Assembly: GCA_020632335.1 (NCBI GenBank)
Contig: JACKFV010000002.1
Coordinates: forward strand, 1-32,000
Direction: 5' to 3'
Length of the DNA stretch: 32,000 nucleotides
Source of the DNA: Candidatus Saccharimonadota bacterium
Lineage (GTDB): Bacteria > Patescibacteriota > Gracilibacteria > UBA4473
The notes under the pieces are model-generated. The model was given only the letters and a program-made list of their open reading frames with translations, had not been told where the DNA came from and made no database searches. Positions 1 to 32,000 of this stretch are shown here, one piece after another. The position numbers were made by a program, and so were the translations under genes. The first letter of the stretch is position 1, and each line of letters starts with the position of its first letter.

Positions 1-333
1 GATGAACCGCACTCCTGGGCCGAACTCCCGCTCTATCTCGTCTGCGGTGGTGGGGGTGTCCTCGATGACGTCGTGCAGCAGGCAGGCGATGAGGGTATCT
101 AGGTCTGGTTTGATCTGCAGGAGGATCATGCTGGCCTCCACCGGGTGCATGTAGTAGGGCTCGCCGCTCTTGCGTTTTTGGTCCTTGTGGGCCCCATAAC
201 CGAACCAATACGCCCGGGTGAGGCGGTCGCGGTCTATCATGGTGAAGTCCGGGTAGTAGGCCTCCACTGCGGTGAGAAGCCGCTCCAGCCCCGCGGCAAA
301 GTCGTCTCTGGTGCTATAGCTTGGGTCTGCCAT
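1..333 (-). CDS. RelA/SpoT-family (p)ppGpp synthetase/hydrolase, N-terminal HD domain (gene continues off the left edge)
   Basis: Manual minus-strand translation from ATG at 333..331 gives MADPSYSTRDDF...AHKDQKRKSGEPYYMHPVEASMILLQIKPDLDTLIACLLHDVIEDTPTTADEIEREFG. This carries the RelA/SpoT HD signatures (SGEPY..HP and LLHDVIEDT). It is absent from the ORF track because no stop lies inside the window. Confidence 0.8.
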   Translation of the reverse strand, partial: MADPSYSTRDDFAAGLERLLTAVEAYYPDFTMIDRDRLTRAYWFGYGAHKDQKRKSGEPYYMHPVEASMILLQIKPDLDTLIACLLHDVIEDTPTTADEIEREFGPGVRFI

Positions 334-351
334 GGCGCGTATGGTAGGGGG

Positions 352-1482
352 TTAGCGCGCGCAGTCGAGCAAAATCTGCGTAGCGGTAGCCAGGTCTTCT
401 GCGGTGGTGGTGGGCCCCATACTCAGCCGCCAGAGCCGCTCGGCCTCTTTATTCGTCATCCCCAGAGCCAGCAACCCCTCACTGACGGTACTGCTGCCAC
501 TGGTGCAGGCTGGCCCGGCGCTGAGCTCCAGCCCTGCTATATCTGCCCGGATGGTGAGCTGCTGCGCGGTGAGCACCGGGTGCCTGCCGGTGAGGATATG
601 CGCGGCGGTGTGCTCCAGCGGGAGGGGGAAGTGGTAGTGCCCCCTGAGGGCCTCTCGTAACTGCTGCTGGTACTGGGTATAGCGGGTGTGGAGAGCGTGC
701 TGGAGAGGGGCGAGGAGCTCCAGCGCGGTAGCCAGCGCTATGGCCCCCAGGGTGTTGGGCGTGCCGGGGCGCAGGCCCCACTCCTGGCTGCCGGTGTGGA
801 GCGGTGAGAACGGCGTACCCTTGCGCAGGAGCAGCAGGCCCGTGCCGGCTGGGGCACCGAGCTTCTCGCTGCTGAGGACGGCGATGTCTGCGGGGGTCTC
901 TGGCCAGCGGAGCAGTTTCTCGGCCGCGCCAGCGCAGTGGTCTAGCACGATGAGGGGCCGCTCGGCCTGGAGTGACTGCAGCGCCGGGAGCAGGGCATTG
1001 GGGTCATTGCGGCTGCCGGTGAGGCTGCTGACGTCATCTACCACGATGAGCTGCACGGGCAGAGGGCTGCGGTCTGCGTGGGAGAGGGTGGGGAAATCCC
1101 ACTGGCCGGTGGGGGTGAGTGGTATGGGGAAGGGAACCAGCCCCCACAGCGGCGAGAGCGTCATGAGGGCGTCTCTGGCCCCTGGGTGTAGCAGCGGACT
1201 ATACAGAGCGTAGCCGGCCCGCCCCTGCTGGTGGAGCGCTCGCATCACTCCCATAAGCCCCAGCTGCAGCGCCTCGGTACCCCCACTGGTGAAGAGAATC
1301 TCCTCCACCCGGGCCTGCAGCAGGCGGGCTATGGTAGTACGAGATTCATCCAGCAGCGCGCGGCTATACCGGCCAGAACGGTGCACTGACTGCGGGTTGC
1401 GGAGTGGTTCTCGTACGGCATCCAGCCGCTCCCAGACCTCGGGGAATACCACTGTATGCGCCGCGTGGTCCAGGTATACCAT
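352..1482 (-). CDS. Class V aminotransferase, NifS/IscS-like cysteine desulfurase
   Basis: ORF 352..1608. The N-terminus MVYLDHAAHT, the FTSGGTEA motif, the PLP-lysine region SSEKLGAPAGTGLL and the C-terminal active-site loop SAGPACTSGS..LLALG resemble group I cysteine desulfurases. I chose the start at Met43 (1482) because the longer ORF would overlap the divergent gene. The residue before the PLP lysine is Glu rather than the usual His. Confidence 0.8.
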   Translation of the reverse strand: MVYLDHAAHTVVFPEVWERLDAVREPLRNPQSVHRSGRYSRALLDESRTTIARLLQARVEEILFTSGGTEALQLGLMGVMRALHQQGRAGYALYSPLLHPGARDALMTLSPLWGLVPFPIPLTPTGQWDFPTLSHADRSPLPVQLIVVDDVSSLTGSRNDPNALLPALQSLQAERPLIVLDHCAGAAEKLLRWPETPADIAVLSSEKLGAPAGTGLLLLRKGTPFSPLHTGSQEWGLRPGTPNTLGAIALATALELLAPLQHALHTRYTQYQQQLREALRGHYHFPLPLEHTAAHILTGRHPVLTAQQLTIRADIAGLELSAGPACTSGSSTVSEGLLALGMTNKEAERLWRLSMGPTTTAEDLATATQILLDCAR

Positions 1483-1569
1483 TGGCCGCAGCGTACTGGG
1501 CTGAGGCCCCGGGGCAATGATTCTGCATGATTTTCTACCCATTTGCTGCACTATCTCTACCATAGGGCT

Positions 1570-2448
1570 ATGAACCTCTCGGATATCTTCTCGCCACTTC
1601 GTCGGCATCGTGCAGCGGTGCTGGTCATGACGCTTGTGCTGGGGCTGGGGCTCTTTGCTCTGCTGGTGTGGGCTCTACCATCCGTGCAACGGCTGACCCT
1701 CTATGCCACCGTGCAGCCCCTGGGGGAGGAGGCCAACACGACGCACTACTACGCGGCGGAGGGGGCTGAGCGCATGGCCGAGACCATGGTGGGGTGGGTG
1801 AAGGATCCGGCATTTCGAGAGGAGATACAGCGCGCTGCTGGCGTAGCGATACCCGATATGAAGCGCAAACTCTCGGCACGGAAGCAAAACCGGGCCAATG
1901 TCTTCTTTACGCTGAAGATCCCCGCAGAGATAGCCACGAGCGACACGGCGCTGGCCAAGGCGCTGGAGACGGGGCTGGAGGAGAGTCTCTCTGGCTATAG
2001 CGTGGCGGCCAGTGCGGACTATGGGCTCTTTGCTGTGCGGACCTACAGCGAGCCCTGGAGTATCCCTCAGCGTTGGCTGGCCATTACGGCGCTCTTTATG
2101 GCGCTGGTGCTGAGCATTCTCTTGGTCTACCTCTGGGAGCTGTGGCGTGGGGTAGTCTCTTACCTGTGGCAGGTGGAGGCGCTCTTCCCACTCTCCCCTG
2201 TGCTGCAGGTACATACGCCCGCAGATGGGGAGCTGCTGCCGGCATTTATGAACCAGTTTGCGTCGCCACGGCTCATCGGTACGCCGCCCAAGTGGCACAG
2301 CCAGTGGGAGCTCCATACGCTTGACAGCCTGGACGCGGAGGGAGACACGCCTGTCATTGTGGTGGAGCTGGGGCGTACACGGCTGCAGGAGGTAGCGAAC
2401 TTGCGGAGTATCTGCGGGGAGGACGCCGGGGTGGTGGTCGTGGGCTAG
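1570..2448 (+). CDS. Hypothetical membrane protein with Wzz/chain-length-determinant-like topology (TM, soluble loop, TM, short C-terminal tail)
   Basis: ORF 1543..2448. Hydrophobic segments are AAVLVMTLVLGLGLFALLVWAL and WLAITALFMALVLSILLVYLW. The composition is protein-like, unlike the Arg/Pro-rich antisense ORF 1675..2583. The start at MNLSD (1570) is a guess. Confidence 0.5.
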   Translation: MNLSDIFSPLRRHRAAVLVMTLVLGLGLFALLVWALPSVQRLTLYATVQPLGEEANTTHYYAAEGAERMAETMVGWVKDPAFREEIQRAAGVAIPDMKRKLSARKQNRANVFFTLKIPAEIATSDTALAKALETGLEESLSGYSVAASADYGLFAVRTYSEPWSIPQRWLAITALFMALVLSILLVYLWELWRGVVSYLWQVEALFPLSPVLQVHTPADGELLPAFMNQFASPRLIGTPPKWHSQWELHTLDSLDAEGDTPVIVVELGRTRLQEVANLRSICGEDAGVVVVG

Positions 2449-2464
2449 GGCTCTGTAGCGCTCG

Positions 2465-2998
2465 TTATAGAGGGGATTCTGCTGCAGTGAGCCAGCTGGA
2501 GCAGTACCCTGCCCATGCTGCTTTTTGGCTCTCAGAGAGCTCCGCATAGGGGACAAAGCGCTGCTGACAGTGTTTGCTACCACACTTGCAGACGTCTGCT
2601 GTCATATAGATCTGCTGGCGATCCGTCATACCATAGTGCCAGAAGAGCTGTTCTCCGGCCTTTATATCACGCATAGCCACCACGTCATAGAGCCCCCGGA
2701 TGCCACAGTTGGGCTCACAGGAGTGGTTGATGTACCTTCCTAGAGTATGTGGATCTCCATCTCGCCAGAGCGTAGGACCGCACTGGAGTGCGTATATAGC
2801 GGCGTCTCCGGGGAGATCTTGGGGGGTTGCTGCTTCGGAGAACTCCCCATAGAACCCTGCCAGGTGTGTGTCTTTGGGGATGTCTTGTGTGGTGAAGACT
2901 CCTCGGCCAAACCGAGAATCTGTGCGGAGCTCCAGAGCCGGGTGATCGGGGAGAGGGGATGGCGTCGTAAGGCTCTGTATCTTAGGAGAAGTTTTCAT
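2465..2998 (-). CDS. SET-domain protein (putative protein lysine methyltransferase)
   Basis: 177-aa ORF with GRGVFTTQDIPKDTHL, the RYINHSCEPNC motif, the ELxF/WxY-type motif (EQLFWHYG) and a Cys-rich post-SET-like stretch (CKCGSKHC). Confidence 0.85.
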   Translation of the reverse strand: MKTSPKIQSLTTPSPLPDHPALELRTDSRFGRGVFTTQDIPKDTHLAGFYGEFSEAATPQDLPGDAAIYALQCGPTLWRDGDPHTLGRYINHSCEPNCGIRGLYDVVAMRDIKAGEQLFWHYGMTDRQQIYMTADVCKCGSKHCQQRFVPYAELSESQKAAWAGYCSSWLTAAESPL

Positions 2999-3021
2999 AG
3001 AGATAGAGAAATTATGCGGTA

Positions 3022-4398
3022 TTACGAGAGCACGTAGGTCTCTCGCAGGTAGGGGAGGAGCTCGCGTACATGGTGGCGGGTCTGCTGCATGGTGTCGCGG
3101 TCACGCACGGTGACGGTGCCGCTCTCCAGCGTTTCATAGTCCACCGTTACGCAGGCGGGGGTACCGGCTTCGTCTTGGCGACGGTAGCGCTTGCCGATGC
3201 TCCCACTCTCGTCCATCACTCCATACCCCAGCGGGCTGAGTGATTGCCAGATCTCCTGGGCTTTTTCGCTCAGGCCGTCTTTCTTCATAAGGGGGAGCAC
3301 CGCTACCTTATAGGGAGATAGCTGCGCCGGTAGCTGCATCACCACCCGGGTAGAGCCATCATCAAGCGTTTCCTCGGTATAGCCGTGGTCCAGGAGTGCC
3401 AGCAGGTTGCGGTCTACCCCCCAGGTGGTCTCCACCACATGCGGTATGTACTGCTCGCCGGTGTGGGGGTCACGGTAGCGCAGGTCCTTACCACTGAGGG
3501 ACTGGTGCTGCGTGAGGTCAAAATCCGTGCGGTAGTGCAGCCCCATGATCTCCTTAGTGCCAAAGCTAAACCGAAACTCCCGGTCCTCGGCCTTCTGAGC
3601 ATAGTGGGCCAGCTTATCCGCCGGGTGCTCGTATACGCGGTAGTCACTGGGGGAGAAGCCGAGCGTTGCCAGCCAGGCGTCTTGCGCGGTGGCCCAGTCA
3701 GCGTAGATGCTCTGCCAGGTCTCGGGGCGGATGAAATGCTGGATTTCCATCTGCTCGAACTCCAGCCGACGGAAGAGGAAATTCCCGGGGGTGATCTCAT
3801 TGCGGAAGGCCCTGCCCTCATTCGCAATGGCGAAGGGCACCTGCACGCGCTGGGTCTGGGTGACATTCTTGAACTCGAGGAAGATGGCCTGTGCGGTCTC
3901 GGGCCGGAGGTATGCGGTGGAATCCTCGCCGGTTTTGCTCAGCTGGGTCTGGAACATGAGGTTAAACTTGCGTACTTCGGTGAGGTCCTCACTGCCACAG
4001 TGGGGACATCGTAGGTGGTGCTCGCGGATGATACCCGTGACGCGCTCGTCGCTCATGCCCTCGCAGTCTATGCCCAGCGCGTCCTCCACCAGGTGGTCTG
4101 CGCGGTGGCGGGCTTTGCAGGTCTTGCAGTCCACCATCTGGTCATTGAACCCCGCTACGTGCCCGCTGGCATGCCAGGTCTTGGGGTGGAGGATAATATC
4201 GCCCTCTATCCCCACCACGTCTGGCCGACGCTGAACAAAGGTCTGCCACCAGAGGTTTTTCAGGTTCTTCTTGAGCTCTACCCCCAGTGGCCCATAGCTG
4301 TAGGAGCCCGTGAGCCCGCCATAGATCTCACTCCCGGGGTAGACAAAGCCGGTGGATTTACAGAAGGAAACGAGGGTCTGGAGGTCCTTTACGGCCAT
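3022..4398 (-). CDS. glyQS: Glycine--tRNA ligase, dimeric (alpha2) class II type
   Basis: 458-aa ORF. The N-terminus FCKSTGFVYPGSEIYGGLTGSYSYGPLGVELKKNLKNLWW is diagnostic of GlyQS, and an anticodon-binding C-terminus is present. Confidence 0.95.
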   Translation of the reverse strand: MAVKDLQTLVSFCKSTGFVYPGSEIYGGLTGSYSYGPLGVELKKNLKNLWWQTFVQRRPDVVGIEGDIILHPKTWHASGHVAGFNDQMVDCKTCKARHRADHLVEDALGIDCEGMSDERVTGIIREHHLRCPHCGSEDLTEVRKFNLMFQTQLSKTGEDSTAYLRPETAQAIFLEFKNVTQTQRVQVPFAIANEGRAFRNEITPGNFLFRRLEFEQMEIQHFIRPETWQSIYADWATAQDAWLATLGFSPSDYRVYEHPADKLAHYAQKAEDREFRFSFGTKEIMGLHYRTDFDLTQHQSLSGKDLRYRDPHTGEQYIPHVVETTWGVDRNLLALLDHGYTEETLDDGSTRVVMQLPAQLSPYKVAVLPLMKKDGLSEKAQEIWQSLSPLGYGVMDESGSIGKRYRRQDEAGTPACVTVDYETLESGTVTVRDRDTMQQTRHHVRELLPYLRETYVLS

Positions 4399-4418
4399 AG
4401 GCAGTGCATTACGCTGGC

Positions 4419-4446
4419 AGTATGGTGACTTCTCTGGGCTTGTCGA
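4419..4446 (-). promoter_or_regulatory. Putative sigma70-type promoter of glyQS (TCGACA-N16-CATACT)
   Basis: On the minus strand, TCGACA lies at 4446..4441 and CATACT at 4424..4419, with a 16-nt spacer. The ATG follows 20 nt downstream. Confidence 0.45.
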
Positions 4447-4470
4447 GTGTATATTTTTTTATAAAAAGTA

Positions 4471-4498
4471 TTGACTTCTCTATATATATCTCTATAGA
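4471..4498 (+). promoter_or_regulatory. Putative promoter of the HTH gene (TTGACT-N16-TATAGA)
   Basis: TTGACT lies at 4471..4476 and TATAGA at 4493..4498, inside an AT-rich divergent intergenic region. Confidence 0.4.
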
Positions 4499-4522
4499 GT
4501 GTGTGTGTTTACATATAAACAT

Positions 4523-4879
4523 ATGACAACTGATCAGACCATCATCGATTCTATCCAGCAGCTCTGCCTCCGTCAGGGGGTGAGTAAGGCGGATATCGGG
4601 CGGCTCCTTGAGGGCCGGCTGGGGAAGGAAACCGACAGCTACATGACCTACTACAAGCGCGGAGAGATGTTCTTGGCCGGCAAAGGCGCGGTGAAGGTGG
4701 GGGACTTGCAGCGCATTGCAGAGCACTTTGGGGTAACGATGGAGTACTTCCTTGGCAGTAAGGAGGCTGCAAAGGGAAGCAAACCAGAGCAGCAACTGGC
4801 AGAAATCCTCAGTACTATGGGTCTGAGCGCGAGTGAGCGCACGGTAGTACTGAAACAAATAGAGGCGCTGCGGGGCTAA
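4523..4879 (+). CDS. XRE/Cro-like helix-turn-helix DNA-binding protein
   Basis: ORF 4499..4879. The segments [17 protein letters not shown] ... [17 protein letters not shown] fit the HTH_XRE pattern. I took the start at the ATG at 4523 (MTTDQTII). Confidence 0.6.
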
Positions 4880-4911
4880 AAAAATGCCGAGAAAATCTCG
4901 GGGGAGAGCGG

Positions 4912-4939
4912 TTGACACCGAGCCCGCGGGCCATACAAT
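4912..4939 (+). promoter_or_regulatory. Strong sigma70-type promoter (TTGACA-N16-TACAAT) upstream of the ATPase B gene
   Basis: TTGACA lies at 4912..4917 and TACAAT at 4934..4939. This promoter sits inside the long version of ORF 4884..6332, which argues for the internal ATG at 4962 as the true start. Confidence 0.6.
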
Positions 4940-4961
4940 CCCGACGTTTTATACCCACGTT

Positions 4962-6332
4962 ATGCAAAAAACCTATACGAATATTCAGTCTATCCAGGGG
5001 CCGCTGCTGGTGGTGGAGGGGGTAGATGGGGTGACCTATGAGGAGCTGGTAGACGTGACGGACCAGACGGGGCGTGTGCGGCGCGGGCGCGTGCTGGAGG
5101 TGCATAAGAGTCGCGCGCTGGTGCAGATGTTTGAGGCTACACAGGGCATGAGCACCACGGGGCTGAAGGCGAAATTCCTGGGGCAGACGATGAAACTGGG
5201 GGTGAGTATGGACATGCTGGGCCGGGTATTCAACGGGGCAGGACAGCCACTAGACGGTGGCCCGAATATCATCCCTGAGAAGCAGGTGGACATCAACGGA
5301 GCGGCCATCAACCCCTATAGCCGGAAGATGCCCAAGCAGCCGATCATCACGGGGGTGTCGTCCATCGACGTACAGAACACTCTGGTGCGCGGGCAGAAAC
5401 TGCCGGTGTTCTCGGGTGCGGGGCTGCCCCATGCGGATATAGCCGCGCAGATAGCGCGTCAGGCCTATGTACCTGACGACGGCGGCGAGAAGGTGGAGTT
5501 TGCTATTGTCTTTGGGGCGATGGGGGTGACCTTTGAGGAGGCGATGTTCTTCCAGAAGGAGTTTGAGTCCACCGGCGCGATTGACCGGGCGGCGCTCTTC
5601 CTCAACACCGCCGCGGACCCAGTGGTAGAGCGGATAACCGTGCCACGCCTGGCGCTTAGTTTTGCGGAATATCTGGCCTTTGAGAAGGACATGCACGTGC
5701 TGGTGATCCTCACCGACATGACGAATTACGCTGAGGCTCTGCGGGAAGTGAGTGCCGCGCGGAAGGAGGTACCGGGGCGACGCGGCTACCCGGGCTACTT
5801 GTATACGGACCTGGCGACTATCTACGAGCGGGCGGGGCTCATCCAGGGGAAGAAGGGGTCAGTGACGCAGGTGCCTATTCTCTCCATGCCGGAGGACGAC
5901 GTGACCCACCCGGTGCCGGACCTCACGGGCTACATCACCGAGGGGCAGCTGCGCCTGGACCGTGCTTACCACGCTAAGAAGCTCTCGCCGCCCATCACGC
6001 CTATGGGGTCGCTCAGCCGTCTGGCTAAAGAGGTGCAGGGCAAGCGCACGCGGAAGGACCACGGTAAGGTAGCCGGGCAGATAGCGGCTTGCTATGCTAA
6101 GGGGGTGGAGATGCGCGAGCTGAGCGCGGTGCTGGGGGAGAGTTCGCTTAGCGATATGGACAAGACCTACCTGCGGTTTGCGGATGCGTATGAGAATACT
6201 TTTGTGAATCAGGGTTACGAGACTTTCCGCACACTGGAGGAGTCGCTGGACCTGAGCTGGGAACTGATGCGGATGTTCCCCAAGAGTGAGCTGAAGCGCA
6301 TCTCGCCCGACGTGCTGGACGAGTACTACTAG
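4962..6332 (+). CDS. atpB: V/A-type ATP synthase subunit B (non-catalytic)
   Basis: [33 protein letters not shown], the degenerate P-loop FSGAGLPH and the C-terminal [20 protein letters not shown] are all typical of NtpB/AtpB of V/A-ATPases. Confidence 0.9.
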
Positions 6333-6365
6333 TCGGCATTGGGCAGATTTGTCTATTCTTCTGGC

Positions 6366-6394
6366 TTGTGATCCGCTCGGGTTTCTTGTAGACT
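6366..6394 (+). promoter_or_regulatory. Putative promoter (TTGTGA-N17-TAGACT) of the TIM-barrel gene
   Basis: TTGTGA lies at 6366..6371 and TAGACT at 6389..6394. The ATG at 6415 follows 20 nt later. Confidence 0.45.
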
Positions 6395-6414
6395 GGAGCT
6401 GAAGCCTTGTACTC

Positions 6415-7152
6415 ATGCTGCTGCTGTCTTCTGCCTCTATGCCCCATTATGGGATCGAACGCTTCTTTCGGTTTGCGCTGCAGGCGGGGTTTGAGGGGGT
6501 GGAGATCAACATTGACGAGCGCTTTGACACCCATGATGCGGCGTATTTGAAGGAGCTGGAGGGGGACTTCCGGCTGCCGGTGCGGAGCTTTAGCCTGACG
6601 GCGACCAATACGGAGAAGTACCTGAAGGCCTACCAGAAGTGCGTGCGGGAGTTCCCGGGGGTGCGGCTGGCGCTGCATTCGCCCGAGCTTTTTGGCTTTG
6701 AGTACCAGAAGTGGCTGCAGAAGATAGCCCCCAAGCTGGCCAGTAAGTACGGCCTCACGCTCTGTCGGGTCAACGCGCCGCTGCGGTTTTACTTCGGGCT
6801 GATACCCCAGTACTCGCAAAATTCGCTCCCGCAGCTGATGAAAGCGCCGGCTGTGGGGCTGGATATCGCTGCGCTGAGCTCCACGAGTGTTGAACCCAGC
6901 GAGGCCATCCGCAAGGTGGGGGAGCGGCTCGCGCAGGTCTACCTGACCAACATCCGCCAGGAGGTGCCCAACAGTCCGCCGCAGGACGGCCGCATAGCCA
7001 TTGATGAGGTCCTCAAGCAGCTGAAGAAACAGCAGTACGCGGGGGATCTGGTGGTGTATATCGCGCCGGAGCAGCTGGGGGAGGGTGATGACGAGCGCAT
7101 GCTGAAGACGCTGAAGGAGGCCGCCAGCTACTGCAAAAAGCACTGGAAGTAA
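6415..7152 (+). CDS. Sugar phosphate isomerase/epimerase (xylose isomerase-like TIM barrel)
   Basis: 245-aa ORF. ERFFRFALQAGFEGVEINIDE and the alternating beta/alpha pattern resemble the AP-endonuclease-2/xylose-isomerase-like TIM-barrel family. The specific function is unknown. Confidence 0.7.
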   Translation: MLLLSSASMPHYGIERFFRFALQAGFEGVEINIDERFDTHDAAYLKELEGDFRLPVRSFSLTATNTEKYLKAYQKCVREFPGVRLALHSPELFGFEYQKWLQKIAPKLASKYGLTLCRVNAPLRFYFGLIPQYSQNSLPQLMKAPAVGLDIAALSSTSVEPSEAIRKVGERLAQVYLTNIRQEVPNSPPQDGRIAIDEVLKQLKKQQYAGDLVVYIAPEQLGEGDDERMLKTLKEAASYCKKHWK

Positions 7153-7176
7153 CCCGCTCTGCCGGTATAGATGAGG

Positions 7177-9204
7177 CTAAACGAGGAATTTGACGTCTAC
7201 CGCATAGGCCGCTTCTGCTGTGATGAGCACGGGGTTGAGGTCGATTTCGCGTAGCTCCGGGTGGCAGAGCGCGAGGGTCTGTAGGCGTTCTAGCAGCTCT
7301 AGGAGCGCGCTTATGGCATAGTGCTGGCCACGCTCTCCCTGGAGGATGCGGCCTACTTTCGTGCCCTCCAGCATGGTGGAGATGGCGCTAGTGGGGAGGA
7401 TGCGCAGGGCGGTATCGGCGATGAGTTCGGCGTAGATGCCCCCCGCACCGACGACCATCACGGGCCCGAAGTGGGGGTCACGCTTGATGCCGGCTATCAC
7501 CGCAATGGAGTCCTCAGGGATCATCTGCTGCGCGAGGAGGCGGGCGCCCTCGAGCTGCTGCTCGGTGATGTTCTGCTGGAGCGACTCCCACGCGGTGCTG
7601 ACCTCCTCTCGGGTGCTGAGGTGGAGCCGTACGCCATGGAGTTCTGTCTTGTGCACGGCAGCTGGCGCGTCGATTTTCAGCACGATGGGGGCATACTGCT
7701 GGGTAAAATGGAGCGCTTCCTTCAGCGTTGTGCAGGTCTTACTCGGGGGCGTGAAGATGCCATACGCGGCGCAAAGAGCGCTGGTGATTTGCTGGTTTTG
7801 TAGCCCTGGGGTAGCGAGCCGTGGGTGCTTTGGCATTGTGTCTGGCCGCTCTGGGAGCGGGTCTTTGTGCCGTCTGCGGAGGAGAGAGAGGGCCTCTATC
7901 GCCTCGGACGGGGTAGGGAAGTGCGCCACCTGGTGCTCCTCCAGTACCTCTCGCCCGGGCTGGATTTTCTCGCCACCGGTCAGCACGCAGCGGATGGGCT
8001 TCTTTGTGGTGGTCTGCAGCGCGGCGATCATCGTGCAGGTCTCCACGATCTGCGTATTCTTCTGCGGGCTCATCAGCAGGAGGATCTCCTCCACCTCCGG
8101 ACGGGTGATGAGGCAGCGGAGCGTAGCCTCGTAGCGCTCTTTACCAGCGTCGCCGATGATGTCTATGGGGTTGAGTACACTGGCAGCTGGTGGCAGTATC
8201 TCGCGGAGTAGGGTACGGGTCTCCTCACTGAGTGGGGCGAGTGGCAGGGTATATTCGGCGAGGATATCGGCCGTCATAACGCCAATCCCCCCAGCGTTGG
8301 TGACCACCGTTATGCCGCTCTCAGAGCTGCTTTTTGGCGTTGGGTTGCTGCTGAGCAGCTGAAGGAGGCTTTGCATCTGGCGCATGGTGCGGACTTGCAC
8401 AACGCCGGTGCTGCGGTAGAATTCCTCGGTGATGCGCGCGTTGGGAGCCAGGGAGCCGGTATGGCTGCGGCTGGCCTGACGTGCGGCGGTGGAGGCGCCC
8501 GGTTGCAGCACGATGATGGGTTTATGCGTCTTTTGGAGGGAGTTTTTCCAGGCGTTTACCTGATGAATCGTCTCGAGGTAGAAGACCATTGCGTGCACGG
8601 CGGGGTCGTTATCCCAGGCCTGTAGGAGCTCCGTTTCGGTCACGCCAGCGGCATTCCCCAGGCTCACGAAGTGCGAAAATCCGATGCGTTCGGCCAGGGC
8701 CCAGTCGAGCAAAGCGGTACAAAACGCCCCTGACTGTGACGCAAACGCAATGCCCCCCGGCAGCGGGGAGCCGTCGGCAAAGCTGGCATTGAGCCGCGCC
8801 GCTGGGGCAATAATCCCGAGACAGTTCGGCCCCAGCAGCGGGATATTTGCAGCACGTAACTTCTTCGCAATGCGCTCCTGGAGCTGCTGATTCCCCACCT
8901 CGGCAAAGCCGGCACTGATGATAATAACGCTGCCCACCTGGGCCTCTATACACTCGCTCACAATTTGTTCAACATATGTACTCGGTACCACGATGACAGC
9001 CATATCTACAGCGGTTTCCTGCGTTATAGTGGCCTCACAGGTATATCCGAGAATTTGCTCGCCAGCGTACTTGGGGTTTACGGGGATGAGCCTGCCCGTG
9101 AACCCGGCACTGATGCAGTTCTGGAGGATGATGGTCCCCAGGGTATCGGGGTTGCGGCTGGCGCCAATGACGGCGATGGACTGCGGTGCGAGGAGGGCCT
9201 GCAT
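7177..9204 (-). CDS. ADP-forming acetyl/acyl-CoA synthetase (fused alpha-beta; NDP-forming acyl-CoA synthetase family)
   Basis: 675-aa ORF with an N-terminal CoA-binding domain (PQSIAVIGASRNP), a phosphohistidine loop (SRSHTGSLA) and a C-terminal ATP-grasp domain. Its ATG overlaps the upstream stop codon by 1 nt (TAATG on the minus strand at 9206..9202). Confidence 0.85.
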   Translation of the reverse strand: MQALLAPQSIAVIGASRNPDTLGTIILQNCISAGFTGRLIPVNPKYAGEQILGYTCEATITQETAVDMAVIVVPSTYVEQIVSECIEAQVGSVIIISAGFAEVGNQQLQERIAKKLRAANIPLLGPNCLGIIAPAARLNASFADGSPLPGGIAFASQSGAFCTALLDWALAERIGFSHFVSLGNAAGVTETELLQAWDNDPAVHAMVFYLETIHQVNAWKNSLQKTHKPIIVLQPGASTAARQASRSHTGSLAPNARITEEFYRSTGVVQVRTMRQMQSLLQLLSSNPTPKSSSESGITVVTNAGGIGVMTADILAEYTLPLAPLSEETRTLLREILPPAASVLNPIDIIGDAGKERYEATLRCLITRPEVEEILLLMSPQKNTQIVETCTMIAALQTTTKKPIRCVLTGGEKIQPGREVLEEHQVAHFPTPSEAIEALSLLRRRHKDPLPERPDTMPKHPRLATPGLQNQQITSALCAAYGIFTPPSKTCTTLKEALHFTQQYAPIVLKIDAPAAVHKTELHGVRLHLSTREEVSTAWESLQQNITEQQLEGARLLAQQMIPEDSIAVIAGIKRDPHFGPVMVVGAGGIYAELIADTALRILPTSAISTMLEGTKVGRILQGERGQHYAISALLELLERLQTLALCHPELREIDLNPVLITAEAAYAVDVKFLV

Positions 9205-10118
9205 TAGAGACGGGCTAGGAGAGGGGAGACGTCGCGCGGGGTGACCTCTGCCCAGGGCTCGGTGCTGAGGTCTTTGCGGGTGGACTGGTAGTGGAGGTAC
9301 TCACTCTTCTGAGTAGTATTTGTGTACAATACACCCGTGTGGAAAGTGCCGTTTTTCGCATCCTCATGAGCTAGAATTAGGGCATCTGCATAGCTATTGA
9401 TATCATAATGTGTTCGGTTTTCTATCTGTCGGATACGCTCCCAGTAGTAGCTATTATCGGCCTCCTTGGCATAGGTGGGGCAGCTCTGCAGCACTTCTAC
9501 GCAGGCAAAGCCATGGTGGTGTATTCCGTGGCGAATAAGCTCTGTGAGCTGCTCCCGCTCCCCGCTAAAGCCGCGCGCGTAGAAGCTCGGCTCCAGACTC
9601 ATAATGAGCTGCATGGGGTGGAGCGGCCGCTGGGGTGTGTGCCCGTCCGTGGCCGAGCGTTTGGCGCCGCAGGGGGTCAGCGCCGATGGCTGCCCGGTGG
9701 TGAGGGCGTAGTTGTGGTTATTGTGGAGCAAAAAGACCAGGGGGTAGTCGCTGCGCACGGCGTGGACGAGGTGCCCGATGCCCTCTGAGAAGGTCGCGCC
9801 GTCGCCCGCCTGGGCAATTACCACGGTATTTGGCTGGGCGAGCTTGACCCCCGCGGCCAGTGGCAACACCCGCCCGTGCAGCCCGTGGAGCGTATTGGCG
9901 GTGATTTTATCGGCCTCGTTGCCGTTGCAGCCGATGTCATAGCAGAGGATGACGTCTTGCTGTGTGAGGTTCTCCAGCGCCAGAGCGTCGATAAGCGCGT
10001 TGCGAATGGCGTGGTTGCCACAGCCCGAGCACCAGGTTATTTTCTCTTGTGTCTCGTAAGAGTTTACGAGCGTGTTCTTTTCATAGAGCACTGTGTGCTG
10101 AGTATTTTTTATGTTCAT
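9204..10118 (-). CDS. 2-oxoacid:ferredoxin oxidoreductase, beta (TPP-binding) subunit
   Basis: WCSGCGNHAI together with the GDG...NN TPP motif (IAQAGDGATFSEGIGHL...LLHNNHNYALTTGQ). I took the start at the MNIKNT ATG (10118), which forms an ATGA overlap with the alpha-subunit stop. The longer ORF to 10283 has an Arg/Pro-rich, implausible N-terminus. Confidence 0.85.
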   Translation of the reverse strand: MNIKNTQHTVLYEKNTLVNSYETQEKITWCSGCGNHAIRNALIDALALENLTQQDVILCYDIGCNGNEADKITANTLHGLHGRVLPLAAGVKLAQPNTVVIAQAGDGATFSEGIGHLVHAVRSDYPLVFLLHNNHNYALTTGQPSALTPCGAKRSATDGHTPQRPLHPMQLIMSLEPSFYARGFSGEREQLTELIRHGIHHHGFACVEVLQSCPTYAKEADNSYYWERIRQIENRTHYDINSYADALILAHEDAKNGTFHTGVLYTNTTQKSEYLHYQSTRKDLSTEPWAEVTPRDVSPLLARL

Positions 10119-11848
10119 GAGTTGATATAGTGTTCGATATACTCGATGACTTCTTCTTGGTAGAAGGGTCGGCCGTCCCACTTGAGCAGTTTGCCGCGGA
10201 AGAGGGGGCCGCAGTGCTGCTCGATAAGCTGGCCGAACTGCCCGGTGGCATTGCCCTCGATGAGGTGGATTCTCCCCTTGCACTGCTCCTGGAGGGTGCT
10301 AATAGCCTTTGTATCGAGTGGGGAGAGGCAGGGGAAGTGCAGGTAGCCCACTTGTACACCTTTTATACTCATAAGGGAAATAACATCTTGCATAATATTT
10401 TTATTCGATCCAAAGCCAATGAAAGCTATATTTGGCTCTGGAGGACCTATATATTCTGGTGGTGGTATGAGGTGATCACGAATATGGTTCAGTTTTTGTA
10501 TCCTTTTTTTGTACATACTGCTGGCGACACTGGCGTCCTCAGTGAGGGTACCGTCGGGGGTATGCTCATCACTATTGGCGCAGAAGACAGAGGGTGCCTT
10601 TGTGGGTACCCAGCGGGGAGAGATACCACTCTCGGTGAGCTGATACCGCAGGCCGTGGGTGGGTTTCTCGGCTGCTACTGGGGGCTCTGCAGTGAGGTTT
10701 CGCTCTATGGGGAAGGCCTCTAGGCTGCTGGTCTCCACGGTGTAGAGGTGCTCGCAGATCTGTTTTTCGCTCAGCAGAATGACGGGCACCTGCGCCTGCT
10801 CGCTGATGTTGAGCGCGGTCTGGATGAGGGTAAAGCTGTCGGCGGGGTCACTCACGCTCAGCACCACGCGCGCGCCTTCGCCATGGCCGGCGTATAGAGC
10901 CAGGTGTACATCGCTCTGAGCAGTCCAGGTGGGGAGGCCTGTGGCCGGTCCGGGCCGCTGGCAGAGCACGATAACCAGTGGGGTCTCGGTGATCATCGCG
11001 AGGGAGAGAGTCTCGGTCATGAGGTCAAAGCCGCCCCCAGACGTAGCCGTGAGCGCCCGGGTACCGGCGTAGTTGGCGCCCAACACCAGGCTCACTGCGG
11101 TGATCTCGTCCTCGGCCTGTTTGACGATGAGGTTATAGGCGTCGGCGTATTCGGCCAGGTGCTTGAGGATGCCTGTGGAGGGGCTCATGGGGTAGGCCGC
11201 GTAGAGGCGCACCCCGGCCTGGATGGCTCCTAGAGCGATGGCGTGGTTGCCGGTGAGGAGGCTGAGGGGCGGATTCTGCGTAGGGGGGAGGAGGGATTTT
11301 TGCTGCTGGACGGCGCTATAGCCCCACTGCGCGCAGGTGAGATCGACCGCTAGGAGGGCGGGCTTACTCCCAAACTGCTGGGTGATTTCGCTCTCCAGTG
11401 CCGGCAGTGGCAGCCCCAGGGTCTTCCAGAGCATGCCGAGGAGGATCATATTCTTCACCAGTTCGGTGCCTCCCAGCTCCATGGCTTTCTCTCGGCTGCG
11501 CACGTGCACCACCTGTATGCGGCGGCGCTCACACTCGGCGAGCTCTGGCTGTATGCCGCTGAGGCGCTCGTAGCCGTGTACCAGGTAGCCCCCGTCTATG
11601 AGGCGTGGGAGGAAACTCTGCAGGCCGATTTTGCTGAGGGAGAGGAGGATATCACACCGCTGAGAGAGGCCGTAGAGAGGCTCATCGGCAAAGGAGACGC
11701 TATAGCTGGCATGCCCGCCCTGGATGAGACTGGGGAATTCTCGCTCGGTGACTACCCAATAGCCAAGGTTTTTCAGCGCTCGGGCGACGATCTCCCCCGT
11801 GCTGACGATGCCGCCGCCGCTCTCCCCCGCTATGAGTATGCGCTTCAT
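10115..11848 (-). CDS. 2-oxoacid:ferredoxin oxidoreductase, fused gamma-alpha subunit
   Basis: 577-aa ORF. The N-terminal gamma-like domain (ILIAGESGGGIVSTGEIVARAL) is followed by an alpha domain (GNHAIALGAIQAGVRLYAAYPMSPST). Substrate specificity cannot be assigned from sequence. Confidence 0.85.
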   Translation of the reverse strand: MKRILIAGESGGGIVSTGEIVARALKNLGYWVVTEREFPSLIQGGHASYSVSFADEPLYGLSQRCDILLSLSKIGLQSFLPRLIDGGYLVHGYERLSGIQPELAECERRRIQVVHVRSREKAMELGGTELVKNMILLGMLWKTLGLPLPALESEITQQFGSKPALLAVDLTCAQWGYSAVQQQKSLLPPTQNPPLSLLTGNHAIALGAIQAGVRLYAAYPMSPSTGILKHLAEYADAYNLIVKQAEDEITAVSLVLGANYAGTRALTATSGGGFDLMTETLSLAMITETPLVIVLCQRPGPATGLPTWTAQSDVHLALYAGHGEGARVVLSVSDPADSFTLIQTALNISEQAQVPVILLSEKQICEHLYTVETSSLEAFPIERNLTAEPPVAAEKPTHGLRYQLTESGISPRWVPTKAPSVFCANSDEHTPDGTLTEDASVASSMYKKRIQKLNHIRDHLIPPPEYIGPPEPNIAFIGFGSNKNIMQDVISLMSIKGVQVGYLHFPCLSPLDTKAISTLQEQCKGRIHLIEGNATGQFGQLIEQHCGPLFRGKLLKWDGRPFYQEEVIEYIEHYINS

Positions 11849-11917
11849 ACTCCTACTCTACCGTGTACGAGAGGTGCTGGGAAGCGAGGGAGATTGACAC
11901 CGGCGGCGAATATAGTG

Positions 11918-12268
11918 CTATGCCTGCTGGGGCTTGCGCATGGGGAGGAAGAGGATGACCAGCCCCACCAGCAGCGTGATGAAGCCGTCTACCATCTGCT
12001 CTTGCTTCTCGCGGCGGTAGTTCTGGCGCTCGTAGGTGATCTTGTCTTCTACGCATGCCTTCATGGTGCTGTAGCGCTGTGGTTCGATCTGGTTCATGGC
12101 GTAGTAGCACTCCTGCTGTGGGTTGAAGTAGCTGCTGGTCTGGAAGCCAAAAATGTAGTACTTGGCGAAGGGATTGAGGAACATAATCGCCCCCACGATA
12201 GTGAGGCCAATACCGATGAGCTTGCGCACGGTATGGAAGAAATTGACGAAGGAGAAGTTCTGGAACAT
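11918..12268 (-). CDS. Small hypothetical membrane protein (two predicted TM segments)
   Basis: 116-aa ORF with hydrophobic segments LIGIGLTIVGAIMFL and FITLLVGLVILFL. It looks far more protein-like than the overlapping Arg/Pro/Ala-rich alternative frames, and it sits between priA and the oxidoreductase on the same strand. Confidence 0.5.
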   Translation of the reverse strand: MFQNFSFVNFFHTVRKLIGIGLTIVGAIMFLNPFAKYYIFGFQTSSYFNPQQECYYAMNQIEPQRYSTMKACVEDKITYERQNYRREKQEQMVDGFITLLVGLVILFLPMRKPQQA

Positions 12269-12313
12269 GGGAGAAAGTAAGTACCTCCACTGTAGCGCTC
12301 GTGTTGCTATTGT

Positions 12314-14464
12314 CTAGAGGATGGAGACCGGATGGATATCTACCCGGGCGCCTAGTGGCAGGGGGGTCTGCTCTAGCAGGGTGAGGAGGAGGGCTTCGCT
12401 CGGCAGGGTGATGAAGATGTGGAAGTGGTACCTCCCGTGCGTACGGGGGAAGAAAGCCGGCGCGAGCGTGATGACAGCGCTGAGCGAGAGGAGGCTTGCG
12501 TGGTGCTCCAGCAGCGCCTTGGTTTTCTTAGCCGTGGTGTAGGCGGTGGCTTTCTCGGTATGAGAGAGGGTGAGCTTGGCCATAGCGGTGGTAGGAGGGA
12601 GGTGTAGCTGCTCTCGGAGCGCGAGCTCATGGCGGAGAAAGCGCAGTGGTTGCTGCTGCAGAACGTGCTGCCAGAGTGGGTGCTCTGGGTTGAAGGTCTG
12701 GAGGAAAATCTGGCCCGGGAGGTGATGGCGGCCGCTGCGTCCGGCTACCTGCATACAGAGCTGGTAGACCCGCTCCTCCGCGCGGAAGTCGGGCAAGTAG
12801 AGCCCCGTATCGGCCTGGAGGATACCCACCAGCGTGACCGCGGGGTAGTCCAACCCCTTGGTGATCATCTGCGTGCCGAGGAGAATCTGTGCTCTGCGCT
12901 GCCCAAAGTCCTCTAGCATCTGCTCCAGTGCCTGCTTGTGGGTGGTGGTGTCGGCATCGGCGCGCAGCACGCCTACCCCCGGGAAGCGCTTCTGCAGGTA
13001 CTGCTCTACCGCCTGCGTACCGTAAGATCTATACTGCAGCTCGGGCTGGTGGCAGGCCGGGCATACCCCCGTATAGAGCTGCATAGTGCCGCAGAGGTGG
13101 CAGATGAGCCGCTTATTCTGGCCCTTTTCGTGGAGCTTCATTGGCGTGTCGCAGTGGGGGCAGTGCCAGGCTGCCCCGCAGTGCACGCAGAAGGTAACGC
13201 CCCACATCCCCCGTTTATTGAGGAAGAGGACGGCCTGCTCGCCACGGTTTAGTGTCTCTCTCAGCGCGGTATAGAGGGCCTGGCTCAGCGGGCTCTCATT
13301 CCCTTTGCGGCGCTCTAGGCGCATGTCGATGAGCTCTATGGCAGGCGGGGTATGGGGGGAGATCCGCTCGGGGAGCTCTACCAGCTGGTACCGCCCGGCT
13401 AGCACATGGGCAAGGGACTGGGCGCGTGGGGTAGCCGAGCCGAGTAGCAGGCCGCAGCCGGTGTGCTGGTGGAGGAACTCAGCCAGGTGCTGGGTGACGT
13501 AGCGGGGCGACTGTTGCGCGCTGTAGGTCCACTCGTGCTCTTCGTCGATGATGATCTGCCGCAGCTGTGGGAGTGGCACGAAGATGGCCGAGCGCGTCCC
13601 GATGAGGATACGGGCCTCGCCGGTGCGTAGGCGTTCGTAGCTTTGCAGGCGCTGCGTGGGGCTGCGGTTACTATGGAAGACCGCGATGCTCTCAGCCCCG
13701 AAGGCCCCCTGCCAGTGCGCCACCATCTGCGGAGTGAGGGCAATCTCGGGCACCAGCACCAGCACTTGCGCGTCGGGTGACTCTTGTAATATCTGCTGGC
13801 AGAGGCGCTTATAGACCTCCGTCTTGCCACTGCCGGTGACCCCATAGAGCAGCACGGGCTTCTTGGCAGTCTTTATTGCCTCCAGAGCCTGCTGCTGCTG
13901 TGGGGTGAGGGTATGGAGCGGCCGCGTGGCACTGCCTGTGGGGGGCTTCGCTATGGCGCCGTATACCCGCCGGACTACCCCCTGACGGAGGAGCGAGGTG
14001 ATGGTCTGCTGGCTGACGTGCTGGCGCGCGTTTGCCTCGGGGAGGGTGGGGGACTCTGCTAGCAGGGCGAGGAGGAGCTGCTGCTTCTGCCCGCGTACGG
14101 GGGGTGGGGGCGCTGTACTGAGCTGCAGGTAGGCCGTGCGCTCTACGGGCCTGGGGGAGCGAAAATATGCCTCGGGCACGGTGTGAGAGAGCACCCTGGT
14201 AAGAGGCGTGAGCGTGGTGCGCGCGGTGTGGGAGAGCAGCGCGAGGGTAGACTCAGGCAAGAACTCCGGGTGGAGGACGCCCTTTATGGGGAGTATTTTC
14301 TCTGGAGAGACGTCCGCTGGAGGGTCACGCTGCAGGCTGATGATGAGCCCCAGGCGCTGGCGATGCCGAAACTGTACCCACACCAGCGCTCCTGGGCGTA
14401 CCACTTCGGTCACTCTCCAGGTGTAGAGTGCCTGCGTACCACGCACATAGATGAGAGCGTACAT
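12314..14464 (-). CDS. priA: Primosomal protein N' (replication restart helicase PriA)
   Basis: Walker A LYGVTGSGKTEVY, DEEH box IIIDEEHEW, and a Cys-rich zinc region CVHCGAAWHCPHCDTPMKLH...CHLCG...CPACH. The start at the MYALIYV ATG (14464) is supported by TATAGT placed exactly 6 nt upstream. Confidence 0.9.
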   Translation of the reverse strand: MYALIYVRGTQALYTWRVTEVVRPGALVWVQFRHRQRLGLIISLQRDPPADVSPEKILPIKGVLHPEFLPESTLALLSHTARTTLTPLTRVLSHTVPEAYFRSPRPVERTAYLQLSTAPPPPVRGQKQQLLLALLAESPTLPEANARQHVSQQTITSLLRQGVVRRVYGAIAKPPTGSATRPLHTLTPQQQQALEAIKTAKKPVLLYGVTGSGKTEVYKRLCQQILQESPDAQVLVLVPEIALTPQMVAHWQGAFGAESIAVFHSNRSPTQRLQSYERLRTGEARILIGTRSAIFVPLPQLRQIIIDEEHEWTYSAQQSPRYVTQHLAEFLHQHTGCGLLLGSATPRAQSLAHVLAGRYQLVELPERISPHTPPAIELIDMRLERRKGNESPLSQALYTALRETLNRGEQAVLFLNKRGMWGVTFCVHCGAAWHCPHCDTPMKLHEKGQNKRLICHLCGTMQLYTGVCPACHQPELQYRSYGTQAVEQYLQKRFPGVGVLRADADTTTHKQALEQMLEDFGQRRAQILLGTQMITKGLDYPAVTLVGILQADTGLYLPDFRAEERVYQLCMQVAGRSGRHHLPGQIFLQTFNPEHPLWQHVLQQQPLRFLRHELALREQLHLPPTTAMAKLTLSHTEKATAYTTAKKTKALLEHHASLLSLSAVITLAPAFFPRTHGRYHFHIFITLPSEALLLTLLEQTPLPLGARVDIHPVSIL

Positions 14465-14531
14465 GGCCTCACTATAGCGCTGGCGGCGTGGGGGGCGAGG
14501 AGGATTTGGAGTATTCTGGTGGCATAGAAAT

Positions 14532-14559
14532 TTGACGGCGAGCGGTATATCATCACAGT
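14532..14559 (+). promoter_or_regulatory. Putative promoter (TTGACG-N16-CACAGT) of the VIT-family gene
   Basis: TTGACG lies at 14532..14537 and CACAGT at 14554..14559. The ATG at 14568 follows 8 nt after the -10. Confidence 0.4.
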
Positions 14560-14567
14560 GGCTGGCG

Positions 14568-15287
14568 ATGACCACTACCCCTACACGGCTCCATAGCACC
14601 ATGACCGAGTACCTCAAGGAGATCATCTATGGTGGTGTAGACGGCATTGTGACGACTTTTGCGGTGGTGGCGGGGTTCAGTGGCGCGGCGCTAGAGGCGG
14701 ATAACACCCTGCAGCTGAGCTTCATGACCGTGCTGCTCTTCGGCCTGGCGAACCTCTTTGCCGATGGGACGAGCATGGGCCTGGGCAATTACCTCAGTGT
14801 CAAGAGCGAGCAGGAGCTCTTCACTATATTGCACGAGAAAGAGGGCGCGCTGCTAGCGCAGGACACCACGGCTGAGCGGGTACTGACACAGCGTATCCTC
14901 CAGGAGAAGGGCTTTACACCGCCGCAGGCGCAGACGCTCATGGAGCTCTATGCGCAGAACCCCGCTTACTGGACGGATTGGCTCCTGCAGCACAAGCACG
15001 AGATGCCCGACCCCCGTGGGGTAAACCCGCTGCTGACGGGCCTGGCGACGCTGGTGTCGTTTCTGGTATTTGGGTCGGTGTCGCTGATCCCTTTCTTCTT
15101 TGACGGGCTGACGTCTCAGCAAGCGTGGTATGGTGCCTGCGCGGCTACGGTGGCGGCCTTTGTGCTGCTGGGGGTGCTGAAGTGGCGGATACTGGGAGAG
15201 CAGCTCTTGCGCAGCGTGCTGGAGCTTCTGCTCATCGGCGGGGTGAGCGCGGTAGTGGCCTATATGGTGGGGGTGTGGCTAGGCTAG
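14568..15287 (+). CDS. VIT1/CCC1-family iron/manganese transporter
   Basis: IIYGGVDGIVTTFAVVAGFSGA plus C-terminal TM helices are typical of VIT1/CCC1. The start is 14568 (favoured by promoter geometry) or 14601 (MTEYLKE). Confidence 0.8.
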   Translation: MTTTPTRLHSTMTEYLKEIIYGGVDGIVTTFAVVAGFSGAALEADNTLQLSFMTVLLFGLANLFADGTSMGLGNYLSVKSEQELFTILHEKEGALLAQDTTAERVLTQRILQEKGFTPPQAQTLMELYAQNPAYWTDWLLQHKHEMPDPRGVNPLLTGLATLVSFLVFGSVSLIPFFFDGLTSQQAWYGACAATVAAFVLLGVLKWRILGEQLLRSVLELLLIGGVSAVVAYMVGVWLG

Positions 15288-16456
15288 GGGAGGATGATCT
15301 GGCGGCCGCTCTTTATCTCTCCTTCGTCGAAGTCGGTAAGCAGGCCCTCGCGCTCGTACATGTCTTTACGGTGGTAGAGCTGCAAGATGACGAAGAAGAG
15401 CAGCAGTATCATCGGGATGACATATTGCAGCCGGTTGTACTCCAGCAGTACGTTGAATACCGCGTGCAGCCCCATAGCGATGAGCATGCCCTCCATCATT
15501 TTTTCCTCGTGGTAGAGGGTGCATTTCTTACAGTGGAGGAGCCGCTGCAGCAGGCATTTGAAGGGGTGGGCTGTGCTGCTAGCTTCTCGCATCACCCGGT
15601 GGCTGAACTGCGCTATGCCGTAGAAGTACCCGAGAATACCGCTAAACGACACGTGCGCCAGCACACTGACCGACGACCGCAGCAGGTAGAACATCCAGAA
15701 CATACGCGTGCCGATGGGATTCAGGGTAGCAAAGTCCAGCAGGTACATGATGTTCTCGATGAAGGCAAAGCCCAGCGCCACAAAGATAGCGTACTGCAGC
15801 GCATCATCTACCGAGCAGATCTTGTCCTCACCACTGAAGCGCAGCACCAGGTGCTTGAGGTACTCCTCCAGCATGCCCACCACGATGAAGAGCCACGCCA
15901 CATGGCTGAGTGTGCTATTGACCCCATAGGCCAGCAGCCCCGTAAGCACCCCCACCGACGCAAAGATCCACGGACTCTCGAAGGCTACTTTGGCCTTATG
16001 GAGGAAGGTTTTGAGGCTATTATCTCGCAGCAGTACTACCTCCAGCAGGAACATCATCACCAGTGAGAAGCAGTAGAACCCCAGGCTCACCAGGGTATTG
16101 AGGCTTACGTAGGCTAGCAGGGTGTCGAGCGACGGGAGGTGCACGAGGTCGGCGATGGCGCGGAAGAGGTCGATATGCTCGAACTTCCACAGGGCGATAT
16201 CCCAGTACTGCTCGTAGAGTTTGATGGGGATGATGCTCAGCATGCCCGCGGTGAAGGTCACCAGCACATAGCGGGCCTTCTCGGGGTGGTTCTGGTTAAA
16301 GTACCACACCCACGCCATGATGGGAAGCATAGACAGCCCCACGCACAGCAGGAAGGTTTTATTCAGGAGGATAGCCGCTATAGCAGTGCTGGCGGCCGTG
16401 AGGGCAGAGAAATCCATCTGTATATTCTGCATGTATTGCTCTACAATGTCAAGCAT
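15284..16456 (-). CDS. PrsW-family intramembrane metalloprotease
   Basis: 390-aa polytopic ORF with the PrsW motifs EEYLKH (EExxK), FAFIENIMY (FxxxEN), HVSFSGILGYF and HAVFN (HxxxN). Confidence 0.75.
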   Translation of the reverse strand: MLDIVEQYMQNIQMDFSALTAASTAIAAILLNKTFLLCVGLSMLPIMAWVWYFNQNHPEKARYVLVTFTAGMLSIIPIKLYEQYWDIALWKFEHIDLFRAIADLVHLPSLDTLLAYVSLNTLVSLGFYCFSLVMMFLLEVVLLRDNSLKTFLHKAKVAFESPWIFASVGVLTGLLAYGVNSTLSHVAWLFIVVGMLEEYLKHLVLRFSGEDKICSVDDALQYAIFVALGFAFIENIMYLLDFATLNPIGTRMFWMFYLLRSSVSVLAHVSFSGILGYFYGIAQFSHRVMREASSTAHPFKCLLQRLLHCKKCTLYHEEKMMEGMLIAMGLHAVFNVLLEYNRLQYVIPMILLLFFVILQLYHRKDMYEREGLLTDFDEGEIKSGRQIILP

Positions 16457-16633
16457 ATGGCGTTGTGCTGCTTCTAGAGGGGCTATTTCTCGAGTGAACC
16501 CGTATTGTGTTCACGAGCACCGGGGGACTTCTCGGGAGAAATATTATGACGCGATTTACTCTGCAATACTCTCTGAGAGCTGCGCGCTGAGAACAGGAAA
16601 GTGGTTCAGTCCTCTGCCATACTAGAAAAAAAG

Positions 16634-16662
16634 TTGCGCAGCCTGCTGGAGCTGCCTAGAGT
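16634..16662 (+). promoter_or_regulatory. Putative ftsA promoter (TTGCGC-N17-TAGAGT)
   Basis: TTGCGC lies at 16634..16639 and TAGAGT at 16657..16662. Confidence 0.45.
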
Positions 16663-16705
16663 GAGCCTGTAGGGGACGAGGGTGAATTTCTCGCACTGTA
16701 TTCTC

Positions 16706-17935
16706 ATGGCAAAGAGCTCTGTACTCACGGCACTCGACATCGGGTCTTCACGGATCCGTGCAGTGGTAGCAACGGTAGACGAGCGGCGCAACATTGTGAA
16801 TATCATCGGTGTGGGGAGTGCCCCCAGTGAGGGCGTACGCAAGGGCCGCATAACGGATATAGAAGAGGCGGCGGTGAACATCTCCACCGCGCTAGAGGAG
16901 GCCGAACGCATGAGTGGCCGGCAGATCCTCAACGCCTATACTAGTGTGAGCGGGCCCTTCATCCGCACCGACGACTGCCAGGGGGTCGTGGCCATTAATG
17001 GTCAGAATGCTGAGATAACCGAGAACGACGTGGACCGGGTAATAGACGCCGCGCGCAGTGTGAGTATGCCTGCCAACCGGGAGATCCTCAAGATCCTCCC
17101 CAAGCGCTTTGCGGTGGATAGCCAGCACGGAGTGAAGTACCCCGTGGGCATGAGCGGGATCCGGCTGGAGGTAGAGGCGCACATTGTGAGTGGGGAGACG
17201 GGCGCTATCCGCAATCTGGAGAAAACGCTCTACCACACGGGTGTGAACGTGACCGAAGTGGTGCCCAGTATGCTGGCCTGTAGCGAGAGCGTGCTGGACC
17301 GCAAGCAGAAGGACTTGGGGTGCGTGCTCATCGAGATAGGGGCGTGCAGTACCAACGTGGTGGTGTATGAGGAGGGCACAGTACTGTACTCGGCGGTGCT
17401 GCCGGTGGGGGGCGAACACGTGACCAATGACCTGGCCATTGGCCTGCGCTGCGCGGTAGATACCGCCGAGCAGGTCAAGCTGAAGTACGGTACGGCGGAC
17501 CCCGCAGACGTCTCAGACCGCTATATGGTAGACCTGGGGAGCGTCTCGAACACTGACATTCACACCGTGGAGGGGGCTTTTATCGCCAAGATAATCGAGG
17601 CGCGGTACTACGAGATCTTCATGCTGGTGAAGGACGAGCTACAGCAGATCGGCCGTGATGGCATGCTGCCGGCCGGCGCGGTGCTGTGTGGAGGCGGGGT
17701 GAAGGTGCCGGGGCTGGTGGAGCTCTCCCGTGAGGTGCTGGGGCTGCCGGTGAAGATCGGCACACCAAAAGATATCGAGGGCATCCTCGACCGCGCGCAA
17801 GACCCCGCTTATTCGAGTGTCATCGGGCTTTTGCACTATGCGCATCGGCACGGGGTACAGCGGAGTTTCTGGGACTTTAACATGGGCGGCGCGTTCCGCT
17901 CGGTGATGGATTTTTTCAAGAGTTTACTACCCTAA
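16706..17935 (+). CDS. ftsA: Cell division protein FtsA
   Basis: Actin-like ATPase signatures [31 protein letters not shown] and [12 protein letters not shown], and the gene lies immediately upstream of ftsZ. An alternative GTG start at 16682 is preceded by the purine-rich GGGGACGAGG. Confidence 0.9.
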
Positions 17936-17940
17936 TTCCT

Positions 17941-19125
17941 ATGAAGGACATTCTGAGAACGGCTATGGAGCAGAAGAAGGTGGCAGAGCGCATCGCGAGT
18001 ACTAAGCCCGCTACAGCGCCCAAGCTCACCCCTATGCAGATGCCCACCGCGACGCCCGTGGCGAACATCAAGGTGATTGGCGTGGGGGGGGGAGGCAATA
18101 ATGCCATCACGCGCATGGTGCAGAGCGACATGGAGAACGTGGAGTTCATCGCCATTAATACTGACGCGCAGGCGCTCTACCATAGTCCTGCAGCGACGAA
18201 GATCCACATCGGGCGAGAGATCACCAAGGGCCTGGGCGCGGGAGCCAACCCCGAGACCGGGCGGCATGCGGCGGATGAATCAGCGGAGGAGATAAAAGAG
18301 GCACTGAAGGGCGCGGATATGGTGTTCATCACGGCAGGGATGGGGGGCGGCACGGGCACAGGGGCAGCGCCGGTAGTGGCCAGTATTGCTCGCGGCCTCG
18401 GGGCACTGACGGTAGGCATTGTGACAAAGCCCTTTAGCTTTGAGGGTCAAGCGCGGCAGAAGAAGGCGCATAATGGCCTGGAGGAGCTGAAGGCCAGTGT
18501 GGATACGCTTATTACCATCCCGAATGACCGCATCCTCAGTATCATCGACCGCAAAACGCCCATAACCGATGCCTTCAGCGTGGTGGACGAAGTACTGCGT
18601 AACGGGGTGCAGGGCATTGCGGATCTCATACAGATACATGGGCTGGTGAATGTGGACTTTGCCGACGTGCGGAGCGTGATGAAGGATGCGGGCACGGCGC
18701 TGATGGGGATAGGCTATGGTGCGGGGGAGACGCGCGCCACGGATGCCGCCAAGGCCGCGATAGAGTCGCCACTGCTGGAGCAGAGCATTAGCGGCGCAAA
18801 GGGGATCCTCTTTAACATCACCGGGGGAGCGGACCTCAGCATGTATGAGGTAGATGAGGCGTCGCGGCTGATCACTGAGAATGCTGACCCGGACGCGAAT
18901 ATTATTTTTGGTGCGGTGATGAATGAGGACTACACGGGCGAGATCAAGATCACCGTGGTGGCTACGGGCTTTGCGGAGAGTGCGGAGAAAAAGGACGGCC
19001 ACGCGAGCCTGATGCGCAAGGCCTTCGGTGGGGGCACGAGAGCAGAGACAGCTCCGCGACGTGGCCCCAGTATGGAGGAAGACGAGCTGGATACCCCTGC
19101 ATTCCTGCGGAATAAGATGCGCTAA
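17941..19125 (+). CDS. ftsZ: Cell division GTPase FtsZ
   Basis: [14 protein letters not shown], the tubulin signature [13 protein letters not shown] and NVDFADV. The gene starts 5 nt after the ftsA stop. Confidence 0.95.
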
Positions 19126-19151
19126 GGGTACTCTTTTACTGTCTCTTGCCC

Positions 19152-19187
19152 TGAAAAAAGTGCCCGCTCACAAGGAGTCAGGCACTT
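19152..19187 (-). terminator. Rho-independent terminator downstream of the MFS gene (possibly also serving ftsZ)
   Basis: On the minus strand, AAGTGCC (19187..19181) pairs with GGCACTT (19164..19158), with an internal CTC/GAG pairing. A T6 run follows, seen as the plus-strand A-run at 19154..19159. The element lies between the convergent ftsZ and MFS stop codons. Confidence 0.6.
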
Positions 19188-19195
19188 ATCACAGG

Positions 19196-20461
19196 TCATT
19201 GCGAGCGCGCAGGGGTATTTGTCTGATGCGCCGCAAAAGACACAGAGCCTCCCTGCCCACCATTATGGGGGGTCTTCCACATCTGTTTAATGGCGATGGC
19301 GCTGAGTACCAGCATGAGGAGAGCTGTGAGGAAATAGGCGGTCTGGAGGCTCCAGGTGTCGGTCATCAGGCCAAAGAGTGGCAGGTATAGCATCTGCGAT
19401 AGCTGCCCCATCAGTGATTTCATGCTGAGGGTGGTGGCGCGCTCTTGGCTGCGGGTATGCTCATGGATCACCCTATTGGTCCAGAGGGGGAAGAGTTCCC
19501 GTGGTATCTGGAAGATAGCGGGCAAGAGCACTGCCCAGAGCGGCGTTACCTCCAGCAGTGCCATGAGGAAAAAGCCGCCACACACGATGGCCACAATGCC
19601 CCAGGGCACCCTCTTCTCGCCCAGCAGCCGCATGAGCCAGGGGCTGAGCAGACTGCTCAGTGCCGCCAGCAGGTTATACCCCGCTAGCGCATAGCCGAAC
19701 CACACTATCGGCACATGGTGCACCTCCCAGTAAGGATTCAGCGTATGGAAGGAGAGTTTCATCCCCACGCCTATCCCCATGGCAAAGAGCATCAGCCACC
19801 ACACCAAGCGCGAGGATCGTAGCGTCCCCACTGCCCGGAGTGCGTAGCTGAGCATAGGGGGCCGTTCATGCGCGGCGTCATGGAGGCGCGGTTCTGTGAG
19901 CCACCACTGGAGCCCTGCTGTGATGACAGAGAACCCCAGGGCCACCCAGAGCAGACTGCGCATACCATAGTGGAGGGCGATAATGCCTGCCCCTGCAGTA
20001 GCCACCACAGCTGCAGCACGCTCAATGGTGCGGAGCCGGGAGGCGACCACGGGGTATCGCTCTCTCGCATTACCCTCCAGGAGAGAGTCTTAGAGCAGGG
20101 CGTCATCAGCACCGGACTCCAGCGCAAGCCCGAGTCCAGCAATTACCTGGCTCAGGATAATCCCCCCAAAGCTCTGTGAGAGCGCAAATAGCAGGATCCC
20201 TATAGCATGGATACCCCGCCCCAGTAGGAGCGATGTCCGCCGGCCGTACTTATCGGCTACGATGCCCGTGGGCACCTCCAGCAGCACAAGAGACGCCGCA
20301 AAGGCTGCCTCGCCCAGCATGACCTGCGTCATACTCATACCGATGAGCTGCAGCTGGTAGAGCACCATAATCGGCGCCCAGCAGTTCCCCAGCCCCATGA
20401 AGAGACTGGTCAGGTACAGCAGCGGGATATTCCGCAGGCTGCGCGTAGTTGTTGTTGTCAT
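19196..20461 (-). pseudogene. MFS transporter, a single 1266-nt reading frame interrupted by one in-frame TAA (20092..20090)
   Basis: ORFs 20090..20461 (MFS N-terminus with motif A GIVADKYGRR) and 19196..20050 (the remaining TM helices) are in the same frame. The 13 codons between them read DSLLEGNARERYP with no further stop. Confidence 0.6.
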
Positions 20462-20633
20462 AGTTTTCTAATTTTGAAGTGAAAAAATATGGAAGTAATA
20501 ATCGACACGAAGAAGCGTCAAAGACCAGATACCTCCCTACCAGTGTAGTGAGGTAAAGCGTTCTATAGTGACTACAGGGGGTAACCAGCGCCACTATGCT
20601 CTGGACTGTACTATAGGTTGTTAGACTTGTCAA
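20462..20633 (-). promoter_or_regulatory. Promoter (TTGACA-N17-TACAGT) plus a 143-nt leader upstream of the MFS gene; candidate cis-regulatory RNA (module A)
   Basis: On the minus strand, TTGACA lies at 20633..20628 and TACAGT at 20610..20605. The leader contains an 11-bp hairpin, TACCTCACTAC-ACTG-GTAGGGAGGTA (20555..20530). It ends in a TATTTTTTCAC box 17 nt before the ATG. It is homologous in layout and partly in sequence to 29072..29255. Confidence 0.5.
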
Positions 20634-20639
20634 GCGGTT

Positions 20640-22601
20640 TTACGCAGCGCCATAGAGGGAGAGCGTGCTGAGGAACTCTCGCTCAAAGTCCGCGGGGACG
20701 AGTGCTCCCACGGCGTAGTAGTCTATCTCGTGAGTTTTTTGGGCGTGGTAGCCTTCTCGCATTTGACGGTCAGTATGGGCTTGTCGCATGATCTGGGAGA
20801 AATCAAATACCTGGATATTGGCCCTGTAGCACGCGTCGAGGAAATGGTGCATGTCCTCTTGCGTCCCGGCGAGATTCACCATACCGTAGAAGCAGTCTGT
20901 GTAGTGTACCTGTCCATCAGCATCTTCAAGCGTATTAGCATGAAAGAGCGGCTGATGAGAGTGCCCCCCAATGCTGATACCCAGCTGTGCCAGAGCGTTC
21001 GCCATAGACCCCAGTGGTTTGCTAGGGTCAGCAATGACTACCACTTTCTTCCGTCGGTAGGCTTCCTCTGCTTCTCTATGAGAAAGCGGCGGCTTGTCTT
21101 CTTTCATCATGGGGAAGAGCACCACGTCACGCAGGTTCGGCTGGGTGGTGAGCAGCGCCACCAGGCGGTCTATACCCATGCCAAAGCCGGTCATCGGCGG
21201 CATACCGTGCTCCATTGCGGTGAGGAACTCCTCATTGACTTCCATGGCTTCCTCATCACCGGCGTCCTTGGCCGCGGCCTGCTCCTCCAGTAGCTGGCGT
21301 TGCGTGCGTGGGTCGATGAGCTCGCCATAGGCGTTCATGATCTCCCATCCGGCCAACACCAGCTGATAGCACTCGCTGGTACCGTCGCCATTAGGCCGCG
21401 CGAGGGGTTTGAGCTCCGTGGGGTAGTGCATCACATAGGTGGGTTGCACCAGGTGCGGGCGGGCTGATTTCTTATAGATGTAGTCCAGCAGGTTGGCGCG
21501 GCTGGTCTTCTCGGCCTCATTGGCGGGCAGATGGTACTGCTCTACGGCCATGGTACGCACCGTCTCATCACTGGCGGAGAAGATATCTAGCCCCGCGTGG
21601 ACCAGCAGCAGCTCGGCAAAGTTTACCTGCGGGAAGGCAGCGCTGGCGTCGATGAGTACGGGCTGGCCCTGCTTATCTAGCACGGTGAACTGCCGGGTAC
21701 CGAGGCACTCATCCAGCAGGGTGTGGAAGAGCCGCTGCATCTCTTGCATGCTCCAGTGCATGTCTTTATAGGCGGCGTACCACTCCAGCATGGTGAATTC
21801 TTGCAGGTGTGAGGGGTCAGTGCCCTCATTCCGGAAGCATTTGCCGATCTCATACACCCGCTCGAACCGGCCCGTCATGGCGAGTTTATGGTCTATCTCC
21901 AGCGCAATGCGCAGCACCATAGGGGTATCCAGCGCGTTGTGGTGCGTCTCAAACACCCTGGCCAGCGCTCCGCCGGTTTGTAGGCCAAGGGTGCGCGTCT
22001 CTATCTCGGTGAAGTCTCGCTCGTCGAGGAAGCGGCGTATGGTGCGGATCACCTTACTCCGCAGCTGGAACCGCGCATAGGTATCCTCATTACTCAGCAG
22101 GTCTAGGTAGCGCTGGCGGTAGCTGGCCTCGGTATCCGTCAGGCCGTGGAACTTCTCTGGTAGTGGCAGCAGGGCCTTACTCAGTGGAGTGATGGTGCGT
22201 GCCATGAGCGTGGGTTCGCCTTTCCTCGTGATGAAGAACTCGCCACCAAAGCCACAGAAGTCCCCCATATCTAGCAGGCGGAGCATCTGCGGCATAGTGT
22301 CACCCAGGACCTCCCCATTCAGGCAGATCTGCAGGCTGCCACTGGCGTCTTGCAGCCGGAGGAAGGCGAGCTTGCCCATCTCGCGCATCTGCGTGATCCT
22401 CCCACAGACTCGCGCCGCATCATGGCAGTCGGCCGTCACCGCCTCCACGGGCCTGAGAGGTTCTCTCTCACACACAGTAATGGCCTGTAGCGCGGTGTGC
22501 GTGCGGTCGTAGTGCTTGGCATAGGTATAGCCGAGGAGCTGCTGCCAGGCCTCGGCTTTCTGTAGGCGGACGGTGCGCTGGTCTCGGGCGTGGGTGGTCA
22601 T
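20640..22601 (-). CDS. lysS: Lysine--tRNA ligase (class II) with an additional C-terminal domain of about 150 aa
   Basis: OB-fold N-domain, class II motifs (FRNEG, GFGMGIDRLV) and a canonical end at ...LRDVVLFPMMK, followed by 153 extra residues. The start at the MTTHARDQ ATG (22601) is supported by CATACT exactly 6 nt upstream. The longer ORF to 22769 overlaps the divergent promoter. Confidence 0.9.
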   Translation of the reverse strand: MTTHARDQRTVRLQKAEAWQQLLGYTYAKHYDRTHTALQAITVCEREPLRPVEAVTADCHDAARVCGRITQMREMGKLAFLRLQDASGSLQICLNGEVLGDTMPQMLRLLDMGDFCGFGGEFFITRKGEPTLMARTITPLSKALLPLPEKFHGLTDTEASYRQRYLDLLSNEDTYARFQLRSKVIRTIRRFLDERDFTEIETRTLGLQTGGALARVFETHHNALDTPMVLRIALEIDHKLAMTGRFERVYEIGKCFRNEGTDPSHLQEFTMLEWYAAYKDMHWSMQEMQRLFHTLLDECLGTRQFTVLDKQGQPVLIDASAAFPQVNFAELLLVHAGLDIFSASDETVRTMAVEQYHLPANEAEKTSRANLLDYIYKKSARPHLVQPTYVMHYPTELKPLARPNGDGTSECYQLVLAGWEIMNAYGELIDPRTQRQLLEEQAAAKDAGDEEAMEVNEEFLTAMEHGMPPMTGFGMGIDRLVALLTTQPNLRDVVLFPMMKEDKPPLSHREAEEAYRRKKVVVIADPSKPLGSMANALAQLGISIGGHSHQPLFHANTLEDADGQVHYTDCFYGMVNLAGTQEDMHHFLDACYRANIQVFDFSQIMRQAHTDRQMREGYHAQKTHEIDYYAVGALVPADFEREFLSTLSLYGAA

Positions 22602-22607
22602 GCGCGC

Positions 22608-22664
22608 AGTATGCGGATTCCTGCCCTGCTGGCAAGTTGACCGGGGGGAGTTTGCCGCTAGGGT
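22608..22664. promoter_or_regulatory. Back-to-back divergent leaderless-type promoters of lysS (minus) and the DUF1653 gene (plus)
   Basis: Minus strand: TTGCCA (22635..22630)-N16-CATACT (22613..22608)-GCGCGC-ATG (22601). Plus strand: TTGACC (22637..22642)-N16-TAGGGT (22659..22664)-AGGGGT-ATG (22671). Confidence 0.55.
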
Positions 22665-22670
22665 AGGGGT

Positions 22671-22907
22671 ATGAGAGAGACTCTGCCGGCGCTGGAGACT
22701 CGGGTGGTCCCCGGCACCTACCGCCACTATAAGGGGAGGCTCTATGAGGTCATCGGCATGGGCCACCACAGCGAGACATTGGAGGTGCTGGTGTTCTATC
22801 GGTCACTGGCGGAGGGGACGCTCTGGGCACGGCCAGCCAGTATGTGGAGCGAAATGGTGGAGTGGGAGGGGCAGCAGTGCCGGCGCTTCACCCGGGTGGA
22901 GGAATGA
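22671..22907 (+). CDS. DUF1653-domain protein
   Basis: 78-aa ORF. GTYRHYKGRLYEVIGMGHHSETLEVLVFYRSL...LWARPASMW matches my recollection of the DUF1653 pattern (Y.HYKG..Y.V...A.HSET.E..V.Y..L...W.RP..MF). Confidence 0.75.
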   Translation: MRETLPALETRVVPGTYRHYKGRLYEVIGMGHHSETLEVLVFYRSLAEGTLWARPASMWSEMVEWEGQQCRRFTRVEE

Positions 22908-22918
22908 GTAGGCACGGG

Positions 22919-22956
22919 AAAAAGGTACTTACTCACATGAATAAGCACCTTTTTTT
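22919..22956. terminator. Bidirectional rho-independent terminator
   Basis: GGTACTTA (22924..22931) pairs with TAAGCACC (22942..22949) with one mismatch. The hairpin is flanked by A5 on the left and T7 on the right. It lies between the DUF1653 gene and the convergent orphan ORF. Confidence 0.6.
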
Positions 22957-23031
22957 GTTTTGGAATGGCTGCTATAGAATATGCAGCCAGTTACCGTTGT
23001 CAGCATTGGAGGAGGAAAACATCCTCTTTAC

Positions 23032-23466
23032 TCATTTCTCGATCGGATAGTAACCAGGCTCGTATTGGTTTTTTTCGACACATTCTATTATGGTCGATAT
23101 AGCAGACAGACTACATTTTTTTGCTCTATTAACATCAGTGAAAGAACCGCCACTTACCCTATAATATGGTCTAGGTAGTATTATATCATCTTTGTGTGGT
23201 TCTAGAAGAGTAGCTAGTCGTGCCCTCAGTGCCGTTTTCTCTATCCGATTGCCGTTTTCTGTATCTACTACAATCTCTAGGAATGTGTACTGTGCTGTTC
23301 CCAAAAGAATAGTTGTTATTGGGTGACAGACTTCGTAAATGACTACATGAACTTCTAGGCCTTTTAGAGCTAGTTGTTCGTAGAACTTTTTTATTATTTT
23401 TTCTTTGTAATCATTAGGGGTAAAAATTCTTTGTAGCCATGAGGCTACTGTCATAAAAAATTTCAT
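23032..23466 (-). CDS. Hypothetical protein (orphan, encoded in an AT-rich islet)
   Basis: It is the only long ORF in the AT-rich segment at about 22910..23660. The 144-aa sequence is protein-like (MKFFMTVASWLQRIF...) and matches no family I recognise. Confidence 0.5.
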   Translation of the reverse strand: MKFFMTVASWLQRIFTPNDYKEKIIKKFYEQLALKGLEVHVVIYEVCHPITTILLGTAQYTFLEIVVDTENGNRIEKTALRARLATLLEPHKDDIILPRPYYRVSGGSFTDVNRAKKCSLSAISTIIECVEKNQYEPGYYPIEK

Positions 23467-23648
23467 ATTTTTTTTGGTTTTAATGAATGAAGAAATATCC
23501 CAACTCGCAGCAATGCTGCCAGCTGAGCTATTTCCTCATCATTTCCTCTTCCGCTATATAAGAGAGCCAGCACCCCACCACAGTGGGACGCAGCCTCACA
23601 ATAACCCATATATATATATTGTCAAGTGTTTGTGGGGGAGAATCTCAC

Positions 23649-23676
23649 TTGCATAGCAGGCTCTTTGTAGCATACT
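23649..23676 (+). promoter_or_regulatory. argS promoter, leaderless type (TTGCAT-N16-CATACT, then 6 nt to the ATG)
   Basis: TTGCAT lies at 23649..23654 and CATACT at 23671..23676, followed by GCGGCT and the ATG at 23683. Confidence 0.55.
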
Positions 23677-23682
23677 GCGGCT

Positions 23683-25356
23683 ATGCAAGACGCTCTGCGC
23701 ACGGTGATTCGGCAGTCTCTGGGGGAGGAAATCGCGCTCGGGGTAGAGCTGCGGCCGGTGCCGGCGCATGCGGAGGGAGACATCGCGCTGACGTGTTTCT
23801 CGCTCGCTAAGGCGCTGCGGCAGAGTCCGGTGGCGATCCTCCAGCAAGTACAGACCGCGCTGGAGCCCCTCCCCTGGGTAGAGAAGCTGGACGCGCAGGG
23901 GCCCTACCTCAACATCACTTGCAGCGCGGCGTGGTACTTTGCGCAGGTGCTCTCTACGCCTGTAGCCTCTCAGCAGTTTAGCGGGCGGCACATTGTGCTG
24001 GAGTTCTCCTCCCCGAATACCAACAAACCCCTGCACCTGGGGCATATGCGCAATAACGCGCTGGGCGACAGCCTGGTGCACCTGCTGCGGGCTAATGGGG
24101 CGGCGGTGACGGCAGTGAGTATCATCAATGACCGGGGGACGCACATCTGCAAGTCGATGCTGGCCTATGAGATAGCAGGAGACGGCGCGACGCCGGCCAG
24201 TACCGGGCGCAAACCAGACCACCTGGTGGGCGACTACTATGTGCTCTTTAGCACGCTAAAGGACGAGGGACGGCTGACTGACGAGGGCGCGCAGGCTATG
24301 CTACAGGCCTGGGAGGCAGGTGATAAGAGCGTACGAGCGCTCTGGGAGCTGATGAATGGCTGGGTGTATGAGGGCTGGAACAAGACCTACGCGCGCCAGG
24401 GGGTGACCTTTGACAAGTGGTACTATGAGTCGGCGCACTATGAAGACGGTAAGCAGCTGGTGGCCGACGGACTGCGCAGGGGGGTATTTACTACACTGGC
24501 AGATGGCGCTATAGCGGCGGACCTCACCGCGGACGGCTATGACCAGAAGATCGTCCAGCGGGCTGATGGTACCAGTATCTACATTACGCAGGACCTCGCA
24601 CTGGCCGTGGCGCGCTATAACGAGTGGCACCCCGACGAGCTCATCTACATCACTGACTACCGTCAGGCCTACCACTTTGAGGTGCTCTTCCTCCTGCTGG
24701 AGAAGCTGGGGCTGCTGAGCCGGGAGCACCTGACGCATATTGGCTATGGTACGATGGAGCTGACCACGGGCAAGATGAGCAGCCGTACGGGCCATGTGGT
24801 GCACGCTGATGACCTGATGGATGAGCTCTCAGCGCTGGCGCGGGAGGAGATACTGGCCCGGCACGACGACTGGGACGCGCAGCAGGTCTCTCTCACGGCG
24901 GAGCAGATCATGAATGCGGCGTGGAAGTACTACATCCTCAGCGTGACGCCCGAGCGTAATATGGTGTATGACGCGGCGGCTAGTGTGCGGTTTGAGGGTG
25001 CTACGGGGCCGTATATACAGTATGCGGGGGTGCGGATCCGTCGGCTGCTGGAGAAATCGGGGGGGTATGATGCCACAACTGCGCCAGTGCTGGGAGGCGA
25101 AGAACGGGCTCTGGGGGCGCTTATTCTCCAGTGGGGAGCCGTGCTGGAGTCCGCCGGCCGTGACCGCAACCCTACCACAGTGGCTACTTATATCCTCGAG
25201 CTGGCACAAGAATGGAGCCGCTACTACAGTAGTGTACGGATCTTAGACGCTGCGGAGCCGGTGCGCAGTAGCCGCCTGCAGCTGGCTGAGAAGACCCTGG
25301 AGGTGCTGGTGGCGGGGCTCTCTATCCTCGGGATACCGGTGCCAGAGGCGATGTAG
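23683..25356 (+). CDS. argS: Arginine--tRNA ligase
   Basis: 557-aa ORF with the class I HIGH motif (SSPNTNKPLHLGHMRN), a KMSK-like GKMSSRTG, and a DALR anticodon-binding C-terminus ending in ...GIPVPEAM. Confidence 0.95.
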   Translation: MQDALRTVIRQSLGEEIALGVELRPVPAHAEGDIALTCFSLAKALRQSPVAILQQVQTALEPLPWVEKLDAQGPYLNITCSAAWYFAQVLSTPVASQQFSGRHIVLEFSSPNTNKPLHLGHMRNNALGDSLVHLLRANGAAVTAVSIINDRGTHICKSMLAYEIAGDGATPASTGRKPDHLVGDYYVLFSTLKDEGRLTDEGAQAMLQAWEAGDKSVRALWELMNGWVYEGWNKTYARQGVTFDKWYYESAHYEDGKQLVADGLRRGVFTTLADGAIAADLTADGYDQKIVQRADGTSIYITQDLALAVARYNEWHPDELIYITDYRQAYHFEVLFLLLEKLGLLSREHLTHIGYGTMELTTGKMSSRTGHVVHADDLMDELSALAREEILARHDDWDAQQVSLTAEQIMNAAWKYYILSVTPERNMVYDAAASVRFEGATGPYIQYAGVRIRRLLEKSGGYDATTAPVLGGEERALGALILQWGAVLESAGRDRNPTTVATYILELAQEWSRYYSSVRILDAAEPVRSSRLQLAEKTLEVLVAGLSILGIPVPEAM

Positions 25357-25368
25357 CATGCCCGTGGG

Positions 25369-25731
25369 CTAGGACTTCCGGAGTATTTTCTCCAGTGGGC
25401 GGCCCTTCGCGAGCTCATCTACGAGCTTATCCAGATAGCGGATGGAGCGCATGGTGGGGTCTTCTATCGCGTCTATCTGCACGCCGCAGATCTTCCCCGT
25501 GATGAGCACCCGCGCGGGGTGCATCTGCGGTGCCTCAGCAAAGAAGGTCTGGAGGTCTGTGTCGCTCTCTCGCAGCGTCGCTAGTGCCTCTCGGCTATAC
25601 CCCGTGAGCCAGCAGATGACTGTATCCAGTTCCTCGGTGCTGCGGTACTTCTTCGTCACCTTCTGGGTATAGCAGGCATAGAGGCTGCTGAAGGCCATAC
25701 GGAAGACGCGGTGCGGGGTGGTGGAGTCCAT
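25369..25731 (-). CDS. DUF2200-domain protein
   Basis: 120-aa ORF. ICWLTGY, FFAEAP..P and IRYLDKLVDELAKGRPLEKILR match my recollection of the DUF2200 family pattern. It starts 4 nt after the upstream ribonuclease stop. Confidence 0.75.
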   Translation of the reverse strand: MDSTTPHRVFRMAFSSLYACYTQKVTKKYRSTEELDTVICWLTGYSREALATLRESDTDLQTFFAEAPQMHPARVLITGKICGVQIDAIEDPTMRSIRYLDKLVDELAKGRPLEKILRKS

Positions 25732-25734
25732 AGG

Positions 25735-27573
25735 CTAGCGTTTGCGCCGGTATTTATTCCTCCGCTGGGCATGGCGTGTAGTACGCTGGGTCTTGCGGAA
25801 GCGCTTCCGGCTGGAGATCTTCCCTCGTAGACGCTTTCTCTCCCGCTTGCTCAGCAGCTCCCAGGGGATATCTCCCCCTACCTGGACGGTATCTTGCGGG
25901 TTATCACTAACGTAATGGGGGTTGTGCCCAGCGGCGTAGTCACGCTGCTGGTGGGTGAGCTTTGCTGATTTGGGGGTGAGTTTTGGCGTGGTGGCGCGTG
26001 TGTGGCGGCTCTGCTTAGCGCTGGTGAGGGTGGTGTTCTCCGTCATTTGCTCGGTGTTGGGGAGCGCAATATCATCACGCTCGTAGTGCTGAGAGAGCAT
26101 ACAATAGCTCGTTGCGGGCATATAGCGGGCGCTTACGGGGTTGAGCTCAGCCGTACGGCGCCAGGATTTTTCGGGGCCCAGCTCCCAGATCTCCCCGGGG
26201 CAGGGCGCCGCGATGTAGCTCCGTTGGAGGGATTTGAGGTCTCCCAGGTCGCGCATGTAGCTCTGCATGACGTCCGACTCACCATGGACGAGGAAGAGCT
26301 GCTGGGGGCTGCCGGTGCGGTCTGCAAACCGCAGCAGATCATCATGCCCTGCATGCCCGCTAAACGCCCGAACGATCATCACCTCCGCGCGGACTTCATA
26401 GGGATTCCCGAAGATATTCACGACTTTCTCGCCGTCTACTATCTTGCGCCCCAGGGTATTCTCGGCCATGAACCCCACTACCAATACGAGATTCTTGGGG
26501 TCTCCCATATGGTTGGCCAGGTGGTGCTTTATTCGGCCGGCCTCGCACATGCCACTGGCAGAGATGATAATGCAGCTGCCGGGGAAGTCGATGAGCTTCT
26601 TAGATTCCTCTACGTCAGTGATGTAGTGCACGCCATCTACCTCGGCAAAGGGGGCAATACCGCTCTCCAGCATGCGCTGGAACTCGGCGTCAAATTCTCC
26701 TCGGTGCAGGCGGAAGATCTCTGTAGCGCGTACCGCCAGCGGGCTATCTACAAAGATGGGGATATCTGGTAGGGTGCCCGCGCGCTGCATCTCTCGGAAG
26801 ATATACAGTACCTCCTGCGTGCGCCCCACGGCAAATGCCGGGATAATGATCTTCCCGCCGCGCTCCGCTACCGCACGGATTTTCTCGGTGATAGCGCCCT
26901 CCACGTCACGGATTTCATCATGGTTGCGGTTCCCGTAGGTCGACTCGGTAATGAGCACGTCCAGGTCTCGCAGCTGCTTGGGGTTCTTGAGGATGGGGAT
27001 GTCGCGCCGCCCTAGGTCCCCCGTGAACCCCAGCCGCACCGTCTGGCCGGTGTCATCGTCTTGCAGGGTTATCTCCTCCATCGCCGCGCCGAGGATATGC
27101 CCCGCGTCGTGGAAGGTCACCTCCATCCCCGGTACTGGGCTGAAGGCCTGGCCGAATTCCACACTGCGGAAGAGCGTCATCGTCTTCTCGGCGTCCTGCA
27201 TATCGTAGAGCGGCTCTACCTCTGGGTTTTGCTGCTGGAGCTTGATAAAGTCATAATCGCTCTCTTGTATATGCGCGGCGTCTGGCAGCATAATGGAGCA
27301 GAGATCGCGCGTGGCGTGGGTGGAGTAGATGGGCCCCGTATAGCCGTACTTGGCCAGCAGTGGCAGCAGCCCCGAGTGGTCTATGTGCGCGTGGCTGAGC
27401 ACCACCGCGTCCAGCTCATCCGCGTCAAAGGGGAAGTGCCGGTTGGCGGTATCGGCCTCTGTGCGACGACCCTGGAAGAGCCCACAGTCCAGCAGTACCT
27501 TCTTCCCGTTGATGTGCAGGAGGTGCTTGGACCCGGTGACGTTCTGTGCGGCGCCGCTAAACTCTATACGCAT
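25735..27573 (-). CDS. Beta-CASP / metallo-beta-lactamase-fold ribonuclease (CPSF/RNase J-like) with a long basic C-terminal tail
   Basis: MRIEFSGAAQNVTGSKHLL, the MBL motif LSHAHIDHSG and beta-CASP motifs (ESTYG, ...VHGE). About 145 low-complexity residues follow, ending in KRERKRLRGKISSRKRFRKTQRTTRHAQRRNKYRRKR. Confidence 0.85.
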   Translation of the reverse strand: MRIEFSGAAQNVTGSKHLLHINGKKVLLDCGLFQGRRTEADTANRHFPFDADELDAVVLSHAHIDHSGLLPLLAKYGYTGPIYSTHATRDLCSIMLPDAAHIQESDYDFIKLQQQNPEVEPLYDMQDAEKTMTLFRSVEFGQAFSPVPGMEVTFHDAGHILGAAMEEITLQDDDTGQTVRLGFTGDLGRRDIPILKNPKQLRDLDVLITESTYGNRNHDEIRDVEGAITEKIRAVAERGGKIIIPAFAVGRTQEVLYIFREMQRAGTLPDIPIFVDSPLAVRATEIFRLHRGEFDAEFQRMLESGIAPFAEVDGVHYITDVEESKKLIDFPGSCIIISASGMCEAGRIKHHLANHMGDPKNLVLVVGFMAENTLGRKIVDGEKVVNIFGNPYEVRAEVMIVRAFSGHAGHDDLLRFADRTGSPQQLFLVHGESDVMQSYMRDLGDLKSLQRSYIAAPCPGEIWELGPEKSWRRTAELNPVSARYMPATSYCMLSQHYERDDIALPNTEQMTENTTLTSAKQSRHTRATTPKLTPKSAKLTHQQRDYAAGHNPHYVSDNPQDTVQVGGDIPWELLSKRERKRLRGKISSRKRFRKTQRTTRHAQRRNKYRRKR

Positions 27574-27586
27574 ACCCCCAGTCTAG

Positions 27587-27613
27587 CAAAAAATACCCCG
27601 CCATGCGAGGTAT
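27587..27613 (-). terminator. Terminator-like hairpin downstream of rplY
   Basis: On the minus strand, ATACCTCGC-ATG-GCGGGGTAT forms a 9-bp stem with one G.U pair (27613..27593). It is followed by a U-rich tract, TTTTTGC. It lies only about 14 nt upstream of the ribonuclease ATG. Confidence 0.45.
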
Positions 27614-27641
27614 CTCTTTTGCTTACGGCTTGACAATATAC

Positions 27642-28283
27642 CTATTCCGCATCCTCTTCAGACGCCGCCGCACCGATGACTTCTGGCTCTACGGGCGCGT
27701 CAGTGCTGTTCTCTTCCTCAGCGGTGCTGTGGCCGGTCACACTACACACGGGGGATCCCGGCTCCAGGTGCATGACCTCGTGTTTCTTGGGGTCTAGAGA
27801 GAGGTCTTTTACGCAGATGTGGTCATGGATGTCCTTCAGCACGCTGATATCTACCGTGATCTCCGCCGGGATATCCTTGGGCAGGCAGCGGATGGCAATG
27901 GTGTCGTGGTCGTGCACGAGGATACCTCCCAGTGTTTTCACTGCGCGAGACTCGCCCACCAACTCTATGGGTACCTGCACGATGATCTTCTCGCCGGCCT
28001 TCACGGCCTGGAAGTCTATGTGCAGGATGGTGTCCTTCACGGGGTGGAGCTGGATATCGTGGATCAGCACATCGTGCTTTTTCCCTTCTACGTCCAGCGT
28101 GATGATGCTGGAGCTTCCGGCGTCACGGTAGGTTTTTAGCACCGCAGAGTAGGGGAGTGCAATCGCCTGGGGCTGCACTGCAGAGCCATACACCACCGCG
28201 GGCACGGTATTGGCGGCACGGGCTTCTCGTGCAGAGTGCTTGTGGCGAGTGTCTCGTTTGGTAGCGGTGAGGGTATAGGCCAT
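27642..28283 (-). CDS. rplY: 50S ribosomal protein L25 / general stress protein Ctc (long form)
   Basis: 213-aa ORF. RDTRHKHSAREARAANTVPAVVYG, DVLIHDIQLHPVKDTILHIDFQAV and an acidic C-terminal tail are present. Confidence 0.9.
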   Translation of the reverse strand: MAYTLTATKRDTRHKHSAREARAANTVPAVVYGSAVQPQAIALPYSAVLKTYRDAGSSSIITLDVEGKKHDVLIHDIQLHPVKDTILHIDFQAVKAGEKIIVQVPIELVGESRAVKTLGGILVHDHDTIAIRCLPKDIPAEITVDISVLKDIHDHICVKDLSLDPKKHEVMHLEPGSPVCSVTGHSTAEEENSTDAPVEPEVIGAAASEEDAE

Positions 28284-28304
28284 CTCGTGTCTCAGTACAG
28301 CGTA

Positions 28305-28386
28305 CTCATAGACATATCTGCGCTGGTGTCAAGGGAGTCTGCTGCGTTTACCCTGGCTTGACACCAGCCCCCAGATAGCCACTATG
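28305..28386. promoter_or_regulatory. Divergent rplY / trmD promoters whose -35 boxes lie in a perfect 12-bp inverted repeat
   Basis: Minus strand: TTGACA (28332..28327)-N16-TATGAG (28310..28305). Plus strand: TTGACA (28358..28363)-N16/17-CACTAT/ACTATG (28380..28386). The inverted repeat pairs GCTGGTGTCAAG (28322..28333) with CTTGACACCAGC (28357..28368). Confidence 0.5.
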
Positions 28387-28392
28387 CGGGGT

Positions 28393-29064
28393 ATGCGATT
28401 CGACGTGCTGACGCTCTTCCCCGAGGCCTTCCAGAGCTTTCTCACCACGTCTATCATCGGCCGTGCAGTGGCGGCAGGGCATATAGAGGTGGTGCTGCAT
28501 GACATCCGCGACTATAGCACTGACAAGCACCGCAAGGTAGACGACGTGCCCTACGGTGGTGGCGCGGGCATGGTGATACTCTGCCAGCCGCTCTTTGCCG
28601 CCATAGAGGCCGTGAAGGCCCTGGCAGATGACCACGCGCCGGTCATCTACCTCACGCCTCAGGGGCTAGCACTGACGCAGCAGCGCTGTGAGGAGTATGT
28701 AGAACAACGCCAGCTGCAGCGGATGATACTGCTGTGCGGGCACTACGAGGGCATAGACGAGCGCGTGCGGGAGGCTCTGGTAGATGAGGAACTCCGCATA
28801 GGGGACTATGTGCTCAGTGGTGGGGAGCTGCCTGCGCAAGTGCTGATGGATAGCCTGGCGCGGCTGGTACCCGGGGTACTGGGCAATGATGCGAGCGCCA
28901 AGGAGGAGAGCTTCAGCTTGGCACTGGGGCGCGCACAGGAGTACCCCCATTACACCCGGCCGGCGGAGTACCAGGGTATGCGCGTGCCTGAGGTGTTGCT
29001 CAGTGGCCACCATGCCGAGATAACCGCCTGGCGACTGGCCCATGTGCGCCAGGGGAGAGATTAA
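28393..29064 (+). CDS. trmD: tRNA (guanine37-N1)-methyltransferase
   Basis: MRFDVLTLFPEAF, DDVPYGGGAGMV, LCGHYEGIDERV and the SIGDYVLSGGE-like IGDYVLSGGELPA are present. The ORF-track start at 28384 overlaps the predicted -10. The ATG at 28393 fits a leaderless start. Confidence 0.9.
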   Translation: MRFDVLTLFPEAFQSFLTTSIIGRAVAAGHIEVVLHDIRDYSTDKHRKVDDVPYGGGAGMVILCQPLFAAIEAVKALADDHAPVIYLTPQGLALTQQRCEEYVEQRQLQRMILLCGHYEGIDERVREALVDEELRIGDYVLSGGELPAQVLMDSLARLVPGVLGNDASAKEESFSLALGRAQEYPHYTRPAEYQGMRVPEVLLSGHHAEITAWRLAHVRQGRD

Positions 29065-29073
29065 TAGCGGCTT
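29064..29073 (+). repeat. Left copy of the 10-bp direct repeat ATAGCGGCTT flanking the AT-rich cassette
   Basis: An identical 10-mer occurs at 30153..30162. The two copies bracket the low-GC segment. Confidence 0.5.
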
Positions 29074-29255
29074 GACAAGTTGAAAGGTTTGTAGTACAGT
29101 GCCGGTATTAGTGCGATATGCCGGAGAGGGGAGAGAGGAAAAACGCTCTACCCCTTGCTCTTTGAAATAAAATGTGACCCATAGAATCGTTCCCTCAGCC
29201 GCTGTAGAGCGTTTGTGGTAACTATTTTTTTCACATATAAAAACATACATTAATT
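29072..29255 (+). promoter_or_regulatory. Promoter (TTGACA-N17-TACAGT) plus a 155-nt leader; candidate cis-regulatory RNA (module B)
   Basis: TTGACA lies at 29072..29077 and TACAGT at 29095..29100. The leader has a CCGGTAT/ATGCCGG hairpin. It also has alternative pairings of ACGCTCTAC (29142..29150) with GTAGAGCGT (29204..29212). It ends in a TATTTTTTTCAC box. Confidence 0.5.
29223..29241 (+). repeat. Box TA-T7-CACATATAAA, copy 1 (14 nt upstream of the gene 1 ATG)
   Basis: It recurs as TA-T6-CACATATAAA at 29632..29649, 15 nt upstream of the GTG at 29665. Confidence 0.6.
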
Positions 29256-29630
29256 ATGAGTATTATCTGTTTGTGTTTGCTGGCTTTAGGCCTGTTTGTT
29301 TTGTACCTATTATTGCGCTACTTCACTTATCGTGTTGTATTAGAAAGCACTATTGATCTCTCTGAGATGGCTAATCATTCCCTTGGGTCCTCATTGTCGT
29401 GGCCTGATTTTACTGCCCTTGGAGTGACAGGATCGGGGAAGTGTACTCTTCTGGAGTGCTCTACTTCAGATGACAAGGCTATGATTAAGGTGAGATATTT
29501 TTATCGAATACTGAAAAATGGTATTCCTGTGCTAGTAATACTTACTGAGAAAGAACAGAACCATAATGACTCGGTGACATTGATTATCGAGAGAAACATC
29601 TTTGGTCAGTATAAAGGTTCTATTATCTAA
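29256..29630 (+). CDS. Hypothetical small protein with an N-terminal TM anchor (AT-rich cassette, gene 1)
   Basis: 124-aa ORF. The N-terminal hydrophobic segment IICLCLLALGLFVLYLLL is followed by a soluble domain of about 95 aa. I recognise no family. Confidence 0.5.
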   Translation: MSIICLCLLALGLFVLYLLLRYFTYRVVLESTIDLSEMANHSLGSSLSWPDFTALGVTGSGKCTLLECSTSDDKAMIKVRYFYRILKNGIPVLVILTEKEQNHNDSVTLIIERNIFGQYKGSII

Positions 29631-29631
29631 T

Positions 29632-29649
29632 TATTTTTTCACATATAAA
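29632..29649 (+). repeat. Box TA-T6-CACATATAAA, copy 2
   Basis: It is identical to 29223..29241 apart from one T in the T-run, and it sits in the same position relative to the next ORF. Confidence 0.6.
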
Positions 29650-29664
29650 TTAAATTTAAGACTT

Positions 29665-30117
29665 GTGGACACACTATTGGACATATGGAACACACTTCCC
29701 TTTTTTGTAAAGATCCTGCTTGCATTTATTATTATAATTCCATTGTTACAGTTTTTCTCCAGGTTAAGGTTGAACACTTTTGAACCCATAGTTCATACTT
29801 TCACCATTGAAAATTTTATCAAGCAACTATATGATAATCCAAAACTTACATTAGAAGAAACGACTCCTACAGGAATTAAAGTTTCTCTTGCTTTCCTATT
29901 TAGAAATCAGTATCATTTTGAAGTATATGGTCCTTGGGAATGTCGAGACGAGACTGCGGTAATAGTCGTTTACTGGAAAGTAATAAGTGCTACGGGTACT
30001 ACAACCAAAGGGAAATACGAGATAAAGAAGAATGAATGGTATAATGAACGGTGTAAACCAGGAAAATTCTACTTAAGACGTATTGGGGATTATAAATTTT
30101 ATATTTCTGAAATTTGA
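29665..30117 (+). CDS. Hypothetical small protein with an N-terminal TM anchor (AT-rich cassette, gene 2)
   Basis: ORF track 29602..30117. I prefer the GTG at 29665 because it lies at the same distance from the repeated box as the gene 1 ATG and avoids overlapping gene 1. A hydrophobic segment FFVKILLAFIIIIPLLQFF is followed by a beta-rich domain of about 110 aa. Confidence 0.5.
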   Translation: MDTLLDIWNTLPFFVKILLAFIIIIPLLQFFSRLRLNTFEPIVHTFTIENFIKQLYDNPKLTLEETTPTGIKVSLAFLFRNQYHFEVYGPWECRDETAVIVVYWKVISATGTTTKGKYEIKKNEWYNERCKPGKFYLRRIGDYKFYISEI

Positions 30118-30134
30118 AATTAACGAATACTATA

Positions 30135-30167
30135 AGCTGCTATTCACTGTGGATAGCGGCTTTTTTT
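30135..30167. terminator. Bidirectional rho-independent terminator between cassette gene 2 and der
   Basis: AGCTGCTAT (30135..30143) pairs with ATAGCGGCT (30153..30161) in a 9-bp stem with one G.U pair. It is followed by T7 on the plus strand and by UUAUAGUAUU on the minus strand. Confidence 0.65.
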
Positions 30168-30173
30168 CTGTCT

Positions 30174-31595
30174 CTACTCACTGTCGTTATCTCGCAGGGT
30201 GAGCTTTATCGGCGTACCGTGGAAGCCATACTGCTTGCGCAGGGCGTTCTCTATATAGCGCTTGTAGGTGCGGTGGAAGGCCTTTGTGGTATTCACATGG
30301 ATGACAAAATGCGGTGGCGAGACGCTCACCTGCGCCATATATTTCATCTTGCCCTGGCGGTTCTGGTAGCTGGGCTGCACATGCCCGTAGTAGATCTCGG
30401 GCAGGAACTGGTTGAGCTCAGAGGTAGAGATGCGCTTGCGGCGCTCGGCTTGTACGTTACGGGCATTCAGCAGGAGGGTCTGCGTGCCCTTGCCGGTGTG
30501 TGCGGAGAAGAACACCACCGGGGCCCACCGCGCAAAGCCGATCTTCACCCCCATGTAGTGCAGGTAGCGGCGCTTGATATCGTTGAGGTCCTCGCCCCAC
30601 ATCTTCACCTCGGCTAGCTCTCGGTCATCTGACTCCTCCTCGGTACGGCTTTTTTCGTATACCAGGTCAAATTTATTCACCCCCAGTATGAGCCCCTTGC
30701 CGGCGTCTACTACCTCGCCGATGATGGTGAGGTCCTGGTGCGTGACCCCGTCCAGAGCGTCTAGCATGACGATGCACACGTCACTCCGCTCAATGGCCTG
30801 ACGGGTACGCACCGTGCTCCAGTACTCCAGAGATCTCCCTACCTTGCCCTTCTTCCGCAGTCCGGCGGTGTCGATGAGGACGTATTCATGCCCCTCAGCG
30901 TCGGTGTAGGGGGTGTCGATACTATCGCGCGTGGTGCCAGAGACCTCGCTCACAATGCTGGCGTGCGAGCCTAGCAGCTGGTTCGTGAGCGAGCTCTTGC
31001 CCACGTTGGGCCTCCCGAGGAAGCACAGCCGCAGCGGAGCGGTCTCGTCTGGGGTGGGGGCGGTAGTGCGCAGGGCCGGGTAGCCGCGCTGGGTGAGTAG
31101 CTGCTCGAGCTCCTCCTCCATGGCCGCTACGCCGTACCAGTTTTTACCGCTCACGGTATGTGGCATCCCAAAGCCCATCTCCGTCCATTGCAGCACGCGG
31201 GCCTCGTTGCCGTCGTCTATTTTGCTAGCGAGGAAGAGAAAATCCTTACCAGATTTGCGCACCATATCCGCCACCAGGTGGTCCTCACTGGTGGGGTCCT
31301 TCGTCCCGTCTACCATAAATAGCAGCACATCGGCCTGGCTGAGCGCGAGCTTGGCCTGGGTCTGGATCTCCTGCTCCAGGCTGTCACCATCGTTATTGGT
31401 CAGCCCAGCGGTGTCGATGAGCAGATACGCGTGCTGCTCGCCCTCTACTTTCATCACCACGCGGTCACGGGTCGTCCCGGCAATCTCGCTCACAATGCTG
31501 CGCTTCTCTCCCGCCAGAGCGTTGAAAAGCGTACTCTTACCGACGTTCGGCCGGCCGATAATGGCGACTTGTGGCAGGGCGTGGAGGGGCTGCAT
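30174..31595 (-). CDS. der: Ribosome-associated GTPase Der (EngA)
   Basis: Two tandem GTPase domains (IIGRPNVGKSTLFN and FLGRPNVGKSSLTN, each with DTAG) plus a KH-like C-terminus. TATACT lies exactly 6 nt upstream of the ATG. Confidence 0.95.
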   Translation of the reverse strand: MQPLHALPQVAIIGRPNVGKSTLFNALAGEKRSIVSEIAGTTRDRVVMKVEGEQHAYLLIDTAGLTNNDGDSLEQEIQTQAKLALSQADVLLFMVDGTKDPTSEDHLVADMVRKSGKDFLFLASKIDDGNEARVLQWTEMGFGMPHTVSGKNWYGVAAMEEELEQLLTQRGYPALRTTAPTPDETAPLRLCFLGRPNVGKSSLTNQLLGSHASIVSEVSGTTRDSIDTPYTDAEGHEYVLIDTAGLRKKGKVGRSLEYWSTVRTRQAIERSDVCIVMLDALDGVTHQDLTIIGEVVDAGKGLILGVNKFDLVYEKSRTEEESDDRELAEVKMWGEDLNDIKRRYLHYMGVKIGFARWAPVVFFSAHTGKGTQTLLLNARNVQAERRKRISTSELNQFLPEIYYGHVQPSYQNRQGKMKYMAQVSVSPPHFVIHVNTTKAFHRTYKRYIENALRKQYGFHGTPIKLTLRDNDSE

Positions 31596-31645
31596 AGCCG
31601 CAGTATAGGGGGGAAAGAGGGGCTGTACAGCCCTTGTGTGATGAA

Positions 31646-32000
31646 CTAGAGCAGCCCGTCGATCACCAGCGCTGCCTCCGCACGGGTGATGGGGTCGTCG
31701 GGTCGCACGAGCCGTTCCTCAGGGAGGAGGCGGTGGGTGCGGGCATAACGCTCATACGGGGCTTGCCAGATGTCGCCCGGCTGGTGCTCGAGCTCCTCCT
31801 CGCGGCTGAGGCTTGTAATGCTGAGCTTGAGGAATTCCGCCAGCGTGACGCTCTTCTCTGGCCGGAAGGTATCATGGCTATAGCCCGTCACAATGCCCTT
31901 TTTACTCGCAGTAGCCACCCAGGGGATGTACCACGCGCCTCGCTCCAGGTCTCGGAAGAAGGGAATAGTGCTCGGCTCCAGCGACGTCTCACTGGCGCTT
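31646..32000 (-). CDS. SLH (S-layer homology) domain-containing protein, C-terminal part (5' end beyond the right edge)
   Basis: The minus-strand frame stays open to the window edge. It reads ...FFRDLERGAWYIPWVATASKKGIVTGYSHDTFRPEKSVTLAEFLKL...ITRAEAALVIDGLL, which fits the SLH pattern (W..yi..a...GI..Gy....F.P....T.aEf). Confidence 0.7.
   Translation of the reverse strand, partial: SASETSLEPSTIPFFRDLERGAWYIPWVATASKKGIVTGYSHDTFRPEKSVTLAEFLKLSITSLSREEELEHQPGDIWQAPYERYARTHRLLPEERLVRPDDPITRAEAALVIDGLL

Follow-up and report, generated by a model that had tools for sequence, protein, structure and literature searches.

Two similar promoter-leader modules before unrelated genes in a Candidatus Peribacteria genome: a candidate reused expression module

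Two long leaders that resemble each other, lie on opposite strands and precede unrelated genes raise the question of whether they represent an undescribed cis-regulatory RNA or repeated use of an ordinary promoter and 5′ untranslated region (5′UTR). Both lie in a stretch of 32,000 nucleotides (the window) with about 60% GC, which is assigned to a MAG of Candidatus Peribacteria, a lineage of the candidate phyla radiation (CPR). Inspection of the source genome comprises this window of about 32 kb, and copy counts of the modules apply to it. A preliminary description of module A, upstream of an MFS gene, and module B, upstream of an AT-rich two-gene cassette, proposed a candidate cis-regulatory RNA. 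The best explanation, with judgement about evenly poised between accepting and rejecting it, is instead that A and B are paralogous expression modules composed of a promoter, a 5′UTR and a Shine-Dalgarno (SD)-independent start region, with no sensing RNA.

Long leaders are unusual in the window because at least six of its genes are leaderless, with a -10 box (TAnnnT) exactly 6 nt 5′ of the ATG, and the earlier impression that those of A and B stand out is borne out. None of the 29 genes in the window has an SD-like 4-mer. Candidatus Peribacter riflensis is listed as an SD-scarce organism with no CCUCC in its 16S rRNA (PMC10783764), and in SD-less Bacteroidetes initiation is tuned by an A at position -3 and by low structure (PMC6847099).

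Identity between the modules is concentrated in a 52-nt promoter span that begins 7 nt 5′ of the -35 element and extends 16 nt beyond the -10 element (Table 1). Both predicted promoters read TTGACA-17-TACAGT and thus agree with the sigma-70 type (TTGACA, 16-18-nt spacer, TAnnnT), and their -10 hexamer is similar to the TAnAnT boxes at the window's leaderless genes. The -35 element starts 6 nt past the lysS stop codon (20642..20640) in module A and 7 nt past the trmD stop codon (29062-29064) in module B. The near-identical extended promoter reported earlier, CTTGACAAGT-N9-T-N-TAGTACAGT, is confirmed at 20634..20605(-) and 29071..29100(+), two matches in the window with 0 expected, and a window scan confines TTGACAAGT-N11-TAGTACAGT to 20633..20605(-) and 29072..29100(+). 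Outside the core hexamers, 26 of 46 positions are identical between A and B (binomial p≈7e-6), compared with 11.6±3.5 non-core matches for TTG-N20-TAnnnT pairs elsewhere in the window. A scan with the promoter pattern returned nine matches in 185,579 species genomes and three in IMG/VR, which is approximately the chance rate; these lie in unrelated taxa and precede unrelated sequence. From -10 box to ATG the two leaders measure exactly 143 and 155 nt, as first reported, and the promoters, if active as their sequence suggests, would start transcription near 20598 and 29107.

Past the promoters, similarity is sparse. The two 3′ halves had been described as alignable, but the proposed alignment of these halves does not outscore dinucleotide-shuffled sequences (local p≈0.15-0.17), and with the last 45 nt removed the similarity of the leaders is at chance level (p≈0.29 local, 0.44 global); about 90 nt between the conserved pieces cannot be aligned. 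MAFFT recovers one in-register block some 41 nt beyond the -10 element, where AGAACGCTTTAC of A pairs with AAAACGCTCTAC of B (10/12 identical, offset -1, p≈0.007), and its ACGCTYTAC supplies the 5′ side of a predicted helix in each leader. This match, at B 29140, contradicts a previous pairing of the same A segment with B 29181. The promoter (p≈7e-6), the 12-nt block (p≈0.007) and a start-proximal U-rich box (p≈0.014) are collinear and each more alike than chance, which supports the original view of A and B as two homologous promoter-plus-leader modules.

A common structure was not detected: the RNAalifold consensus, of very low power with two sequences, reaches -3.4 kcal/mol in 10 scattered pairs, versus single-leader minimum free energies (MFEs) of -34 (A) and -39 (B) kcal/mol. 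Rfam 15 yielded no match in the whole window at the gathering threshold and only noise for both leaders at E≤10 (13-15 bits against thresholds of 45-70). The initial description recognised no known riboswitch class in them. A tRNA scan detected none, and the sole Rfam match in three loci from relatives (L015-L017) and the L017 unit described below is rRNA in L016. No related further copies were found in the 185,579 species genomes, IMG/VR or 10 metagenome lysS flanks.

Each leader nonetheless folds somewhat better than its shuffles and places a hairpin and U-tract just 5′ of the start region, a layout that is also that of an attenuator. In module A, the terminator-like hairpin H3 has a 7-bp stem and the tail UUAUUACUU, with a U6 run 14 nt from the stem. 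The counterpart in module B is an imperfect 17-bp stem that runs into U7. An 11-bp hairpin had been proposed for A; the hairpin exists, but it has 10 bp plus one A·G mismatch. Likewise, the 9-bp long-range complementarity proposed for B exists and leaves this leader with mutually exclusive helices, but folding through this helix costs 9 kcal/mol relative to the MFE.

Table 1. Features of modules A, B and C and of the units downstream; hairpins, promoters and terminators are predictions.
Feature	Position	Strand	Details
Module A promoter	20605..20640	-	-35 TTGACA 20633..20628, 17-nt spacer, TAG, -10 TACAGT 20610..20605
Module A 5′ leader	20462..20604	-	143 nt; MFE -34.1 kcal/mol, z -2.4 versus shuffles
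Module A 5′ hairpin	20597..20565	-	
Module A conserved block	20553..20564	-	AGAACGCTTTAC
Module A hairpin H2	20555..20530	-	
Module A terminator-like hairpin H3	20521..20502	-	-7.5 kcal/mol, z -3.6; then U-rich tail
Module A box	20479..20489	-	TATTTTTTCAC; 17 nt before MFS ATG (20461)
MFS (DHA3-like) transporter gene	19196..20461	-	in-frame TAA 20092..20090 at a conserved Tyr/Phe position
MFS gene terminator	19185..19154	-	
Module C	23467..23625	-	promoter TTGACA-(AT)6GGGT-TATTGT; 131-nt leader
Module B promoter	29065..29100	+	-35 TTGACA 29072-29077, 17-nt spacer, TAG, -10 TACAGT 29095-29100
Module B 5′ leader	29101..29255	+	155 nt; MFE -39.1 kcal/mol, z -2.9 versus shuffles
Module B purine/pyrimidine hairpin	~29123-29161	+	
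Module B conserved block	29140..29151	+	AAAACGCTCTAC
Module B alternative 9-bp helix	29143-29151 / 29204-29212	+	ACGCTCTAC / GTAGAGCGT; complementarity
Module B terminator-like hairpin	29183-29228	+	long, imperfect; -13.3 kcal/mol, z -2.7; ends in U-run
Module B box	29223..29234	+	TATTTTTTTCAC; 21 nt before ORF1 ATG (29256)
Cassette ORF1	29256..29630	+	124 aa; N-terminal hydrophobic segment; orphan
Third box copy (B′)	29632..29642	+	TATTTTTTCAC; 22 nt before ORF2 GTG (29665); TTTTTTCAC at 29634-29642
Cassette ORF2	29665..30117	+	150 aa; MCB9809932.1 / H6771_03090 (NCBI); N-terminal hydrophobic segment; orphan
Cassette intrinsic terminator	30134..30167	+	convergent with der (30174-31595, minus strand)

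The exact 9-mer TTTTTTCAC has three copies in the window, all 17-22 nt 5′ of a start codon. The terminal box first reported for the two leaders is indeed present in both, but the third copy, ahead of ORF2, had been overlooked; it shares the 16-mer TTTTTTCACATATAAA with the ORF1 copy. Similarity of the box regions is significant for A and B (p≈0.014), A and B′ (p≈0.006), and B and B′ (p≈0.003). Because this third copy precedes ORF2 inside the cassette, the box goes with start codons and not with one leader; the ORF2 box region has no leader and no hairpin (z +0.2). The internal cistron ftsZ carries TTTTTTCAA 21 nt before its ATG, and an nhmmer profile of the three copies retrieved no other copy in the window or in the relatives' loci. 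From this placement, the box may act in translation initiation. Between positions -35 and -1, the predicted probability of being unpaired amounts to 0.57 in A and 0.61 in B′, against 0.33 in B and 0.28 in C. An unstructured landing pad is not uniformly supported, since the ensembles predicted for B and C leave the box only partly unpaired. A proximal leaderless promoter within the box was rejected on inspection, as -10-like hexamers are inconsistently spaced to the start codons.

The downstream genes are unrelated. The MFS gene is now a pseudogene, and its closest homologues are only 38-42% identical and show no resemblance to module A upstream. The cassette lies where GC drops to 33% and encodes orphan membrane proteins. 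Neither cassette ORF belongs significantly to a family in Pfam, PHROGs, PADLOC or NCBIfam; ORF2 matches itself alone among 5.8 billion proteins, while ORF1 matches one spurious repeat protein and nothing else among 1.8 billion representatives. No similarity to phages or plasmids was seen for the cassette, no direct or inverted repeats were found to flank the modules, and no regulator gene adjoins either unit.

Two looser relatives hint at a wider family. Module C contains a very stable hairpin (23543..23482, -34.5 kcal/mol, z -8.1) whose 3′ arm is TATTTCTTC, followed by an A-rich stretch and the ATG of an AT-rich orphan ORF (23466..23032). Relative L017, whose LysRS is 64% identical, carries GCTTGACAAGT at the matching site past lysS, with other AT-rich content downstream. 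In L017 this promoter is followed by a highly structured unit of 430 nt (fold z -7.0) in which no ORF exceeds 33 aa and which includes a predicted terminator; the terminator-like hairpin of L017 reaches -32.5 kcal/mol (z -8.5). L017 is the sole related sequence found in another genome, and of the module it retains the -35 region and the box, without the leader. Among the relatives checked, the lysS promoter is kept in one species only (L017, L018 and L024), and relatives with 51-62% identical LysRS C-termini have different genes 3′ of lysS. It is doubtful that A, B, C and L017 are members of a family of "cassette heads" specific to Peribacteria, which would act as regulated SD-independent switches for AT-rich orphan genes. 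Such a head would join a strong CTTGACAA-type promoter, set directly against a housekeeping gene's stop codon, to a structured leader of ~130-155 nt, in which a hairpin with a UAUUU(U/C) box as its 3′ arm or tail precedes an A-rich start region; the switch would operate by attenuation or through processing by RNase III.

As a reused expression module, each copy would begin with a near-consensus sigma-70-type promoter, with the extended -35 GCTTGACAAGT, a 17-nt spacer and TAG-TACAGT, placed 6-7 nt past the stop codon of lysS or trmD, housekeeping genes that run in the same direction. The following 5′UTR of 143 or 155 nt would have diverged to noise except for the one 12-nt block, and it would lead through a hairpin and U-rich tract, differing between copies, to a U-rich and then A-rich start-proximal element, TATTTTTT(T)CAC-N17-22-start. 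The module would supply transcription and SD-independent ribosome loading to genes without a promoter at their own start codon, a role suggested by the many leaderless first genes and by the absence of SD use from every gene. Its users would be the MFS gene and a horizontally acquired AT-rich cassette of two genes, with the box repeated ahead of the second cistron. Reuse of a module is favored over a new riboswitch because the RNA between promoter and box is not conserved.

Since each leader has its own terminator-like hairpin, attenuation has to be weighed, although it is unlikely that the leaders form an undescribed cis-regulatory family of attenuators or riboswitches. Under that model the hairpin and U-run would be a terminator whose formation depends on alternative pairing to upstream segments, triggered by a ligand, a protein or the ribosome. 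Hairpins with U-rich tracts in A (-7.5), B (-13.3), C (-34.5) and L017 (-32.5 kcal/mol) are in its favor, as are the overall fold z-scores of A and B, the helix strand formed by ACGCTYTAC in both leaders and the alternative helix of B, which would break the top of the terminator-like stem. These features are offset by the missing common structure, the lack of similarity in the middle of the leaders, the absence of an Rfam match, the energy penalty of the B alternative fold and the distance of the A U-run from its stem. In addition, the box recurs without a hairpin before ORF2, at a leaderless position, L017 keeps the -35 region and box without the leader, the downstream genes have no common function (one being a pseudogene), and extra copies are missing from the species genomes, IMG/VR and relatives' lysS flanks. 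Together these observations speak against the cis-regulatory RNA originally proposed. That the promoters drive independent small RNAs of ~105-130 nt ending at the U-run, with the ORFs expressed by read-through or from weak proximal promoters, is highly improbable. The succession of strong promoter, structured RNA, hairpin and U-tract would suit such RNAs, as would the build of the L017 unit, but the A and B hairpins are weak as terminators, no small-RNA family matches, A and B show no conservation of the putative RNA bodies, and the box lies again before ORF2, where no small-RNA end is expected.

The promoter span itself permits two further readings. The extra identity could be an operator bound by one transcription factor that governs a two-unit regulon, in which case the leaders would be irrelevant; this is rather unlikely. 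The site would be the palindromic CTTGACAAG plus TAGTACAGT, extending to TAGTG ~9-13 nt past the -10 box. CTTGACAAG reads as a 9-bp palindrome, the identity exceeds what consensus promoters have in common, and CTYGACAAGY occurs three times in the window against 0.27 expected and again past lysS in L017. However, the third site (4447..4438) and the L017 site have other -10 regions, and the common part may therefore be a preferred extended -35. The 18 specified bases also occur at about chance frequency before unrelated genes in unrelated phyla, and a regulator gene adjoins neither unit. By eye, neither a LexA box nor other operator look-alikes fit. It is quite improbable that the resemblance is convergent, that is, that near-optimal promoters and AT-rich pre-start regions are alike by chance or through selection for strength. 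The chance-rate occurrence of the promoter string across unrelated genomes and the non-significant local leader alignment are compatible with convergence, but the 26 non-core matches include spacer and discriminator positions without known effect on strength, two collinear matches, the 12-nt block and the box, are each significant, and the overall lengths are similar.

If the reused-module reading holds, the locus represents ordinary promoter and 5′UTR reuse in a little-studied CPR lineage. Its main value would be descriptive: a few leadered cistrons in a largely leaderless, non-SD genome carry a U-rich box ~20 nt before the start codon, which makes the box a concrete candidate for ribosome loading on leadered mRNAs in such organisms. 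An attenuator, if true, would be a first class of cis-regulatory leaders particular to Peribacteria and would open a way to study how reduced genomes control AT-rich acquired genes.

The modules share features with several known systems. Like attenuation leaders and terminator riboswitches, they place a long 5′UTR after a strong predicted promoter and a hairpin with a U-tract shortly before the start codon, and competing helices are possible in B. Unlike them, A and B have no conserved aptamer-like core or Rfam family, their downstream genes are functionally unrelated and their terminator-like elements are weak.

U-rich S1-binding enhancers are one kind of SD-independent translation initiation region. 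As in SD-independent initiation regions, among them the A-rich, Kozak-like regions of Bacteroidetes (PMC6847099) and those of SD-scarce lineages that include Candidatus Peribacter riflensis (PMC10783764), the start regions described here have no SD, are A-rich before the start, show an A at position -3 in all three modules (A, B and C), and have a pyrimidine- or U-rich tract 17-30 nt upstream that is repeated before an internal cistron. They differ in that the box TATTTTTTCAC itself is undescribed and, by prediction, engages in some pairing in B and C, and in that position -3 of ORF2 and ftsZ is C and not A.

Leader-peptide (ribosome-mediated) attenuation controls drug-efflux genes and others such as tetA(L), ermC and cat. 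The module A gene is a DHA3-like MFS efflux homologue, and leader A contains GGGAGG within a hairpin and a 17-codon TTG-started frame that ends 7 nt before the ATG. Unlike a shared leader-peptide system, this upstream ORF arrangement is without equivalent in B or B′. In a lineage without SD/anti-SD pairing, GGGAGG probably does not serve as a ribosome-binding site, and a leader-peptide or SD-sequestering reading of A was rejected on the same ground (0/29 genes; PMC10783764).

Promoter reuse before non-homologous genes is documented, including promoters termed putative mobile (Matus-Garcia, Nijveen & van Passel 2012; PMC3575422). The high identity of A and B differs from these cases in covering ~52 nt and two short blocks, not a whole upstream region, and in the number of known copies, which is two, or four with the looser pair of C and L017. 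Signs of movement are also missing, with no flanking repeats and no phage or plasmid similarity, and the lysS-flank promoter occupies the same place in the 64% relative. In common with reused promoters, significantly similar regulatory regions (p≈7e-6, 0.007 and 0.014) precede non-homologous genes in one genome with no IS or mobile element attached, and the regulatory part seems to have been duplicated independently of the gene.

Modules A and B are two promoter-plus-leader stretches on opposite strands that precede an MFS gene and a two-gene AT-rich cassette (ORF1 and ORF2), respectively. The preliminary description presented them as homologous modules carrying a candidate cis-regulatory RNA; their promoter, spacing, and start-proximal box are real and non-random, whereas the leader alignment does not hold. 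The near-identical promoter, TTGACAAGT-N11-TAGTACAGT, has exactly two sites in the 32 kb, where 0 are expected, and the -10-to-ATG spacings are 143 and 155 nt as described. When the 52 nt around each site are aligned and the TTG and TA...T positions are left out, A and B match at 26 of 46 non-core positions (binomial p about 7e-6), compared with a mean of 11.6±3.5 and a maximum of 17 for 44 other TTG-N20-TAnnnT site pairs in the window. This likeness exceeds what the strength of two good promoters would require. A third CTYGACAAGY extended -35 (CTCGACAAGC) lies before gene 3022-4398, with an A/T-rich UP-like stretch 5′ of the site, and suggests that AAG after the -35 hexamer may be a lineage preference.

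The 3′ halves of the leaders had been reported as alignable; their best local alignment scores 11, and dinucleotide shuffles average 9.2±1.5 (p≈0.16). In the shuffle test of similarity outside the promoter, the leaders minus their last 45 nt show no similarity (p 0.29 local, 0.44 global). MAFFT pairs AGAACGCTTTAC of A with AAAACGCTCTAC of B at 29140, a 12-nt block that is out of promoter register by a single position (offset -1) and whose 10/12 identity is reached by 0.7% of shuffles with offsets limited to ±3. With the start codons as anchor, the terminal boxes of A and B are collinear as well (10/12, p≈0.014). Because of the promoter, in-register block, and box matches, the modules are probably homologous by descent, with conservation apparently confined to the promoter, a single short block, and the box.

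The box is a short U-rich element, and the exact sequence TTTTTTCAC is indeed found 17 nt before the MFS ATG and 21 nt before the ORF1 ATG. The last of its three exact copies in the window (B′) lies 22 nt before the GTG at 29665, which is the ORF2 start used by NCBI (P0241, 150 aa). The ORF1 and ORF2 copies have an identical 16-mer in common, the A and ORF2 copies are alike at 24/32 positions, and comparison of the last 45 nt gives p≈0.006 for A against B′ and p≈0.003 for B against B′. In addition, the internal cistron ftsZ carries TTTTTTCAA 21 nt before its ATG. Since the box recurs inside a polycistronic unit, where the ORF2 copy has neither promoter nor hairpin ahead of it (z +0.2), it appears to behave like a start-site signal, unlike part of a leader-specific aptamer.

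Features of the modules, their relatives, and the surrounding genes
Feature	Position	Strand	Remarks
Module A	20633..20462	-	between lysS and co-directional MFS gene (19196-20461); ftsZ convergent beyond MFS gene
Hairpin then U-rich tract, module A	20521..20502	-	-7.5 kcal/mol, shortly before start region
Lysine-tRNA ligase-DUF2000 fusion (lysS)	20640-22601	-	100% identical to MCB9809924.1 'lysine--tRNA ligase [Candidatus Peribacteria bacterium]'
MFS unit terminator	19154-19185	-	
Module B	29072..29255	+	between trmD (28384-29064, plus strand) and AT-rich stretch
Hairpin then U7, module B	29183-29228	+	-13.3 kcal/mol, shortly before start region
AT-rich stretch after module B	29256-29630, 29665-30117	+	two ORFs; GC down to 33%
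Box copy B′	29632..29642	+	before ORF2
Terminator of AT-rich stretch	30134-30167	+	der convergent beyond
Module C	23625..23467	-	TTGACA-(AT)6GGGT-TATTGT, then 131-nt leader
Module C unit	23032-23625	-	ends in AT-rich (36% GC) 144-aa orphan ORF 23466..23032
Terminator downstream of module C	~22910-22955	-	
L017 AT-rich unit	L017 5888-6383		~430 nt, headed by promoter, own terminator before truB; same in L018, L024
Third extended -35	4438-4447	-	before gene 3022-4398
TAnnnT exactly 6 nt before ATG	der, argS, lysS, DUF1653 gene, 25735-27573, 10115-11848		
Leaderless-type sites, examples	31595-31611, 23667-23685, 22601-22616, 27573-27588		

The MFS gene is probably a pseudogene, judging from an in-frame TAA (20092..20090(-)) that replaces the Tyr/Phe of eight homologues in the motif SGADxALL[YF]DSL; NCBI (H6771_03045) and an independently made Logan assembly record the same truncated 123-aa product. 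In Pfam the gene matches MFS_1, and its TetA(P)/DHA3-like matches are weak. An N-terminal hydrophobic segment is present in both cassette products, whose coding stretch falls to 33% GC within a 60% GC genome. ORF2 has no homologue but itself among 5.8 billion proteins, ORF1 has only a spurious repeat-protein match among 1.8 billion representatives, and neither the cassette proteins nor the module C protein have a significant domain, phage, defence, or plasmid match. With a probable MFS pseudogene after one and an orphan cassette after the other, the modules therefore precede functionally unrelated genes. A count of locus tags (H6771_03045 to 03090) suggests that NCBI has left either ORF1 or the ORF of module C unannotated.

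The promoter pattern has nine matches in a reference-genome collection from which the source species is absent and three in IMG/VR; none is a related copy. They are about as frequent as chance predicts, fall in unrelated taxa, and have unrelated downstream sequence. The closest MFS homologues (38-42% identical) have upstream regions unrelated to module A, and in relatives whose LysRS C-termini are 51-62% identical, lysS is followed by other genes. The exception is one species (loci L017, L018, and L024; JGI Ga0163109/Ga0163110) with a 64% identical LysRS. In L017, GCTTGACAAGT begins 4 nt past the lysS stop and the -35 hexamer 6 nt past it, as in the window, while the spacer and -10 differ (AGTG(AT)5CAGG-TATTGT). 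The L017 unit is very structured (z -7.0), has no ORF >33 aa and no Rfam match, and may be an ncRNA or small-peptide locus. DUF2000 fusion to the LysRS C-terminus is common to many Peregrinibacteria/Gracilibacteria homologues, some with further C-terminal domains. The longest lysS ORF (20640-22769(-)) reaches 56 codons 5′ of the annotated start (ATG at 22601), into the divergent DUF1653 gene; this extra stretch is probably artefactual.

The L017 leader fails to align with module A (p 0.3) and resembles that of module C (local p≈0.007, global p≈0.01), whose fold is very stable (z -6.3). Both contain very stable hairpins (C -34.5, L017 -32.5 kcal/mol; z about -8) with a lower stem GAG(U)GAAAUA/UAUUUC that end ~20 nt before an ATG; the module C hairpin (~62 nt, 23543..23482(-)) holds a tRNA D-arm-like GCTCAGCTGG. 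The (AT)n run in the module C promoter spacer is a repeat type that could change spacer length by slippage. A, B, C, and L017 all contain CTTGACAA, a TATTT(T/C) box, and A-rich sequence reaching an ATG; these four sequences hint at a wider collection of loosely related heads that precede AT-rich units in the lineage. The terminators of the MFS unit, the cassette, and the region downstream of module C are weakly alike (ATAAG..TGC...GCGGC-T6, p≈0.01-0.02 vs shuffles), which could be generic or reflect shared 3′ ends.

A real attenuator or cis-regulatory leader is a possible but unlikely reading, and the predicted folds bear on it in both directions. The single-sequence folds of leaders A (-34.1 kcal/mol, z -2.4 vs shuffles) and B (-39.1 kcal/mol, z -2.9) beat shuffles modestly, and each leader has a hairpin followed by a U-tract. 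The noted 11-bp hairpin of A is present with 10 bp and a single mismatch, and B does have the 9-bp complementarity described. This long-range helix would disrupt the top of the B stem, and adopting it costs 9 kcal/mol relative to the MFE. No fold is common to both leaders (two-sequence RNAalifold consensus -3.4 kcal/mol). The whole window has 0 Rfam matches at the gathering threshold, and either leader gives only noise at E≤10, in keeping with the earlier view that the leaders match no recognised riboswitch class. Independent small RNAs are the least probable reading.

A shared operator in the promoter is distinctly unlikely, although the promoter likeness would suit it. Pure convergence is quite improbable. 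A duplicated expression module, comprising a promoter, a 5′UTR, and an SD-independent start region, is the most economical explanation and is given about an even chance. Such a module would serve genes without the promoter-at-the-ATG arrangement typical of the genome.

Gene architecture across the window appears leaderless-type. SD-like 4-mers at -16 to -4 occur in 0/29 candidate genes (~3 expected), and in 8/29 a gap of 5-8 nt separates a -10-like hexamer from the start codon. The gap is exactly 6 nt for six of the eight hexamers (TATACT, CATACT twice, TAGGGT, TAGACT, and TAGAGT; background 9%, p≈0.003). The identity of the LysRS-DUF2000 fusion to MCB9809924.1 assigns the window to a CPR (Peregrinibacteria/Peribacteria) MAG, and its base composition of ~60% G+C is close to the 58.5% published for complete Peribacteria genomes (PMC4736985). 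The SD scarcity and leaderless-type style fit the listing of Ca. Peribacter riflensis as SD-scarce, without the CCUCC anti-SD core and with SD on 7% of genes (PMC10783764, Table 4). A leader-peptide reading of module A was dropped, as the GGGAGG in its hairpin is an unlikely ribosome-binding site given this SD-less style and the literature on SD-scarce lineages. Initiation in SD-less Bacteroidetes relies on A at -3 together with low structure (PMC6847099), and modules A, B, and C likewise have A at -3.

Follow-up and report, generated by a model that had tools for sequence, protein, structure and literature searches.

The AT-rich block between trmD and der: a probable import of orphan genes rather than a demonstrable mobile cassette

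The spacer between trmD and der holds a block of about 1.0 kb with 35% G+C in a chromosome of 60% G+C, and this block looks like an ordinary imported islet of orphan genes, not like a demonstrable mobile cassette. It is probably a small ORFan islet that was gained by horizontal import and is connected to host signals, and not an autonomous mobile element; composition alone is what suggests the import. Some 0.95-1.1 kb of AT-rich DNA would have become fixed between the two genes, in a 60% G+C chromosome of a Peregrinibacteria/Peribacteria-like member of the CPR. The donor may have been a plasmid, a phage that has not been sampled, or a relative of higher AT content with the same expression signals. 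A sequence-only reading of the same DNA had proposed a horizontally acquired or mobile mini-cassette. The foreign composition was borne out, but mobility was not, given a weak repeat, a host promoter and the absence of terminal inverted repeats. All sequence features described in that reading are present at the positions it gave. Within the window (the whole stretch of 32 kb that was analysed), the locus comprises the following features.

28384-29064, plus strand: trmD (Pfam tRNA_m1G_MT, 8.8e-53)
29064-29073, plus strand: left copy of the 10-mer ATAGCGGCTT, starting on the final base of the trmD TAA and reaching 4 nt into GCTTGACAAGT
29070-29100, plus strand: predicted promoter, sigma-70-like and of host type (GCTTGACAAGT, 11 nt, TAGTACAGT)
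29107-29222, plus strand: inferred 5' leader of ~115 nt, G+C 0.40-0.60, predicted to be structured
29223-29241, plus strand: box 1, TA-T7-CACATATAAA, separated by 14 nt from the ATG of ORF1
29256-29630, plus strand: ORF1, 124 aa, ATG start, GC3 0.41
29632-29649, plus strand: box 2, TA-T6-CACATATAAA, beginning 2 nt past the ORF1 stop and separated by 15 nt from GTG 29665
29665-30117, plus strand: ORF2, 150 aa from GTG, GC3 0.30
30134-30167, plus strand: predicted intrinsic terminator with a 13-bp stem, a 3-nt loop and T7
30153-30162, plus strand: right copy of ATAGCGGCTT, forming the 3' arm of the terminator hairpin
30174-31595, minus strand: der (Pfam MMR_HSR1 twice, and KH_dom-like)

Chance falls far short of accounting for the shift in composition, for the box or for the two long ORFs. 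In 200-nt windows, G+C amounts to 0.30-0.43 over ~29100-30200 and to 0.55-0.67 in the flanks. A likelihood fit of two change points places the left boundary at 29159 (2-lnL range 29054-29220) and the right boundary at 30191 (2-lnL range 30136-30211), with 0.35 G+C inside the block and 0.60 outside. The AT-rich segment first noticed by eye is thus real, with sliding-window G+C of 0.35 against 0.60. Codon usage was also checked, and the codons of the block proved foreign: GC3 is 0.41 in ORF1 and 0.30 in ORF2, as against 0.57-0.82 in the host genes (n=22). One strand of a 911-nt block with 34% G+C contains two long runs without stop codons, of 177 and 129 codons. None of 5000 shuffles of this block contained two stop-free runs of at least 124 codons.

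The genes trmD and der are convergent, and the AT-rich block occupies the spacer between them. According to Pfam, the window encodes aminoacyl-tRNA synthetases, ftsA/ftsZ, priA, PFOR and an ATPase. No phage genes were detected by Pfam scans of its main ORFs, and no recombinase was found there either, in agreement with the sequence-only reading. A second AT-rich orphan islet is located at ~22.9-23.6 kb, with one ORF at 23032-23466 (GC3 0.28). This ORF resembles neither ORF1 nor ORF2. No sequence is common to the two islets, and the longest match in the flanks of the second is an 8-nt T-run. The presence of a second, unrelated AT-rich orphan islet suggests that such imports recur in this genome. 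In 16 other loci (at least 5 kb and G+C of at least 0.52; a small, mostly unrelated sample), no AT-rich islets were observed.

Both encoded proteins had been described as orphans with a single N-terminal TM helix. This description holds, as homology searches were negative and the helices were modelled with pLDDT 86-94. The remainder of both proteins reached pLDDT 31-60 (AlphaFold2 without an alignment), and confident structure prediction is therefore limited to the N-terminal TM helices. In the ORF1 product, the helix (~residues 2-20) is followed by RYFTYR and by ~100 residues predicted, with low confidence, to be mostly beta-strand. In the ORF2 product, an acidic N-tail precedes the helix (~residues 11-31), and SRLRL and a predicted beta-rich domain of ~115 residues follow. 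The hydropathy of the two helices peaks at 2.9 and 2.6. In both proteins, there is no K or R before the helix and two R directly after it. Basic residues C-terminal to the helix favour an N-out/C-in orientation with cytoplasmic rather than exported domains. The idea of an exported effector/immunity pair is thereby turned around, the topology argument pointing in the opposite direction. Moreover, no toxin, immunity or defence domain was detected in either protein at E up to 1 (PADLOC, Pfam, NCBIfam). Paralogy of ORF1 and ORF2 was rejected (E = 0.094). The products would be single-pass membrane proteins, N-out/C-in by charge, with small beta-rich cytoplasmic domains on the inner membrane face. 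The most plausible class may be small accessory membrane factors of mobile-element origin, e.g., exclusion or host-interaction proteins.

As for the gene starts, the candidates for ORF2 are TTG 29602, GTG 29665 and TTG 29677; an in-frame ATG is absent, and the public gene call is the 150-aa GTG form. ORF1 is missing from the public protein collection, in which ORF2 and Der of the same contig are present. Hence, the gene caller apparently skipped ORF1.

No relatives of the two proteins were found. ORF2 is a strict singleton: its own sequence was the sole match among 5.8 billion clusters, and again when HMMER (phmmer) was run in full against 1.84 billion representative proteins. ORF1 had zero matches in the search of the public protein collection. 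Comparison of both with Pfam, PHROGs, PADLOC, NCBIfam, PDB, phage, plasmid and IMG/VR data revealed no relatives; the best PHROG scores, E = 0.03 and 0.083, are non-significant. Homology to housekeeping families, which would have pointed away from an imported cassette, was not seen in Pfam, NCBIfam or PDB. At the DNA level, the island matched nothing among phage and plasmid sequences. The flanking genes were also used to look for the locus in other genomes. The nearest TrmD (among the matches listed) and the nearest Der are 61% identical to those of this contig, and trmD and der are non-adjacent in these relatives. TrmD was scanned in genome and metagenome contigs and gave at least 600 matches in each, a count inflated by the conserved CGHYEGID pattern. 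Among the matches listed, neither der nor ORF1 nor ORF2 was found near a TrmD relative. The gene context of the two nearest Der proteins has no synteny with this locus, and exact look-up of the ORF1, TrmD and P0001 sequences returned no record. The search with Der, nonetheless, recovered thousands of homologues despite the isolated lineage. The earlier argument that rplS is missing after trmD carries no weight, since ribosomal-protein genes are absent there in both relatives read (L001 and L002). Three points sit uneasily with the reading as an imported islet: neither a donor nor a homologue nor an empty site was found, ORF2 has no ATG, and ORF1 is not in the public collection.

The islet would form a single transcription unit, running from the host-type promoter at 29070-29100 through the structured leader of ~115 nt to the terminator at 30134-30167. 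In the predicted promoter, the -35 element TTGACA (29072-29077) and the -10 element TACAGT (29095-29100) match the consensus at 10 of 12 positions. The extended -35 element GCTTGACAAGT covers 11 nt (29070-29080). This promoter had been regarded as the cassette's own. In fact, GCTTGACAAGT-N11-TAGTACAGT also serves a host MFS gene of normal composition, with the same spacing. Two features of that gene are relevant.

20635-20605, minus strand: twin promoter GCTTGACAAGT-N11-TAGTACAGT, directly after the lysyl-tRNA synthetase stop codon and preceding the MFS transporter gene
20479-20487, minus strand: third box core TTTTTTCAC, 17 nt before the MFS ATG (20461)

The islet and MFS promoters, ~8.5 kb apart, are identical in both blocks and in spacing. 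The site at 20605-20635 is also the best local match to the leader in the window, with a score reached by none of 1004 window segments and by 2 of 1000 shuffles. A transcription start at ~29107 is predicted. The leader is predicted to fold with -44.1 kcal/mol (z = -3.08) and contains a perfect 11-bp inverted repeat (29141-29151 / 29204-29214); its ATGTGA (29172-29177) is complementary to TCACAT of box 1. At gathering thresholds, no Rfam family matched the leader or the islet, and a sub-threshold match to L10_leader turned out to be merely the terminator. The terminator folds with -16.8 kcal/mol (z = -4.9). The minus strand reaches only -9.3 kcal/mol and has no T-run, which assigns the terminator to the plus-strand unit and not to der. 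The right 10-mer copy had been placed in the 3' arm of this hairpin, and the 13-bp stem with its T7 tail confirms it.

Each cistron would begin 14-15 nt after a U-rich/A-rich, unstructured box without a Shine-Dalgarno sequence. With its flanks, the box reads TAA[C/T]TA-T7/T6-CACATATAAA. Its 16-nt core TTTTTTCACATATAAA occurs exactly at 29226-29241 and 29634-29649, with a chance expectation of 0, and the RNA around the boxes is predicted to be unstructured (z = +1.6 for box 1 and +0.26 for box 2). The shorter core TTTTTTCAC has 3 copies in 32 kb against 0.05 expected, all on the coding strand and 17-22 nt before a start codon. The MFS gene with the third copy is of normal composition (GC3 0.72). 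The occurrence of TTTTTTCAC before a host gene makes the box a host-compatible start signal. Thus, the repeated internal box reported earlier is an exact 16-nt repeat before both ORFs, but it is not specific to the cassette. It would most likely be a translation-initiation enhancer; alternatively, its TATAAA might act as an internal -10 element. Two further roles were considered and rejected. If TTCACA of the box were a -35 element, its partner -10 would fall on or beyond the start codons, and for the T-run as an attenuator or terminator, there is no abutting hairpin. The start motif TTTTT[TC]CAC is not systematically used in 11 related loci (L001-L163), and the 16-mer gave only single-copy, chance-like matches in IMG/VR. 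The identity of 16 nt amid unrelated sequence exceeds what a loose translation enhancer would need, and a specific protein- or RNA-binding role is possible.

It is unlikely, although not far-fetched, that the block is imported DNA in decay. In that case, the ORFs would be open yet non-functional or unexpressed, the box and the terminator would be leftovers of the donor, and TAA-box-start would be a unit that recurred between the genes of a longer donor operon. Consistent with this, both boxes are preceded by a TAA, as though box 1 had once followed a donor gene that is now truncated. The lack of homologues anywhere, the unrecorded ORF1 and the restriction of ORF2 to GTG or TTG starts point the same way. 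Furthermore, the MFS gene with the twin promoter carries an in-frame TAA, which indicates that decay does occur in this region. However, two long intact ORFs nearly fill the 34% G+C block, which is unlikely without purifying selection. They have a host-type promoter directly 5' and a strong terminator 3'. CPR genomes are also compact; the genome size of Peribacteria, for instance, is ~1.25 Mb (PMC4736985).

Rather unlikely, too, is a true mobile mini-cassette. A unit of 1079 bp (29074-30152) would have entered the trmD-der spacer at ATAGCGGCTT, either by insertion or by Campbell-style integration of a small circle, with duplication of the 10-mer and a recombinase encoded elsewhere and acting in trans. 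In favour of this is the exact 10-bp repeat found at either edge of the intergenic block. The sequence-only reading took it to bracket the unit; it is exact at both sites, but its significance is marginal and it occurs a third time within a core gene. A shared stretch of at least 10 nt was obtained in 0.9% of shuffled spacer pairs and in 2.5% of equally spaced pairs of real segments from this window. The repeat is accordingly real but weak (p ~0.01-0.025) and was picked post hoc. The frequency check in the 32-kb window yielded one extra copy of ATAGCGGCTT beyond those at the edges, at 6081-6090 inside the ATPase gene, and ATAGCGG is a common word, occurring 11 times on the plus strand. The composition boundaries are compatible with the repeat edges (lnL drops of 2.4 and 3.0), and the position of the right copy in a 3'-end hairpin loosely recalls the geometry of integron cassettes. 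That hairpin, nevertheless, is 29 nt long without unpaired spacers, and GTTRRRY is absent. The left junction is also difficult to accommodate: it would split GCTT|GACAAGT, an 11-nt promoter element found intact at a host gene. Because the left 10-mer overlaps GCTTGACAAGT, a junction at 29073/29074 would require the accidental rebuilding of a host promoter element. Terminal inverted repeats are missing; the inner ends GACAAGTTGAAAGG... and ...GCTGCTATTCACTGTGG are non-complementary, and none appear in the inverted-repeat list. Finally, the main ORFs of the window contain no recombinase domain (Pfam), and the unit is single-copy within the 32 kb. Most likely, the repeat would be incidental, with one copy in the promoter and the other in the terminator stem. 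Its occurrence at both edges is not fully explained away by an incidental origin.

A bolder version appears very improbable. In it, a 1089-bp unit would be a new integrase-independent or trans-mobilised CPR mini-cassette. It would integrate at a 10-bp core, and this core would then form the 3' arm of the hairpin at its end, in an integron-like manner without attC or IntI. Its portable promoter/leader (GCTTGACAAGT-N11-TAGTACAGT plus a T6CAC start box) would also have supplied the MFS control region. Native, fast-evolving lineage-specific genes made AT-rich by local constraints and not by foreign ancestry are hardly credible. The promoter and box core are of host type, and in a lineage this isolated, with 61% identity to the nearest relatives, missing homologues are weak evidence of import. 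But GC3 is 0.30-0.41 here and 0.57-0.82 in all other genes, a gap beyond protein-level selection, and core genes of the same lineage still match thousands of homologues.

If the block is an imported orphan-gene islet, it adds another case of genomes taking up short AT-rich orphan genes and connecting them to resident signals, here in a poorly sampled CPR lineage. The host module of GCTTGACAAGT-N11-TAGTACAGT plus TTTTTTCAC could aid gene-start annotation in this lineage. In this bacterium of episymbiotic type, the two membrane-anchored singletons are candidate proteins for strain-specific roles at the surface or in interaction with phages.

Several known systems resemble the islet in part. Insertion sequences and MITEs are flanked by a target-site duplication, which the weak 10-bp direct repeat around the discrete block resembles. 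Unlike them, the islet lacks terminal inverted repeats and a transposase (neither ORF matches any family) and occurs only once in the 32-kb window, and one copy of its repeat lies within the promoter. Integron cassettes and lone attC sites offer a closer geometry, with a size of ~1 kb, a short direct repeat and a downstream copy forming the 3' arm of a hairpin past the last ORF. The attC sites measure 57-141 nt and contain R''/L''/L'/R' boxes and a GTTRRRY core. In contrast, the hairpin described here spans 29 nt, is paired throughout its 13-bp stem, has neither such boxes nor extrahelical bases nor GTTRRRY, and is followed by a T7 tail. The unit also includes a predicted promoter (29070-29100), and no integrase domain was found in the main ORFs of the window (Pfam).

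Phage morons, as described by Hendrix and colleagues, are reportedly stand-alone units of promoter, gene and terminator that differ in composition from their surroundings and are inserted between two genes. The islet is likewise a self-contained unit with a predicted promoter and an intrinsic terminator, deviates in composition, lies between unrelated genes and encodes small membrane proteins. It differs in that its flanks are the housekeeping genes trmD and der, no phage gene occurs in 32 kb, and its promoter is identical to one that serves a host gene.

ORFans are typically short, AT-rich and mostly imported, and their phage homologues are often missing from databases (PMC2275313; PMC13012023). 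The ORFan islets of E. coli are, like the present one, short, AT-richer than the host and atypical in codon usage (PMC2275313; PMC13012023). They are clustered between core genes and have neither homologues nor an assignable function. Acquisition was defined there by phylogenetic presence or absence, whereas here it is read from composition in an uncultured CPR host without a sequenced close relative. The contrast in composition is far larger in the present islet, with 35% against 60% G+C, than in E. coli ORFans, with 44% against 47%.

The AT-rich block of about 1 kb between trmD and der is probably an imported ORFan islet with a host-type promoter, host-compatible start signals, and two membrane-tethered small proteins, in which the flanking 10-bp direct repeat is incidental. 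The window is ordinary chromosomal DNA of about 60% G+C; its genes, according to Pfam, include aminoacyl-tRNA synthetases, ftsA/ftsZ, priA, pyruvate:ferredoxin oxidoreductase, an A/V-type ATPase subunit, ribosomal protein L25, trmD, and der. In the trmD-der interval, G+C falls to 0.30-0.43 in sliding windows. A two-change-point fit gives 0.35 inside versus 0.60 outside, with edges at 29159 (range 29054-29220) and 30191 (range 30136-30211). For the left boundary, composition alone fits either 29074 or a position near 29160-29220. The block is filled by two ORFs on the same strand:

28384-29064, plus strand: trmD
29256-29630, plus strand: ORF1, 124 aa
29665-30117, plus strand: ORF2, 150 aa from GTG, no in-frame ATG
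30174-31595, minus strand: der

GC3 is 0.41 in ORF1 and 0.30 in ORF2 versus 0.57-0.82 in 22 host genes. The compositional shift proposed by the sequence-only reading was thus confirmed by both G+C and codon usage. Stop-free runs of 177 and 129 codons were observed in the 911-nt block. Among 5000 shuffles of it, one run of at least 124 codons occurred in 0.5% and two such runs in none; ORF1 and ORF2 are therefore very likely genes, or recently were. Imported DNA in decay and without function is rather unlikely.

Both proteins were described as orphans, and the searches agree. ORF2 is a strict singleton: its only match is to itself, both in a set of 5.8 billion clusters and in a full phmmer search of 1.84 billion representatives. 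The ORF1 protein search returned no match at all, ORF1 itself included, which is hence skipped by the public gene call. Neither had a match in Pfam, PHROGs, PADLOC, NCBIfam, PDB, or the phage, plasmid, and IMG/VR searches, and no similarity between the two was detectable (E = 0.094). AlphaFold2 without an alignment gave confident predictions for the N-terminal helices alone (ORF1 residues 3-30, ORF2 residues 13-37); outside them, both proteins were predicted as beta-rich with pLDDT 31-60. The flank before the helix contains no Lys or Arg in either protein and is acidic in ORF2, and two Arg directly follow the helix in both. Under the positive-inside rule, this pattern favours an N-out/C-in topology with probably cytoplasmic soluble domains, which argues against the suggested exported effector.

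The T-rich box ahead of each ORF had been counted among the signs of an acquired or mobile cassette. It is a real repeat: TTTTTTCACATATAAA occurs exactly at 29226 and 29634 (0 expected), and with its flanks the unit reads TAA[C/T]TA-T7/6-CACATATAAA. The gap from box to start codon is 14 nt for ORF1 and 15 nt for ORF2, and these matching distances favour GTG 29665 as the start codon of ORF2. No Shine-Dalgarno sequence was found at either boxed start, and the predicted RNA around the boxes is unstructured (z = +1.6 and +0.26). The box is not exclusive to the cassette, since its core TTTTTTCAC has a third and last copy in the window (0.05 expected), 17 nt upstream of the start codon (ATG) of an MFS transporter gene of normal composition and on the coding strand of that gene. 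In the window, a -10-like hexamer (TAnnnT or CAnnnT) typically lies 6-7 nt ahead of the ATG of host genes, without a Shine-Dalgarno sequence, for instance CATACTgcggctATG at argS and TATACTgcggctATG and TAGACTgggggtATG at der. Such start regions include:

23668-23685: argS
22655-22673: DUF1653 gene
31596-31612, minus strand: der
27574-27590, minus strand: beta-CASP gene

This arrangement suggests that leaderless mRNAs are widespread. Apparent exceptions with a leader are the cassette and the MFS gene, which have a T6CAC start region in common. The 13-mer TACTGCGGCTATG spans the starts of both argS and der. For trmD, the start is probably the second ATG (28393) within 28384-28395, as the alignment to all relatives opens at residue 4 and their own sequences start with MRFD/MLFH; 7 nt upstream of this ATG is a CACTAT hexamer.

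A promoter-like site, TTGACA-17-TACAGT (29072-29100), lies just past trmD and belongs to a pair of longer blocks, GCTTGACAAGT and TAGTACAGT, separated by 11 nt. Both blocks are found at identical spacing at 20635-20605 (minus strand), upstream of the MFS gene and directly after the lysyl-tRNA synthetase stop codon. No other place in the window gives as good a local match to the leader of the cassette: the score of this site is reached by 0 of 1004 other segments and 2 of 1000 shuffles. Past the promoter, the two leaders have in common only short motifs (AACGCTYTACCYC) on different hairpin arms, which points to a promoter type in common rather than to a conserved RNA. For the leader of the cassette (about 29107-29222), the predicted fold is more stable than those of shuffles (z = -3.08). 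This leader contains a perfect inverted repeat of 11 bp (29141-29151 / 29204-29214) and has no family in Rfam. Its ATGTGA (29172-29177) is complementary to TCACAT in the first box, and this pairing could sequester the start region. A promoter site and a leader are thus predicted, as had been claimed, but the promoter blocks recur at a host gene.

The MFS gene (19196-20461, minus strand) has one in-frame TAA at about 20090-20092 (…GADDALL*DSLLEG…), beyond which the same frame continues; it could reflect a pseudogene, a sequencing error, or read-through. The lysyl-tRNA synthetase (20640-22769, minus strand) combines a class II core and an OB anticodon domain with a C-terminal DUF2000 (residues 574-689) and a long N-terminal extension. 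In the divergent L25-trmD spacer (28322-28368), a perfect 12-nt inverted repeat, GCTGGTGTCAAG / CTTGACACCAGC, puts a TTGACA -35 on both strands, giving putative mirror-image divergent promoters.

The 10-bp repeat ATAGCGGCTT does bracket the unit exactly (29064 and 30153). It is a rare word, since Markov models of orders 2-5 expect 0.04-0.09 copies per strand, but a third exact copy lies at 6081-6090 inside an A/V-type ATPase alpha/beta-family subunit gene (4884-6332). The sub-word ATAGCGG has 11 copies on the plus strand of the window. Words of at least 10 nt present in both spacers turn up in 0.9% of shuffles and in 2.5% of real segment pairs at equal spacing; for a feature picked by eye, the repeat is suggestive at best. 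The right copy forms, as proposed, the 3' arm of a strong plus-strand terminator (-16.8 kcal/mol, z = -4.9) followed by T7; read on the minus strand, this terminator is weak and without a T-run. A mobile mini-cassette, with the repeat as a duplication or att core, is quite unlikely. The strongest counter-argument is that the 29073/29074 junction would cut the 11-nt GCTTGACAAGT, intact at the host gene, and insertion would have to rebuild it from target and element sequence. Moreover, there are no terminal inverted repeats interior to the 10-bp repeat, and Pfam scans of the window's main ORFs revealed no recombinase domain, in line with the sequence-only reading. Its proposal of a horizontally acquired or mobile unit holds for the foreign DNA; mobility is not borne out, and the signals are not self-sufficient.

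Among the matches listed, the closest TrmD proteins belong to Candidatus Peregrinibacteria/Peribacteria MAGs (at most 61% identity), and the closest Der is 61% identical; the host is therefore a deep CPR lineage with essentially no sampling. For complete Peribacteria genomes, the mean G+C is 58.5% and the mean size 1.25 Mb (PMC4736985). Relatives span 40% to 58% G+C, which makes AT-rich donors with compatible signals plausible. The trmD-der adjacency is absent in every relative retrieved. The lack of rplS after trmD, pointed out earlier, carries no weight, since the genes after trmD in the two relatives read are not ribosomal-protein genes either.

Small AT-rich orphan insertions recur in the genome, as a second islet (about 22920-23620, G+C 0.40-0.47) is present between the DUF1653 gene and argS:

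23032-23466, minus strand: 144-aa orphan ORF, GC3 0.28, no TM helix

This ORF has no Pfam, PHROG, PADLOC, NCBIfam, phage, or IMG/VR match, and the two islets have no sequence, box, or flanking repeat in common. At 22921-22957, A5-GGTACTTACTCACATGAATAAGCACC-T7 resembles an intrinsic terminator for both directions, common to the convergent DUF1653 gene and AT-rich 144-aa ORF.

That ORF1 and ORF2 are native, fast-evolving genes is highly improbable for a block of such composition. As an imported islet, the block is closest to AT-rich, short, homologue-less ORFans gained by transfer (PMC2275313, PMC13012023). It fails the defining features of IS/MITE elements and of integron cassettes. Its layout is similar to that of a phage moron, but it lies outside any prophage.
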